Shown: positions 1 to 32,000 of the stretch, piece after piece | How positions within the stretch are numbered: the first letter of the stretch is position 1 | How the letters are laid out: every line of letters starts with the position of its first letter | NCBI RefSeq assembly: GCF_001548275.1 | Contig: NZ_AP014945.1 | Span: 510,001-542,000, forward strand | Direction of reading: 5' to 3' | DNA from: Caldimicrobium thiodismutans | GTDB lineage: Bacteria > Desulfobacterota > Thermodesulfobacteria > Thermodesulfobacteriales > Thermodesulfobacteriaceae | Length of the DNA stretch: 32,000 nt | Made by a program: the position numbers and the translations under genes | The notes under the pieces: model-generated | What the model was told of the DNA's origin: nothing | The model's input: the letters and a program-made list of their open reading frames with translations, nothing else | The model's database searches: none

Positions 1-694
1 GTAAAGCCCTTTTAAAGGTCCTCTGCGAGGGGTTATGGGAGGCCAAAAATTGTAAAAGATTTTTTTCCCAGTTGAGATTGGCAAAGGGAAGACATTCCTT
101 CCATTTTCTCCAGTTTTTTTTAAGGCAGTCTCTCAATTTTCTGGAATAAGAAAATTCATCCGGGCTACTTAAAGCAAGTATTAGATAAAGGGCGGATTCA
201 AAATTTCCTTTAATAATCTCTTTGACTGCAAATTTTTTACATTCCTTTACAGAGGAAAAGCGCTGTTCATCAAAGTAATTCGGGATACCATATCTTTTGA
301 TCTCTTCACTTCTTTTATAAAGTTCATTAGCTTCAATTTCAGCCTCTCTAACCACAATTTCAAAATTATTCCCCAAGAGATGGGTCTTTCCAAGGGGGGA
401 TATACTTTTACCAAGATAAGTTAGTTCCAGATCTTTTTTAATAAAATCTCCCTTGGGTCCATTTTTTATTGTTATATACTGAAAGGTAATTGCATTTTTA
501 TCCTTTAGACCTCCATAACCAAAGTATTTCAGAGGTAAATGCCATTTTTTGGCAATCTGACCTAAGGCATCCCAGGTGCTAAGATTTTTCTTCTTTAAAA
601 GATAGAGGGAGTATTCTCCACTCTCGGAAGGGGTAAGACTGACTACTTCAGAGACAATAAAGTCTTCCGGGTAAACTTTTATTTTATAGGACAC
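1..694 (-). CDS. truD: tRNA pseudouridine synthase TruD, N-terminal ~231 codons (3' end runs off the window)
   Basis: Absent from the ORF track because it is open at the window edge. My reverse-strand translation from GTG (comp 692-694) reads VSYKIKVYPEDFIVSEV...YFGYGGLKDKNA...YGIPNYFDEQRF with no stop down to position 1. These match the TruD N-terminal PEDFxVxE, catalytic GxKD and PNYFxxQRF motifs. Confidence 0.8.
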   Translation of the reverse strand, partial: MSYKIKVYPEDFIVSEVVSLTPSESGEYSLYLLKKKNLSTWDALGQIAKKWHLPLKYFGYGGLKDKNAITFQYITIKNGPKGDFIKKDLELTYLGKSISPLGKTHLLGNNFEIVVREAEIEANELYKRSEEIKRYGIPNYFDEQRFSSVKECKKFAVKEIIKGNFESALYLILALSSPDEFSYSRKLRDCLKKNWRKWKECLPFANLNWEKNLLQFLASHNPSQRTFKRAL

Positions 695-698
695 TCAA

Positions 699-1448
699 TT
701 ACCGATTAAGAGCTTCCATAATGTTTTCAGGGATATCAAAATTAGCAAAAACCTGTTGCACATCATCAAGATCTTCCAAGGATTCCATAAGTTTGAGAAG
801 ACTTTGAGCTGTGCCTTCATCCTGAATGGGAACTAAATTCTTAGGAACCATGGTGACCTTAGCAGAAATAATTTCAATGCCAGCTTTCTCTAAGGCAGAT
901 TTAATGGTCTCAAAGTCTGTCGGGCTTGTGATGACCTCAATTTCACTCTCATACTCCTTAGTATCTTCAGCCCCATTTTCAATGGCAATCTCTAATACTT
1001 TTTCTTCCTCTTTTTTGGGAACAACAATCAACCCCTTTTGCTCAAAGATCCAGGCAACTGCCCCTGGCTCAGCTAAATTTCCCCCAAATTTACTAAAAAG
1101 ATGCCTGATATCCGAGACAGTTCTTTTACGGTTATCTGTAATAGCATTGATTAAGACCGCAACCCCTCCTGGACCATATCCCTCAAAGACAACTTCTTCA
1201 AATTGAGTACCTTCCTCTTGACCAAGGGCCTTTTTTATAGCCCTTTCAATATTTTCTTTGGGCATATTAACTGCCCGGGCAGACTGAATAGCAGTCCTTA
1301 AGCGAGGATTCATTTCAGGGTCTCCGCTTCCCCCCTGTCTTACGGCAATTACAATTTCCCGGACAATTTTAGTAAAGACCTGGCCTCTTTTGGCATCCTG
1401 GGCAGCTTTTTTTCTCTTAATTTGTGCCCAATGAGAATGTCCAGCCAT
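699..1448 (-). CDS. yebC: YebC/PmpR-family transcriptional regulator (TACO1-like)
   Basis: 249 aa. MAGHSHWAQIKRKKAAQDAKRGQVFTK... is the family's invariant N-terminus. SD-like AAGGGG lies upstream. Confidence 0.93.
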   Translation of the reverse strand: MAGHSHWAQIKRKKAAQDAKRGQVFTKIVREIVIAVRQGGSGDPEMNPRLRTAIQSARAVNMPKENIERAIKKALGQEEGTQFEEVVFEGYGPGGVAVLINAITDNRKRTVSDIRHLFSKFGGNLAEPGAVAWIFEQKGLIVVPKKEEEKVLEIAIENGAEDTKEYESEIEVITSPTDFETIKSALEKAGIEIISAKVTMVPKNLVPIQDEGTAQSLLKLMESLEDLDDVQQVFANFDIPENIMEALNR

Positions 1449-1510
1449 AAAATCTAACCCCTTGGAAAAACTTTTTCTAAAATATAATTAATTTTCCAGG
1501 GTTTGCAAGC

Positions 1511-1715
1511 CTGCATAAGTTTTTATTCTTTCAAGGTGCATAGGTTCATATCCTTAGAAGAAAAAGAAAGGGTGGTAAAAAAGCCCCATGTAGGGGTCTA
1601 AAATTTTAAACCTCTACTTAAGGAAAGATTTTGCAGATTATTTATCCTTTCTTTCCAAAGGGGAATGGGCATAGTGTCCATAGAGTCTCAAAAGATATGG
1701 ACTTATACACACCTC

Positions 1716-1721
<6 letters not shown>
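1511..1721 (+). repeat. Full-length copy of a mosaic intergenic repeat (modules M1 1536-1583, M2 1599-1669, M3 box 1684-1710, then a -35-like hexamer)
   Basis: M1 recurs at 17676-17724 and 13567-13597. M2 recurs at 19351-19421 and, partially, on the minus strand at 16555-16603. M3 recurs at four further sites. All were aligned by eye. Confidence 0.7.
1684..1710 (+). promoter_or_regulatory. Conserved 27-bp promoter-proximal box, copy a (AGTCTCAAAAGATATGGACTTATACAC)
   Basis: One of five near-identical boxes. It is followed after 5 nt by TTGTCT and lies 42 nt before the atpD ATG. Confidence 0.6.
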
Positions 1722-3512
<1,791 letters not shown>

Positions 3513-3515
3513 AGT

Positions 3516-3785
3516 ATGCCTGAAAAACTGGAAGATCTTTTGAAAAGAGTTGAAAAATCTAAAAAACAAAGGAAAAAAGAGCTAAATTTTTGGCATTTTC
3601 TTTACAAATTTAGCTTTATTGGGCTTTTAGTGCTTTTACCTCTCCTTAGTTCCGCCTTTTTGGGAAATCTGTTTATCAAAAAATATTCACTACCTTCTTA
3701 TTTTTTCCTTTTCTTTATCCTTGCGGGGCTCCTCTTAAGCTTTTACAACCTATGGTATCTTTTCTGGAGGAAAAAAAGTGATTAA
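3516..3785 (+). CDS. Small 2-TM membrane protein, AtpZ/AtpI (AtpQ)-like N-ATPase accessory subunit
   Basis: 89 aa with a charged N-terminus and two hydrophobic helices. It occupies the position between atpC and atpB that atpQ/atpR occupy in N-ATPase operons. Confidence 0.6.
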   Translation: MPEKLEDLLKRVEKSKKQRKKELNFWHFLYKFSFIGLLVLLPLLSSAFLGNLFIKKYSLPSYFFLFFILAGLLLSFYNLWYLFWRKKSD

Positions 3786-4458
3786 AAGCTGGGGAATTTT
3801 TCCAGAGGAGCTTATTATTGGTCCTGTAGAAATAAGAGATACTGTTTTAATAACTTGGTCTGTAATGTTTATTCTTATAGGGTTTTCTGTCCTTTTAAGA
3901 AGAAAACTCTCCCTTTATCAACCCAGCCGATGGCAATTACTTTTAGAGGCTTTGATGGAAGGAGCCGAAAAACTTTGTCAAGATATCCTGAAAAAAGATT
4001 ACCTTAGGGCTTTGCCCTTTCTTTTAACCCTCTGGCTCTTTATAGGAACCTGTAATCTCATTGGAATTATTCCTGGTTTTTATCCCCCAACCTCAGATCT
4101 GAGTACCCCTCTTGCCTTTGCCTTTTCAGCCTTTCTAATGAGACATTTTTTAGGAATCCAAATCAAAGGTTTTAAAGGATATTTAGCACATTTTTTTAAA
4201 CCTTTTTTTCTTTTTCCCCTCCATTTATTAGCTGAATTAACCAGAAGCTTAGCCCTTGCAGTAAGGCTTTTTGGAAATATCTTAAGTGGAGAAATCGTTG
4301 CCCTAATTTTGCTTGGAATTGCAGGACTAATTCTCCCCATCCCCTTCATCTTTCTCCATTTAATTCTTGGGGTTCTTCAGGCTTATCTTTTTGGAATCCT
4401 GAGTCTCGCATTTCTTTCTCAAGCTATAGAAGACAATCAAAATAAGGAGGAGATATAG
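3778..4458 (+). CDS. atpB: ATPase subunit a
   Basis: 226 aa with a GTG start. It is polytopic and carries the stator arginine motif LAVRLFGNILSGE. Confidence 0.88.
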   Translation: MIKSWGIFPEELIIGPVEIRDTVLITWSVMFILIGFSVLLRRKLSLYQPSRWQLLLEALMEGAEKLCQDILKKDYLRALPFLLTLWLFIGTCNLIGIIPGFYPPTSDLSTPLAFAFSAFLMRHFLGIQIKGFKGYLAHFFKPFFLFPLHLLAELTRSLALAVRLFGNILSGEIVALILLGIAGLILPIPFIFLHLILGVLQAYLFGILSLAFLSQAIEDNQNKEEI

Positions 4459-4459
4459 A

Positions 4460-4723
4460 ATGGAAACGAAAGGCTTAATTGTGCTGGCATCCATTATTGT
4501 GGTAGCTTTGATGATGGCCCTTGGATCTTATGCTCCTGCCAGGGCTCTTGGACAATCCATTCAGAGCGCCCTTGAGGCCATTTCCAGACAGCCTGAGGCC
4601 TCTTCTCAAATCACCCGAACCTTTATCATAGGTATAGCCATAATTGAATCCATTGTGATTTATCTATTCGTAATTGCCCTTATTTTACTTTTTGCCAATC
4701 CCCTGCTTGATTATCTAAAATAG
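4460..4723 (+). CDS. atpE: ATPase subunit c
   Basis: 87 aa helical hairpin with an RQPE loop and the ion-binding carboxylate in IAIIESIVIY. Confidence 0.9.
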   Translation: METKGLIVLASIIVVALMMALGSYAPARALGQSIQSALEAISRQPEASSQITRTFIIGIAIIESIVIYLFVIALILLFANPLLDYLK

Positions 4724-4730
4724 ACCAACC

Positions 4731-5468
4731 ATGGAAATAAAGGGATTTCATTTCTTTACCTTTTTATTTCAAGTTATTAATTTTTTTATCCTTCTTTTGA
4801 TTTTATCTCGCCTACTTTACCGCCCTTTAAAAAATTTTATGGAAAAAAGGCAAGCTGAGCTCTCAAAATGTTTTTTTGATGCAGAGAACCTAAAAAAGGA
4901 GGCTATGAAGCTTGCCTTGACTTATGAAGAAAAACTCAAAGATCTGGAAAGTAAAAAAGAAGAAATTATAGAAAACAAGCTAAAAGAAGCTGAGGAAGAG
5001 GCACAAAAAATCATAGAAGGGGCTAAAAGAGAGGCTGAGAAGATTTTTGAGAAAGAGAGGGCGCTATTACAAAGAGAAATTGAAAAATCTGAAAACATCC
5101 TCAGAGAAAAAACCCTGGCACTTCTTATGGATTTTCTTGAAAAATTTTTAAAAGAACTCCCTTTAGAGGATTTGCATCAAATTCTTTCAGAAAGGGCTTT
5201 GAAAACTCTACCTCAGGAATTTGAAAAATTGAATCTATTTTTTGATCCAAATAAACCTTGTTCTGTTGAGATAGTTTCTGCCTTTTCTCTGTCCCAGGTA
5301 AAGGATAAAGTTCAGACTATTCTTGAAGAGAAGCTTCAAAGAAAAAGTGAAATCTTTATCATCAATGACCCATCTCTTCTTGCAGGATTTAAAATAAAAA
5401 TTGAGGGTTATATCATTGATTTCTCTTTACAAGGGCAGCTGAATAAAATTAGAAAGTCTCTGGAGTAG
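4731..5468 (+). CDS. atpF: ATPase peripheral-stalk subunit b fused to a delta(OSCP) C-terminal domain
   Basis: 245 aa with an N-terminal TM helix and a K/E-rich coiled coil. The C-terminal part, VEIVSAFSLSQVKDKVQTILEEKLQRKSEIFIINDPSLLAGFKIKIEGYIIDFSLQGQLNKIRKSL, aligns by eye with the C-terminus of E. coli delta (...VDVISAAALSEQQL...[30 protein letters not shown]). Confidence 0.8.
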   Translation: MEIKGFHFFTFLFQVINFFILLLILSRLLYRPLKNFMEKRQAELSKCFFDAENLKKEAMKLALTYEEKLKDLESKKEEIIENKLKEAEEEAQKIIEGAKREAEKIFEKERALLQREIEKSENILREKTLALLMDFLEKFLKELPLEDLHQILSERALKTLPQEFEKLNLFFDPNKPCSVEIVSAFSLSQVKDKVQTILEEKLQRKSEIFIINDPSLLAGFKIKIEGYIIDFSLQGQLNKIRKSLE

Positions 5469-5472
5469 TTAC

Positions 5473-6996
5473 TTGCTTGAAGATAGACTTGAGGCCTTTT
5501 TTCAAAAATTATACTCTAAATTAAAAGAGTATTCCTTTGAGCCCTATCTTGAAGAGGAAGGAACAGCGGTCTCTGTAGGAGATGATATCGTCTTTTTGAG
5601 GGGTTTACCGAATGCTACACTTTTTGAGCTTGTTGTCTTTGAGAGAGAGGATACAGGGCTTATTTTTGACCTTGATGTAGAAACCGCAGGAGTTGTTCTT
5701 TTACAAAAAAGGGGGGGTATTAAAGCCGGAGATAAGGCCTATCGCACTGGAAGAATGGTTTCTGTTCCCGTAGGAGAGTTTATCCTTGGCAAGGTATTAG
5801 ATGGATTGGGTAGTCCTCTGGAAGAAGAGTTTTCGAGGAAGATAGAAATTTATTATCCTGTGGAAAGGGAAGCCCCACCTCTCCTCCATAGAGACTTTGT
5901 AAGAGAACCATTATATACAGGTATTACAGTCATTGATGCTCTAATACCAATTGGAAGAGGACAAAGGGAGTTAATCCTTGGAGACCCAGCTACAGGGAAA
6001 ACTGCCTTAGCTGTTGACACTGTTGTTAATCAGAAAAAAAGTGATGTTATTTCTATATATGTCTCTATCGGACAAAAGCGGGAGCACATACAAAGAGTTT
6101 ATCAATTTATTGCCAATTATGGAGACCTCTCTAAAACCATTTTTCTTAAAGTTGAGGCTGGTGAACCCTTAGGTCTTCAATATCTTGCACCTTATACCGC
6201 TACAGCAATAGCTGAATTCCTTAGGGACAAAGGAAAAAGTGTTCTAATTATTTATGATGACCTAACTAAACATGCCAGTAGCTATAGATCTTTAAGTCTT
6301 TTACTTAAAAGACCACCAGGCCGAGAGGCCTTTCCAGGTGACATCTTTTATTTACATTCTCGTCTTCTTGAAAGGGCAGGAAAACTTAAGGACGAGCTTG
6401 GAGGTGGCTCTATCACTGCTTTGCCTATAGTGGAAACTCAGCAGGGAAATATTTCAGCCTTTATTCCTACTAATTTAATCTCCATTACCGATGGCCAGAT
6501 TTACTTAGATGTTGAGCTTTTTAACAAAAATATTAGGCCTGCTGTGGATGTAGGAAAATCCGTATCCCGCATTGGAGGTAAGGCTCAAGTCCCTATTATG
6601 AAAGAAGTGGCAGGTAAATTAAAAATAGAGTATGCCCAGTTTCTGGAAAAAGAAATATTTACCAAATTTGGCATGAAATTAGAAGAGGAGACCCTTAAAC
6701 TCATTCAGAGGGGACACCGATATAGAGAAATCTTTAAACAAAAACCTCTTCACCCTCGCTCTCTTGAAGAGCATATTCTACATTTAATGCTCGTAGATAC
6801 AGGAGTGCTTGATGAAGTCCCCCTTGAAAAAGTTACAGAGATTTCTTCAACTCTGATAAAAAAGTTGCAAGAAAGCCTACCTGAAATTACAAAAAACATT
6901 AAAACCCTTGGCAGGCTTACAACAAAAGAAAGGGAAATTATCAAAAAATTCTTTAGCAATCTCTTTCAAGAACTCTATGCTGGCCAAAGAGATTGA
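5473..6996 (+). CDS. atpA: ATPase subunit alpha
   Basis: 507 aa with a TTG start. Walker A GDPATGKTALAVD, and PGREAFPGDIFYLHSRLLERA. Confidence 0.92.
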   Translation: MLEDRLEAFFQKLYSKLKEYSFEPYLEEEGTAVSVGDDIVFLRGLPNATLFELVVFEREDTGLIFDLDVETAGVVLLQKRGGIKAGDKAYRTGRMVSVPVGEFILGKVLDGLGSPLEEEFSRKIEIYYPVEREAPPLLHRDFVREPLYTGITVIDALIPIGRGQRELILGDPATGKTALAVDTVVNQKKSDVISIYVSIGQKREHIQRVYQFIANYGDLSKTIFLKVEAGEPLGLQYLAPYTATAIAEFLRDKGKSVLIIYDDLTKHASSYRSLSLLLKRPPGREAFPGDIFYLHSRLLERAGKLKDELGGGSITALPIVETQQGNISAFIPTNLISITDGQIYLDVELFNKNIRPAVDVGKSVSRIGGKAQVPIMKEVAGKLKIEYAQFLEKEIFTKFGMKLEEETLKLIQRGHRYREIFKQKPLHPRSLEEHILHLMLVDTGVLDEVPLEKVTEISSTLIKKLQESLPEITKNIKTLGRLTTKEREIIKKFFSNLFQELYAGQRD

Positions 6997-7807
6997 GAAA
7001 AAGATTTTAACCTATCGCTCTATTCTTGAAATTATAAACGCCATGAAAGCCTTTGCCGGGGTAAATTATCGCAAGTGCGAAGAAAGAATCCATTCCTTAA
7101 GGACCTTTGAAAAATCCCTTTATGAAGGCCTTGGTATCCTTTTAAGTTTTTTTCCCGAACTAAAGATTTTAGAATCTGAAAAAAATACAAGATTGATTAT
7201 TGCCTTTGGATCAGATCAGGGGCTCTGCGGAGCATACAATTATAGAATTGCCGAAGAGCTCTCTTACCATATTAAAGAAAAGGATCTCTTAGTTATAATA
7301 GGAAGAAAACTCCAGGAAAGCATAATAGATTTCCATTTAAAAGCCGATCTTCCTTTAAGAGCAAGCGTTTCTGTTGAAGGCATAAGGGAATCTCTTGAAG
7401 AGATCTTTGAACATATCCTTAAATATTTAAAAAAATCTGGGCTTATGGATATTTATTTATGTTTTACCACTATTACAGAAAAACAAAGTATTATTCATTT
7501 TGAAAGGATTTTGCCCCCTGATTTAAAAAAAATTCAAGAGATCCCAACCCTTTCCCATCCACCTTTGCTTTATCTAAAACCTCAGATACTCTTTAATAAG
7601 TTTCTTGAGGAAATTATTTTTATAGGGCTCTATAGGGCCTATTTAGAAGCTCTAAGAAGTGAGGCCTACTTCAGGATTAAAAGCATGGAGACCGCATCTA
7701 CCAATATTGAAAAAAAAATAACTGAACTTCAGATTGCTAAACATTATCAAAGACAAGAAGAAATAACCTCTGAAATCATTGAAATTCTTATTGGAAGCAA
7801 ACTTTAG
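6977..7807 (+). CDS. atpG: ATPase subunit gamma
   Basis: I moved the start from the track's 6908 to the ATG at 6977. MLAKEIEKKILTYRSILEIINAMKAFAG matches the gamma N-terminal helix. This leaves a 20-nt overlap with atpA. Confidence 0.85.
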   Translation: MLAKEIEKKILTYRSILEIINAMKAFAGVNYRKCEERIHSLRTFEKSLYEGLGILLSFFPELKILESEKNTRLIIAFGSDQGLCGAYNYRIAEELSYHIKEKDLLVIIGRKLQESIIDFHLKADLPLRASVSVEGIRESLEEIFEHILKYLKKSGLMDIYLCFTTITEKQSIIHFERILPPDLKKIQEIPTLSHPPLLYLKPQILFNKFLEEIIFIGLYRAYLEALRSEAYFRIKSMETASTNIEKKITELQIAKHYQRQEEITSEIIEILIGSKL

Positions 7808-7819
7808 TATTCTGAAAAC

Positions 7820-8641
7820 TCATAAGAAAAAAAGTATTGAAAAAAAAATATAGATAATTAAATAAAGTAATATAAAAATATTGATTCCCTTGAAAGGATA
7901 AAAGGAATAGCTTTGAAGAAGAATAAAAGGCAGAAGTAACCAAAAAAAGACGAGTTGAGGTGGTAAAAATTTAAGCATCTCCTGGGCACCCACAAAAAAC
8001 CAGGGCCCTCTGGCTATTAATCCCTGAAAAGGCTTAAGGGGAAACTGTATAAAAAAAACCGGGATAATCACACCCAAAAAATAAAAAATCCTCTCCCAGC
8101 GAAGAAGAGCTTTTATTTTAATATGCCAGATAAAAAGCCCAAAAATAAGAAAAAAACTAAGAAAAATATGCCAGTGATAGACTCTACTTAATCCTATCTG
8201 AGAAATAGCTAAAAATATCCTGTTAATCCACTCTCCTAAAAAGGGTAAACTTAGAAGTAGGTTTTCAGCAATATTTCCAGCTAACTCACCAACCTCATCT
8301 CCTCTTAATAGATAACCGGTAAAGGTAATAAATAAAAGAATAAAAAAGGAAAGAACTAAAAAAAACCAGGCAATTTTGCCTTTTAGTAGGTAAAATTTTT
8401 TGTAAATACTTTCTAAAAGGTGTAAAAAAAGGGAAATTAGGGCAATCTGGGAAGAAAAATAGTGTATATTTCTAAGCAAACAACCCAGAGGAACTTGAGC
8501 CTCAAGTTGTAAAACACTTAAAAGAGGTTGATTATAAAAATAATGGAAGCTTAAAAACATACCTGAGATGGCAGAAACCAAAAGAGAAGCTGAGCTAAGA
8601 AAGGCAAGGGGAAGATAGACTGGCCCTTTAAGTAAGCTCAA
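7820..8641 (-). CDS. Compact cytochrome b (b6 + subunit IV-like in one 273-aa chain)
   Basis: About 7 TM helices. Helix-B His pair H-x13-H (HYFSSQIALISLFLH), helix-D His pair (HIFLSFFLIFGLFIWH), and a Qo-loop-like ...RGPWFFVGAQEMLKFLP. It overlaps the Rieske gene by 14 nt. Confidence 0.75.
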   Translation of the reverse strand: MSLLKGPVYLPLAFLSSASLLVSAISGMFLSFHYFYNQPLLSVLQLEAQVPLGCLLRNIHYFSSQIALISLFLHLLESIYKKFYLLKGKIAWFFLVLSFFILLFITFTGYLLRGDEVGELAGNIAENLLLSLPFLGEWINRIFLAISQIGLSRVYHWHIFLSFFLIFGLFIWHIKIKALLRWERIFYFLGVIIPVFFIQFPLKPFQGLIARGPWFFVGAQEMLKFLPPQLVFFWLLLPFILLQSYSFYPFKGINIFILLYLIIYIFFSILFFL

Positions 8642-9017
8642 CCTCTAAGCCCTCATCTTTGAGCTTGGATGGAATTTTTCTCAAATCCTTTTTAGCAGGA
8701 CCCTCAAGAAATTTACCCTGTAAAGTAAATTTACTTTGATGACAGGGACAAACAATTAATTCCCTCTCCGGGTCAAAGTTAAGCTTACAACCTAAATGGG
8801 GACACCTCCGAGAAAAACTTAGATAACCTATTTCTTTTTTAACCAGAATAAAATCCTCTCCAAGATATAATGTTTTTATCTTCTCAAGGTCAGACTTAGA
8901 TAGAAAAATTTTTTTGGGAGCTGGCCTTGAGAGATAGGCTAAATTTTGAAGTCCCAGGAAACCAAAAAAACCTATTGAGAAAAAGCCTAAAAATTTCAAA
9001 AAGTCTCTCCTTTTCAA
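8628..9017 (-). CDS. Rieske [2Fe-2S] protein with a Tat signal
   Basis: 129 aa. Twin-arginine MKRRDFLKF, plus cluster boxes CPHLGC and CPCHQSKF. Confidence 0.88.
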   Translation of the reverse strand: MKRRDFLKFLGFFSIGFFGFLGLQNLAYLSRPAPKKIFLSKSDLEKIKTLYLGEDFILVKKEIGYLSFSRRCPHLGCKLNFDPERELIVCPCHQSKFTLQGKFLEGPAKKDLRKIPSKLKDEGLEVELT

Positions 9018-9631
9018 GGTCTCTCCTCCTGAAAAGCTGGGGCAAGTTCCTTCAAAGCCTTTTTAATAAGATTTTCAAGGGTATCTTCCTCTTCAAAGAC
9101 CCTAAAAAGGGTTTCTTCAACCTCTTTACTCTGAAAACCTAAATTTACTAAACAGGCTTTGGCTTCCAGAAGAATTCTTTCTTTTTCTAAGGGTATAGTA
9201 AAACCCTTCCGCGTAATTTTTCCAAAAAGACCCTTTAATTCAAGAAAAAGCCTTTCAGCTCTTTTTTCCCCTATACCAGGAACTCGTGCTAAGTCCTTAA
9301 TTCGTCTTTCCTCAATAACCTTTCTGAGTTCTTCGGGACTAAAGACTGAAAGAAGATTTAAGGCAAGCTTAGGCCCCACCTTAGAAAGATTATTGAGTTT
9401 TATAAATAGCTCTCTTTCTTCTTGATTTAAGAAACCATAAAGCTCGGGATATTCATTTTTTCTAAGCAGAAGAACCACAAAAACCTCAATCTCTTTTCCT
9501 AAAAAATTCTGACGGAGGATCTCAGCCAGGCTAAAGGGCATATAGATCTCCCAGAAAAAAACCGCACTTTCAAGAATAAGCCGATTAGGTGAAAAAACTT
9601 CCTTAACTATTCCTCTAATTTTATAAAACAA
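9014..9631 (-). CDS. ruvA: Holliday junction branch-migration complex subunit RuvA
   Basis: 205 aa. MFYKIRGIV... OB-fold N-terminus and helix-hairpin-helix motifs (LSKVGPKLA, LARVPGIGEKRAERL). Confidence 0.9.
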   Translation of the reverse strand: MFYKIRGIVKEVFSPNRLILESAVFFWEIYMPFSLAEILRQNFLGKEIEVFVVLLLRKNEYPELYGFLNQEERELFIKLNNLSKVGPKLALNLLSVFSPEELRKVIEERRIKDLARVPGIGEKRAERLFLELKGLFGKITRKGFTIPLEKERILLEAKACLVNLGFQSKEVEETLFRVFEEEDTLENLIKKALKELAPAFQEERP

Positions 9632-9642
9632 GGGCTTCTCCT

Positions 9643-10125
9643 TTATAAAAGATTTAAATCCAGAGCTAAAACAAGGGCCATAGCAAGGGCATCTGTGGTA
9701 TGTTCATCTTTGATTTTAGCATCAAACTCTTTTCCTATAAAGGCCTTTAAAAAATTCTTAACCTCTGCCTTGGTAGCCTTTCCATCCCCACATAAATACT
9801 TCTTCCAAAAAGAGGGGTTGTAGTATCTTATAGGTATAGACTCTTCTTCAGCAATTATTAATACAATAGCTTGTGCCTGGAATACTTTTGCTGTTGAATG
9901 GGGGTTTATCTTAGGAATAGGCTCCTCTACAACCAGAAATTCTGGCCTTTCACTCTTAAGTAGTTTTTTAAAGGCTTGATATAAAAAAAATAAGCGTTGA
10001 GAGAGAGACTGTTTAGGAGGAGCCTTTATGGTTTCTGCCTTGATTAAATTGAGTTTTTTTTCCTTCACCTCCAAAAGGACACATCCAAGATTCAAAAGCC
10101 CGGGGTCAACTCCTAAAATTTTCAT
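9643..10125 (-). CDS. ruvC: Crossover junction endodeoxyribonuclease RuvC
   Basis: 160 aa. MKILGVDPGLLNLG (catalytic Asp) and a C-terminal ...DEHTTDALAMAL motif. Confidence 0.9.
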   Translation of the reverse strand: MKILGVDPGLLNLGCVLLEVKEKKLNLIKAETIKAPPKQSLSQRLFFLYQAFKKLLKSERPEFLVVEEPIPKINPHSTAKVFQAQAIVLIIAEEESIPIRYYNPSFWKKYLCGDGKATKAEVKNFLKAFIGKEFDAKIKDEHTTDALAMALVLALDLNLL

Positions 10126-10874
10126 AGGGATAACTTCATTCCATCATAAGCAGAAAGAACTTTAAGATTTAGTTCAGAACTTAATTCACGGGCAACTCGG
10201 AAGGGATTTGCCTTAAGCATGGTCATTCCAAAGTGAGTAAGAACAGTAATCTCAGGTTGAAGTTCCATTAAAAGTAGCTTAACATCAGGAATGGATAGAT
10301 GTAAAACCCCTTCCTTGGGCTGATAGCGAACCGTATTTATAATAAGATAAGAAACTCCTTTGAACTCCTCTAAAAGTCCATCAAAATAAGCGGTATCTGT
10401 AATTAACCCAAGTTTTTTATTTTTATCCACTTCAAAGATAAAACCAAAAGTTTCTGCAGAATGTAATAACTTTCTCGTGGTATGGAAAACAAAAGATTCT
10501 GCATGATAGGTATTTTTTTCTGAGAGGATTACAAGCTCTTTCAAAGCCTCCTTTAAATAGGGTAAAAGTAATCCTTCCAGCAAAATCTCCTCTGGCAAAA
10601 AGACTTTTCCTCTTTTTTTAAAACCACCCTCTGTTATTGCATCTACAAGGATATTTAGATCCGCAGAGTGATCAAGATGTTTATGTGAAACAAGGAGAGA
10701 TTTAATCTTTTCAGGATAAAGTTTATATTTAGCAAGATATACAAGGGTTCCAGGGCCAGGATCAATCAACAAATAGTCTCTGTCATTTCTAAATAAAAGT
10801 CCGGCCGAAGCCCTTAACTGTTTAGCTACCACATATCTTGCCCCAGCTGTTCCAAGAAAAAGGATTTCAAACAT
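10122..10874 (-). CDS. MBL-fold metallo-hydrolase
   Basis: 250 aa with the HKHLDHSAD (HxHxDH) motif. It has a 4-nt overlap with ruvC. Confidence 0.8.
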   Translation of the reverse strand: MFEILFLGTAGARYVVAKQLRASAGLLFRNDRDYLLIDPGPGTLVYLAKYKLYPEKIKSLLVSHKHLDHSADLNILVDAITEGGFKKRGKVFLPEEILLEGLLLPYLKEALKELVILSEKNTYHAESFVFHTTRKLLHSAETFGFIFEVDKNKKLGLITDTAYFDGLLEEFKGVSYLIINTVRYQPKEGVLHLSIPDVKLLLMELQPEITVLTHFGMTMLKANPFRVARELSSELNLKVLSAYDGMKLSL

Positions 10875-10881
10875 TAAACTG

Positions 10882-10910
10882 ATTATAAATTATTCTTTGC
10901 GAATGAAAAG
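10882..10910 (-). promoter_or_regulatory. Putative promoter of the MBL-ruvC-ruvA-Rieske-cytb string (-10 TATAAT at comp 10882-10887)
   Basis: The minus strand reads ...TATAATcagtttaATG. The -10 ends 7 nt before the ATG, with no SD. The -35 is weak (TTTTCA-like). Confidence 0.3.
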
Positions 10911-10936
10911 ATAAAGAAAGGGGGCAGAAAGCCCCC
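10902..10936 (-). terminator. Rho-independent terminator after the octaheme cytochrome gene
   Basis: The minus strand reads GGGGGCtttctGCCCCC followed by TTTCTTTATCTTTT. It begins 15 nt after the stop codon. Confidence 0.75.
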
Positions 10937-10950
10937 TAAGTAGGAACAAA

Positions 10951-12384
10951 CTATTTTTTACCTTTTACTATTCCTTTGGTAAATCTTCCACCCACTAAAG
11001 CAGGATCTTCAGGATAGCCAAGGGCCTTCCAATCGAGTCTCTTTTTAAAGTGACAATCATTGCAGGTCAAGGCATTTTCCTTGGGAGCAACTTCGTGCTT
11101 AGCTGCTATATAATAAGCAGTTTTAATGAAATCAAATTTTCCGCTATAAGGTAACCCGGATTCCTTTGAACCAAGCTGTAAGGCCTTTTCCCAGTTATAA
11201 TCACTCCACAGAGATTGCCAAACTCTGAAGACTAAGAGGTGTTTATATTGGATATCATAGGGCTGTTTACCGGTGTGCACCTTAAAAGGATAAATTTTGG
11301 CCTTAGGATCTTTTATTGAACCGAGAGGTTTATTTAATATAACACTTTTAGCAGGATCTACCTTGTCTCCCATCATATATCTTTCAAATTTACCATTATA
11401 CCACATATAAGTTGGAATAACATTTTCTCCCCATTTGAAGAGACCTTTATGCTTAGCAAAAACCTCACGACCAAATTCTTTTTTCTCTTCTAAATCTTTC
11501 ATATCTTTACCTACATAGCTCCAATCCCAATCAAGCTTTGTAGCAATTCCACCTCTGGCTATAGCAGGTATATGACAGGTTTCACAGGCCACTGATTTTA
11601 AATGTTTCTTTATCATTTGTCCTGAAGGAGAATTGTCATGCACGGACTCATCATGGCAATCACTACAAGATACTCTTTCTGTAAAAGTAGCCAACATACT
11701 TGAAGCGCCAGCAATTTTGTGATTCTTCGCTTTATGGCAATCCTGACAGGTCATATCAGCGCCACCCATATGAACATCAATTTCGCGAGGAATTTTTCCT
11801 CCCATTTTACTATAAAGACCTCCATGCTTTACATTATCACCGCCACCACCTGCAAAATGACACCATCCACAGTTAAATCTCTGGGGTTTACCAATTTGTG
11901 TAGCTGCCTTAGTCAGAGCAGCTGGATCAACCTTTCCACCTGGCTTTTTATTTTTGAAATATTCTTTATCTTGTGTATGACAGACTAAGCAATCAATATC
12001 ATTAGGATTACACTCTAAACATTTTGCATATTCTGATACATACCCTGCATGACATCTACCACAAAAAGCAAAATTTCCTCCCATAGGATTCACACAAAAA
12101 TTATTAAACATATTAATTTTTCCCCATTCTTTCTTTGCATTGGCTGGATTTTGGAATTTTCCTATGAGATTTGGATTTCCCTTCCATTTCCAGTGTGATG
12201 TCTGCATAAAGTCTTTGGCCTGTTTTTCGTGACACTGAAGACAAAGCTTGGTAACCTCTTGCCCGCTTGTAAAGTTGCCCTTTACAACCTGCGAGTGATC
12301 AAAAGAAGCCTCAGCTTTCGTATAGCTTGAAAAAGAAATAAGGGAAAAAGCAAAAAGACTAATCAAAACTCCCTTTTTTCTCAT
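10951..12384 (-). CDS. Secreted octaheme c-type cytochrome, probably tetrathionate-reductase (OTR) family
   Basis: 477 aa with a signal peptide. It has eight CxxCH motifs (CLQCH, CGRCH, CLVCH, CGWCH, CQDCH, CSDCH, CETCH, CNDCH) and a strong SD (GGAGGGGG). The OTR family call rests on size and heme count only. Confidence 0.8.
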   Translation of the reverse strand: MRKKGVLISLFAFSLISFSSYTKAEASFDHSQVVKGNFTSGQEVTKLCLQCHEKQAKDFMQTSHWKWKGNPNLIGKFQNPANAKKEWGKINMFNNFCVNPMGGNFAFCGRCHAGYVSEYAKCLECNPNDIDCLVCHTQDKEYFKNKKPGGKVDPAALTKAATQIGKPQRFNCGWCHFAGGGGDNVKHGGLYSKMGGKIPREIDVHMGGADMTCQDCHKAKNHKIAGASSMLATFTERVSCSDCHDESVHDNSPSGQMIKKHLKSVACETCHIPAIARGGIATKLDWDWSYVGKDMKDLEEKKEFGREVFAKHKGLFKWGENVIPTYMWYNGKFERYMMGDKVDPAKSVILNKPLGSIKDPKAKIYPFKVHTGKQPYDIQYKHLLVFRVWQSLWSDYNWEKALQLGSKESGLPYSGKFDFIKTAYYIAAKHEVAPKENALTCNDCHFKKRLDWKALGYPEDPALVGGRFTKGIVKGKK

Positions 12385-12727
12385 AATTTAACCCCCTCCT
12401 GCAATTTTTTATAAAAATGATATTGATTTGTTTTTTTTAAGTCAAATTTTAAAAATTTTAACTTATACCAGAAAAAGAAAATATTAAAAATTTTTGCTTT
12501 AAAATTTTTTCATAATCTTAAATTTCCGTTTAAAATCTTAATAAAGTCTTTATAAGTTTTTTTATCTAAGTTCCCCACCTTCCAAGAAACAGGAAGAGTA
12601 ATAAAAAGAAACTGAAAAATTAAAAGGTTTGCCTGAGCCTGTCTATAGCAGACAGAGGTTCAAGTTTTTAAATTTCCTACAATTCATTAAAAAAGATTGC
12701 ATAGCGGGAGTTGAAAAAGGCAGTTTA

Positions 12728-12754
12728 AGTCTCAAAAGATATGGACGCATACAC
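12728..12754 (+). promoter_or_regulatory. Conserved 27-bp box, copy d (AGTCTCAAAAGATATGGACGCATACAC)
   Basis: Followed after 4 nt by TTGACA (12759-12764). It lies 64 nt before the TetR ATG. Confidence 0.6.
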
Positions 12755-12780
12755 GGTATTGACAAATTTTTAGAAATATG

Positions 12781-12811
12781 TTACTTACTTTTGTAAGTAA
12801 GTGCTTACTTA
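12781..12811 (+). promoter_or_regulatory. Probable TetR operator: three alternating 8-bp half-sites
   Basis: TTACTTAC-tttt-GTAAGTAA overlaps TAAGTAAG-tg-CTTACTTA, giving two perfect overlapping palindromes between the TTGACA hexamer and the TetR start codon. Confidence 0.6.
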
Positions 12812-12818
12812 ATTATTT

Positions 12819-13427
12819 ATGGTAATGGATACTAAAGAGCGGATTTTGGAGGCAGCCTTACTTCTCTTTTCAGAGAAGGGCTATCTTGGGGCAACTACAA
12901 AAGAAATATCAAGAACTGCTAAAATCTCTGAGGTCACTCTTTTCCGCCATTTTCAAACTAAGGAAAATCTTTTTATAAATGTTATTGAACATTATTCCTT
13001 TCTTCCAAAATTGAAAGAACTTTTACCAGAGCTTAAAGATTATCCTCTTGAAGACTCGTTAAAGACCCTTGCCAGAACCTTTCTTGAGAGCCTAAGGATA
13101 AAAAAAGCCCTAATTCGCATTATGCTCTCGGAATTTCCCAGATATCCCGAAATTATTAAAAAATCTTATCAAAAAACTATAGAAAATATTCATAATGAAC
13201 TCTCTCAATATTTTCAAAAAATACAAAAAAAGGGTCTTATTAAAGAGACTCTTTCTTCCTATCTTCTATCTCAGGCCTTTTTGGGACTTTTTTTCTCCTA
13301 TTTTCATGCCAAGGAAATCAAAGGGCTTAATTTTAGAGAAAGTCTTGCTGATGATGAAATCATAGAACATTATGTAGAAATTTTTCTAAAGGGTATAAAA
13401 AAAGAATCCCCTTTAAAAGAGACCTGA
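12819..13427 (+). CDS. TetR/AcrR-family transcriptional regulator
   Basis: 202 aa. The N-terminal HTH, ERILEAALLLFSEKGYLGATTKEISRTAKISEVTLFRHF, is typical of TetR_N. Confidence 0.9.
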   Translation: MVMDTKERILEAALLLFSEKGYLGATTKEISRTAKISEVTLFRHFQTKENLFINVIEHYSFLPKLKELLPELKDYPLEDSLKTLARTFLESLRIKKALIRIMLSEFPRYPEIIKKSYQKTIENIHNELSQYFQKIQKKGLIKETLSSYLLSQAFLGLFFSYFHAKEIKGLNFRESLADDEIIEHYVEIFLKGIKKESPLKET

Positions 13428-13566
13428 TATACTTTATGAAAAAGACCCAGATTGAACTTAAAGTGGCACATAAAAGAGAAGCTCTTTATCAATATGTAAA
13501 AACCGTTAAAAATGCATTTTTGAGATAAGAGCTGCCCTGACAGAACTTGAAAGCATTGAGATGAAA

Positions 13567-13597
13567 CTTAAAGAAAAAGAAAGGGTGGAAAAAGGGG
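13567..13597 (+). repeat. M1 module copy of the mosaic intergenic repeat (M2 module absent from this copy)
   Basis: CTTAAAGAAAAAGAAAGGGTGGAAAAAGGGG resembles 1553-1583 and 17694-17724. Confidence 0.5.
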
Positions 13598-13634
13598 AGA
13601 GGTGAAAGGAAAAGTATTAGAAAAAAATCTCTTT

Positions 13635-13661
13635 AGTCTCAAAAGATATAGACGCCTACAA
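13635..13661 (+). promoter_or_regulatory. Conserved 27-bp box, copy e (AGTCTCAAAAGATATAGACGCCTACAA)
   Basis: Followed after 4 nt by TTTTAA/CTTTTA, then TATAAT at 13688-13693. It lies 41 nt before the ftsE ATG. Confidence 0.55.
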
Positions 13662-13702
13662 GGGCTTTTAAATCTATACATATCATTTATAATAAAAACT
13701 TA

Positions 13703-14380
13703 ATGAGTCTTATCAAGCTTGAAGACCTTACTAAGATCTATCCCCCTTATTATAAAGCCCTTCATAAGATTTCCTTAGAAATACAGAAAAATGCTTTTTT
13801 ACTAATTACTGGCCCAACAGGAGCTGGAAAAACCACCTTATTAAAGCTTATCTATGCTCAGGAAAAACCAACTGAAGGTGAACTTTACTGGGAAGGAGTT
13901 CCTTACTCCGAACTCAGGTATAAAGATATAATAGGCATTAGAAAAAATATTGGTATTGTCTTTCAAGATCACAAGCTCTTTTCAGAACTTTCTCTCTATG
14001 AAAACTTAGAGATAGCTTTAGCCCTTGCCAGAAAAAAAGTGAAAAAGATTAAATTTTTCATTTATGAGTGGCTTGAAAGATTTAATTTAGCCCACAAAGC
14101 CAAAAAAAAGGTTAAGGAACTCTCAGGAGGAGAACAGCAAAAACTGGGAATTCTTAGAGCTATTATTAAAGACCCTTCTATTTTGATCCTGGATGAACCA
14201 ACAGGAAATCTTGATCCCTTTAGTATTGGAGAGGTCATTGATCTTCTCATAGCTTTGCATAAAGAAGGGAAAACCATTTTACTTTCCACCCATGACCCTA
14301 CTATAATTGCCAAAAGACCAGGTCAGATAATTATGCTAAATCGTGGAGAACTTGTTAAAGATGTGGACATCTATTGGTAA
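13703..14380 (+). CDS. ftsE: Cell-division ABC ATPase FtsE
   Basis: 225 aa. Walker A GPTGAGKTT, signature LSGGEQQ, and Walker B ILILDEPTGNLD. It is followed by an FtsX-like permease. Confidence 0.88.
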   Translation: MSLIKLEDLTKIYPPYYKALHKISLEIQKNAFLLITGPTGAGKTTLLKLIYAQEKPTEGELYWEGVPYSELRYKDIIGIRKNIGIVFQDHKLFSELSLYENLEIALALARKKVKKIKFFIYEWLERFNLAHKAKKKVKELSGGEQQKLGILRAIIKDPSILILDEPTGNLDPFSIGEVIDLLIALHKEGKTILLSTHDPTIIAKRPGQIIMLNRGELVKDVDIYW

Positions 14381-15215
14381 ACTTGAAATTAAGAAAGGGC
14401 TTTTTTATTATTTACTTTTGTATCTGTTTTTCTTTTTTTGGTCAACATTTACGCTTTTTGCCCTATTTTTTTACACTAATATTAATCATATTTCAGACAA
14501 TTTTAATAAAAAAAGAGGCTTTTCAATACTATTTTATCCACAGGGAAATTTAAAAACTTTTGAAGATATAAAAGGAATTTTAACTAATTTGAACTATATA
14601 AAGAAATACCAAGTTATTCCACCGAGAGAGCTTTTAGCAAGCCTTGAAATTAACCTTCCTAAGGAACTTTTGGATGAAAAAGATCTCTATAATTTTCTTC
14701 CTTACTTAATACGAATAGATCTTATTTCACCGGATAAATCTTCTCAATTAAAAATGGATCTTCAAATGTATGAAAAAATGTTTAATATAACATTTGAATT
14801 TATATCTGAACCTCATTTAAAAAGTTTATACTTTTGGCAATATTCTAATATTGTAATATTAGCCTTCATTTTTCTTTGGAATTTATTTTATTTATTATTT
14901 TTTTATTTTCTAATTAAAACTCTTAATAGTCATTTAAAGGAACATAATGAAATTTTTCAATTTTTAGGTGGAAGTATTTTCAATCTTTTGGTTATTCGTT
15001 TTGCTATTTTAGTTTTTCCCTTAATTCTTTTACTTATTTTATCTTTTCTTTTTTATTTTTATATTTTATCTAAATTAATCTACTACTTTCCTGTCCTTAA
15101 AATCTTTCCAAACCTTAATAATATTTTTGAACTATCTTTTTTTGCTATATATCTTTTCTTTTTAATTTTTATTTATCCTATTTACCTTTTAATTCTATCT
15201 TTAAGAAAAATATGA
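14343..15215 (+). CDS. ftsX: FtsX-like cell-division permease
   Basis: 290 aa with TM1, an extracytoplasmic domain of about 110 aa, then three C-terminal TMs. The track start is GTG 14343, and the ATG at 14361 is an equally plausible start. Confidence 0.75.
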   Translation: MENLLKMWTSIGKLEIKKGLFYYLLLYLFFFFWSTFTLFALFFYTNINHISDNFNKKRGFSILFYPQGNLKTFEDIKGILTNLNYIKKYQVIPPRELLASLEINLPKELLDEKDLYNFLPYLIRIDLISPDKSSQLKMDLQMYEKMFNITFEFISEPHLKSLYFWQYSNIVILAFIFLWNLFYLLFFYFLIKTLNSHLKEHNEIFQFLGGSIFNLLVIRFAILVFPLILLLILSFLFYFYILSKLIYYFPVLKIFPNLNNIFELSFFAIYLFFLIFIYPIYLLILSLRKI

Positions 15216-15976
15216 AATTTCCTTTTTTTATTTTACTAATCTTTTTGCCCTGCTATCTTTTTGCCCAAACTAATATTGAAAATCAAATAAAAATCTTAGA
15301 AATTAAGCTTTACAATATAAATCAGGAATTAAAAATAAAGGAAGTAAAATTAAAAAAAATAAAACAAACTTATCTTTTAACTTTAATTAAAGCTAATATT
15401 ATAAAAGAAAATCTGATCTTTCTTGATGAAGAAAGTAAATATTATAAAAATATGGAAAATTATGAACTTCTTATAAAAATTCATGAAAATATTATAAAAA
15501 GATTAAAAGACGAAATTAAAATGTTTCAAGAGCAAAAAAAACAGTATAAAGTTGAATTAGAAGAAAACAAAAAAGTTAAAGAAACTTATTATAGGGAACA
15601 AATTAAAGTAGCTTTAAATTCAGAAAAAAAATCAATCAAAGAACACCATATTAAACCAGATACTGAAGATATTAGAAAAACCTCATTTCTTTTTGATCCA
15701 ATTACAGAAAAAAGTATATCTACAGGCAAATTTAAAAGGCATGTTCAACCCGGAACCCCTATTAAAGCTCCAATCTCCGGGATAGTAAAAAAAATAAGCT
15801 TTCTTAACAATTCCCTAACTTTAACTCTTGAAAACAAGCAGTGTTTTGCTTTTATATCGGGTTTCAGTATAATTAAGGTAAATCTTGGTGAAGAAGTGCG
15901 AGCCAAACAAGTTCTTGGAGAGGCCTCCTACTCTGAGGAGGCAGAAAATCTCTACTTTGAAATCTTTTGCAAGTAG
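15212..15976 (+). CDS. EnvC-like coiled-coil / degenerate LytM (M23) domain protein
   Basis: 254 aa with a signal peptide and a long K/E coiled coil. The C-terminal LytM-like domain (PIKAPISGIVKKI...LYFEI) contains no His residues, so no HxxxD or HxH motif. Confidence 0.65.
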   Translation: MKFPFFILLIFLPCYLFAQTNIENQIKILEIKLYNINQELKIKEVKLKKIKQTYLLTLIKANIIKENLIFLDEESKYYKNMENYELLIKIHENIIKRLKDEIKMFQEQKKQYKVELEENKKVKETYYREQIKVALNSEKKSIKEHHIKPDTEDIRKTSFLFDPITEKSISTGKFKRHVQPGTPIKAPISGIVKKISFLNNSLTLTLENKQCFAFISGFSIIKVNLGEEVRAKQVLGEASYSEEAENLYFEIFCK

Positions 15977-15979
15977 GTG

Positions 15980-16450
15980 CTAATCAAATAAATTTTTAAT
16001 AACCTTCTTTTCAAAATATGAAAAAAGTTTTCCAGGTAGATAGAGAGCGCATCCCAGAATCCAATCCTCATCTCTTATAATTACATATCCAGGTGCAAGA
16101 TCAAGTTCTATATCTATTTTTTGCCTTTCCTGAAGAAGTTTTAATTGTTCTTGATTTAGTTGAATTATATTTTTAGTAGCGTATTTACCAAAGCGTTGTA
16201 AAAAGGTTGAGGTAGGTTTTAAATAATCTGAAACCTTACGAAGAAACAATAATCCAACAACCTCAGGAGTAAGTTTTTTTAAAGAAAGTAAGTGAGTAGT
16301 TTTAGGAAAAAGCCAGAAAGTAGAGGATCCCTTTAAAATCACAAAATCTGCAAAAATCTCCTCATTGAAACCAAATCTTTCCTTTAAAAAAGATATAATC
16401 TCCTTTTTTTCTTCAAGGCTTATCTCATCCGGAAAAGCTTTTTTAGTCAT
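15980..16450 (-). CDS. Hypothetical protein, possibly an RsmF-C-terminal/PUA-like fold
   Basis: 156 aa with an SD (AAGAGGG) upstream. The tail ...APGYVIIRDEDWILGCALYLPGKL... resembles PUA-like domains of RsmF-type methyltransferases. The fold assignment is tentative. Confidence 0.5.
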   Translation of the reverse strand: MTKKAFPDEISLEEKKEIISFLKERFGFNEEIFADFVILKGSSTFWLFPKTTHLLSLKKLTPEVVGLLFLRKVSDYLKPTSTFLQRFGKYATKNIIQLNQEQLKLLQERQKIDIELDLAPGYVIIRDEDWILGCALYLPGKLFSYFEKKVIKNLFD

Positions 16451-16513
16451 ATAGGCCCTCTTATTACTTAAATTACTTTAAAGGTAACCTATTTAGTTAA
16501 TTTTGACAACCCT

Positions 16514-16640
16514 CTGTATGCCTCCATATCCTTAAAGATTTATGAAGATTTTTTCCCATACCTATTCCCCTCTCGAAACAAAGGATAAAAAACTGCCAAA
16601 ATTAACTGGAAAGCACAAAGTCATTTAAAACTTATGCTCT
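16514..16640 (-). repeat. Minus-strand copy of the mosaic repeat (M3 box comp 16514-16540, partial M2 comp 16555-16603, M1-like comp 16610-16640)
   Basis: The reverse complement reads ...GCATAAGTTTTAAATGAC...ATTTTGGCAGTTTTTTATCCTTTGTTTCGAGAGGGGAATAGG...AATCTTTAAGGATATGGAGGCATACAG-aggg-TTGTCA. This is colinear with 1511-1721. Confidence 0.6.
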
Positions 16641-16713
16641 CACCTGTGCATTGATTTTTATTCGGCTAAACCTATATTTTAAAATAAGCTAATATTGAAG
16701 GAGGGGTTTTTGT

Positions 16714-17631
16714 ATGGCAAAAGATTACTATACAGTTCTTGGTGTCCCCCGAAATGCAACTCAAGAGGAGATAAAAAAGGCTTACCGCAAACTGGCTATG
16801 AAATATCACCCTGACAAAAATAAGGGTAACAAAGAGGCGGAGGAAAAGTTTAAGGAAATAAATGAGGCTTATGCGGTGCTTTCTGATCCTGAAAAAAGGA
16901 AAATTTATGACCTTTATGGCTCTTCAGAATTTGAAAGACGCTACACCCAGGAGGATATTTTTAAAGATTTTGATTTTGAAAGCACCTTAAGAGACATCGG
17001 CATAGATCTTTCAAGTTTCTTCAGAAGATCAAAGGGGGGCAAAGGAAAGGTTTTTACCTTTAACCTTGGAGATCTTTTTAACAACTTATTTGGCACCTCC
17101 TTTGGAGAAGAGAGTTATTCTCCCTTTGGTGAAGTATTTGAAACCTATCAGGTGGATTTACCTTTGACCCTGGAAGAAGTCATAAAAGGTGGGGAAAAGG
17201 AGGTTTTTCTACCTGATACCTATGAAACAATAAAGATAAAACTTCCTCAAAATATCAGGGAGGGCAGTATTCTTAAAGTTAAAAAGAAAACAGGAAATAA
17301 AATTAGAGAATATCACTTGAGGGTGCGTCTTCTCACCCCAGAGGGTATAAAAATTGATAACTCCGATCTTTATATTGAAAAAGAAATCCCTGTGACAACC
17401 TTTTTCTTAGGTGGCGAGGTTGAAATTACAACTCCAGAAGGTAAACGCATAAAGGCCAAAGTGCCTGCTATGACTAAACCCGGGGCTAAACTTAGATTAA
17501 AGGGGCTGGGTCTACCAAAAACCGGGGTCTCAAGAGGCGATTTATTTGTAGTATTACAACCCTCTATTCCAAAAAGAATAAACCCTGACCAAAGGGAACT
17601 TCTTGAAAAACTCAGGGCTTTAGGTCTATAA
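16714..17631 (+). CDS. cbpA: CbpA-like J-domain co-chaperone (DnaJ without a zinc finger)
   Basis: 305 aa. J domain DYYTVLGV...KYHPDKN, no CxxCxGxG repeats, and DnaJ C-terminal beta domains. Strong SD (GAAGGAGGGG). Confidence 0.85.
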
Positions 17632-17675
17632 ATTTCTAAATGCTTCTTCAGAAATGTGAAATTTTAAAATTCATC

Positions 17676-17724
17676 CTGCATAAGTTCATATCCTTACAAG
17701 AAAAAGGAAGTGGGGTAAAAGGGG
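17676..17724 (+). repeat. Left (M1) half of a mosaic repeat copy split by the IS110 element
   Basis: CTGCATAAGTTCATATCCTTACAAGAAAAAGGAAGTGGGGTAAAAGGGG corresponds to 1536-1583. The matching M2-M3 half resumes at 19349. Confidence 0.6.
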
Positions 17725-17760
17725 AATTAGATAATCTATACAAGGGAGGTTATACAAGTC

Positions 17761-17790
17761 TGAAAGTAACACAGGCAATCTTGCCTGTGG
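17761..17790. repeat. Subterminal 30-bp hairpin module (TGAAAGTAACACAGGCAATCTTGCCTGTGG)
   Basis: Perfect 8-bp stem CACAGGCA/TGCCTGTG at 17770-17789, 7 nt beyond the transposase stop codon. It is paralogous to 19290-19319. Confidence 0.6.
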
Positions 17791-17796
17791 AGTCAA

Positions 17797-19023
17797 CTAT
17801 GAAAAATTATAAGCATAGTAAAAACCTCCTTGAGAAGGAATATTATGATAAGTAGTAGAAGGATCAAAATATTTTTTATATTTGAGAAGTGCATAAATAA
17901 TTCTCAAAAGTTTATGAGCGGTGGCCAAAACCGCTTTTTTATAAGGCAATCCTTGTCTTTTTCTCCTCTCAAAATAGCTCCAGAATATAGGATTGTGTCT
18001 GATTACATTAATACTCATAAGCCATACAACCCTTCTCAAATGCCTATTTCCTCGTTTAGAAATCTTGCTCTTTCCTTTAAAGTTTCCAGATTCATAAACA
18101 GCAGGATCAAGTCCTGCATAGGCAATCAATTGTTTGTAAGATTGAAATCTCTTTATATCTTGAATTTCAGCAAGAAAATGAAGCGCTGTAATTTCTCCAA
18201 TTCCCTCAATAGAAAGGAGGATATCAAGGTCCTGGCAAGCGGAAATCTCTTTACAAGCGGATTTAAGAAGTTTTTCAATTTCTTTAAGGGTTTCCTGAAG
18301 GAAGAAGAGTTCTTGAATGGTTCTGGAAAGAATATATTCTTTTGCGGGCCAATTTTGAGCTATAGAATATTCAGCAAGGGCTTTTATTTCTTTAGCAGAA
18401 ATGGCGGGTTTTTTACCTTTTTGAGAGGAGAGTATATTTTCAATTTCCTCAAGAGAGGCTTTTTTAATAGCTTTAGCAGAGGGGAATTTTTCAAGAAGTT
18501 TAAGAATGGAGGTATTGTAGATATTGACGGTTCTTTCAAGTTCAGGGAAGGTAACGACCACAAGTTTTTCGAGGTTATTTTTTCTTTTAGCGATTTCTTG
18601 AGAAATTCTTTCTCTTTCTCTGGCAAGGTCTTTAAATTCTTCAGAAGTAAAGGCCTGGGGAGGTAGTTTTTGATGGAATTGAGAAAGGAAGATGGCGATA
18701 GTTTTAGCGTCTATGGCATCGGTTTTGGTTTTTCTAAGAGAGAGTTTAGCAAAATTTTTAATGAGAATTGGATTAAGGATGACGCAAGTGAAGTTATGAT
18801 TAACGAGGTAGGTGATGAGATTAAGATGATAACAACTGGAGGATTCAATACCGATAAGGATGGATTTTTTTAAGCCTTGAGGGAGAGCTTTTGTAAAGGA
18901 ACTGATGCCCTGGTAGTCAAGAGGGTAGGACTGGTTAAAGAGGACATTTTGAGAGGAATCAATGAGGCAGGCATGAAAGAAGTTTTTGGAGACATCAAGG
19001 CCTACAAAGTAGGTGTAGTGCAT
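17797..19023 (-). CDS. IS110-family DEDD transposase/recombinase
   Basis: 408 aa. The N-terminal RuvC-like DEDD domain has YFVGLDVSK, IGIESSSCYH and KTDAIDA. The C-terminal Transposase_20-type domain has LLSIEGIGEITALHFLAEI...GLDPAVYESGNFKGKSKISKRGNRHLR. Confidence 0.92.
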   Translation of the reverse strand: MHYTYFVGLDVSKNFFHACLIDSSQNVLFNQSYPLDYQGISSFTKALPQGLKKSILIGIESSSCYHLNLITYLVNHNFTCVILNPILIKNFAKLSLRKTKTDAIDAKTIAIFLSQFHQKLPPQAFTSEEFKDLARERERISQEIAKRKNNLEKLVVVTFPELERTVNIYNTSILKLLEKFPSAKAIKKASLEEIENILSSQKGKKPAISAKEIKALAEYSIAQNWPAKEYILSRTIQELFFLQETLKEIEKLLKSACKEISACQDLDILLSIEGIGEITALHFLAEIQDIKRFQSYKQLIAYAGLDPAVYESGNFKGKSKISKRGNRHLRRVVWLMSINVIRHNPIFWSYFERRKRQGLPYKKAVLATAHKLLRIIYALLKYKKYFDPSTTYHNIPSQGGFYYAYNFS

Positions 19024-19044
19024 AGGTGGACCTCCTTTTATTTT

Positions 19045-19200
19045 GTTTTAGTAAGGCAGGGGACCTGCTCACCAATCCTCCAACTTGACGAGGGTTTACA
19101 AACCCAACCAACTTATAATGGTTTAAGCAGGCAGGCAACAAACTCCACTGAGGGCTTAAAAGCCCAGGTAAAATGGAGTTGCCCTGCCTTACTCTCTTTT
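19045..19200 (-). ncRNA. Structured GC-rich RNA candidate in the IS110 5' non-coding end (bridge-RNA-like)
   Basis: On the minus strand there is a nested stem-loop, GGCAGG(G)C-AACTCCA-uuuuaccu-GGGCUU-uu-AAGCCC-ucag-UGGAGUU-uguu-GCCUGCC (19130-19188). There is also a hairpin GGGUUUguAAACCC (19092-19105) and a 12-nt outer complementarity between 19182-19193 and 19050-19061. The region is markedly more GC-rich than its surroundings. Confidence 0.4.
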
Positions 19201-19289
19201 CCATGTTTCTATTATAACCCCTATATATGCAAAAACTTAGGTAATAACATAACAAATTTTTCGTAGGAGGTAAATTACACTCCAATGTA

Positions 19290-19319
19290 TGAAAGAAACA
19301 CAGACAAGAATGTCTGTGC
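19290..19319. repeat. Subterminal 30-bp hairpin module (TGAAAGAAACACAGACAAGAATGTCTGTGC)
   Basis: Perfect 8-bp stem CACAGACA/TGTCTGTG at 19299-19318. Relative to 17770-17789, the stem differs by a compensated G:C to A:T change. Confidence 0.6.
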
Positions 19320-19348
19320 TATAACAAACCCACAAAAAATTCAAGGGG

Positions 19349-19511
19349 TATAAAATTTTAAACCTCTACTTAAGGAAAGATTTTGCAGATTTTTCATCCT
19401 TTCTTTCCGAAGGGGAACGGGTATGTGGAGAGATTTAATTTGTGTTAGGTCCTAAGAAAAAATCCTATAGAGTCTCAAAAGGTATGGATGCATACATACA
19501 TGACCTTGTTT
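19349..19511 (+). repeat. Right (M2-M3) half of the IS-split mosaic repeat copy
   Basis: 19351-19421 is nearly identical to 1599-1669. The box lies at 19471-19497 and TTGTTT at 19506-19511. Confidence 0.7.
19471..19497 (+). promoter_or_regulatory. Conserved 27-bp box, copy c (AGTCTCAAAAGGTATGGATGCATACAT)
   Basis: Followed after 8 nt by TTGTTT, then 16 nt, then TATTAT. It lies 62 nt before the hflX TTG start. Confidence 0.55.
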
Positions 19512-19559
19512 TTTTATTTTTTGCGATTATTATTCTATAAAAAATAGAAAAAGAGGAAC

Positions 19560-21305
19560 TTGAGTAGAGTAGTTTACGGAAATCTTCAAGGGTTAAAACC
19601 AAGTGAAATCCGAAGATTAGAACGACTATATTATCGCAAAATTCATCCTGAGGTAATTTTTTCTTCTGATCTTGCTTGGGAACTTGCTGAGCTTTCCTTC
19701 CTTTTAAATCGCCAAATCGGTATTTTAATTAATCGCACGGGTGAGATTGAATATGTTATTGTAGGAACTTTTAATCAAATTGAAATTCCTGAACTTAAAG
19801 GTTATAGAGAGTCCTTAGCTCGTTTGAAGGGGCTTAGGCTCATTCACACTCATCTTATTAAAAATGGCAAAGGCTCAGGCCTTGACCAAGATGACCTCCT
19901 TGATCTTGCCTTTTTAAGGCTTGATTTAATTGGGGCTTTAGAGGTAAATGAAAAGGGAGAACCTGGCAAAATTCATCTGGCCCATATTCTTCCTCATGCA
20001 GGCTTTTTTAGTCAAGCCCTTTCTGACAGAGAAGATCAATTTTTCTTTTTCTTTAAACCAAAATATGTCTGGGACCTAAGGGAAAATTTTCTTGAACTTA
20101 TCAAAGCCCTTGAAGACGAGTTTGAGAAGATAAAACCCCTGAAGAATGTAAAGGAGAAAGAAGACCGAGCCCTTTTAATCTTTGTCAAAGAGCCTCAAGA
20201 TCTGGATTGGGAAGAGAGACTTAAAGAACTAAAGGAGCTTGCTAAAACTGCAGGAGTAACTGTTGTGGGAGAGATAATTCAAAAACGGACTATTCTTGAT
20301 CCTCGTTATGTTATAGGCAAGGGAAAGCTTATTGAGGTTATGATTCAGGCCATGAGGAATAAGGCCAATCTCCTCATCTTTGATAGAGAACTTACTCCCT
20401 CTCAGGTTAGGGCTTTAACAGAGGTTACTGACTTAAGAGTTATAGACCGAACTCAGCTTATTCTTGATATCTTTGCCCAGAGAGCGAAAACTAAGGAAGG
20501 TAAAATTCAAGTAGAAATGGCCCAGCTTAGATATGCCTTGCCAAGACTTAGAGCAAAAGATGATGCCTTTTCAAGATTAACAGGTGGAATTGGCGGAAGA
20601 GGGCCAGGAGAGACCAAACTTGAAATAGATAAAAGGCGAATCAAAGATAAAATGAGCAGACTGGAAAGAGAACTCGCAAGAATATCCGCAGAGAGAGACC
20701 TTAGAAGAAAACGCAGAAAAAAACTTGATTATAAAATCGTGGCTTTAATTGGCTATACCAATGCGGGAAAAACAACTCTCCTTAATACCCTTTCCAAATC
20801 CAATTATTTAGCTGAGGATAAACTATTTGCCACCCTTGATCCTGTAACAAAGGCAGTCAGAACGCAAAAAGGCCATATTTTTTTACTTACAGATACAGTG
20901 GGTTTTATCCGGGATCTTCCGGAAGAGCTAAAAAAGGCCTTTAAAGCTACTCTTGAAGAACTTTACAATGCTGACCTTCTTCTACACCTTGTAGATATAA
21001 GCCATCCCAATTGGGAAAATCACATCCAAGCAGTTGAAAATATCCTTGAAGAAATGGATTTGCTCAACTTTCCAAGACTTATAGTTTTTAATAAAATTGA
21101 CCTTTTAAACAAAAGAGAAGATTTATCCCCTAATTTTATATTAAGACTCCTTAATCAATATAATGGAGTTGGTATCTCTGCTATGACAGGGGAGGGGCTT
21201 GACCAACTAATCTCACATATTGAATCCTTGTTGTTCAAAGAGGAGAGCTCCATAGTTGTAGAAATACCTTCAGAGAAGGTATTAACTTCTCATCTCTCAG
21301 CTTAG
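19560..21305 (+). CDS. hflX: GTPase HflX with an N-terminal extension of about 195 aa
   Basis: 581 aa with a TTG start preceded by AAGAGGA. The HflX N-domain has RVIDRTQLILDIFAQRAKTKEGKIQVEMAQL. The G domain has GYTNAGKTTL, DTVGF and NKID. Confidence 0.9.
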   Translation: MSRVVYGNLQGLKPSEIRRLERLYYRKIHPEVIFSSDLAWELAELSFLLNRQIGILINRTGEIEYVIVGTFNQIEIPELKGYRESLARLKGLRLIHTHLIKNGKGSGLDQDDLLDLAFLRLDLIGALEVNEKGEPGKIHLAHILPHAGFFSQALSDREDQFFFFFKPKYVWDLRENFLELIKALEDEFEKIKPLKNVKEKEDRALLIFVKEPQDLDWEERLKELKELAKTAGVTVVGEIIQKRTILDPRYVIGKGKLIEVMIQAMRNKANLLIFDRELTPSQVRALTEVTDLRVIDRTQLILDIFAQRAKTKEGKIQVEMAQLRYALPRLRAKDDAFSRLTGGIGGRGPGETKLEIDKRRIKDKMSRLERELARISAERDLRRKRRKKLDYKIVALIGYTNAGKTTLLNTLSKSNYLAEDKLFATLDPVTKAVRTQKGHIFLLTDTVGFIRDLPEELKKAFKATLEELYNADLLLHLVDISHPNWENHIQAVENILEEMDLLNFPRLIVFNKIDLLNKREDLSPNFILRLLNQYNGVGISAMTGEGLDQLISHIESLLFKEESSIVVEIPSEKVLTSHLSA

Positions 21306-21661
21306 TTGTAATTTTCTTTAAGTTTTTTAAATATTCTTTGAGGTGGAAAATCTGACCAGAGCTCTTCAAGGGCATAAAGATCTCTCACGGGCTCAAAAAA
21401 GATATGCACAATAATGTCTCCATAATCAAGAACTATCCAATTACCAGTTTCCCACCCCTCAATGGATAAAGGTTTTATTCCCTCTTTTTCCAGTTCAAAG
21501 CTTAAATAATCTGACAACCCCTGAGCATGTTTTGTTGAATGGGCACTACAGATAATTAAATAGTCAGCATAATCCACCTTAGATGAGATATCAAGGGTCA
21601 CAATATCTTCAGCCTTTTTATCCGAGAGTAACTTTATAAATTTTCCCAATCTTTCACTCAT
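21302..21661 (-). CDS. rsfS: Ribosome silencing factor RsfS (iojap-like)
   Basis: 119 aa. ...DYLIICSAHSTKHAQGL...WIVLDYGDIIVHIF... is the RsfS signature. Confidence 0.88.
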   Translation of the reverse strand: MSERLGKFIKLLSDKKAEDIVTLDISSKVDYADYLIICSAHSTKHAQGLSDYLSFELEKEGIKPLSIEGWETGNWIVLDYGDIIVHIFFEPVRDLYALEELWSDFPPQRIFKKLKENYN

Positions 21662-21662
21662 G

Positions 21663-21866
21663 TTAAACTTTTCCTTCTCGCACTAAGCGGGCAAAGTGCT
21701 CAAAGCTTCTGTCATAGGTAGCCTCAGCTTCAGGAGGAAAGGCACAGGCAGGAAGTTGTCTCATCTTTAAATGATAACTTAAGCACTCACAACAGATACC
21801 CTTTTTAGCACAAGGATCATAAGTGCAGTTACATCTCTTGAGATTGCGCTCTCTTTTACATTCCAT
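21663..21866 (-). CDS. Small Cys-rich conserved hypothetical protein
   Basis: 67 aa with 9 Cys (CKRERNLKRCNCTYDPCAKKGICCECLSYH...PAC). SD GGAGG lies upstream. It is packed between glmS and rsfS. Confidence 0.65.
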   Translation of the reverse strand: MECKRERNLKRCNCTYDPCAKKGICCECLSYHLKMRQLPACAFPPEAEATYDRSFEHFARLVREGKV

Positions 21867-21878
21867 AGTTAACCTCCT

Positions 21879-23717
21879 CTATTCAACAGTTACACTTTTG
21901 GCTAAATTTCTGGGTCTATCCACATCACATCCTCTCAAGACTGCCATCTCATAAGCAATAAGCTGTAAGGGCACCACATAAAAAATAGGTAAAAATTCAT
22001 AGGGAACCTGAGGAACCTCAAGGTAATCTTCACAAAGCCTTTTGACTTCTTCTGAACCCTGAGTAGTGATTCCAATTAGGGGGCCCCTTCGCGTTTTTAT
22101 CTCCTCTGCATTTGAAAGGGTCTTTTCATAAACTAAACCTGTCTCTTTAGCAGCTAAAATTATAGTGGGAAAACTCTCTTCAATCAAAGCAATGGGGCCA
22201 TGTTTCATCTCTCCTGCTGCATAACCCTCAGCATGAATATAAGCAATCTCCTTTAATTTCAAGGCCCCTTCAAGGGCAATGGGATATAAAATGTTTCTTC
22301 CAAGATAGAGAAAATCTTTGGCCTGATACCATTTCTTGGAAATTTCCTTAACCCTGGGGTAAGACTTATCCAGGAATTCCTGCAGGATGACCGGAAGGTG
22401 CAGTAATTTTTCTATAAGTTCAGGATATTGATTTAATCCCTTTTTTATTTTTTGTATATAGAGAGCTAAAAGCAAAAGCATCAATACCTGAGTGGTAAAG
22501 GCCTTGGTTGATGCTACACTTATTTCAGGACCAGCCTGAGTATAAAGCACAATCTCACTTTCCCGGGCAATGCTACTCCCAAGGACATTACAGATGGAAA
22601 TGACTTTGGCTCCTTTTTCCTTAGCTAATCTTAAACTTGCAAGAGTATCAGCTGTTTCACCAGATTGGGATATTCCGAGGAAAAGACACCTCTCATGCAA
22701 AAGGGGCTCACGATATCTAAATTCTGAAGCAAGCTCCACTTCAACAGGTATTTGAGTAAACCTTTCTAAGAAAAATTTACCCACAAGACCAGCATGATAG
22801 GAGGTGCCACAAGCTACTACATAAATCTTTACTATCTCTTTAAGCCAATCAATCTCTTTTTGCAATAGATCAATTTCAAAGGTCTCTAAGGAAATCCTAC
22901 CCAATAAAGTATTTTGAATGGCCTGGGGCTGTTCAAAAATCTCTTTAAGCATAAAATGGGGGAAACCACCTTTTTCTGCCTGCGAAAGATCCCAATGAAT
23001 CGTAGTTTCTGTATAGTCCTTTGAATTACCTTCAAAATCAAAGAGCTTAAGACCCTCTTTGGAAAGAATTGCACACTCTTTATCCTGTAGAAAAACAACC
23101 CTCTTTGTAAAGGGAAGAAGGGCTGGAATATCTGAAGCAAGAAAACTTTCCTTTTCTCCAAGGCCTATCACCAAGGGACTTTGATAACGAGCAACCAGAA
23201 TTTTATCTGGCTCTTTATTTGAAATCAAAGCTATGGCAAAGGCCCCTTGAAGCTCATTGATAGCTTTTAAAAAGGCCTCCCAAAGAGAAAAACCCTCTTT
23301 ATAATAATCTTCGATTAAATGAACAATAACCTCTGTATCTGTAGCTGAAACAAAGGTATGCCCTTTCTTTAATAATCTTTCCTTTAACTGATAATAATTT
23401 TCTATAATCCCATTGTGAACCAGAGCTAAGCCCTTTGAACAATCAAAATGAGGATGAGCATTCTCATCTGATGGTTCCCCGTGGGTGGCCCAACGGGTGT
23501 GTCCAAGGCCAGGGGCTCCCACTCCTGAGGTATCTTTTCTATAAAGTCTTTCTTCTAAATCATAAACCCTTCCCTTAACCTTGGTTATTTCAATATCATT
23601 TTTTCTAAAATATACTACTCCTGCTGAATCATATCCCCTATATTCAAGTCTTCTTAAGCCTTCAAGTAAAACTGGCCATAAAGGCCGATCCCCAATATAA
23701 CCAACTATTCCACACAT
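21879..23717 (-). CDS. glmS: Glutamine--fructose-6-phosphate aminotransferase (isomerizing)
   Basis: 612 aa. MCGIVGYIG Ntn-amidotransferase N-terminus, two SIS domains, and a C-terminal ...NLAKSVTVE. Confidence 0.95.
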   Translation of the reverse strand: MCGIVGYIGDRPLWPVLLEGLRRLEYRGYDSAGVVYFRKNDIEITKVKGRVYDLEERLYRKDTSGVGAPGLGHTRWATHGEPSDENAHPHFDCSKGLALVHNGIIENYYQLKERLLKKGHTFVSATDTEVIVHLIEDYYKEGFSLWEAFLKAINELQGAFAIALISNKEPDKILVARYQSPLVIGLGEKESFLASDIPALLPFTKRVVFLQDKECAILSKEGLKLFDFEGNSKDYTETTIHWDLSQAEKGGFPHFMLKEIFEQPQAIQNTLLGRISLETFEIDLLQKEIDWLKEIVKIYVVACGTSYHAGLVGKFFLERFTQIPVEVELASEFRYREPLLHERCLFLGISQSGETADTLASLRLAKEKGAKVISICNVLGSSIARESEIVLYTQAGPEISVASTKAFTTQVLMLLLLALYIQKIKKGLNQYPELIEKLLHLPVILQEFLDKSYPRVKEISKKWYQAKDFLYLGRNILYPIALEGALKLKEIAYIHAEGYAAGEMKHGPIALIEESFPTIILAAKETGLVYEKTLSNAEEIKTRRGPLIGITTQGSEEVKRLCEDYLEVPQVPYEFLPIFYVVPLQLIAYEMAVLRGCDVDRPRNLAKSVTVE

Positions 23718-23789
23718 TCTTCTCTACTACTCTCCTTTTGCGATTTTTTTGTTAATAATATAAGCATATCTCCTTTGCTTAATTTAAAA

Positions 23790-23912
23790 AAAAAGAGGGA
23801 CAAGAACTCCATTTCACCTGGGCTTAAAAGCCCCAAAAGGAGACTGTCCCCACTTCCAAAGAGAAGGTTTATGCTAAAAGCCCTTGCCACACTGGAGGAT
23901 GGAGTAAGGGAT
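23790..23912 (+). ncRNA. Orphan, diverged homolog of the IS110 5' structured region (strand tentative)
   Basis: The plus strand, GGGACAagAACTCCatttcacctGGGCTTaaAAGCCCcaaaaGGAGacTGTCCC, parallels the minus strand of 19130-19188 and has a different but still complementary outer stem. Downstream homology continues (...CTGGAGGATGG versus ...GTTGGAGGATTGG). No transposase gene is adjacent. Confidence 0.3.
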
Positions 23913-23988
23913 AAATTTAATTCTATTCCCATCAAAAATTTAATAAAAGGATAAATAATTCTAAGGTGATTTGCCATGACTAACATTT

Positions 23989-24291
23989 TTACCTAATAGT
24001 TGACTCCTTTAGTCTTAACATATATTCATTCCATTCCCAGGGGGAAAGAGATTTCTTTTTAATGTTGCAATCCTTACAGGCTGGAACAATATTTTCCTTA
24101 GTTGAAAGTCCTCCCTTGCTAAGAGGAATTCGGTGATCCATGGTGAGTTCCTCTGGAGAGACCCTCCTCCCACAGTAATAGCAAATACCTCTCTCTACTT
24201 TTCGCCGCCACCAACGAGTCTTCTTAAGAGCTCTGGCCTTGACCTTTTCTCTTCTAATATGCTCTTCTAAAAAAGAAAAATTACCTTTCAT
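23989..24291 (-). CDS. Small HNH endonuclease
   Basis: I prefer the start at ATG 24291 (MKGNFSFL...) over the track's 24336, which would overlap cmk by 56 nt. HNH core: CYYCGRRV...DHRIPLSKGG...NIVPACKDCNIKK. Confidence 0.75.
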   Translation of the reverse strand: MKGNFSFLEEHIRREKVKARALKKTRWWRRKVERGICYYCGRRVSPEELTMDHRIPLSKGGLSTKENIVPACKDCNIKKKSLSPWEWNEYMLRLKESTIR

Positions 24292-24961
24292 AGGCTCTCT
24301 TAATAAACATTTCCAACCGTTCAACCACCTGATCAAAATTTAAATTGGTAGTATCTATGACTATAGCCGATTCAGGGACTTTGAGGGGGGCTATTTCTCT
24401 TTCACTGTCCCTTTTATCTCTTTCCAAAAGATTCTTTTTCACCTCCTCAAGGCCCCTATCAATTACATCTTTTGCTCGTCTTCTGGCCCTCTCTTCAAGG
24501 TCAGCAGTCAAAAAAAACTTTAAATCTGCCTGAGGGAAGACGCAGCTCCCCATATCCCTTCCCTCTGTAATAACCCGTTTTCCCTCAATTAAGCGTCTCA
24601 TAAATTTGTTCACCTCCTCCCTGACAACTGGATGAGAGGAGATCTCAGAGACCTTTTCTTCAACCTCCTTTGACCTCAATTCATTATTTATAGGTCTCCC
24701 CTGATAAATAAGAACTGTGCCCTCTGGAGAGATTTTTATTTCAATTTCTGAGAGAAATTCTTCGATTTTTTTTCTAAATATTTCATCTGATGAAAATTGT
24801 GAATCCATAATATCGGATTGAAGAAGTCTCAGAGTTAGATAGCGATAAAAGGCCCCAGATTCAAGTAAATCAAGGTTTAATTTTTTAGCCAGGGCCTTGG
24901 CTACAGTAGTCTTTCCTGAGCCTGCTGGCCCATCAATTGTAATAATAAATTCTCTCATCAA
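24281..24961 (-). CDS. cmk: Cytidylate kinase
   Basis: 226 aa. P-loop ITIDGPAGSGKTTVAKALA, and GRDMGSCVFPQADLKFFLTA. Confidence 0.9.
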   Translation of the reverse strand: MMREFIITIDGPAGSGKTTVAKALAKKLNLDLLESGAFYRYLTLRLLQSDIMDSQFSSDEIFRKKIEEFLSEIEIKISPEGTVLIYQGRPINNELRSKEVEEKVSEISSHPVVREEVNKFMRRLIEGKRVITEGRDMGSCVFPQADLKFFLTADLEERARRRAKDVIDRGLEEVKKNLLERDKRDSEREIAPLKVPESAIVIDTTNLNFDQVVERLEMFIKRAYER

Positions 24962-25170
24962 AATTCAACTTTATAACCAAACATTTCAATATTATTTTTT
25001 ATCTCTTCTAAGGAAAGAGACTCATCCTTTTCAAAGGTAACTTTTCCAGTAGTTAGATCTACTTTTACATTTCTGGCCTTTCCAGTGCTTAAGATTGCCT
25101 TTTCTACTCTTTTAACACAGTGTTCACAGGTCATGCCCAAAACTTTTATCTCAATCTTTTCCATCCTCAA
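24958..25170 (-). CDS. Heavy-metal-associated (CopZ-like) domain protein
   Basis: 70 aa with the GMTCEHC metal-binding motif and a length consistent with a ferredoxin-like fold. Confidence 0.8.
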   Translation of the reverse strand: MRMEKIEIKVLGMTCEHCVKRVEKAILSTGKARNVKVDLTTGKVTFEKDESLSLEEIKNNIEMFGYKVEF

Positions 25171-26048
25171 TACCCCCCCTTTTTTATAAATAGGGCTCCT
25201 ATGCGAACTTTGGTTTTATTTTCAACTATCCCATCCTTAGCCTTAGCACTCAAAAATTTTAAGATTTCCCTTTCCTTTCTTATTCCTATTTTGTAGCCTT
25301 TTGCTGTAAGCTTAAATTTAAATCTCTTCCAAATCTTTTCAACAGGTGTTCTTCTTTCAAAAAAGCCTTCGTAAAATTTAACATTGCCAGGGTTTCCAAG
25401 GGTGTAAAAATAGTTGAACAACAAAAAAAGACCTGGATGAGTTTCCTCTCTAAGTTTTTTAAAAAATCTCTTTTCTATCTCATCTAAAAGGTGATTTTTT
25501 CTAAGGCCGGCCCAACTAACTATAATAAAAAATTTTTGGGCACAATTATATAATCTTTTCACCTCATTTATATCTCTTAAAATAGGAGTCATGGAAACAA
25601 AGACTGTATCAAAAGTTCTATCAGGTTCATATTTTTTCCAATCCGCCTGAATGACTATTATATTTTTTAAGCCTTTTTCTTCAATCTTTTTTTTCAAAAT
25701 GTTGAGCATAGCCTGGGATATATCCAAAGCAAATACTTGTGAAACTTTATCGGCAACTTTTACTGTATAATTTCCCGTTCCACAGGCAACATCAAAAAAG
25801 GTAAAATCTGGCTTCAGGGCTCCGATATCTTCCATTTCCAGAAGAATATCCCTTTGCATCTCCTTATAAAACGAGGTTTCTTCAAGGTCATCATAGTCTT
25901 CAGCTACAAGATTCCAGAAATCCTCTTTTTGATAGATAAAATCCCTTCTTTTAGCTGGGCTTAGTTTCTCCCAGAAAGAGGGCTTTAATATTTTATTTAA
26001 AATAAGATTTTTCCTTGGGGATAAGTTCATTCTTATAAATGCTATCAA
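25167..26048 (-). CDS. Class I SAM-dependent methyltransferase
   Basis: 293 aa with motif I FFDVACGTGNYT. The start is uncertain. The track start overlaps nusB by 56 nt, and the ATG at 26030 is an alternative. Confidence 0.7.
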   Translation of the reverse strand: MIAFIRMNLSPRKNLILNKILKPSFWEKLSPAKRRDFIYQKEDFWNLVAEDYDDLEETSFYKEMQRDILLEMEDIGALKPDFTFFDVACGTGNYTVKVADKVSQVFALDISQAMLNILKKKIEEKGLKNIIVIQADWKKYEPDRTFDTVFVSMTPILRDINEVKRLYNCAQKFFIIVSWAGLRKNHLLDEIEKRFFKKLREETHPGLFLLFNYFYTLGNPGNVKFYEGFFERRTPVEKIWKRFKFKLTAKGYKIGIRKEREILKFLSAKAKDGIVENKTKVRIGALFIKKGGY

Positions 26049-26424
26049 GGATTCCGTTTACAAAAGCAGGGGAATCATCTGTTCCATAAATTTTAGCAAG
26101 TTCAACTGCCTCATTTATACTTACTATAGGAGGTATCTCAGGTCTATAAAAAAATTCGTAAATAGCCAGTCTCAGTATATTTTTATCTGTAAGGTTCATC
26201 CTTTCAATAGGCCAATCGGGAGAATATTTCTGGATATAGGAATCTATAAGGTTTTTGTGGGTAAGGACCCCTTTAACAAGTTCCTCTCCAAAGGCAAAGG
26301 CCTTTTCTTCCTCAATATTTAGATACTTTTTATAGGTCTCAAGAGCAAGGGTAGGATTAATTTTGGTTACCTCTATCTGATAGAGCACCTGGAGGGCAAT
26401 TTCTCTCCCCTTTCTCCTGAGCAT
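25993..26424 (-). CDS. nusB: Transcription antitermination factor NusB
   Basis: 143 aa. MLRRKGREIALQVLYQ... and ...INEAVELAKIYG signatures. Confidence 0.9.
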   Translation of the reverse strand: MLRRKGREIALQVLYQIEVTKINPTLALETYKKYLNIEEEKAFAFGEELVKGVLTHKNLIDSYIQKYSPDWPIERMNLTDKNILRLAIYEFFYRPEIPPIVSINEAVELAKIYGTDDSPAFVNGILDSIYKNELIPKEKSYFK

Positions 26425-26427
26425 AAA

Positions 26428-27666
26428 TTAAAGCATTTTCTCCGCAATATGGACTGTCAGATCCCCCATCATATGGGTATAGGAGGCAAGTTCATTATCA
26501 TACCAACCATAAATCACAACCTGAGTTATGGGAATTTCAATTTGAGATGAACTGAGTCCTTTTATCTCCTCAGGGGTGACAACACCGCAGGCCTTCTGAA
26601 GATCAACCCGAGCCAGAGCTGTCCTTGTATGCGTTTCTCTGCCTTCAATGATAGCAGCTGCCCTTGGATATCCAATGATATCCGTAGAGACATTTTGTTC
26701 CATACTAAAGATTAAAAAGTCTTTATATTTGGTCTCGGCAGCCTCTTTATAAATCTGGTTAACAAGCTCACGATTGATATGATTTTCTATACTCTCATCT
26801 TGAATATTAACCGTTAGAATTATCAAACTCCCTGTGGTTAAAGGAACACGGACACTTTCAGCCATAAATCCAATTTTTTTCATCTCCGGTATAACAAGCC
26901 CCAGGGCCTCAGCTGCACCAGTGGTTGTGAGAATAATGTTATTGAAAACACTTCTTGCTCGTCTTAAGTCCTTTTCTCCCTCTTTAGGCACTCTGTCTAA
27001 GATAGACTGGGAGGCAGTAGTTGCATGGACTGTCACCATTGCGGCAGAGAGGATACGTTCTGCTCCAAAGTAATCTAACAAAGGTTTTACCATATACGCT
27101 AAACAGGTAGTTGTGCAAGAGGCAGAAGATATTATATGGTGTCTTTCAGGCTGATACATCTCTTCATTTATTCCATAAACAAGGGTAATGGCATCTTCAG
27201 GTAAGGTTTTATCTTTGTTTTTAATCTTAAAAGGGGCTGAGATTAAAACCTTTTCTGCTCCTGCTAAAAGATGGCCCCTGGCTGACCCTTTGGGATCATC
27301 TGCTTCCTTGGTTGGGTCTCTAAATTTTCCTGTGCAGTCTACAACTAATTTAACTCCTTCCTTTTGCCATTCAATATCCTTGGGATTTCGGTTTTGCATT
27401 AAAAACTTGACCTTAACACCATTTATAACCATGGTCTTTTCCTGATCATTAATATTTTCAATGACCCTTTTGGAATTATGACCATAGAGCCAGACAGGTA
27501 GCCATCCATAGGTGCTATCCTTCTCAATGTATTCTGCTAAATCTGTAAAGGATGTTCCAACCTCTCTCCCCAAATTTACTACGATCTCTGAAAAATATTT
27601 TCTTGAGACATGATGCCAAAGAGTAAGCTTCCCAATTCTTCCCAGACCATTAATTCCAAGTTTCAT
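26428..27666 (-). CDS. Long (412 aa) glyceraldehyde-3-phosphate dehydrogenase-family paralog
   Basis: INGLGRIGK Rossmann motif, catalytic SSASCTTTCLAYM, VHATTASQ, TTGAAEAL and WYDNE. It has several insertions relative to the ~335-aa GAPDHs. The SD AAGGAGGGG sits inside the end of the upstream gene. Confidence 0.85.
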   Translation of the reverse strand: MKLGINGLGRIGKLTLWHHVSRKYFSEIVVNLGREVGTSFTDLAEYIEKDSTYGWLPVWLYGHNSKRVIENINDQEKTMVINGVKVKFLMQNRNPKDIEWQKEGVKLVVDCTGKFRDPTKEADDPKGSARGHLLAGAEKVLISAPFKIKNKDKTLPEDAITLVYGINEEMYQPERHHIISSASCTTTCLAYMVKPLLDYFGAERILSAAMVTVHATTASQSILDRVPKEGEKDLRRARSVFNNIILTTTGAAEALGLVIPEMKKIGFMAESVRVPLTTGSLIILTVNIQDESIENHINRELVNQIYKEAAETKYKDFLIFSMEQNVSTDIIGYPRAAAIIEGRETHTRTALARVDLQKACGVVTPEEIKGLSSSQIEIPITQVVIYGWYDNELASYTHMMGDLTVHIAEKML

Positions 27667-30600
27667 AAGCCCCTCCTTGTTTAATTAATTTACCTTTATA
27701 AATATCTCCAGTAATTCCATTCAAAGTTATCCAGTCACCAAGCTTAATCTCTTTTCCATTAAGTTTAGCTGATTTTTCAAATTCATCAATCCGTAGTTCC
27801 TCACATCCTACCACACAAACCTTACCCAGCCTTCCTGCCACAATAGCAGCATGCGAGGTCTGGCCTCCTCTTGCAGTAAGTAAACCCTCAACTAAAGAGA
27901 TTTCCTTAATATTATCAGGAACTGTATCATATCTAATTAGAATAAGAGGGTCCTTAGTATCCTTTAAGTTTAAAATATCCTCTAAGGTAAAAACAACCCT
28001 TCCAGATACAAGACTTCCTGAAACCCCAATACCTCTCCCAAGATAATCAAGATTTTCAAGGGCCTTCCTTTGAAAATAAGGCAAGGTCTTTTCTTCCCGA
28101 AGGATTATATCTCTAACCTGTAAAATATACAAATCCTTAGGAGACTCACTTTCAAAGGTAAATTCAATTTCCTGATGATCCCAGCCCTTTTCATAGACAA
28201 TATAATAGGCAAGGTCTAAGAGACTTTTATAAATATCAGGAAAGGCTTCTTCCAGGGAAAGCCCCTCTCTCTTTTCTAACTTCTTTTGCTCAATAGATAT
28301 GGGATAGGCATTTACAAGTCCCGAAACAATATCCTCTCCCTGATTATAGGGTGTATAATCTCCCCAGAGAAGGATACGAGGGAATTTCCCATGCGGAGAG
28401 GTTGTAAAGGTCACTCCTGTGCCTGAACGAGGCCCTTTATTACCAAAAACCATTTGTTGCACTATAATAGCTGTTCCCCATTCCTCTGCAATCTCCATTA
28501 TTTCACGATAATAGACTGCTTTTTGATGATACCAAGAGTTTAGAATAAGCTCTATACTTTTAAATAATTGTTCCCAGGGATCATCAATTACAGGAATTCC
28601 AAGTTTTTCAACCTCTGCCCTGTATAAAAGGGCAAGTTCTCTCATCTCACCCCCACTAAATTCCCTTTTCATTTTCACCTTATATTTTCGCTTATGCTCC
28701 CTCATTAATCGATTGAAGAAATCCCTTGGAACACCCTGGGCCATAGCCCAGGATTGAATAAATCTTCTATAAGTATCCCAGGCAAACCATAGATTTTGAG
28801 TCTCCTTAGCTAAACCTTCTGCAATTTCAGGATTAATACCTACATTTAATATAGATGTCATCATACCAGGCATGGAAATAGTTGCGCCACTTCTTACACT
28901 TAAAAGAAGTGAATTATTGGGAGCATTAAATTTTTTGTGAGTTTTTTCTTCTATGAATTTAATGGCCTCTTTTATTAGGGACTCATATTCCTTCCAGAGA
29001 TCATAATATTTTTTAAAGAGTTTATAACATCTAAAATTTTCTGTAGTTAATATAAATCCATAAGGTATTTTAGTATAAAAAAGTTCATCCTTAGATAATT
29101 GAATTAAATTAAAGGCCTTGCTTCCTAAATAAATCTGATCATTAGCTAAGGGATTGGGTTTATAAATATAGCTTATACTTTTTCTTGTATCAAAAGATAA
29201 AAGGATATTTAACTCATTTCCCTCTATTTTTTCCTTATTCTTTATTAGTGCTTCATAGATCTTTTTTAAGAATTTATCTAAATATTTAACGATAAAACCG
29301 CTATTTAGGATGTCTCTAATAATAACTTCACTTAAACAATAATAGGCTTCTTCTTTATTTTTATTTTTAAGATATTTTTTATATTTGTCTTGTAAGGCTG
29401 ATTCATCTAAAATATCAAAGATTAAAGGAAACACATTTAAATAAGGATTCACATAATAAGATTTTATTATATGTTGGACTCCGTCAATTAAACCTTTAAA
29501 TATATCAAGATACTGATCAAAAGATATTGGATAACTTTTTAAAGAGTTTTCTAAGAGATCAAGATATAAATTAAACTTTTGTGAGGATATTCCGTCTACC
29601 TCTAAAGCTTTTTTAAATAGATTGAGGATCTTTAAAATTTTAAAGACCTGTGCCTTGGTTAAAAACTTAATTTGGAATTCTTCAATTAACTGAGAAAATT
29701 TATTCTCAATCAAAAACTCCAGTCTATAGGTCAAACCAAGGGCATCAAATTTTTTCTCTCTATATCTTCCATACATTGAGGGTATATCTACCGCAATATG
29801 TCTTTTTAAAAAGATTTCTTCAATAGGAGTAAACTTTTTAGGAGATAAAATATACTCTTCTTTCAAAAGATTTACCCATTGAAGAAGTTGATTTATCTGT
29901 TTTATTAAATTACGATCCTGTAAAATTTTTGGTAATTCAGAAACAAAGTCAAAACCAGATGCCTTATATTGCTCTATAAAACTTAACATATCAGTTAAAT
30001 ATCCAAAATATTTCTGTTTTTCAAGTTTATATAAATGAATCAAGGATAAAAGTTTAAATTTATTTTCTGAAGTTTCATCTATATTTTCTAAGGCTTTTTG
30101 GATGTCTGATAAGTTAATTTCTAAAAAGTCTTCTATCTGATATAGAGAAAAGGTTTTAAATAATTCAACTAAAAGCTTTTGCATAGGTATATGAAAGGAT
30201 AATTCGTCTTTAATAATTCTTCGCCATATTGCTTCAGGTAAATATCTTTTAATATAATTACCATCAAGAGTAAACCAATAATAAAAGATATCTTTAATAA
30301 AATCAATGGCTAAACTTGAATTTTCAATATGAATAAATTTTCTCAAAAAATGTAAAAGGGTATCTTTTCTTTGTGAAATCTCATCTATTTCAGTTGATAA
30401 GTCCCTGATGAGTCCTTCAGCACCTATCTCATTAAAATAAACAGGAAATATTTTACAAAATTGTTTTACAAGATTATAAACAGGTTTAATAGGTGAGTTT
30501 AGCAGAGAAGATATTTCCTTCTGAAAGAGATCGGTATCTCTTAAGGATAACCCGTAAAGTTTAAGATTTAGAAAAAGCGCTGCAAGAAGACTTGAACACC

Positions 30601-31762
30601 ATTCAGGATGAGCCTTAAAGATATCCAGCCAGGCCTTAAGGCTTAAAAGATGATTAGGATTATCTTTTATCCTCCAGTGCTCATCTATACCCTCTACCTG
30701 AGGGGGGAAAAAACCATATTTTATAATTTCCCCTATTAAAATCTCCGCCAAATAAACAGCTCTTTTATTAAGTATGGATATCCCAATATTTTTAATGCAT
30801 TCAAAGGCAGTCCATGGATAGAGATCAGATTTTTCTTTTAATATGGAAAAAAACTTGGTTAAAAATTCTTCAAGTTTTTCTGAAGGTTTTTCCTCAATCA
30901 TTTTCAAAAGAATCTGGTTTACTTCTTTAATTAGCTCTTCATGTAAAAGAAGGAGAGTGGGATTTTCTATAAAATTAAAAAGAATTGATAAACGCTCTTC
31001 TTCAGGGATACCCTCTTTTTTATTAGAGCATACCTCTTGCACATAAGTTTTTACTTTCCTCAAAAGATCTAAATGATCAGGATATTCAAGTAGTTCAGAT
31101 AAAGGCAATGGTCCTTTTTGAAAAGCGTCTTCTTTTAAATGGCGCAATTCATCAGGCAATAATTTTTGTCTTTCCCAGAGCTGGTAGGTTAATTTAAGAT
31201 ATCTGTAAAGCAATTTCTGTAAAATTTGAATGAAATCTGATTCAAGAGGAAATTTAGCAATCTTGTGAGCAAGTCTCTTAAAGGAATAATAATTTTCAAG
31301 AAAGGCATAAAATATAGGATCGGGAAGCTCGCTTCCAGCTTTGATGATCTCCATAAGAATAGGAGAAATTTTTATAAAAATATCTTTGTCCATGATATTA
31401 ACAGTTTTATCGAGAAGGGCATAATAGATCTCAGCGGTTTTGATATTTACTTCTCTTTTATCACTAAAAAATTTAAATAACAACTCAAAAATAAGATAAA
31501 GACCCTTATTACTTAAAGGGCTCCTTAAAATAAGTGCAAGATTTCTCAAAAAGAAGGCCCTAAATTCTTCTAAAACAAGAAGGGTGTTTCTAAAGGGATG
31601 AAAGATTTCTCTGAGTATAAAGGAAACCTGTTTTTTTAAGGCAGGAAAATCTTTAAAGATCTCAAGTAAAAGCTCATATTTTTCATCATAATGAATTTCA
31701 GTTACACGCGTTTGCTGAAGATTAGCAAGTAAGGCCTTAGAGGTAAAAGTTGATTGCCCCAT
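27650..31762 (-). CDS. 1370-aa PPDK/PEP-synthase-like protein: unknown N-terminal region of ~875 aa, then an ATP-grasp nucleotide-binding domain, then a phospho-His swivel domain. The PEP/pyruvate TIM barrel is absent.
   Basis: The C-terminal ~494 aa carry LLLSVRSGATISMPGMMTSILNVGIN, DTYRRFIQSW, IIVQQMVFGN..SGTGVTFT, QGEDIVSG and LLTARGGQTSHAAIVAG (His codon at comp 27851-27853). The protein ends about 65 aa after the His motif. Confidence 0.85.
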   Translation of the reverse strand: MGQSTFTSKALLANLQQTRVTEIHYDEKYELLLEIFKDFPALKKQVSFILREIFHPFRNTLLVLEEFRAFFLRNLALILRSPLSNKGLYLIFELLFKFFSDKREVNIKTAEIYYALLDKTVNIMDKDIFIKISPILMEIIKAGSELPDPIFYAFLENYYSFKRLAHKIAKFPLESDFIQILQKLLYRYLKLTYQLWERQKLLPDELRHLKEDAFQKGPLPLSELLEYPDHLDLLRKVKTYVQEVCSNKKEGIPEEERLSILFNFIENPTLLLLHEELIKEVNQILLKMIEEKPSEKLEEFLTKFFSILKEKSDLYPWTAFECIKNIGISILNKRAVYLAEILIGEIIKYGFFPPQVEGIDEHWRIKDNPNHLLSLKAWLDIFKAHPEWCSSLLAALFLNLKLYGLSLRDTDLFQKEISSLLNSPIKPVYNLVKQFCKIFPVYFNEIGAEGLIRDLSTEIDEISQRKDTLLHFLRKFIHIENSSLAIDFIKDIFYYWFTLDGNYIKRYLPEAIWRRIIKDELSFHIPMQKLLVELFKTFSLYQIEDFLEINLSDIQKALENIDETSENKFKLLSLIHLYKLEKQKYFGYLTDMLSFIEQYKASGFDFVSELPKILQDRNLIKQINQLLQWVNLLKEEYILSPKKFTPIEEIFLKRHIAVDIPSMYGRYREKKFDALGLTYRLEFLIENKFSQLIEEFQIKFLTKAQVFKILKILNLFKKALEVDGISSQKFNLYLDLLENSLKSYPISFDQYLDIFKGLIDGVQHIIKSYYVNPYLNVFPLIFDILDESALQDKYKKYLKNKNKEEAYYCLSEVIIRDILNSGFIVKYLDKFLKKIYEALIKNKEKIEGNELNILLSFDTRKSISYIYKPNPLANDQIYLGSKAFNLIQLSKDELFYTKIPYGFILTTENFRCYKLFKKYYDLWKEYESLIKEAIKFIEEKTHKKFNAPNNSLLLSVRSGATISMPGMMTSILNVGINPEIAEGLAKETQNLWFAWDTYRRFIQSWAMAQGVPRDFFNRLMREHKRKYKVKMKREFSGGEMRELALLYRAEVEKLGIPVIDDPWEQLFKSIELILNSWYHQKAVYYREIMEIAEEWGTAIIVQQMVFGNKGPRSGTGVTFTTSPHGKFPRILLWGDYTPYNQGEDIVSGLVNAYPISIEQKKLEKREGLSLEEAFPDIYKSLLDLAYYIVYEKGWDHQEIEFTFESESPKDLYILQVRDIILREEKTLPYFQRKALENLDYLGRGIGVSGSLVSGRVVFTLEDILNLKDTKDPLILIRYDTVPDNIKEISLVEGLLTARGGQTSHAAIVAGRLGKVCVVGCEELRIDEFEKSAKLNGKEIKLGDWITLNGITGDIYKGKLIKQGGAYETWN

Positions 31763-31768
31763 TTCTCC

Positions 31769-32000
31769 TTAGAGATATTCTTTATCAATCATTAAACTAA
31801 TAAGGTCAAGAAGTCTCACGGAGTAGCCCCATTCGTTATCATACCAGGCAATAATTTTGAGAAGATTTCTTCCAATAACCTTGGTTGTTAAGCCATCAAT
31901 AATAGCACTATGGGGATCCCCAACTAAATCCATAGAAACTAAGGGTTCCTCCATATAACGAATAAACCTGCTCTGGTTTTCTTTAAATATTTTATTAAGT
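31769..32000 (-). CDS. gap: Canonical glyceraldehyde-3-phosphate dehydrogenase, C-terminal 77 codons (5' end outside the window)
   Basis: The frame is open to the window edge. ...EEPLVSMDLVGDPHSAIIDGLTTKV...KIIAWYDNEWGYSVRLLDL is the GAPDH C-terminal signature. Confidence 0.85.
   Translation of the reverse strand, partial: LNKIFKENQSRFIRYMEEPLVSMDLVGDPHSAIIDGLTTKVIGRNLLKIIAWYDNEWGYSVRLLDLISLMIDKEYL

Follow-up and report, generated by a model that had tools for sequence, protein, structure and literature searches.

The window analyzed here is a 32,000-nt stretch of the Caldimicrobium thiodismutans genome (NZ_AP014945.1, positions 510,001 to 542,000) that carries yebC, an F-type ATP synthase operon, a TetR gene directly before ftsE, a 156-aa ORF divergent from cbpA, and hflX. 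Gene names assigned earlier were borne out for the atp operon, which starts with atpD, for TetR and HflX, and for ftsE, where an ABC ATPase followed by an M23 peptidase resembles FtsEX-EnvC. The ATP synthase operon (1753–7807) reads atpD-atpC, an atpI-like gene, atpB, atpE, an atpF/H fusion, atpA and atpG, an unusual order that is kept in all retrieved relatives (L170, L173 and L174).

The original prediction described a 27-bp box in front of five genes, always co-oriented with the downstream gene, followed after 4–8 nt by a −35-like hexamer, and lying at one of two distances from the start codon (41–42 or 62–64 nt). The copies, hexamers, gaps and both distance classes were all verified by reading the sequence:

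Box a, 1684–1710, forward strand: 5 nt to TTGTCT; 42 nt from box end to the atpD start codon.
Box d, 12728–12754, forward strand: 4 nt to TTGACA; 64 nt to the TetR start codon.
Box e, 13635–13661, forward strand: 4 nt to TTTTAA; 41 nt to the ftsE start codon.
Box b, 16514–16540, reverse strand: 4 nt to TTGTCA; 63 nt to the start codon of the 156-aa ORF.
Box c, 19471–19497, forward strand: 8 nt to TTGTTT; 62 nt to the hflX start codon.

A search of the window allowing three mismatches returned the four forward-strand copies and no matches in 100 shuffles; the fifth was added by a weight-matrix scan. No position in the 32 kb scored between 12 and 33 bits, setting the box family cleanly apart from background, and the five clean copies compare with none expected by chance. 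The boxes are 78–93% alike. The proposed dyad, (G/A)TATG-N4-CATAC, is complete in three of the five copies and incomplete in the rest. Co-orientation holds but is weaker evidence than it sounds because in three of the five cases the box lies between divergent genes, where either orientation faces some gene. It is informative only in the three tandem contexts, namely e, c and a sixth copy on a metagenome contig (L159). Across eight copies from at least two species, the gaps between box and −35 are 4, 4, 4, 4, 4, 5, 8 and 11 nt, mostly constant with clear exceptions.

The box turned out to be the outer 26–27 bp of a 110–235-bp repeat with a sharp left end (TGCATAAGTTCATATCC...) and a sharp right end (...GGACGCATACA). 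The repeat copies and an insertion that splits one of them are as follows:

Element a, 1512–1709, forward strand: MITE-like element delimited by repeat families D1, D2, D3 and D7 and by the terminal-repeat test, with tandem left ends (1512–1536 and 1537–1562), the AAGAAAAAGAAAGGGTGGTAAAA module, the CCCCATGTAGGGG hairpin, a transposase 3′ relic (1592–1672) and, as right terminal repeat, box a.
Element d, 12553–12753, forward strand: left end degenerate and left boundary approximate; D2 module at 12584–12606; right end, box d.
Element e, 13553–13660, forward strand: left end degenerate; D2 module at 13571–13593; right end, box e.
Element b, 16515–16632, reverse strand: right end, box b; transposase relic at 16558–16602; degenerate left end, GCATAAGTT; recognized as inverted repeat I1.
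Element c, left half, 17677–17721, forward strand: left terminal repeat TGCATAAGTTCATATCC and D2 module; D7 family.
IS110-family insertion sequence splitting element c, 17722–19343, reverse strand: boundaries from the colinearity test.
Element c, right half, 19344–19496, forward strand: transposase relic and box c.

Several modules tie these copies together. About 80 nt just upstream of the box are common to copies a, b and c (families D3 and I1), the D2 module, AAGAAAAAGAAAGGGTGGTAAAA, is common to copies a, d and e and the spacer between cbpA and the IS110 unit, and the D7 module links 1530–1580 with 17670–17720. Left ends open abruptly with TGCATAAGTTCATATCC at four places (1512, 1537 and 17677 in the window and 4450 in L159), and all six right ends finish at ...CATACA, giving TG...CA tips (TGCATAAG... 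in the four left ends, ...CATACA in the six right ends). When the left ends were compared in fixed register with the reverse-complemented right ends (TGTATGCGTCCATATCT), tips aligned, 13.8 of 22 positions matched, against 6.4 ± 1.7 in column-permuted controls (P ~5e-5). The element ends are thus imperfect terminal inverted repeats with TG...CA tips, and the box, as one of these repeats, would be a transposase-binding end.

Element c became legible once its two halves were rejoined. Joining 17677–17721 to 19344–19496 yields a sequence colinear with element a (84.6% identity over 136 nt, E 7e-32), which places the IS110 unit at 17722–19343. Its 408-aa transposase is encoded on the reverse strand at 17797–19023 (Pfam DEDD_Tnp_IS110, 9e-34; Transposase_20, 1e-27). 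The IS110 element is complete and lies in the hairpin region of copy c, where it replaces 8–11 nt that read AAGCCCCATGT in element a; its non-coding ends matched no Rfam family.

The copies are small (~110–235 bp) and dispersed, five in the window plus L159, and stop codons abound in their interiors. Among copies b, d and e, decay has spared the right ends, the boxes, more than the left ends and interiors; in the best-aligned pair, a and c, conservation is higher in the transposase relic (93%) than in the box (81%). The internal layout is the same in elements a, c and L159, which argues for one non-autonomous, MITE-like lineage rather than independently decayed insertion sequences. No consistent target-site duplication was visible when the flanks were read by eye; only copy b offers a candidate, which may be a 3-bp GAG, and several copies sit at rearrangement breakpoints.

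In L159 the box is followed after 4 nt by TTGACG-17-TATAAT, and ...NYPRNLKGNAYVERFNRTLKEQFIDFREWQLEEE precedes it in frame. Three profiles recognize this stretch, namely Pfam rve_3 (E 3.4e-4), the IS3 transposase model of NCBIfam (1.9e-4) and the model for IS481 (9.5e-4), and by tblastn it matches transposase relics on plasmids that read ...PKMNATCERFNRTLREQFIEFNELLLFEDL. The label "ISEc27" near the best plasmid match belongs to the neighboring gene; what matches is a transposase relic that has no annotation. The L159 stretch survives in decayed form in window copies a, b and c: copy c translates as GKILQIFHPFFPKGNGYVERFN...ESQKVWMHTY (rve_3 E 0.077) and copy a as GKILQIIYPFFPKGNGH, and the right half of element c is 62% identical to the L159 element over 149 nt (E 1.6e-6). 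Given these translations and the L159 match, the D3 module is the decayed 3′ end of a transposase gene, with the box following it.

The C-terminal motif ...ERFNRTLKE... of rve-type transposases and the TG...CA termini (right end TGT...ACA) recall the IS3 and IS481 families. Unlike members of those families, the element retains only about 35 transposase codons, which is why the relic's match, though significant, scores below curated family cut-offs: a 34-residue stretch of the fragment matches the IS3 model NF033516, at 20.8 bits against a cut-off of 160. The relic therefore supports the rve superfamily and no specific family. We propose that the repeat family arose when an IS3/IS481-type insertion sequence, one encoding an rve DDE transposase, lost its internal part. 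A protein search with the relic gave no candidates, and no full-length parent insertion sequence with these ends was found.

Wider searches for the box gave little beyond L159. Scanning a genome collection of representative genomes, the source species not among them, with AGTCTCAAAAGRTATRGA produced 43 single matches in unrelated taxa, which we judged to be chance. A more degenerate pattern, run against metagenomes, was too permissive (at least 120 loci), and L159 was the only true relative among the matches listed. The viral-contig scan returned no matches for the box, and neither Rfam nor a tRNA search gave a match; the box belongs to no known RNA. As far as we searched, the MITE family is undescribed, the literature search having turned up general MITE literature only.

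We then compared the promoters next to the boxes with those of relatives retrieved by AtpD (88, 81 and 75% identity) and CbpA (90, 87, 74 and 70%). A simple consensus scanner calls the atpD promoter only; the others rest on cross-species conservation.

atpD promoter, native, 1716–1744, forward strand: TTGTCT-17-TATAAT; ATG 8 nt past the −10, apparently leaderless; scanner match.
TetR promoter, native, 12759–12811, forward strand: TTGACA (12759–12764), TACTTA (12782–12787) and the palindrome TAAGTAAGTGCTTACTTA (12794–12811).
ftsE promoter, 13666–13693, forward strand: TTTTAA-16-TATAAT; ATG 9 nt past the −10, apparently leaderless; read from sequence.
hflX promoter, native, 19506–19534, forward strand: TTGTTT-17-ATTATT; near-identical in L181.

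In four relatives (L170, L172, L173 and L174), TTGTCT-17-TATAAT stands directly after mnmE, without a box and with the atpD ATG 8–9 nt further on. The TetR TTGACA and palindrome (AAGTTAGTRCTTACT) are kept in L170 and L177, the latter without a box, and L177 also has the ftsE TATAAT at equal distance from the ATG, again without a box. In L181, the closest relative (CbpA identity 90%), nearly every base of the hflX promoter is unchanged, and the sequence at the box position is degenerate. The cbpA promoter, TTGATT-16-TATATT, is kept in five lineages. Overall, the box does not occur at atpD in L170–L174 or at TetR, ftsE or hflX in L177–L179. Because the promoters are present in relatives that do not have the box, they are native rather than donated, and the box marks no conserved regulon. 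Both atpD and ftsE appear to be leaderless, their ATG lying 8–9 nt past TATAAT.

Between the TetR −10 and ATG, 12794–12811 form a perfect palindrome, TAAGTAAG-TG-CTTACTTA, also kept in L170 and L177; it is likely an autoregulatory TetR operator. The box as TetR operator is ruled out, since this separate palindrome is the one conserved with the TetR gene in relatives.

The same scanner reported inward-facing promoter-like sites at 12736–12765 (reverse strand) and 16503–16532 (forward strand). Each has its −10 (TATCTT and TATCCT, respectively) inside the box and a −35 that overlaps, on the opposite strand, the region of the native −35; these sites are probably coincidental.

The surroundings of the elements have been rearranged. 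In relatives mnmE is followed by atpD, while in the window yebC and atpD are neighbors; in L173, yebC follows a cytochrome gene. L177 has TetR, a PMT_2 gene and then ftsE, whereas the window has TetR directly before ftsE. The two tandem left-end repeats of element a lie at the yebC/atpD synteny breakpoint, which suggests either a nested or tandem insertion or a recombination scar at this breakpoint. Same-species contigs 99.4–99.9% identical to the window come from hot-spring mat metagenomes (JGI 3300038964, GCA_017880035.1 and SRR12784215; the last run is mentioned in PMC7729410, which deals with a hot-spring mat metagenome), and same-species assemblies break inside element a, as expected for a genomic repeat. 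CbpA homologues from named sources, at 70–74% identity, put the organism close to Caldimicrobium within the Thermodesulfobacteriaceae.

Taken with the anatomy of the repeat, these comparisons make it likely that a small transposon, non-autonomous (MITE-like) and now decayed, lies just upstream of pre-existing promoters and that the box is its right terminal repeat. Element copies occupy the few nucleotides between a gene end or divergent promoter and the next gene's −35, and the downstream −35, −10 and leader are the genes' own ancestral promoters. The distance from box to start codon is the sum of the gap to the −35 (4–8 nt), the core promoter (28–29 nt) and the −10-to-start distance (8–9 nt in leaderless genes, 25–30 nt in the others). 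The two distance classes arise because the element tip lies 4–8 nt from the −35 and the promoter is either leaderless or has a 25–30-nt leader.

The space available at these sites is small. In element-free relatives the corresponding intergenic gaps are 18–134 nt, with 44–48 nt between mnmE and atpD, 73 nt between the 156-aa ORF and cbpA, and, between cbpA and hflX, 18 nt in L177 and 66 nt in the C. thiodismutans-like L179/L180, both without a box. Such compactness probably leaves only a handful of positions that can accept an insertion, and closeness to a −35 is expected in this lineage. As for the left ends, that of element a is 3 nt from a −35-like hexamer for yebC, and that of element b, an element flanked by the divergent 156-aa ORF and cbpA promoters, is 13 nt from the cbpA −35, where homology to L181 upstream of the −35 resumes. 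We infer that the elements lie so close to promoters because only such copies survived in a very compact genome, perhaps with some help from a target preference, and that the box has no required role in transcription. Six of the eight copies are 4–5 nt from a −35, which is tighter than simple survivorship predicts.

There is a modest chance of another reading: either one-orientation insertion fixed 4–5 bp upstream of sigma-70 −35 hexamers, loosely like Ty3 at Pol III promoters, or a co-opted terminal repeat that has become a lineage-specific protein-binding site evolving in concert within each species. Pertinent to both, the 87–88% relative carries a variant of the box (AGTCTAAAATCYYATGRACTCATA) at two of the promoters that are boxed in the window, those of TetR and hflX, and its variants (AGTCTAAAATCCTATGGACTCATACTC and AGTCTAAAATCTCATGAACTCATAAAG) share four to five differences from the window type. 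Variants at the same two promoters require independent insertion, gene conversion or selection. We favor bursts of insertion that struck the same few permissive gaps independently in each lineage; gene conversion, target specificity and selection exerted by a binding protein are less favored possibilities. The same relative also has its own GC-rich repeat of ~25 nt, CGCAGGCTAAAGGTCTTGCGGCTACC, at L170 18952–19520 and at L175 1041–1310 and 2228–2385; it is tandem as well as dispersed, occupies the same intergenic regions and in some cases adjoins that relative's box variants.

Under promoter-targeted transposition, the transposase would pick sites ~4–5 bp upstream of sigma-70-type −35 hexamers in one orientation, making the geometry a matter of target choice. 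The gaps in the eight copies from at least two species fit this, as does the box facing the downstream promoter in all three tandem contexts (e, c and L159), and the related species' variant at the same TetR and hflX promoters fits independent hits. The sample is only eight copies, however, with several weak −35 assignments (TTTTAA, TTGTTT), and the tolerated gaps in relatives, 6–17 nt wide, already force proximity. Neither target-site duplications nor pairs of empty and filled alleles were seen, and left-end distances to neighboring features vary from 3 to >100 nt. We give this reading a small chance.

Co-option would have the element end bound by a domesticated transposase or host factor at about −41 to −67, modulating promoters as a young, lineage-specific regulon. 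The boxes have remained 78–93% alike while the left ends and interiors of b, d and e decayed, and in the 87–88% relative nothing but the box part remains beside the TetR and hflX promoters, where the two boxes share species-specific changes, a pattern that co-evolution with a binding protein would produce. In a strain comparison of low power, boxes a and d show no polymorphism, against seven differences elsewhere in these two elements and in the sequence directly flanking them. We nonetheless regard co-option as unlikely. The genes have no function in common (they encode ATP synthase, TetR, FtsEX, HflX and a small protein), about half of the window's promoter-containing gaps have a box, and the promoters work without one in relatives, the closest of which keeps the hflX promoter and lets the box decay. 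Moreover, spacing of 4–11 nt changes the helical face, and between a and c the box is less conserved than the relic.

The regulatory readings of the original prediction, a transcription factor or UP-like site defining a regulon, are not supported. A regulatory site should be kept at orthologous promoters; in related species the atpD, TetR, ftsE and hflX promoters stand without the box, which is missing or, at hflX in L181, degenerate, and the spacing ranges over 4–11 nt. The box does lie at roughly −41 to −67 from the inferred transcription start, as UP elements and class-I activator sites do. It differs from these in that its promoter-near half (GGACGCATACA) is not A+T-rich, it is not kept at orthologous promoters, and its spacing is not strictly fixed. 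The UP consensus is A+T-rich from −38 to −59, and the 12 nt nearest the promoter read GGACGCATACAC; the element in fact displaces native upstream A/T-rich tracts seen in relatives.

The other earlier suggestion, that the box is the promoter-bearing end of a dispersed repeat, was right about the repeat: the box is an end of a transposon-derived one. The promoter part did not stand. No hexamer falls within the conserved repeat, the hexamers vary from copy to copy, and relatives without the repeat have them too, so that −35, −10 and leader are native and older than the element; on this comparison of sequences, promoter donation is refuted for the sites open to it. A junction promoter, with an outward −35 in the right end, was rejected, as the end offers weak hexamers only (TGGACG/T). 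The box is thus probably an ordinary mobile-element relic and not a regulatory site.

Bacterial MITEs that arose from insertion sequences by internal deletion, such as RUP of Streptococcus pneumoniae, have been reviewed (PMC2229807, PMC3184786). The present elements resemble them in being small, with imperfect terminal inverted repeats, no intact transposase and remnants of a parent insertion sequence inside, and in occurring as several dispersed intergenic copies tied to rearrangement breakpoints. Unlike those MITEs, the copies here are structurally heterogeneous, their right end is consistently 4–8 nt from a native −35, and neither a parent insertion sequence nor a target-site duplication has been identified for the family. 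The Correia repeat-enclosed elements of Neisseria are likewise MITE-like and abundant just upstream of genes; their terminal repeats are suspected of being regulatory, their ends create or carry promoter hexamers, and they carry an IHF site. By comparison, the −35 and −10 here are native and present in relatives without the element.

These results remove a false lead, in that no new global regulon or promoter element lies at the box. They add a probable, previously undescribed MITE family in a Thermodesulfobacteriaceae thermophile, one whose copies mark breaks in synteny and have in turn received an IS110 insertion. They also suggest a passive route by which a conserved motif can come to lie at a fixed distance from start codons, namely the packing of mobile-element ends against native promoters in a compact genome. 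Should the 4–5-nt spacing hold across the whole genome, it would indicate that the element chooses its targets in an unusual way.

Upstream of the IS110 transposase, the non-coding sequence contains a structured palindrome of 43 nt (AACTCCA..GGGCTTAAAAGCCC..TGGAGTT, 19138–19180), which recurs with 79% identity at 23805–23847, inside or next to a small ORF (23705–23986). It may represent a second repeat family or an IS110-related relic.

What the first reader, a model, noticed from the sequence alone, without database searches (positions are those of the whole stretch)
17719..19348. IS110-family element inserted exactly at the M1/M2 junction of a repeat copy
Seen: M1 homology stops at 17724 and M2 homology resumes at 19349. 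The intact copy at 1536-1669 shows that the two halves are normally adjacent. The hexamer AAGGGG occurs at both junctions (17719-17724 and 19343-19348). The interval holds a DEDD transposase gene with a long 5' and a short 3' non-coding end. Established: IS110-family elements insert sequence-specifically, several of them into repetitive extragenic palindromes. The IS110 subgroup carries its guide (bridge) RNA in the long non-coding end upstream of the recombinase. Inference: the dispersed repeat is the natural target of this IS. The insertion separates M1 from the M2-M3-promoter part that faces hflX.
Basis: partly seen in the sequence, partly recalled or inferred. Interest (0 to 1): 0.65.

Follow-up and report, generated by a model that had tools for sequence, protein, structure and literature searches.

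The report
Bridge-RNA insertion sequence, boundaries corrected

Summary
The IS110-family call is right; the boundaries and the insertion point are wrong. An IS-free allele of the same cbpA-hflX locus (L056) shows that the inserted DNA is 1,477 bp (window 17793-19269). GGAG (CTCC on the IS strand) is present once in the empty site and at both junctions here. Together with the single GGAG they form a 141-nt module of two tandem hairpin units lying between M1 and M2. The AAGGGG hexamers flank that module, not the IS.

The 242-nt upstream end encodes a two-loop bridge RNA with 28 pairs, all kept, five through compensatory changes. Its target loop predicts ATTTTACCTCCAC. The real site (AATTTACCTCCAC) is the single best match among about 61,000 positions of the IS-excised window.

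Of eight copies that are at least 99% identical, four lie at this same junction in different loci. One has a hybrid site. Three lie elsewhere, two of them at ribosome-binding sites of genes. Two 82-84% relatives carry changed guides that match their own ribosome-binding-site targets.

Verdict: a new, probably active member of a known kind, with programmed but leaky targeting. Interest is modest.

The parts
17793..19269 (-). Inserted DNA: the IS110-family insertion sequence, 1,473-bp body plus one copy of the 4-bp CTCC (1,477 bp). Equivalent placements run from 17789-19265 to 17793-19269, because CTCC is at both junctions.
   Evidence: Virtual excision reproduces the empty allele L056. Homology with five other copies at 99.0-99.3% (two more at 99-100% not compared over the full length) and two relatives at 82-84% ends exactly here.
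17789..17792 (-). CTCC copy at the right-end junction (GGAG on the + strand); the first two bases, CT, are the presumed core dinucleotide.
   Evidence: Present once in the empty site and twice in the occupied site.
19266..19269 (-). CTCC copy at the left-end junction (GGAG on the + strand).
17797..19023 (-). Recombinase gene, 408 aa, intact. D10, E60, D102, D105 and S312-G313 correspond to the IS621 catalytic residues.
   Evidence: Pfam PF01548 + PF02371. NCBIfam NF033542 'IS110 family RNA-guided transposase', 240 bits against a cutoff of 140. Alignment to IS621 8wt6 and ISCro4 9t56. Residues named in PMC11208158. Positions checked.
19024..19265 (-). Left end, 242 nt non-coding, carrying the bridge RNA.
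19130..19188 (-). Target-binding stem-loop of the bridge RNA. Left target guide AUUUUACCU at 19166-19174; right target guide GUGGAG at 19143-19148.
   Evidence: Ten-pair basal stem with three compensatory double changes. In an unbiased scan of the left end, the best matches to the target halves fall in this loop in all three guide variants. The real site ranks first of about 61,000 positions.
19066..19129 (-). Donor-binding stem-loop. Left donor guide AAGUUGGUU at 19106-19114; right donor guide GUUGGAG at 19078-19084.
   Evidence: Two compensatory double changes in its stems. The left donor guide pairs with 8 of 9 positions of TAGTTGA-CT (6 Watson-Crick, 2 G-U); the right donor guide pairs with 6 of 7 positions of CT-CCTAC.
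17791..17796 (-). TTGACT, a -35-like hexamer at the very right end. It forms a promoter only when the ends are joined in a circle.
   Evidence: The joined right-end/left-end sequence gives TTGACT-16 nt-TGtTATGTT (9 of 12 matches, with TG). No such site appears in the integrated junction or in the left end alone.
19246..19251 (-). TATGTT, the -10-like hexamer of the junction promoter, preceded by TG.
19270..19342 (-). Host DNA, not IS. This is unit A of the target module: hairpin CACAGACATTCTTGTCTGTG (19299-19318), a T-rich tail, then ...AATTTAC before the CTCC.
   Evidence: Present in the empty allele L056. Absent from five copies outside the module: L053, L055, L060, L062 and L064 (L061's left flank is cut off). 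Terminator-like on the minus strand.
17725..17788 (-). Host DNA, not IS. This is unit B of the target module: hairpin (C)ACAGGCAAGATTGCCTGTG (17770-17789, which shares its first C with the CTCC), a T-rich tail, CCTCC and a 20-nt end.
   Evidence: Present in L056. Terminator-like on the minus strand. Unit B is a diverged tandem duplicate of unit A: 37 of 45 positions identical, alignment score 20.5 against -5.1 +/- 3.2 for shuffles.
17719..17724 (+). AAGGGG at the M1 side. It flanks the 141-nt A-B module, not the IS.
19343..19348 (+). AAGGGG at the M2 side. It flanks the module and is partly the start of the M2 homology.
17670..17720 (+). M1 part of the dispersed repeat.
   Evidence: 84% identical to 1530-1580.
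19344..19496 (+). M2 (19344-19424) and M3 (19455-19496) parts of the dispersed repeat, left next to hflX.

Best explanation
Window 17789-19269 holds one intact copy of a 1.47-kb IS110-family (IS110-subgroup) insertion sequence of Caldimicrobium thiodismutans. It encodes a DEDD/Ser recombinase and, in its 242-nt left end, a bridge RNA with two internal loops.

Inferred mechanism, by analogy with IS621:
- The element leaves as a circle in which the right end (TTGACT) and the left end (TGtTATGTT) build a promoter.
- The donor loop of the bridge RNA holds the joined ends (TAGTTGA-CT-CCTAC).
- The target loop holds a site reading ATTT(T)AC-CT-CCAC.
- The recombinase exchanges strands at the CT core.

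The best genomic match to the target loop is the junction between two tandem 'hairpin + T-rich tail + CCTCC' units. These units form a 141-nt module that lies between M1 and M2 in some copies of a dispersed intergenic repeat. This is why the IS sits at the same nucleotide in four loci. The programmed motif is also the reverse complement of a Shine-Dalgarno sequence plus spacer (GGAGGTAAAAT). Secondary insertions, and the insertions of two relatives with changed guides, therefore land just upstream of start codons of genes on the opposite strand.

Shown here: the boundaries, the empty site, the copy flanks, the RNA stems with covariation, and guide-target complementarity with covariation. Inferred: the circle intermediate, promoter activity, RNA expression and the chemistry.
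For: - **Empty site and boundaries.** L056 and L057 lack the IS at the same locus. Removing 17793-19269 (1,477 bp) restores the empty sequence, and GGAG is single in the empty site.
- **Same ends in other copies.** All nine other copies share ...CTCC|TACGAAAAATTTG and TAGTTGACTCC|... (the 82-84% relatives carry three extra bases, TCC, between the CTCC and TACG; see Tried and rejected). Over the full 1,473 nt, L052 and L054 are 99.3% and 99.0% identical to the window, and L053 and L055 82-84%.
- **Family.** Pfam, NCBIfam and PDB matches. The catalytic residues are conserved.
- **Bridge RNA structure.** 28 pairs, 100% paired in 5 sequences, with 5 compensatory double changes. No shuffle of 500 reached this, and slid controls gave at most 1.
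[quoted passage not shown] In an unbiased scan of the left end, the best matches fall at the same loop positions in all three variants. Left target guide: 8/9, 6/9 plus one wobble, 8/9. Right target guide: 6/7, 6/7, 7/7.
- **Guide-target covariation.** The right target guide GUGGAG, AGGGAG and UAGGGAG track the right targets CTCCAC, CTCCCG and CTCCCTA.
- **Rank of the real site.** It scores 12/13, uniquely best among about 61,000 positions. No site scores 11.
- **Same junction in other loci.** Four loci with different flanking genes carry the IS at the identical junction.
- **Junction promoter.** It appears only in the circle form.
- **Recent activity.** Presence or absence differs between strains whose flanks differ by a handful of substitutions and small indels (about 97% identical), and copies differ by 1% or less.
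Against: - Three copies with the same target loop (L060, L064, L061) sit at sites that match the predicted 13-mer poorly: 8/13, 8/13, and 7 of the 8 known positions. About 580 positions in this window alone match as well as 8/13. RNA pairing as modelled therefore does not explain all insertions.
- The donor-side pairing is less clean: two G-U pairs, one mismatch, and a competing 7/9 match elsewhere in the RNA.
- No Rfam family matches the RNA.
- Only three distinct bridge RNA variants were available, so the covariation rests on few events.
- No expression or activity data exist.
Confidence: 0.85

Rival explanations
1. One reading: the IS spans 17725-19342, inserted exactly at the M1/M2 junction, with AAGGGG as the duplicated core.
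For: AAGGGG is at both ends of that interval, and M1/M2 homology stops there.
Against: The empty allele L056 keeps 17725-17792 and 19270-19342. Copies L060, L064, L053 and L055 have the same IS ends but none of these 64/73-nt pieces. The pieces are 92-97% identical between copies, against 99% or more for the IS.
Confidence: 0.02
2. The IS spread among copies of the repeat by homologous recombination or gene conversion between the flanking repeat sequences. Under this model the shared position does not reflect site-specific insertion.
For: All four module copies share long flanking homology (units A and B, M1, M2), which could support conversion. L062 has hybrid flanks, with a gene start on the left and B-M1 on the right, as expected from recombination between two copies.
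Against: Copies with identical ends exist in unrelated sequence (L060, L061, L064), so true transposition occurs. The junction is the single best match to the target loop in this window. Flanks differ by SNPs and indels between loci while the IS is nearly identical.
Confidence: 0.08
3. Site choice is made mainly by the protein recognising the DNA hairpin at the insertion point (structure-specific, as in REP targeting), and the RNA complementarity is incidental.
For: The preferred site abuts a perfect 8-bp-stem hairpin, with a second hairpin 30 nt upstream. A preprint reports that a target hairpin potentiates ISPpu10 (10.64898/2026.03.19.712850).
Against: Five insertions (L053, L055, L060, L061, L064) have no such hairpin at the insertion point. 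The right target guide covaries with the right target across variants. [quoted passage not shown]
Confidence: 0.05

Closest known systems
IS621 (E. coli), the reference bridge-RNA IS110-family element (PMC11208160, PMC11208158)
   Same: - Same two protein domains and the same catalytic residues: D/E/D/D plus Ser-Gly.
- Bridge RNA upstream of the recombinase, with a target loop followed by a donor loop.
[quoted passage not shown]
- CT core.
- A sigma-70-like promoter is rebuilt at the joined right and left ends.
- It inserts into repeated extragenic hairpin sequences.
   Different: - The proteins are only distantly related (phmmer E 3e-17; 408 against 326 aa).
- The right end after the stop codon is only 4-8 nt.
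- Four bases (CTCC), not two, are identical in donor and target.
- The host is a thermophile.
- The target motif mimics a Shine-Dalgarno region.
- Nothing has been tested experimentally here.
ISPpu10 / ISPpu9 of Pseudomonas putida (IS110 family, REP-targeting; 10.64898/2026.03.19.712850, PMC12288879)
   Same: - They insert at one fixed position of a dispersed intergenic palindromic repeat.
- A target hairpin with a T-rich tract next to the element can act as a terminator or insulator.
- A junction promoter forms in the circle.
   Different: - In ISPpu10 the hairpin lies in the left flank and overlaps the left target. Here the adjacent hairpin lies on the right-target side, and the upstream hairpin is 30 nt away.
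- This target is the joint of two tandem units inside a larger composite repeat.
- This element also hits ribosome-binding sites of genes.
IS1111 subgroup of the IS110 family (guide RNA downstream of the recombinase, sub-terminal inverted repeats)
   Same: Same recombinase superfamily; also site-specific for repeats.
   Different: - Here the long non-coding end and the RNA lie upstream of the gene, and there is essentially no downstream end.
- Only a marginal 12-bp sub-terminal inverted repeat is present: CTACGAAAAATT / AATTTTTCATAG, equalled or beaten by 2.9% of shuffles.

Membership tests
IS110 family, IS110 subgroup (bridge recombinase elements) | Recombinase with an N-terminal DEDD RuvC-like domain and a C-terminal Tnp (Transposase_20) domain | tested here: met
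   PF01548 E 9e-34 (full profile, 1-155) and PF02371 E 1e-27. NF033542, 240 bits against a cutoff of 140.
IS110 family, IS110 subgroup (bridge recombinase elements) | Catalytic D, E, D, D and the Ser-Gly nucleophile loop | tested here: met
   E60, D102, D105 and S312-G313 align with IS621 E60, D102, D105 and S241-G242. D10 (GLDVS) lies outside the IS621 alignment and is assigned to D11 by motif and the Pfam DEDD match.
IS110 family, IS110 subgroup (bridge recombinase elements) | Short core present once in the empty site and at both junctions after insertion, with no long target duplication | tested here: met
   GGAG/CTCC is single in L056 and double in the window. A second empty site (L059 for L053) shows the same.
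IS110 family, IS110 subgroup (bridge recombinase elements) | No terminal inverted repeats | tested here: met
   The termini do not match. Only a marginal 12-bp sub-terminal inverted repeat is present, equalled or beaten by 2.9% of shuffles.
IS110 family, IS110 subgroup (bridge recombinase elements) | Long non-coding end upstream of the recombinase that folds into two stem-loops with internal loops | tested here: met
   242-nt left end; 28 pairs, all kept, 5 compensatory double changes.
IS110 family, IS110 subgroup (bridge recombinase elements) | First loop complementary to the target and second loop to the joined ends, on the strands described for IS621 | tested here: met
   Left target guide 8/9 and right target guide 6/6. 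The real site ranks first of about 61,000 positions. The guides covary with targets in two relatives. Left donor guide 8/9 with two wobbles; right donor guide 6/7.
IS110 family, IS110 subgroup (bridge recombinase elements) | Promoter reconstituted at the right-end/left-end junction of a circular intermediate | tested here: inconclusive
   In silico, the joined ends give TTGACT-16-TGtTATGTT, which is absent from the integrated state. Neither the circle nor promoter activity was observed.
IS110 family, IS110 subgroup (bridge recombinase elements) | RNA-dependent recombination activity | not testable with these tools
   Requires an experiment.
IS1111 subgroup | Guide RNA and long non-coding end downstream of the recombinase; clear sub-terminal inverted repeats | tested here: not met
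   Only 4-8 nt follow the stop codon. The inverted repeat is marginal.
Curated RNA family (Rfam 15) | Match to a covariance model | tested here: not met
   No hit at gathering thresholds in the window, and only chance-level hits at E up to 10 in 17600-19500.

The most novel reading that the evidence does not exclude
The bridge RNA of this lineage is programmed against the mirror image of a translation-initiation region (GGAGGTAAAAT[G]).
- The tandem-hairpin module of the host repeat, whose second unit begins with a pseudo ribosome-binding site right behind a hairpin, may act as a harmless decoy or 'safe harbour'.
- That site also places the element between two terminator-like hairpins. One would insulate the element from upstream transcription; the other would terminate the recombinase mRNA, which has no terminator of its own.
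- Real ribosome-binding sites of genes are the costly secondary targets.
- The three target-site SNPs between occupied and empty alleles (L053 against L059) could then reflect host escape.
Probability: 0.3. Interest if true: 0.5.

Novelty: new member of a known kind. Interest (0 to 1): 0.3.

Why it matters
- **Annotation.** The exact ends, core, guide RNA and target of an IS in C. thiodismutans are now defined; until now it was annotated only as an 'IS110 family transposase'. Two stretches of host repeat are no longer misassigned to it.
- **Bridge recombinase research.** This is a natural, apparently active system from a thermophile. It comes with three naturally diverged guide variants, their matched targets, and two empty-site alleles, which makes a small ready-made test set for guide rules and off-target behaviour.
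- **Host biology.** The dispersed intergenic repeat is modular, and one optional 141-nt module is the landing pad. hflX keeps its M2-M3 upstream region. The IS lies 290 nt upstream of hflX and is transcribed away from it.

Tried and rejected
- **Rfam.** Gathering and permissive thresholds gave nothing relevant.
- **Genome and metagenome scans.** Scans of genome contigs and metagenome contigs with the protein gave only one close relative (L002, the same locus as L053) and otherwise hits of 42% identity or less. These were not useful for the ends.
- **Exact-protein look-up.** It returned only a 1.5-kb unitig (L001) that ends inside the flanking hairpins.
- **Second copy in the same genome.** P0242 (BAU22624.1) could not be retrieved.
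- **RNAalifold consensus.** It proposed a long-range stem (columns 77-88 with 209-220) that competes with the target-loop basal stem. I rejected it in favour of the local stem, because only the local stem has compensatory changes.
- **Ends of the 82-84% relatives.** I first assumed their left end starts at the same base as here. The empty allele L059 shows that their left end carries three extra bases (TCC). This moves the target register and turns the L055 left-guide match from 4/9 into 8/9.
- **A-IS-B as one larger mobile unit, or A-B as a derivative of the IS ends.** Rejected, because the module exists without the IS and the IS exists without the module.
- **Promoter scan of the integrated locus.** No sigma-70-like site was found.
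Full report
**1. What is in the window**

The minus strand of 17797-19023 encodes a 408-aa protein. It carries a full DEDD_Tnp_IS110 domain (E 9e-34) and a Transposase_20 domain (E 1e-27). It reaches 240 bits against NCBIfam NF033542, 'IS110 family RNA-guided transposase', whose cutoff is 140. Its only solved relatives are the bridge recombinases ISCro4 (9t56, E 4e-20) and IS621 (8wt6, E 3e-17).

In the IS621 alignment, E60, D102, D105 and S312-G313 line up with the catalytic E60, D102, D105 and S241-G242 of IS621. D10 (GLDVS) lies outside that alignment and is assigned to IS621 D11 by motif and the Pfam DEDD match. The IS621 residues are as named in PMC11208158.

An exact look-up places the window's proteins on a 1,814,952-bp contig. 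A second, 407-aa copy from that contig is named Caldimicrobium thiodismutans (BAU22624.1).

**2. Checking the observation**

In the 'intact' copy, however, 11 nt (1581-1591) separate M1 from M2.

**3. The true boundaries**

The exact CbpA protein (16714-17631) is also encoded on contigs of two other assemblies. In L056 (GCA_017880035.1), cbpA and hflX are 447 nt apart instead of 1,928 nt. These are joined through a single GGAG. Deleting window 17793-19269 (1,477 bp) restores L056, without a mismatch for at least 60 nt on either side of the joint.

The same ends are seen in every other copy I could fetch. In recombinase orientation the element begins ...CTCC|TACGAAAAATTTG and ends TAGTTGACTCC|....
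- The other near-identical copies are 99.0-99.3% identical to the window (L052, L054, L060 and L061 measured over the whole element).
- The two relatives L053 and L055 are 82-84% identical over the full 1,473 nt, and their homology stops at these ends.
- The 64-nt and 73-nt pieces are absent from L053, L055, L060 and L064.
- Among the copies that have these pieces, they are only 92-97% identical.

They are therefore host DNA.

**4. What the IS is inserted into**

Between M1 and M2 the empty allele carries a 141-nt module flanked by the AAGGGG hexamers. The following description reads on the IS strand.
- The module consists of two tandem units, each a hairpin followed by a T-rich tail and CCTCC.
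- Unit A carries hairpin CACAGACATTCTTGTCTGTG. Unit B carries CACAGGCAAGATTGCCTGTG.
- The units are diverged duplicates: 37 of 45 positions are identical, with an alignment score of 20.5 against -5.1 +/- 3.2 for shuffles.
- This hairpin motif occurs nowhere else in the window.
- Both hairpins are flagged as terminator-like on the minus strand.
- The IS sits exactly at the A|B joint: ...AATTTAC-CTCC|ACAGGCAAG.... The last C of CTCC is the first base of hairpin B.

**5. The bridge RNA**

The 242-nt left end folds more stably than shuffles. This was measured on the longer 325-nt stretch (z = -4.7).

I aligned the left ends of the window, L052, L054, L053 and L055. On this alignment I tested a structure of two stem-loops, each with a large internal loop. 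All 28 pairs are kept in all five sequences, and five pairs are kept through changes on both sides:
- three in the basal stem of the first stem-loop (CAAC/GTTG becomes AGGC/GCCT in L055);
- one in the basal stem of the second stem-loop;
- one in the apical stem of the second stem-loop.

No shuffle of 500 reached this, and slid registers gave at most one such pair. RNAalifold's own proposal of a long-range stem has no covariation, so I set it aside. Rfam has no matching family.

**6. Guides and targets**

[quoted passage not shown] It therefore reads like the top-strand left half plus core. [quoted passage not shown]

Applying this rule to the first loop gives:
- AUUUUACCU against the target AATTTAC-CT (8/9);
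- GUGGAG against CT-CCAC (6/6).

The second loop gives:
- AAGUUGGUU against the joined ends TAGTTGA-CT (6 Watson-Crick pairs plus 2 G-U, out of 9);
- GUUGGAG against CT-CCTAC (6/7).

In an unbiased scan of the whole left end, the best match to each target half falls at the same loop positions in all three variants.

The two relatives have altered guides that fit their own sites:
- L055: UAGGGAG against CTCCCTA (7/7), and AUUUUACCU against TTTTTAC-CT (8/9).
- L053: AAGGGAG against CTCCCGT (6/7), and AUUUUUCCU against TTCTATC-CT (6/9 plus one wobble).

The register for these two relatives was fixed by a second empty-site allele, L059. It shows that their left end has three extra bases (TCC).

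I then scored the 13-mer predicted by the window's target loop (ATTTTACCTCCAC) at every position of the IS-excised window, on both strands. The real site is the only one with 12/13. None has 11, and 21 have 10. I take the core to be CT, as in IS621. The following CC is shared by donor and target, which explains the 4-bp repeat.

**7. Do other copies sit at the same place?**

| Copies (at least 99% identical) | Site |
|---|---|
| window, L052, L054, L063 | Exactly the A|B joint, in four loci with different neighbouring genes |
| L062 | Unit B and M1 on the right; the start codon and ribosome-binding site of a molybdo-oxidoreductase gene on the left (CCCATATTTAC-CTCC). Its left guide carries one change. 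|
| L060, L064 | Directly upstream of the Shine-Dalgarno sequence and start codon of a gene on the opposite strand |
| L061 | Outside the module; its left flank is cut by the contig end |

L060, L061 and L064 have an identical target loop but match the predicted 13-mer poorly (8/13 for L060 and L064). The two 82-84% relatives are also at ribosome-binding sites.

The programmed motif is the reverse complement of GGAGGTAAAAT, an idealised Shine-Dalgarno sequence plus spacer. Targeting is thus programmed and strongly preferential for the repeat module, but leaky. The poorly matched insertions remain unexplained. 'Half-match' recombination, as reported for IS621, is a candidate (10.64898/2026.08.31.748434).

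**8. Regulation (inferred)**

Joining the right and left ends creates TTGACT-16 nt-TGtTATGTT. This passes the same criteria as the promoter scan. Neither the integrated junction nor the left end alone does so. This matches the junction promoter described for IS621 and ISPpu10.

The right end has only 4-8 nt after the stop codon. In the preferred site the recombinase transcript would therefore run straight into hairpin B and its T-rich tail. Hairpin A lies 30 nt upstream of the left end, in a position to block read-through. A target-derived terminator has been shown experimentally for ISPpu10. Here it is only a reading of the sequence.

**9. Consequence for the locus**

The IS lies 157 nt after the cbpA stop codon and 290 nt before the hflX start. 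It is transcribed towards cbpA. M2 and M3 stay next to hflX.

**10. Comparison and novelty**

Every sequence-testable defining feature of the IS110 subgroup is met. The IS1111 layout is not. The element is only a distant relative of IS621 and ISCro4. The paper library holds nothing that mentions both Caldimicrobium and IS110, and none of the listed bridge-RNA/IS110 papers mentions Shine-Dalgarno.

It is a new member of a known kind. Its modest points of interest are a thermophilic host, natural guide variants with matched targets and empty sites, and a target that mimics a translation-initiation region.

Noticed in passing
window 1668-1709, 12712-12753, 13619-13660, 19455-19496: The M3 motif (…AGTCTCAAAAGATATGGAC.CATACA) occurs four times in the window, twice without M1/M2. 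It also lies next to the repeat in L052, L054 and L063. The repeat is therefore modular, and M3 may be a promoter or operator-like element upstream of genes.
   Followed up: no
window 1581-1591: In the repeat copy at 1530-1672, the position that holds the 141-nt A-B module elsewhere is occupied by an 11-nt insert (AAGCCCCATGT). With the following AGGGGT it forms a small GC hairpin.
   Followed up: partly
L053 2240-2260 and 3733-3745, against L059 2880-3000: The occupied and empty alleles of the L053 site differ by three SNPs within the roughly 14-bp target (CATTTCTATCCTCCC against CATTTTTATTCTCCA). The next 120 nt or so to the right are identical. This could be host escape or allele-specific insertion.
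   Followed up: partly
L062 2230-2260 and 3733-3850: This copy has hybrid flanks: a gene ribosome-binding site and start codon on the left, and unit B plus M1 on the right. Its left target guide carries a single change (AUUUCACCU). Either a B unit naturally lies directly upstream of that gene, or two IS copies recombined.
   Followed up: partly
L060 2249-2258; L064 594-603; L053 2245-2255; L055 472-482: Insertions outside the repeat module lie immediately upstream of the Shine-Dalgarno sequence of a gene on the opposite strand. The gene keeps its ribosome-binding site but is cut off from whatever lay upstream.
   Followed up: partly
L061 1990-3231 and L064 2515-3756: Two of the off-module copies have a 413-aa rve-integrase gene (from another mobile element) within about 450-520 bp downstream. 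These insertions may be into or next to another IS.
   Followed up: no
window 19254-19265 and 17797-17808 (minus strand): A 12-bp imperfect sub-terminal inverted repeat, CTACGAAAAATT / AATTTTTCATAG, matches at 11 of 12 positions. The second arm covers the last codons of the recombinase gene. It is only marginally above chance (equalled or beaten by 2.9% of shuffles).
   Followed up: partly
window 5700-5730 and 25160-25190: A 31-nt inverted repeat pair, 84% complementary, contains AAAAAAGGGGGGGTATTAAAG. It is unrelated to the finding.
   Followed up: no
window 17797-19023, compared with L052, L054 and L060-L064: The window's copy is 3 nt longer than the other near-identical copies (408 against 407 aa; IS of 1,477 against 1,474 bp, or 1,472 in L054).
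   Followed up: no

What the first reader, a model, noticed from the sequence alone, without database searches (positions are those of the whole stretch)
23790..23912. Orphan diverged copy of the IS110 5' structured region between the HNH gene and glmS, with covarying stems
Seen: plus strand 23797-23851, GGGACAagAACTCCatttcacctGGGCTTaaAAGCCCcaaaaGGAGacTGTCCC, is colinear with the minus strand of 19130-19188. The inner hairpin GGGCTT/AAGCCC and the ACTCC/GGAG stem are kept. The outer stem is replaced by a different but still complementary pair (GGGACA/TGTCCC versus GGCAGGC/GCCTGCC), and the internal-loop sequences differ (TTTCACC versus TTTTACC). Homology continues through a second weaker hairpin (GGTTTatgcTAAAAGCC versus GGGTTTgtAAACCC) and a conserved CTGGAGGATGG / GTTGGAGGATTGG stretch. 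No transposase gene is adjacent. The 270-bp gap is otherwise unexplained and is more GC-rich than the neighbouring spacers. A T-G juxtaposition in the second hairpin is a tolerated wobble only on the plus strand, which weakly favours that strand. Inference: this is either a relic of a second IS110-type element whose recombinase gene was lost, or a stand-alone guide-like RNA acting in trans, with differently programmed loops, with the recombinase at 17797-19023. It would also be antisense to the glmS upstream region.
Basis: partly seen in the sequence, partly recalled or inferred. Interest (0 to 1): 0.65.

Follow-up and report, generated by a model that had tools for sequence, protein, structure and literature searches.

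The report
Decayed mini IS110 with bridge-RNA remnant
The "orphan" structured region is the leftover guide-RNA portion of a 272-bp remnant of a second IS110-type mobile element that lost its recombinase gene after inserting between the HNH and glmS genes; it is an ordinary fossil, not a new RNA system.

Summary
Window + strand 23795-23931 is homologous to the 5' non-coding RNA of the resident IS110 element (19046-19192, - strand). A covariance model built from 66 other recombinase-linked copies, without the orphan, finds it at 29.9 bits (E about 5e-7).

That RNA family is a bridge RNA. It has two stem-loops with covarying helices. Its first-loop guides track each element's own flanks, and its second loop matches the conserved element ends.

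The orphan is one part of a 272-bp element without a recombinase gene (23734-24003, with a CT core copy on each side). This element keeps the family's left-end start (CT|CCT...) and its right-end signature ATAGTTGA|CT. Deleting exactly these 272 bp restores the HNH C-terminus (...CVE*) and its 13-nt overlap with the glmS start codon, as seen in three related genomes that have no spacer.

The RNA is badly decayed. It keeps 46 of 74 conserved columns, against at least 63 in every intact copy. The closing stem, the donor-binding loop and the 3' end are lost. It derives from a different lineage than the resident IS. It is fixed in three conspecific assemblies, whereas the resident IS is polymorphic.

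A trans-acting guide role is not supported. Reuse of the hairpin as a terminator on the glmS strand is possible but unproven.

The parts
23732..23733 (+). CT core dinucleotide, left copy (junction of left flank and relic left end)
   Evidence: The sequence reads ...CTACTACT-CT-CCTTTTGCG. Family left ends all read CT-CCTAC. Removing 23734-24005 leaves one CT and restores the ancestral HNH/glmS junction.
23734..23796 (+). Left-end (LE) remnant 5' of the RNA. It starts CCTTTTGCG, where the family has CCTAC. It holds TTTGTTA and TAAG..GCATAT motifs colinear with family LEs, and ends in an A9 run (23786-23794).
   Evidence: Alignment with 14 family LEs shows the same 63-65 nt distance from the CT core to the RNA start. 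Pairwise alignment alone is not significant. The A-run is A8 in the conspecific assemblies L089 and L090.
23797..23851 (+). Stem-loop derived from the target-binding loop. New outer stem GGGACA (23797-23802) / TGTCCC (23845-23850). Left target guide (LTG) ATTTCAC+CT at 23811-23819. Tip hairpin at 23820-23833. Right target guide (RTG) CAAAAGG+AG at 23834-23842.
   Evidence: Covariance-model alignment. Fold -20.6 kcal/mol, z = -2.67. 20 nt (AGAACTCCATTTCACCTGGG) are identical to L012. The reverse complement of the RTG, CCTTTTG, matches the right flank CCTTTAG at 6/7; the LTG matches the left flank at 1/7.
23852..23931 (+). Decayed donor-binding loop and 3' part of the bridge RNA. CTTGCCAC and TGGAGGA-TGG (23893-23902) are kept. 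The left-donor-guide region CCATGATAAGTTGATTGGG, the tip hairpin, the basal stem GCCTCCC/GGGAGGC and the 3' CCTGCC are lost.
   Evidence: The covariance-model alignment shows broken pairs and a skipped hairpin. 24 of 43 conserved columns are kept. No fold signal, z = -0.11.
23932..23995 (+). Remnant of the recombinase ribosome-binding-site region (AATAAAAGGA, about 23947-23956), followed by about 50 nt homologous to the 3' end of the recombinase gene. The internal deletion junction is near 23957-23965 (approximate).
   Evidence: Local alignment to the 3' end of the resident IS gives z = 4.3, with 2/500 shuffles as good; results are similar versus L024, L005 and L002. No protein-level recombinase signal.
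23996..24005 (+). Right-end signature ATAGTTGA (23996-24003) plus the right copy of the CT core (24004-24005). It lies inside the present 3' end of the HNH gene on the other strand.
   Evidence: ATAGTTGACT occurs without mismatch only here and at the resident IS end, 17791-17800(-). The same 10-mer sits at the recombinase stop codon in about 70 of 88 fetched loci.
23780..23852 (-). Reverse complement of the target-binding-loop hairpin, followed by UC-U9. It is an intrinsic-terminator-like structure on the HNH/glmS coding strand, about 65 nt upstream of the glmS start.
   Evidence: Fold -25.2 kcal/mol, z = -2.24. It is more stable than 98-99.5% of randomly decayed copies of plausible parents. 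It is not called by the simple terminator scan, which allows loops of at most 8 nt. Function is untested.
17793..19267 (-). Resident intact IS110-family element (recombinase 17797-19023; bridge RNA 19046-19192), flanked by CT cores at 19268-19269 and 17791-17792.
   Evidence: Pfam PF01548 + PF02371. Covariance model 137.8 bits. Boundaries come from L084 and from the empty site TAATTTAC-CT-CCACAGG in the conspecific MAG L089.
23989..24290 (-). HNH endonuclease gene. Its last 4 codons and stop (TIR*) are now read from the relic's right end. The ancestral C-terminus ...SREECVE* overlapped glmS.
   Evidence: Pfam HNH. Reconstruction and comparison with L086 and L087. The true start at 24290 is taken from the gene call in L089.
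21879..23717 (-). glmS. Its Shine-Dalgarno sequence AAAGGAG (23733-23739 on the - strand) is now formed by the relic's left end plus the core.
   Evidence: Pfam SIS + GATase. Junction sequences.

Best explanation
The spacer between HNH and glmS is a 272-bp, internally deleted, immobile remnant of an IS110-family insertion sequence, from a different lineage than the resident copy.

Inferred history. A full element about 1.5 kb long, guided by its own bridge RNA, inserted at a CT core inside the last codons of the HNH gene, 20 bp upstream of the glmS start codon. The site matched only the right-target guide. A later internal deletion removed almost the whole recombinase gene. What remains is the left end with the bridge-RNA gene, the ribosome-binding-site region, about 50 nt of the 3' end of the gene, and the right end.

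Without a recombinase in cis the RNA decayed. The target-binding stem-loop is still recognisable. The closing stem, the donor-binding loop and the 3' end are gone.

Consequences that the sequence shows directly: the HNH C-terminus was replaced by element-encoded codons; the HNH/glmS translational overlap was broken; and the glmS Shine-Dalgarno sequence was rebuilt from the element's left end.

Shown: homology, both termini, the precise insertion, the decay, and the distribution among genomes. Inferred: the order of events, and that the RNA is now non-functional as a guide.
For: (1) The family is a bridge RNA.
- The roughly 150-nt RNA lies just upstream of the recombinase gene in about 77 of 83 related loci.
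- Its helices covary: 14 pairs show double changes, and 0/500 shuffles reach the observed values.
- First-loop guides match each element's own flanks better than permuted pairings. The LTG scores 5.06/7 against 3.69 +/- 0.15, and the RTG 4.55/7 against 2.71 +/- 0.18, with no permutation in 5000 reaching the observed means. The strand logic is the one described for IS621.
- The second loop carries sequences matching the conserved ends ATAGTTGA-CT-CCTAC.

(2) The orphan is a significant but weak member: 29.9 bits against 109-165 bits for recombinase-linked copies. It keeps 46/74 conserved columns, against at least 63.

(3) Both termini are present.
- The right-end 10-mer ATAGTTGACT occurs at 23996-24005(+). 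This is one of only two exact copies in the window; the other ends the resident IS.
- The left end CT|CCT... sits at the family-typical distance from the RNA.
- The 3' gene remnant aligns with z = 4.3.

(4) The insertion is precise.
- Relatives with 86% and 75% identical glmS have the same synteny but no spacer, and HNH overlaps glmS by 13 nt.
- Deleting 23734-24005 restores ...KESSREECVE* and the same 13-nt overlap.

(5) The relic's own RTG matches its right flank at 6/7.

(6) The relic is not a copy of the resident IS. Its guide region is identical to L012 over 20 nt, and BLAST alignments are longest to L002 (61 nt) and L012 (62 nt), against 29 nt for the resident.

(7) The relic is identical in two conspecific assemblies. 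One of them lacks the resident IS and shows its empty site.
Against: - No parent element and no genome with a full-length copy at this site was found, so the deletion step is inferred.
- The LE part 5' of the RNA and the ribosome-binding-site remnant are too AT-rich and too short to be significant on their own.
- The relic's LTG does not match its left flank (1/7).
- The first stem-loop is more stable than most simulated neutrally decayed copies: as stable or more in 5-10% on the + strand and 0.5-2% on the - strand. Its closing helix was re-created in a new register. This hints that part of the relic may be kept by selection.
- Expression was not measured.
Confidence: 0.87

Rival explanations
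1. Reused cis element. This rival is compatible with the fossil origin. On the glmS coding strand, the reverse complement of the target-binding-loop hairpin followed by a U9 tract acts as an intrinsic terminator or insulator. It would end cmk-HNH transcription, and glmS would be transcribed from a weak promoter within the left-end remnant (TTAAGC-N16-TATTAT, seen by eye).
For: - The minus-strand hairpin folds at -25.2 kcal/mol and is directly followed by UCUUUUUUUUU.
- The two features a terminator needs are exactly the ones that are new in the relic relative to the family: a G+C-rich closing helix GGGACA/TGTCCC, and the adjacent A9/U9 run.
- The hairpin is more stable on the minus strand than 98-99.5% of simulated decayed copies.
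Against: - The terminator scan did not call it, and no promoter-like site passed threshold downstream of it.
- Ancestrally glmS was co-transcribed and translationally coupled with HNH. A terminator there would cut expression of an essential gene unless a new promoter exists.
- The simulation depends on an unknown parent sequence and on uniform mutation.
- The A-run length is polymorphic, A8/A9.
Confidence: 0.2
2. Non-autonomous but still mobile mini-IS, similar to a MITE (miniature inverted-repeat transposable element). The 272-bp element keeps both ends and is excised and inserted in trans by the resident recombinase and its bridge RNA.
For: - The right end is identical to the resident's over 12 nt (ATAGTTGACTCC), and CT cores are present on both sides.
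- IS110-family enzymes can mobilise modules that lack a recombinase gene, such as the ISPpu9 ssr9 circles (PMC12288879).
- Excision of IS621 needs only donor recognition (10.64898/2026.08.31.748434).
Against: - The left end reads CCTTTT where all 14 compared family members have CCTAC. That leaves 4/7 matches to the resident right donor guide, against 6/7 for the resident's own end (by eye).
- Only one copy was seen. A search with the antisense ORF found only the conspecific locus, and no second relic appeared in the window or in 356 kb of related loci.
- The relic sits at the same site in three assemblies.
Confidence: 0.07
3. Stand-alone trans-acting guide. The surviving target-binding loop is transcribed and loads onto the resident recombinase. 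Together with the resident donor-binding loop, it redirects insertion to a different target, predicted as ATTTCAC-CT-CCTTTTG.
For: - Separate target-binding-loop and donor-binding-loop RNAs support IS621 recombination in vitro (PMC11208158).
- Bridge RNA works in trans (PMC11208160; 10.64898/2026.08.14.744561).
- The guide segments and tip hairpin of the relic's first loop are intact and differ from the resident's.
Against: - The family-invariant closing stem (G5, G6, C7, G9, G10 and CCTGCC) is lost.
- No promoter-like site was found on the + strand. In this family the -35 box lies in the right end, across the circle junction.
- No predicted target occurs in the window at up to 3 mismatches.
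- The relic derives from a different lineage than the resident recombinase.
- Retention of the first half (22/31 conserved columns) is not clearly better than of the second half (24/43).
Confidence: 0.04
4. Chance resemblance, or a generic hairpin unrelated to IS110.
For: The region is short, and parts of it are AT-rich.
Against: Covariance-model E about 5e-7 from a model that excluded the orphan. 20-nt identity to an unrelated family member. The cognate right-end 10-mer lies downstream on the same strand. Exact restoration of the HNH reading frame on removal.
Confidence: 0.005

Closest known systems
IS110-group bridge RNA (IS621 type; Durrant et al. 2024, PMC11208160; Hiraizumi et al. 2024, PMC11208158)
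   Same: The resident element, and the family from which the relic derives, share these features with IS621. The RNA is encoded in the left end upstream of a DEDD/IS110 recombinase gene. It has two stem-loops with internal loops. The 5' guide of the first loop is same-sense to the left flank, and the 3' guide is the reverse complement of the right flank, both including a CT core. The second loop matches the element ends. A -35-like TTGACT in the right end pairs with a -10 in the left end across the circle junction.
   Different: There is no sequence similarity to the IS621 RNA and no Rfam hit. The relic itself lacks the recombinase, the closing stem and a usable donor-binding loop, so it is a decayed descendant and not a working bridge RNA.
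Truncated or pseudogenised IS remnants (for example the 'pseudogene-like remnants' filtered out in 10.64898/2026.08.14.744561)
   Same: Recombinase lost. Single copy. Fixed at one chromosomal site. Sequence decayed.
   Different: Both termini and both core copies are still identifiable. Because of this, the ancestral empty site can be rebuilt to the base.
Orphan ssr9 modules of ISPpu9 in Pseudomonas putida (PMC12288879)
   Same: A small-RNA-bearing piece of an IS110-family element is found without a recombinase gene, bounded by the element's recombination sites.
   Different: ssr9 is not the bridge RNA. It lies downstream of the recombinase gene in an IS1111-like layout, occurs in several copies, and forms circles on its own. 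Here there is one copy with a mutated left end.
'Half-match' insertion by IS621 (10.64898/2026.08.31.748434)
   Same: The relic, like L084 and L012, sits at a site that matches only one of its two target guides (RTG 6/7, LTG 1/7).
   Different: This is inferred from one natural insertion after unknown later mutation, not from an assay.
Rho-independent terminators formed by mobile-element hairpins
   Same: A G+C-rich stem followed by a U-tract lies on the strand of the flanking genes.
   Different: The stem is long and interrupted by internal loops. No functional data exist.

Membership tests
IS110-group bridge RNA | Encoded in the left non-coding end immediately upstream of a DEDD/IS110 recombinase gene | tested here: not met
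   There is no recombinase ORF or HMM signal in 23700-24010. The resident copy meets this feature.
IS110-group bridge RNA | Match to the family's sequence and structure profile at the level of working members | tested here: not met
   29.9 bits against 109-165 bits for recombinase-linked copies. 46/74 conserved columns against at least 63. Homology itself is significant (E about 5e-7).
IS110-group bridge RNA | Target-binding loop whose two guides match the flanks of the element around a shared core | tested here: inconclusive
   The RTG matches at 6/7 with the CT core present; the LTG matches at 1/7. Family means are 4.55 and 5.06.
IS110-group bridge RNA | Donor-binding loop with a tip hairpin and guides matching the element ends | tested here: not met
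   The left-donor-guide region and the tip hairpin are lost, and the model skips them. Fold z = -0.11. Only TGGAGGA-TGG survives.
IS110-group bridge RNA | Transcribed and bound by the recombinase | not testable with these tools
   No expression data are available. No promoter-like site was found on the + strand.
IS110-family insertion sequence (as an element) | Conserved termini of the subgroup: CT|CCTAC... on the left and ...ATAGTTGA|CT on the right | tested here: met
   The right end is exact. The left end reads CT|CCTTTT, so the first 3 nt are kept and positions 4-5 are mutated.
IS110-family insertion sequence (as an element) | Precise insertion at a core dinucleotide, with no other target duplication, relative to an empty site | tested here: met
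   Removing 23734-24005 restores the HNH C-terminus and the 13-nt overlap with glmS, as in L086 and L087. The same test on the resident IS matches the real empty site in L089.
IS110-family insertion sequence (as an element) | Encodes the DEDD + Transposase_20 recombinase | tested here: not met
   Only about 50 nt of the 3' end of the gene are recognisable.
Non-autonomous mobile derivative (MITE-like) | Several copies at different sites with intact ends | tested here: inconclusive
   One copy was seen in 32 kb plus 356 kb of loci, and only the conspecific locus came from the ORF search. The rest of the 1.81-Mb genome could not be scanned.
Intrinsic terminator | Stable G+C-rich stem immediately followed by a U-tract on the transcribed strand | tested here: inconclusive
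   Present on the minus strand: -25.2 kcal/mol followed by UC-U9. Not called by the consensus scan. Termination was not measured.
glmS ribozyme / known glmS leader RNAs | Match to the Rfam glmS model upstream of glmS | tested here: not met
   No Rfam hit at gathering threshold in the window, and none in 23650-24050 at E up to 10. Relatives have no leader at all.

The most novel reading that the evidence does not exclude
The relic is not neutral debris. After the recombinase gene was lost, its first stem-loop was kept, and its closing helix was re-created in a new register. There are two possible reasons. (a) On the glmS strand it serves as a terminator or insulator that rewired a formerly overlapping HNH-glmS operon. 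(b) On the + strand it is a target-binding-loop-only guide that the resident, polymorphic IS110 recombinase can borrow in trans to reach a second target (ATTTCAC-CT-CCTTTTG).
Probability: 0.15. Interest if true: 0.55.

Novelty: new member of a known kind. Interest (0 to 1): 0.25.

Why it matters
- It explains an otherwise unannotated 270-bp spacer in a Caldimicrobium thiodismutans-like genome.
- It shows that an 'orphan' bridge-RNA-like structure can simply be what survives of a gutted IS110 element. Scans for stand-alone guide RNAs need this caution.
- The termini of this subgroup (CT|CCTAC ... ATAGTTGA|CT) and the covariance model built here give a practical way to tell relics from working copies: 109 bits or more, against about 30 bits for the relic.
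- It is a clean natural example of how such an insertion remodels host genes. It replaced a C-terminus, broke a translational overlap and rebuilt a Shine-Dalgarno sequence.
- It is also a natural insertion at a site matching only one target guide, in line with recent 'half-match' findings.
- None of this changes what is known about the mechanism.

Tried and rejected
- Rfam, whole window at gathering threshold and the spacer at E up to 10: nothing relevant, and no glmS ribozyme.
- First parse of the insert as 264 bp flanked by a 5-bp AATGT repeat: rejected. The family end signatures, and the restoration of the HNH frame, place the boundaries at the CT cores.
- Idea that the resident IS is nested in a separate 140-bp hairpin element: rejected. 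The conspecific empty site contains that sequence uninterrupted.
- Search for a recombinase coding relic with an HMM over six frames: none. A 25-nt match to the resident recombinase gene at 18752-18776 is weak (E 0.31, z 2.6) and was not used.
- Pairwise alignment of the relic's flanks to the resident LE: not significant with strict scoring.
- Promoter and terminator consensus scans: uninformative.
- Search for the predicted targets of the relic and of the resident guides in the window: none.
- Exact-protein look-ups of the HNH and glmS ORFs as first called: not on record. This was solved through homologue searches.
- The genome contigs pattern scan returned one locus, a Nitrospira MAG, and not the source genome.
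- Search with the antisense ORF of the relic for further copies: only the conspecific locus.

Full report
**1. The observation**

Window + strand 23797-23912 aligns colinearly with the minus strand of 19188-19060 at 73% mean column identity. The repeat finder reports the core as inverted pair I2. The shared motif CTCCATTTNACCTGGGCNNNNNNGCCC occurs only at these two places, with 0 expected in shuffles.

- an IS110-type recombinase at 17797-19023(-), with PF01548 + PF02371;
- glmS at 21879-23717(-);
- a small HNH gene ending at 23989(-);
- cmk upstream of HNH.

Rfam has no family for either region and finds no glmS ribozyme.

**2. What the resident structure is**

A pattern scan of species genomes found the same structure upstream of an IS110 recombinase gene in a Nitrospira MAG. 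A metagenome scan with a recombinase alignment gave 80 loci at 41-58% identity. In about 77 of 83 loci, the roughly 150 nt just upstream of the recombinase start carry one conserved RNA.

An alignment of 66 non-redundant copies shows five helices: a 5'/3' closing stem, the stem and tip of stem-loop 1, and the base and tip of stem-loop 2. Fourteen pairs have changes on both sides. The measures exceed all 500 shuffles and all slid controls.

Element boundaries came from two sources. One is a relative with an 84% identical recombinase in a different genomic context (L084). The other is a true empty site in a conspecific MAG, TAATTTAC-CT-CCACAGG (L089). The resident element is 17793-19267, bounded by a duplicated CT core. 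Its ends read CT|CCTACGAAAA... and ...CATAGTTGA|CT.

Across 51 family members, the 7 nt on the 5' side of the stem-loop 1 internal loop match each element's own left flank at 5.06/7, against 3.69 +/- 0.15 for permuted pairings. The reverse complement of the 3' side matches the right flank at 4.55/7, against 2.71 +/- 0.18. No permutation in 5000 reached either observed mean (first seen). This is the strand logic and shared-core rule described for IS621 (PMC11208160).

Stem-loop 2 carries near-invariant AAGTTGAT and TGGAG, which resemble the conserved ends AGTTGA-CT and CT-CCTAC (comparison by eye). The family is therefore a bridge RNA with a target-binding loop (stem-loop 1) and a donor-binding loop (stem-loop 2).

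**3. What the orphan is**

A covariance model built from the 66 copies, without the orphan, finds the resident RNA at 137.8 bits and the orphan (23795-23931, + strand) at 29.9 bits, E about 5e-7. The next hit scores 14 bits. All recombinase-linked copies in 356 kb of loci score 109-165 bits.

The orphan keeps 46 of 74 columns that are at least 90% conserved; every one of the 66 keeps at least 63.

Lost features:
- the closing stem GGCAGG/CCTGCC;
- the left-donor-guide region;
- the donor-loop hairpin;
- the basal stem GCCTCCC/GGGAGGC;
- the 3' end.

Kept features: the tip hairpin and both guide segments of stem-loop 1, plus CTTGCCAC and TGGAGGA-TGG.

The orphan is not a copy of the resident RNA. 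Twenty nucleotides (AGAACTCCATTTCACCTGGG) are identical to metagenomic element L012, and its longest BLAST alignments are to L002 (61 nt) and L012 (62 nt), against 29 nt for the resident.

The 'compensated' outer stem is a new, register-shifted helix. GGGACA is the homologue of GGCAGG, but it pairs with TGTCCC, which is the homologue of the inner-stem strand.

**4. The whole spacer is one element**

The family's right-end signature ATAGTTGACT sits at the recombinase stop codon in about 70 of 88 loci. It occurs without mismatch only twice in the window: at the resident IS end, and at 23996-24005 on the + strand, downstream of the orphan. The roughly 50 nt before it align to the 3' end of the resident recombinase gene (z = 4.3).

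Upstream, CT|CCTTTTGCG at 23732 lies at the family-typical 63-65 nt from the RNA start. It is followed by motifs colinear with family left ends.

Relatives with 86% and 75% identical glmS (L086, L087, L088) have the same gene order but no spacer. In them, HNH overlaps the glmS start by 13 nt. Deleting exactly 23734-24005 (272 bp, one core copy included) restores an HNH C-terminus ...KESSREECVE*. Compare ...KESWSKCVE* in L086. The same 13-nt overlap is also restored.

The relic's right-target guide matches its right flank at 6/7. Its left-target guide matches the left flank at only 1/7. This pattern is also seen in L012 and L084, and it recalls 'half-match' insertion.

No recombinase coding signal remains.

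**5. Distribution**

The source appears to be the 1.81-Mb genome of Caldimicrobium thiodismutans. This is inferred from cluster members on the same contig and from the relatives named.

Two conspecific assemblies (L089, L090; glmS about 99.8% identical) carry the relic unchanged, apart from A8 versus A9. L089 lacks the resident IS. The relic is therefore older and fixed, while the intact IS is a recent, polymorphic insertion.

No other copy of the relic was detected, but the rest of the genome could not be scanned.

**6. Function**

The best reading is a dead, internally deleted IS110 element whose RNA no longer works as a bridge RNA.

A trans-guide role is mechanistically conceivable, because separate loops work in vitro and bridge RNA works in trans. 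The evidence is against it. The invariant closing stem is lost. No promoter-like site was found. In this family the -35 box sits in the right end, across the circle junction. No predicted target was found in the window.

One observation is not fully explained by neutral decay. Stem-loop 1 is unusually stable for its divergence, especially on the minus strand: -25.2 kcal/mol, a value reached by 0.5-2% of simulated decayed copies. On that strand it is followed by a U9 tract, and both of these features are new in the relic. This suggests, weakly, that the hairpin has been reused as a terminator or insulator between HNH and glmS. In that case glmS would be driven by a weak promoter in the left-end remnant (seen by eye only).

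**7. Verdict**

This is a new member of a known kind: an IS110 relic with a decayed bridge RNA. It is of low to moderate interest.

Noticed in passing
window 1530-1709, 12584-12753, 13571-13660, 16558-16602, 17632-17790 + 19268-19496; also L003 9510-9680 and L085: A repeated intergenic element of about 90-450 bp occurs in short and long variants. It carries the motif GTCTCAAAAGATATGGAC and paired hairpins CACAGRCA..TGYCTGTG. All three copies of the resident-type IS seen so far sit in its long variant, at TAATTTAC-CT-CCACAGG. Its nature is unknown.
   Followed up: partly
L067 (Ga0209202_1000516) 2590-2960: A truncated IS copy (left end + target-binding loop + half of the donor-binding loop, 85.6 bits) is interrupted at GAATC-CT by a complete second copy. 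This is a nested self-insertion into the donor-loop hairpin, and it leaves a natural upstream 'orphan' target-binding loop.
   Followed up: partly
L037 2179-2324: A recombinase-linked RNA retains only the donor-binding half (38 bits). The target-binding half is replaced by unrelated AT-rich sequence.
   Followed up: no
window 17791-17800 with 19230-19267; L012 and relatives: The right end TTGACT and a TATAAA/TATGTT box in the left end lie 16-18 nt apart across the circle junction. This is a Pjunc-type promoter, as described for IS621. It was seen by eye only.
   Followed up: no
window 23989-24336; L086 3708-4013; L087 3702-4013: A 100-103 aa HNH endonuclease gene is conserved between cmk and glmS in Thermodesulfobacteriaceae and normally overlaps the glmS start by 13 nt. 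The TTG start at 24336 listed for the window ORF is an over-extension; the likely start is ATG at 24290.
   Followed up: partly
window 23786-23794: The homopolymer A-run next to the relic hairpin is A9 in the window and A8 in two conspecific assemblies. It is the only difference within the 272-bp relic.
   Followed up: yes
L084 9990-11240 (JGI 3300005815): A resident-type IS (84% recombinase identity) sits between a pel operon and ssb, at a site matching its right-target guide but not its left-target guide. This is another apparent half-match insertion.
   Followed up: partly

Follow-up and report, generated by a model that had tools for sequence, protein, structure and literature searches.

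Pyruvate phosphate dikinase (PPDK, EC 2.7.9.1; Clostridium symbiosum structures 1KBL and 1DIK) combines an ATP-grasp domain, a swivel domain bearing a phospho-carrier histidine and a C-terminal PEP/pyruvate TIM barrel, and several described proteins use the same kind of chemistry in other arrangements. Rifampin phosphotransferase (RPH), HpeHI and phenylphosphate synthase possess an ATP-grasp domain, a C-terminal swivel His carrier and a separate acceptor-binding domain, parts of which are disordered in RPH without substrate; RPH and related small-molecule dikinases are often misannotated as PEP synthase (PEPS) or PPDK. The plant glucan dikinase GWD is a protein of about 1400 aa, with CBM45 modules at the N-terminus and a His domain that is followed by the C-terminal nucleotide-binding domain. 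Enzyme I of the PTS is charged by PEP via a TIM barrel, not by ATP, and passes its phosphate to a partner bound on a helical subdomain. Finally, VadK (Rv1127c) of Mycobacterium tuberculosis is a PPDK cut down to the ATP-binding and His domains, which autophosphorylates its catalytic His in an ATP/Mg-dependent manner according to mass spectrometry, co-immunoprecipitates with the products of the adjacent genes prpC and prpD, and tunes the flux of the methylcitrate cycle post-translationally (PMC13400623).

The window analysed here, 32,000 nt of the Caldimicrobium thiodismutans genome, encodes on its minus strand a 1370-aa PPDK-derived protein (27650..31762), here called X, composed of an alpha-solenoid, an ATP-grasp domain and a swivel His domain. 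Its ATG start codon is preceded by GGAGAA and is separated by six bases from the stop codon of the upstream gene, gapS. Two Pfam domains were recognized, PF01326 (PPDK_N; aa 928-1163, 87.7 bits) and PF00391 (PEP-utilizers; aa 1271-1352, 63 bits), and a search of all 1370 aa gave no match to PF02896, the PEP/pyruvate TIM barrel. In a phmmer search against PDB sequences, aa 875-1218 and aa 1227-1362 of X aligned with residues 15-338 and 378-513 of C. symbiosum PPDK, respectively (E = 1.7e-81). A preliminary description of the locus had proposed PPDK_N and PEP-utilizers domains with no PEP-utilizers_C, and had expected a profile-HMM search to return PF01326 and PF00391 and not PF02896; this was the outcome, and Pfam, NCBIfam and phmmer agree on it. 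It had also placed the end of the barrel-less ORF about 65 aa after the swivel motif: the barrel is indeed missing, but the distance from the motif (TARGGQTSHAAIVAG, aa 1296-1310, including His1304) to the stop is 60 residues.

The dikinase half of X resembles PPDK closely, with homologous domains in the same order, about 32% identity and conserved catalytic residues. Indeed (i) the PPDK-type ATP-grasp nucleotide-binding domain (aa 875-1218; 28109..29140, minus strand), delimited by residue-level alignment to 1KBL and 9PZL, retains the SMPGMM loop and the equivalents of PPDK K22, R92 and R337 (K881, R957 and R1217), (ii) the swivel phospho-histidine carrier domain (aa 1227-1362; 27677..28084, minus strand), identified by PF00391 and by its alignment with PPDK 378-513, ends 8 residues before the C-terminus of X and has a model that matches the NMR structure 2FM4 with a TM-score of 0.85, and (iii) the predicted phospho-carrier His1304 (codon 27851..27853, minus strand), equivalent to PPDK His455, lies in the family-invariant motif GGQTSHAAIVA. 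In 67 family members, the equivalents of PPDK K22, R92, E323, Q335, R337 and T453/H455 are invariant or nearly so. A 1200-aa AlphaFold2 (AF2) model of X superposed on 1KBL/1DIK with an rmsd of about 5.5 Å and showed the His domain at the ATP site, as in the 1DIK-type state. The dikinase half thus looks catalytically intact from its sequence, and this residue conservation is the basis on which ATP-dependent autophosphorylation of His1304 is predicted.

X differs from PPDK by the lack of the C-terminal TIM barrel and by an 874-aa N-terminal solenoid (aa 1-874; 29141..31762, minus strand), which AF2 models as about 45 helices and a single beta-hairpin (pLDDT 85.6, pTM 0.76). Searches of aa 1-874 against Pfam and NCBIfam yielded nothing at E <= 1 beyond noise, and a profile built from the conserved core of the domain had zero matches at E <= 10 among PDB sequences. 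The sole neighbours of the N-domain model in Foldseek were HEAT/ARM solenoids, i.e. stacked antiparallel helix repeats such as those of karyopherins, SF3B1 and CAND1, and these matches were weak (E >= 5e-4, TM <= 0.2); RPH did not match the N-domain model in Foldseek. The fold can confidently be modelled as an all-alpha solenoid and not as a barrel. The earlier statements that some 875 N-terminal residues are helix-rich and contain no recognized motif therefore hold, and the model contains no hidden or permuted barrel, the detection of which would, according to the preliminary description, have overturned its view.

Within this domain, aa 340-500 and the hairpin region 647-682 show the same degree of conservation as the catalytic half, and four motifs (DTDLFQ, NEIGAEG, HFLRKxxH and KRHIAxDIPS) are kept across subgroups at a background identity of about 22%. 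In brief, these include: DTDLFQ (aa 409-414; 30521..30538, minus strand), at the N-terminus of helix 410-421, invariant in 67 sequences and kept in most of the distant subgroups; the Gly-rich loop NEIGAEG (aa 444-450; 30413..30433, minus strand), which caps helix 448-461, is invariant from E445 to G450 and takes the form NE[IV]GAxG in distant subgroups at about 22% identity; the basic motif HFLRKxxHxE (aa 471-480; 30323..30352, minus strand), with F472, L473, R474, K475, H478 and E480 invariant and the family-wide form [HY]F[LIMV]RKQxH; and the only beta-hairpin of the domain (aa 647-668, DSSP strands 647-654 and 661-668) with the motif that follows it (29744..29824, minus strand). The residues of this last region, K653-R654-H655-x-A-x-D-I-P-S662...G665.Y667.E669.K671-F-D673, are invariant in 67 sequences and form the best-conserved N-terminal motif over all subgroups. 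Two of the invariant motifs sit in loops, at helix N-termini or at the hairpin tip, that are disordered in both the N-terminal-only and the 1200-aa AF2 models: the pLDDT of the NEIGAEG loop is below 50-60 and that of the hairpin tip below 50. By analogy, these modelled loops resemble substrate-ordered loops. They stay unordered when the dikinase half is included in the 1200-aa model, which therefore does not support the idea that the swivel domain docks there.

X belongs to a family of at least 1356 proteins from at least 581 species genomes of Thermodesulfobacteria, Desulfobulbia (including cable bacteria) and other Desulfobacterota, with full-length homologs of X at 99-34% identity. Its architecture is fixed, and so many homologs of equal length and domain layout indicate that it is not a product of chance; a few relatives carry in addition an N-terminal hemerythrin domain. 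The size and spread of this family, the solenoid fold, the half-PPDK precedents and the GAPDH operon context go beyond the preliminary description.

In the window, X lies between two glyceraldehyde-3-phosphate dehydrogenase (GAPDH) genes. Upstream is the 3' end of gapS (31769..32000, minus strand), coding for a canonical NAD-type GAPDH (…IAWYDNEWGYS…), which runs off the window; a full-length orthologue of 335 aa is present in locus L001. Downstream, gapL (26428..27666, minus strand) encodes a divergent phosphorylating GAPDH of 412 aa; it starts, with an ATG, inside the 3' end of X, the two genes sharing 17 nt. In gapL, the catalytic Cys/His and the phosphate sites are intact, the NAD-determining Asp32 is replaced by N-x-G-R, and six clade-specific insertions are present, one of them with an ETHTRT motif; the enzyme is probably NADP-accepting. 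A GAPDH gene adjoins X in 43 of 56 judged loci, with gapS upstream in 43/70 and gapL adjoining in 25/64 judged loci. The remaining 13 of the 56 (Desulfobulbus-type), as well as the distant subgroups, have no adjoining gap gene, and some gapL genes occur alone. Operons take the form gapS-X-gapL(-pgk-tpi), an order that spans Caldimicrobium to distant Desulfobacterota and is followed by pgk-tpi in 11-12 loci, or glgA-gapS-X, found in about 20 Desulfobulbaceae loci. Judging from these gene orders, the ancestral place of X is within gapS-X-gapL-pgk-tpi. Furthermore, rpoN-hpf-rapZ is found upstream of X in Thermodesulfobacteria, and an EIIA-Man gene is located between rapZ and GNAT-gapS-X in 8 loci.

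X is probably a mislabelled and unstudied player in central carbon metabolism, and we tentatively favour a swivel-His phosphotransferase with a non-pyruvate acceptor in triose-phosphate metabolism. The ATP-grasp domain would take ATP, and probably also Pi as in PPDK, and release AMP and PPi, the beta-phosphate being placed on His1304. The swivel domain would then shift to a second site formed by the DTDLFQ, NEIGAEG and HFLRKxxH motifs and the KRHxAxDIPS hairpin of the solenoid, where the acceptor would receive the phosphoryl group. We infer the transfer at this N-domain site, a small molecule as acceptor together with its identity, and the use of Pi instead of water as co-substrate. Since the ancestral position of X is inside gapS-X-gapL-pgk-tpi, the acceptor is most likely a triose-phosphate metabolite. 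The favoured candidate is 3-phosphoglycerate (3-PG), which would be converted to 1,3-bisphosphoglycerate (1,3-BPG) and reduced at once by the translationally coupled gapL, the net effect being that gluconeogenesis could bypass phosphoglycerate kinase (PGK) through an AMP-forming step; in reverse, the step would consume AMP and PPi and yield ATP. This specific version, in which X and gapL catalyse a '3-phosphoglycerate, phosphate dikinase' step (3-PG + ATP + Pi <-> 1,3-BPG + AMP + PPi) and the heat-labile acyl-phosphate is passed directly to a dedicated GAPDH, is a long shot.

RPH, HpeHI and GWD, in which an ATP-grasp domain and a swivel His are combined with a different acceptor domain, are precedents for the phosphotransferase reading, and X may share with RPH, HpeHI and phenylphosphate synthase the use of a separate domain for its acceptor. 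However, the acceptor domain of RPH is central and of another fold, and the catalytic half of X belongs to the PPDK branch, not to the RPH branch. X scored 31.8 bits against the rifampin phosphotransferase model NF041857 (cut-off 999) and is not a member of that family; the weak Foldseek match between RPH and the 1200-aa model (E about 1e-4) presumably reflects the shared ATP-grasp and His domains. Several points speak against the phosphotransferase reading: an open alpha-solenoid typically serves as a scaffold for binding proteins and not as a catalytic pocket for small molecules; the same operons contain pgk, which means that a bypass is not strictly required; the 13 of 56 loci and the distant subgroups without gap neighbour, and the lone gapL genes, loosen the link to GAPDH; and hemerythrin domains, present in a few relatives, are more usual in sensors.

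As an enzyme with a new acceptor, X would add a reaction to the GAPDH/PGK segment, the best-studied stretch of metabolism, and could bear on the AMP, PPi and ATP balance of its hosts, which drive the anaerobic sulfur cycle as sulfate reducers, sulfur disproportionators and cable bacteria. If 3-PG were the acceptor, Desulfobacterota would gain an AMP-forming, PGK-independent gluconeogenic route and the energetics of dissimilatory sulfur metabolism would be tied to the triose-phosphate pool: the forward reaction would supply AMP and PPi for reverse APS reductase and ATP sulfurylase in disproportionators and cable bacteria, and the reverse reaction would recycle the AMP and PPi from sulfate activation.

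A regulatory role comparable to that of VadK is somewhat doubtful but serious. X would autophosphorylate His1304 from ATP and so report the energy state, and its solenoid would dock gapS, gapL and perhaps PGK, tuning their activity or assembly through binding, whether or not a phosphoryl group also passes to a protein residue, and switching the triose-phosphate segment between glycolytic and gluconeogenic flux. VadK offers a precedent with the same two domains, flux control and partners encoded next door: both proteins keep the PPDK catalytic His and ATP-site residues without the PEP/pyruvate domain, and both genes lie beside those of the metabolic enzymes to which they are linked. The C-terminal half of X reaches 273.8 bits against NF004531, the Rv1127c-type model; proteins are the usual ligands of solenoid folds, the six surface insertions of gapL could serve as docking elements, the hemerythrin-fused variants suggest sensory input, and regulatory genes (rapZ, GNAT, EIIA-Man) occur upstream. 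However, VadK has about 490 aa (proteins of its type roughly 490-530 aa) and no further domain and belongs to Actinomycetes and the methylcitrate cycle, whereas X has the conserved 874-aa N-domain. As X does not reach the NF004531 cut-off (456) and its score against true PPDK is higher, the likeness to VadK is best read as convergent, independent truncation. Moreover, invariant acidic, basic and Gly-rich loops that persist at about 22% identity bring to mind a chemical active site more than an interface co-evolving with a protein, and many X genes have no adjoining gap gene. If X is a regulator, it would be a second and far more elaborate PPDK re-purposed as a His-phosphorylated enzyme controller, independent of VadK.

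It is very unlikely that X is an ATP-driven analogue of Enzyme I that phosphorylates HPr/NPr or EIIA bound by the helical domain and feeds the regulatory PTS encoded with rpoN-hpf-rapZ. The swivel domains of X and Enzyme I are homologous (matches to TIGR01417 and PtsI), rpoN-hpf-rapZ and EIIA-Man are situated upstream as described above, and the invariant H-T-R in a gapL insertion recalls the HPr His15 signature (PROSITE pattern). However, no HPr-like ORF was found among 88 loci and no PTS gene in the Caldimicrobium X clusters, including relatives of the window, and the synteny may reflect just two neighbouring operons. With 20.4 bits against TIGR01417 (cut-off 341.7) and no barrel, X is not a PTS Enzyme I.

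A remaining role at the PEP-pyruvate node, with the solenoid as a non-homologous pyruvate/PEP site or with a separately encoded barrel, is equally improbable. Genuine PPDK is what the C-terminal half resembles most, as the TIGR01828 score and the identity to 1KBL attest, and PEP formation would fit a gluconeogenic context, but no PEP-utilizers_C gene was present in any X neighbourhood examined and the neighbours of X work at the triose-phosphate level, in a gap-pgk-tpi operon. Canonical PEPS is abundant in related organisms and is encoded elsewhere in X-carrying ones (TDIS_0764 in Thermosulfurimonas dismutans; an 816-aa PEPS in Desulfolithobacter). The barrel-less X is accordingly rejected as PPDK (TIGR01828, 366.6 bits, cut-off 843.45) and as PEPS (TIGR01418, 76.5 against 739.75; NF005057, 90.2 against 598).

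That X phosphorylates glycogen as GWD phosphorylates its polymer, with the helical domain binding the glucan, is extremely unlikely: both are giant swivel-His dikinase-type proteins of similar size and chemistry with a long non-catalytic N-terminal region and a presumed setting in carbohydrate metabolism, and glgA directly precedes gapS-X in the Desulfobulbaceae loci, but this linkage is limited to one lineage whereas that to gap is ancestral, the domain order of X (ATP-grasp, then His) is the reverse of that of GWD, and X has no CBM45 or CBM20 match or other carbohydrate-binding signature.

The warning in the preliminary description that a 'pyruvate phosphate dikinase' label would mislead was justified, as public databases do label family members 'pyruvate phosphate dikinase' or 'PEP synthase' at scores far below the curated cut-offs; in hundreds of genomes, such labels can corrupt metabolic reconstructions. 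In at least one published reconstruction, that of T. dismutans, X, located between TDIS_2022 and TDIS_2024, was given no assignment and passed over silently. The 874-aa N-domain merits a family assignment of its own.

The 1370-aa PPDK-derived protein of Caldimicrobium thiodismutans (hereafter X) is a real feature: it is encoded on the minus strand (27650-31762) by 1370 uninterrupted codons with an ATG start, and the six bases GGAGAA are all that separate this ATG from the stop codon of the upstream gene. Pfam assigned PF01326 (PPDK_N) to aa 928-1163 (87.7 bits) and PF00391 (PEP-utilizers) to aa 1271-1352 (63 bits), and no match to PF02896 (PEP-utilizers_C) was obtained on the whole protein, as the preliminary description had predicted. 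In a search against PDB sequences (E = 1.7e-81), aa 875-1218 and 1227-1362 aligned with residues 15-338 and 378-513, respectively, of the Clostridium symbiosum PPDK. The motif TARGGQTSHAAIVAG (aa 1296-1310) includes His1304, and the stop follows 60 residues further on. X scored far under the cut-off of every curated equivalog model, namely TIGR01828 (PPDK; 366.6 bits, cut-off 843), TIGR01418 (PEPS; 76.5 bits, cut-off 740) and NF041857 (rifampin phosphotransferase; 31.8 bits, cut-off 999). The first 874 residues have no significant match in Pfam, NCBIfam or PDB sequences, and nothing was returned by Pfam on ten fragments of the N-domain core or by a core profile run against all PDB sequences. 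Given these domain matches, missed cut-offs and unmatched residues, the description of X as a 'half-dikinase' proved correct in all checkable respects (Pfam, NCBIfam, PDB alignment), and its caution over the 'PPDK' label was justified.

The dikinase half looks functional, with a predicted intact ATP-to-His loading module. Indeed, residue-level alignment identified (i) K881 as the counterpart of PPDK K22, (ii) the arginine of SVRSGA as that of R92, (iii) QEIEFT as that of the DMEFT glutamate, (iv) ILQVRD as that of Q335 and R337, and (v) T1302/H1304 as those of T453/H455; all these columns are invariant or nearly so among 67 family members. PDB entries 1JDE, 2DIK and 1GGO are, from their titles, mutants of PPDK K22, R337 and T453. 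An AlphaFold2 model of aa 171-1370 (1200 residues; pLDDT 85.7, pTM 0.71) superposed on 1KBL, 1DIK and 2DIK at 5.4-5.6 Å over about 550 columns, but on 2R82 (titled 'second conformational state'), 1VBG and 5JVJ at 12-15 Å only. According to the literature, the first three entries have the His domain placed at the nucleotide site.

The N-terminal region was modelled alone (AlphaFold2, aa 1-880, 67-sequence alignment; pLDDT 85.6, pTM 0.76) as about 45 helices with a single beta-hairpin (aa 647-668). Foldseek against the PDB returned HEAT/ARM-type solenoids only (RRP12, RanBP5, importin-beta, SF3B1, CAND1, Integrator), with E ≥ 5e-4 and TM ≤ 0.2, so that the predicted likeness is one of class level only. 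A hidden or permuted PEP/pyruvate barrel in this region, which the preliminary description had named as the case against itself, was looked for and is ruled out by the confident all-alpha model together with these matches.

On sequence conservation, this region is not a mere spacer, since aa 340-500 and 650-700 are at least as conserved as the catalytic half, 86 N-terminal positions are invariant among 67 sequences, and four motifs persist even where the identity of subgroups falls to about 22% over aa 301-875. These motifs, kept across distant subgroups, are D-[TD]-D-L-F-Q, NE[IV]GAxG..R..T..D, [HY]F[LIMV]RKQxH and K-R-H-I-A-x-[DG]-I-P-S..G.Y.E.KF[DE]A. In the AlphaFold2 models, DTDLFQ and NEIGAEG lie at helix N-termini and KRH...IPS forms the tip of the sole hairpin; within otherwise confident models, confidence drops at the NEIG loop and at the hairpin tip. 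The invariant loops stayed below pLDDT 50 when the dikinase half was included (1200-residue model), an outcome that is negative or uninformative on intramolecular docking. The solenoid-coding DNA (29000-31000) is lower in GC (0.25-0.29) than either the dikinase half or the whole window (about 0.38 each), which fits the richness of the solenoid in Lys, Ile, Leu, Phe and Asn; there is no sign of foreign origin, because the whole gene is common to relatives.

An N-terminal query of X recovered at least 1356 relatives, nearly all of 1360-1436 aa with PF01326 and PF00391, and at least 581 loci were found in GTDB species genomes. When 1.84 billion representatives were searched exhaustively with a profile, 387 clusters emerged, all full-length-like or fragments, and in these no other architecture of the N-domain was seen apart from hemerythrin additions. 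The latter occur N-terminally in a few relatives forming a distant subgroup, e.g. L083 (1166-5788) and proteins P0188 and P0179, whose neighbours include a GGDEF/HAMP protein and lack gap genes. Among the GTDB matches listed, the closest carrier is Caldimicrobium; further carriers are Thermodesulfobacterium, Thermodesulfatator, Thermosulfurimonas, Dissulfurirhabdus, Desulfobulbus, Desulfogranum, Desulfocapsa, Desulfofustis, Desulfurivibrio, the cable bacteria Electrothrix and Electronema, and members of the Desulfarculaceae and Desulfobacteraceae. Databases name these proteins 'PEP synthase', 'pyruvate, orthophosphate dikinase', 'PEP-utilizing enzyme' or 'PEP/pyruvate-binding domain-containing protein', and full-text literature searches found no account of the architecture or the family. 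X is a new variant inside the swivel-His dikinase superfamily, in which a novel, family-defining alpha-solenoid is joined to a conserved place in the triose-phosphate operon of Desulfobacterota.

This operon context is the strongest new clue to X. The upstream gene (gapS) ends in ...IAWYDNEWGYSVRLLDLISLMIDKEYL, a GAPDH C-terminus (PF02800), and the downstream gene (gapL; 26428-27666, minus strand) encodes a GAPDH homolog of 412 aa; its ATG lies inside the end of X, so that the two genes share 17 nt, and nusB comes next. The order gapS-X-gapL recurs in an 84%-identical relative (L001) and in a 34%-identical one, where it adjoins pgk-tpi-secG; in Dissulfurirhabdus, the order is rapZ-EIIA(Man)-GNAT-gapS-X-gapL-pgk-tpi-secG. 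Of 82 loci scored, and taking just those whose flanks were long enough for a call, gapS lies upstream of X in 43/70 and gapL immediately downstream in 25/64. Both flanks were readable in 56 loci: 43 have at least one adjacent GAPDH gene (15 on both sides, 22 gapS only, 6 gapL only) and 13, all Desulfobulbus-type, have none. Furthermore, pgk was found in 12 loci and tpi in 11, and neighbours in the gap, pgk, tpi or glgA arrangements share the strand of X. The full arrangement is scattered widely over the phylogeny, which points to an ancestral origin. Viewed from gapL, of three homologs on long contigs one adjoins X and the other two do not, which means that gene order does not make the partnership obligate. 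In several loci (L001, 3741-7994; L086, 1-2621; L017-L020, L069, L071, L078), gapS-X follows immediately on lptB-rpoN-hpf-rapZ-(EIIA-Man)-GNAT acetyltransferase, a classic rpoN/regulatory-PTS cluster in which no ptsN, HPr or Enzyme I was seen.

The two GAPDHs differ in their Asp32, a residue tied to NAD specificity in the Bacillus stearothermophilus enzyme: the canonical gapS has it ('IND'), whereas N-x-G-R takes its place in 234/239 members of the gapL clade. This clade (405-460 aa, abundant in Desulfobacterota) is very strongly conserved across Thermodesulfobacteria (72-88% identity) and keeps the SCTT cysteine, the TVHA histidine, T179, R231 and the TTTGAA loop. It has six clade-specific insertions, one of which (35-55 aa) carries ETHTRT in 193/238 members; E-T-H-T-R-T resembles the phospho-His signature H-[STA]-R that is typical of HPr. 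The database label of gapL is plain 'type I GAPDH', with a TIGR01534 score (350.2) just under the cut-off (367.2). gapL is a distinct GAPDH clade that is probably active, and the absent Asp would point to NADP(H) as the preferred cofactor and, from that, to an anabolic role.

The favoured, tentative reading is that X is a phosphotransferase for a non-pyruvate acceptor in triose-phosphate metabolism, since X fits the logic of swivel-His dikinases with a different acceptor domain, as in rifampin phosphotransferase (RPH), HpeHI and glucan, water dikinase. Its basis is the ATP-to-His module, the lack of a pyruvate site, a conserved polar/Gly-rich second surface and the GAPDH/PGK/TPI operon. In RPH, segments of the acceptor domain are disordered without substrate. 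The acceptor candidate that would best explain the flanking GAPDHs is 3-PG, converted to 1,3-BPG. On textbook free energies, a PPDK-type reaction would form the acyl-phosphate near equilibrium, whereas the PGK reaction in the acyl-phosphate-forming direction costs about +19 kJ/mol. Direct hand-over to gapL would shield the heat-labile intermediate.

The main rival, which we consider somewhat less likely, is that X may be a regulator docking GAPDH or PGK on its solenoid, by analogy with VadK (Rv1127c) of Mycobacterium tuberculosis. VadK is a PPDK cut to the same two domains as the dikinase half of X; it autophosphorylates on the catalytic His, co-immunoprecipitates with PrpC and PrpD, which are encoded by neighbouring genes, and tunes methylcitrate-cycle flux with no transcriptional effects. 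Such a role is in line with the solenoid fold, with the variants fused to hemerythrin and with the insertions in gapL, but the depth of N-terminal motif conservation argues against it. An ATP-driven Enzyme-I analogue is a minor alternative, with EIIA-Man in 8 loci only and HPr in none of the X loci examined. A glycogen dikinase is likewise a minor reading; glgA-gapS-X is the order in about 20 Desulfobulbaceae loci.

That X is a residual pyruvate enzyme is also a minor reading, and PEP synthesis does not need X. In Thermosulfurimonas dismutans, the genome paper assigns PEP synthase to TDIS_0764, PGK to TDIS_2021 and GAPDH to TDIS_2022 and TDIS_2024 (PMC4911364), a PGK/GAPDH order that agrees with its locus L017. 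TDIS_2023, nowhere mentioned in that published metabolic reconstruction (PMC4911364), lies between the two GAPDHs and must be the X orthologue. The proteome of Desulfolithobacter is rich in an 816-aa PEPS, and Dissulfuribacter up-regulates a PEPS.

Elsewhere in the window, an ATP-synthase operon (1753-7807, plus strand) is encoded in the order beta, epsilon, gap, a, (c), b/OSCP-like fusion, alpha, gamma, a gene order typical of N-type ATPases and not of the usual F-type. The region 7820-12384 (minus strand) comprises cytochrome b and Rieske genes, ruvA, ruvC, a metallo-beta-lactamase-fold gene and then a 477-aa multihaem cytochrome c (Cytochrome_cB and c7/c3-like). Following genes for a TetR regulator and an ABC ATPase, a low-GC island (14000-16500; 0.24-0.28) contains two ORFs without Pfam match (14343-15215, plus; 15980-16450, minus) and a weak M23-peptidase-like ORF (15212-15976). 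An IS110-family transposase (DEDD_Tnp_IS110 and Transposase_20; 17797-19023, minus) has overlapping ORFs on the opposite strand. Finally, a small HNH endonuclease gene (23989-24336, minus) lies between cmk and glmS, and occupies the same position in L001.
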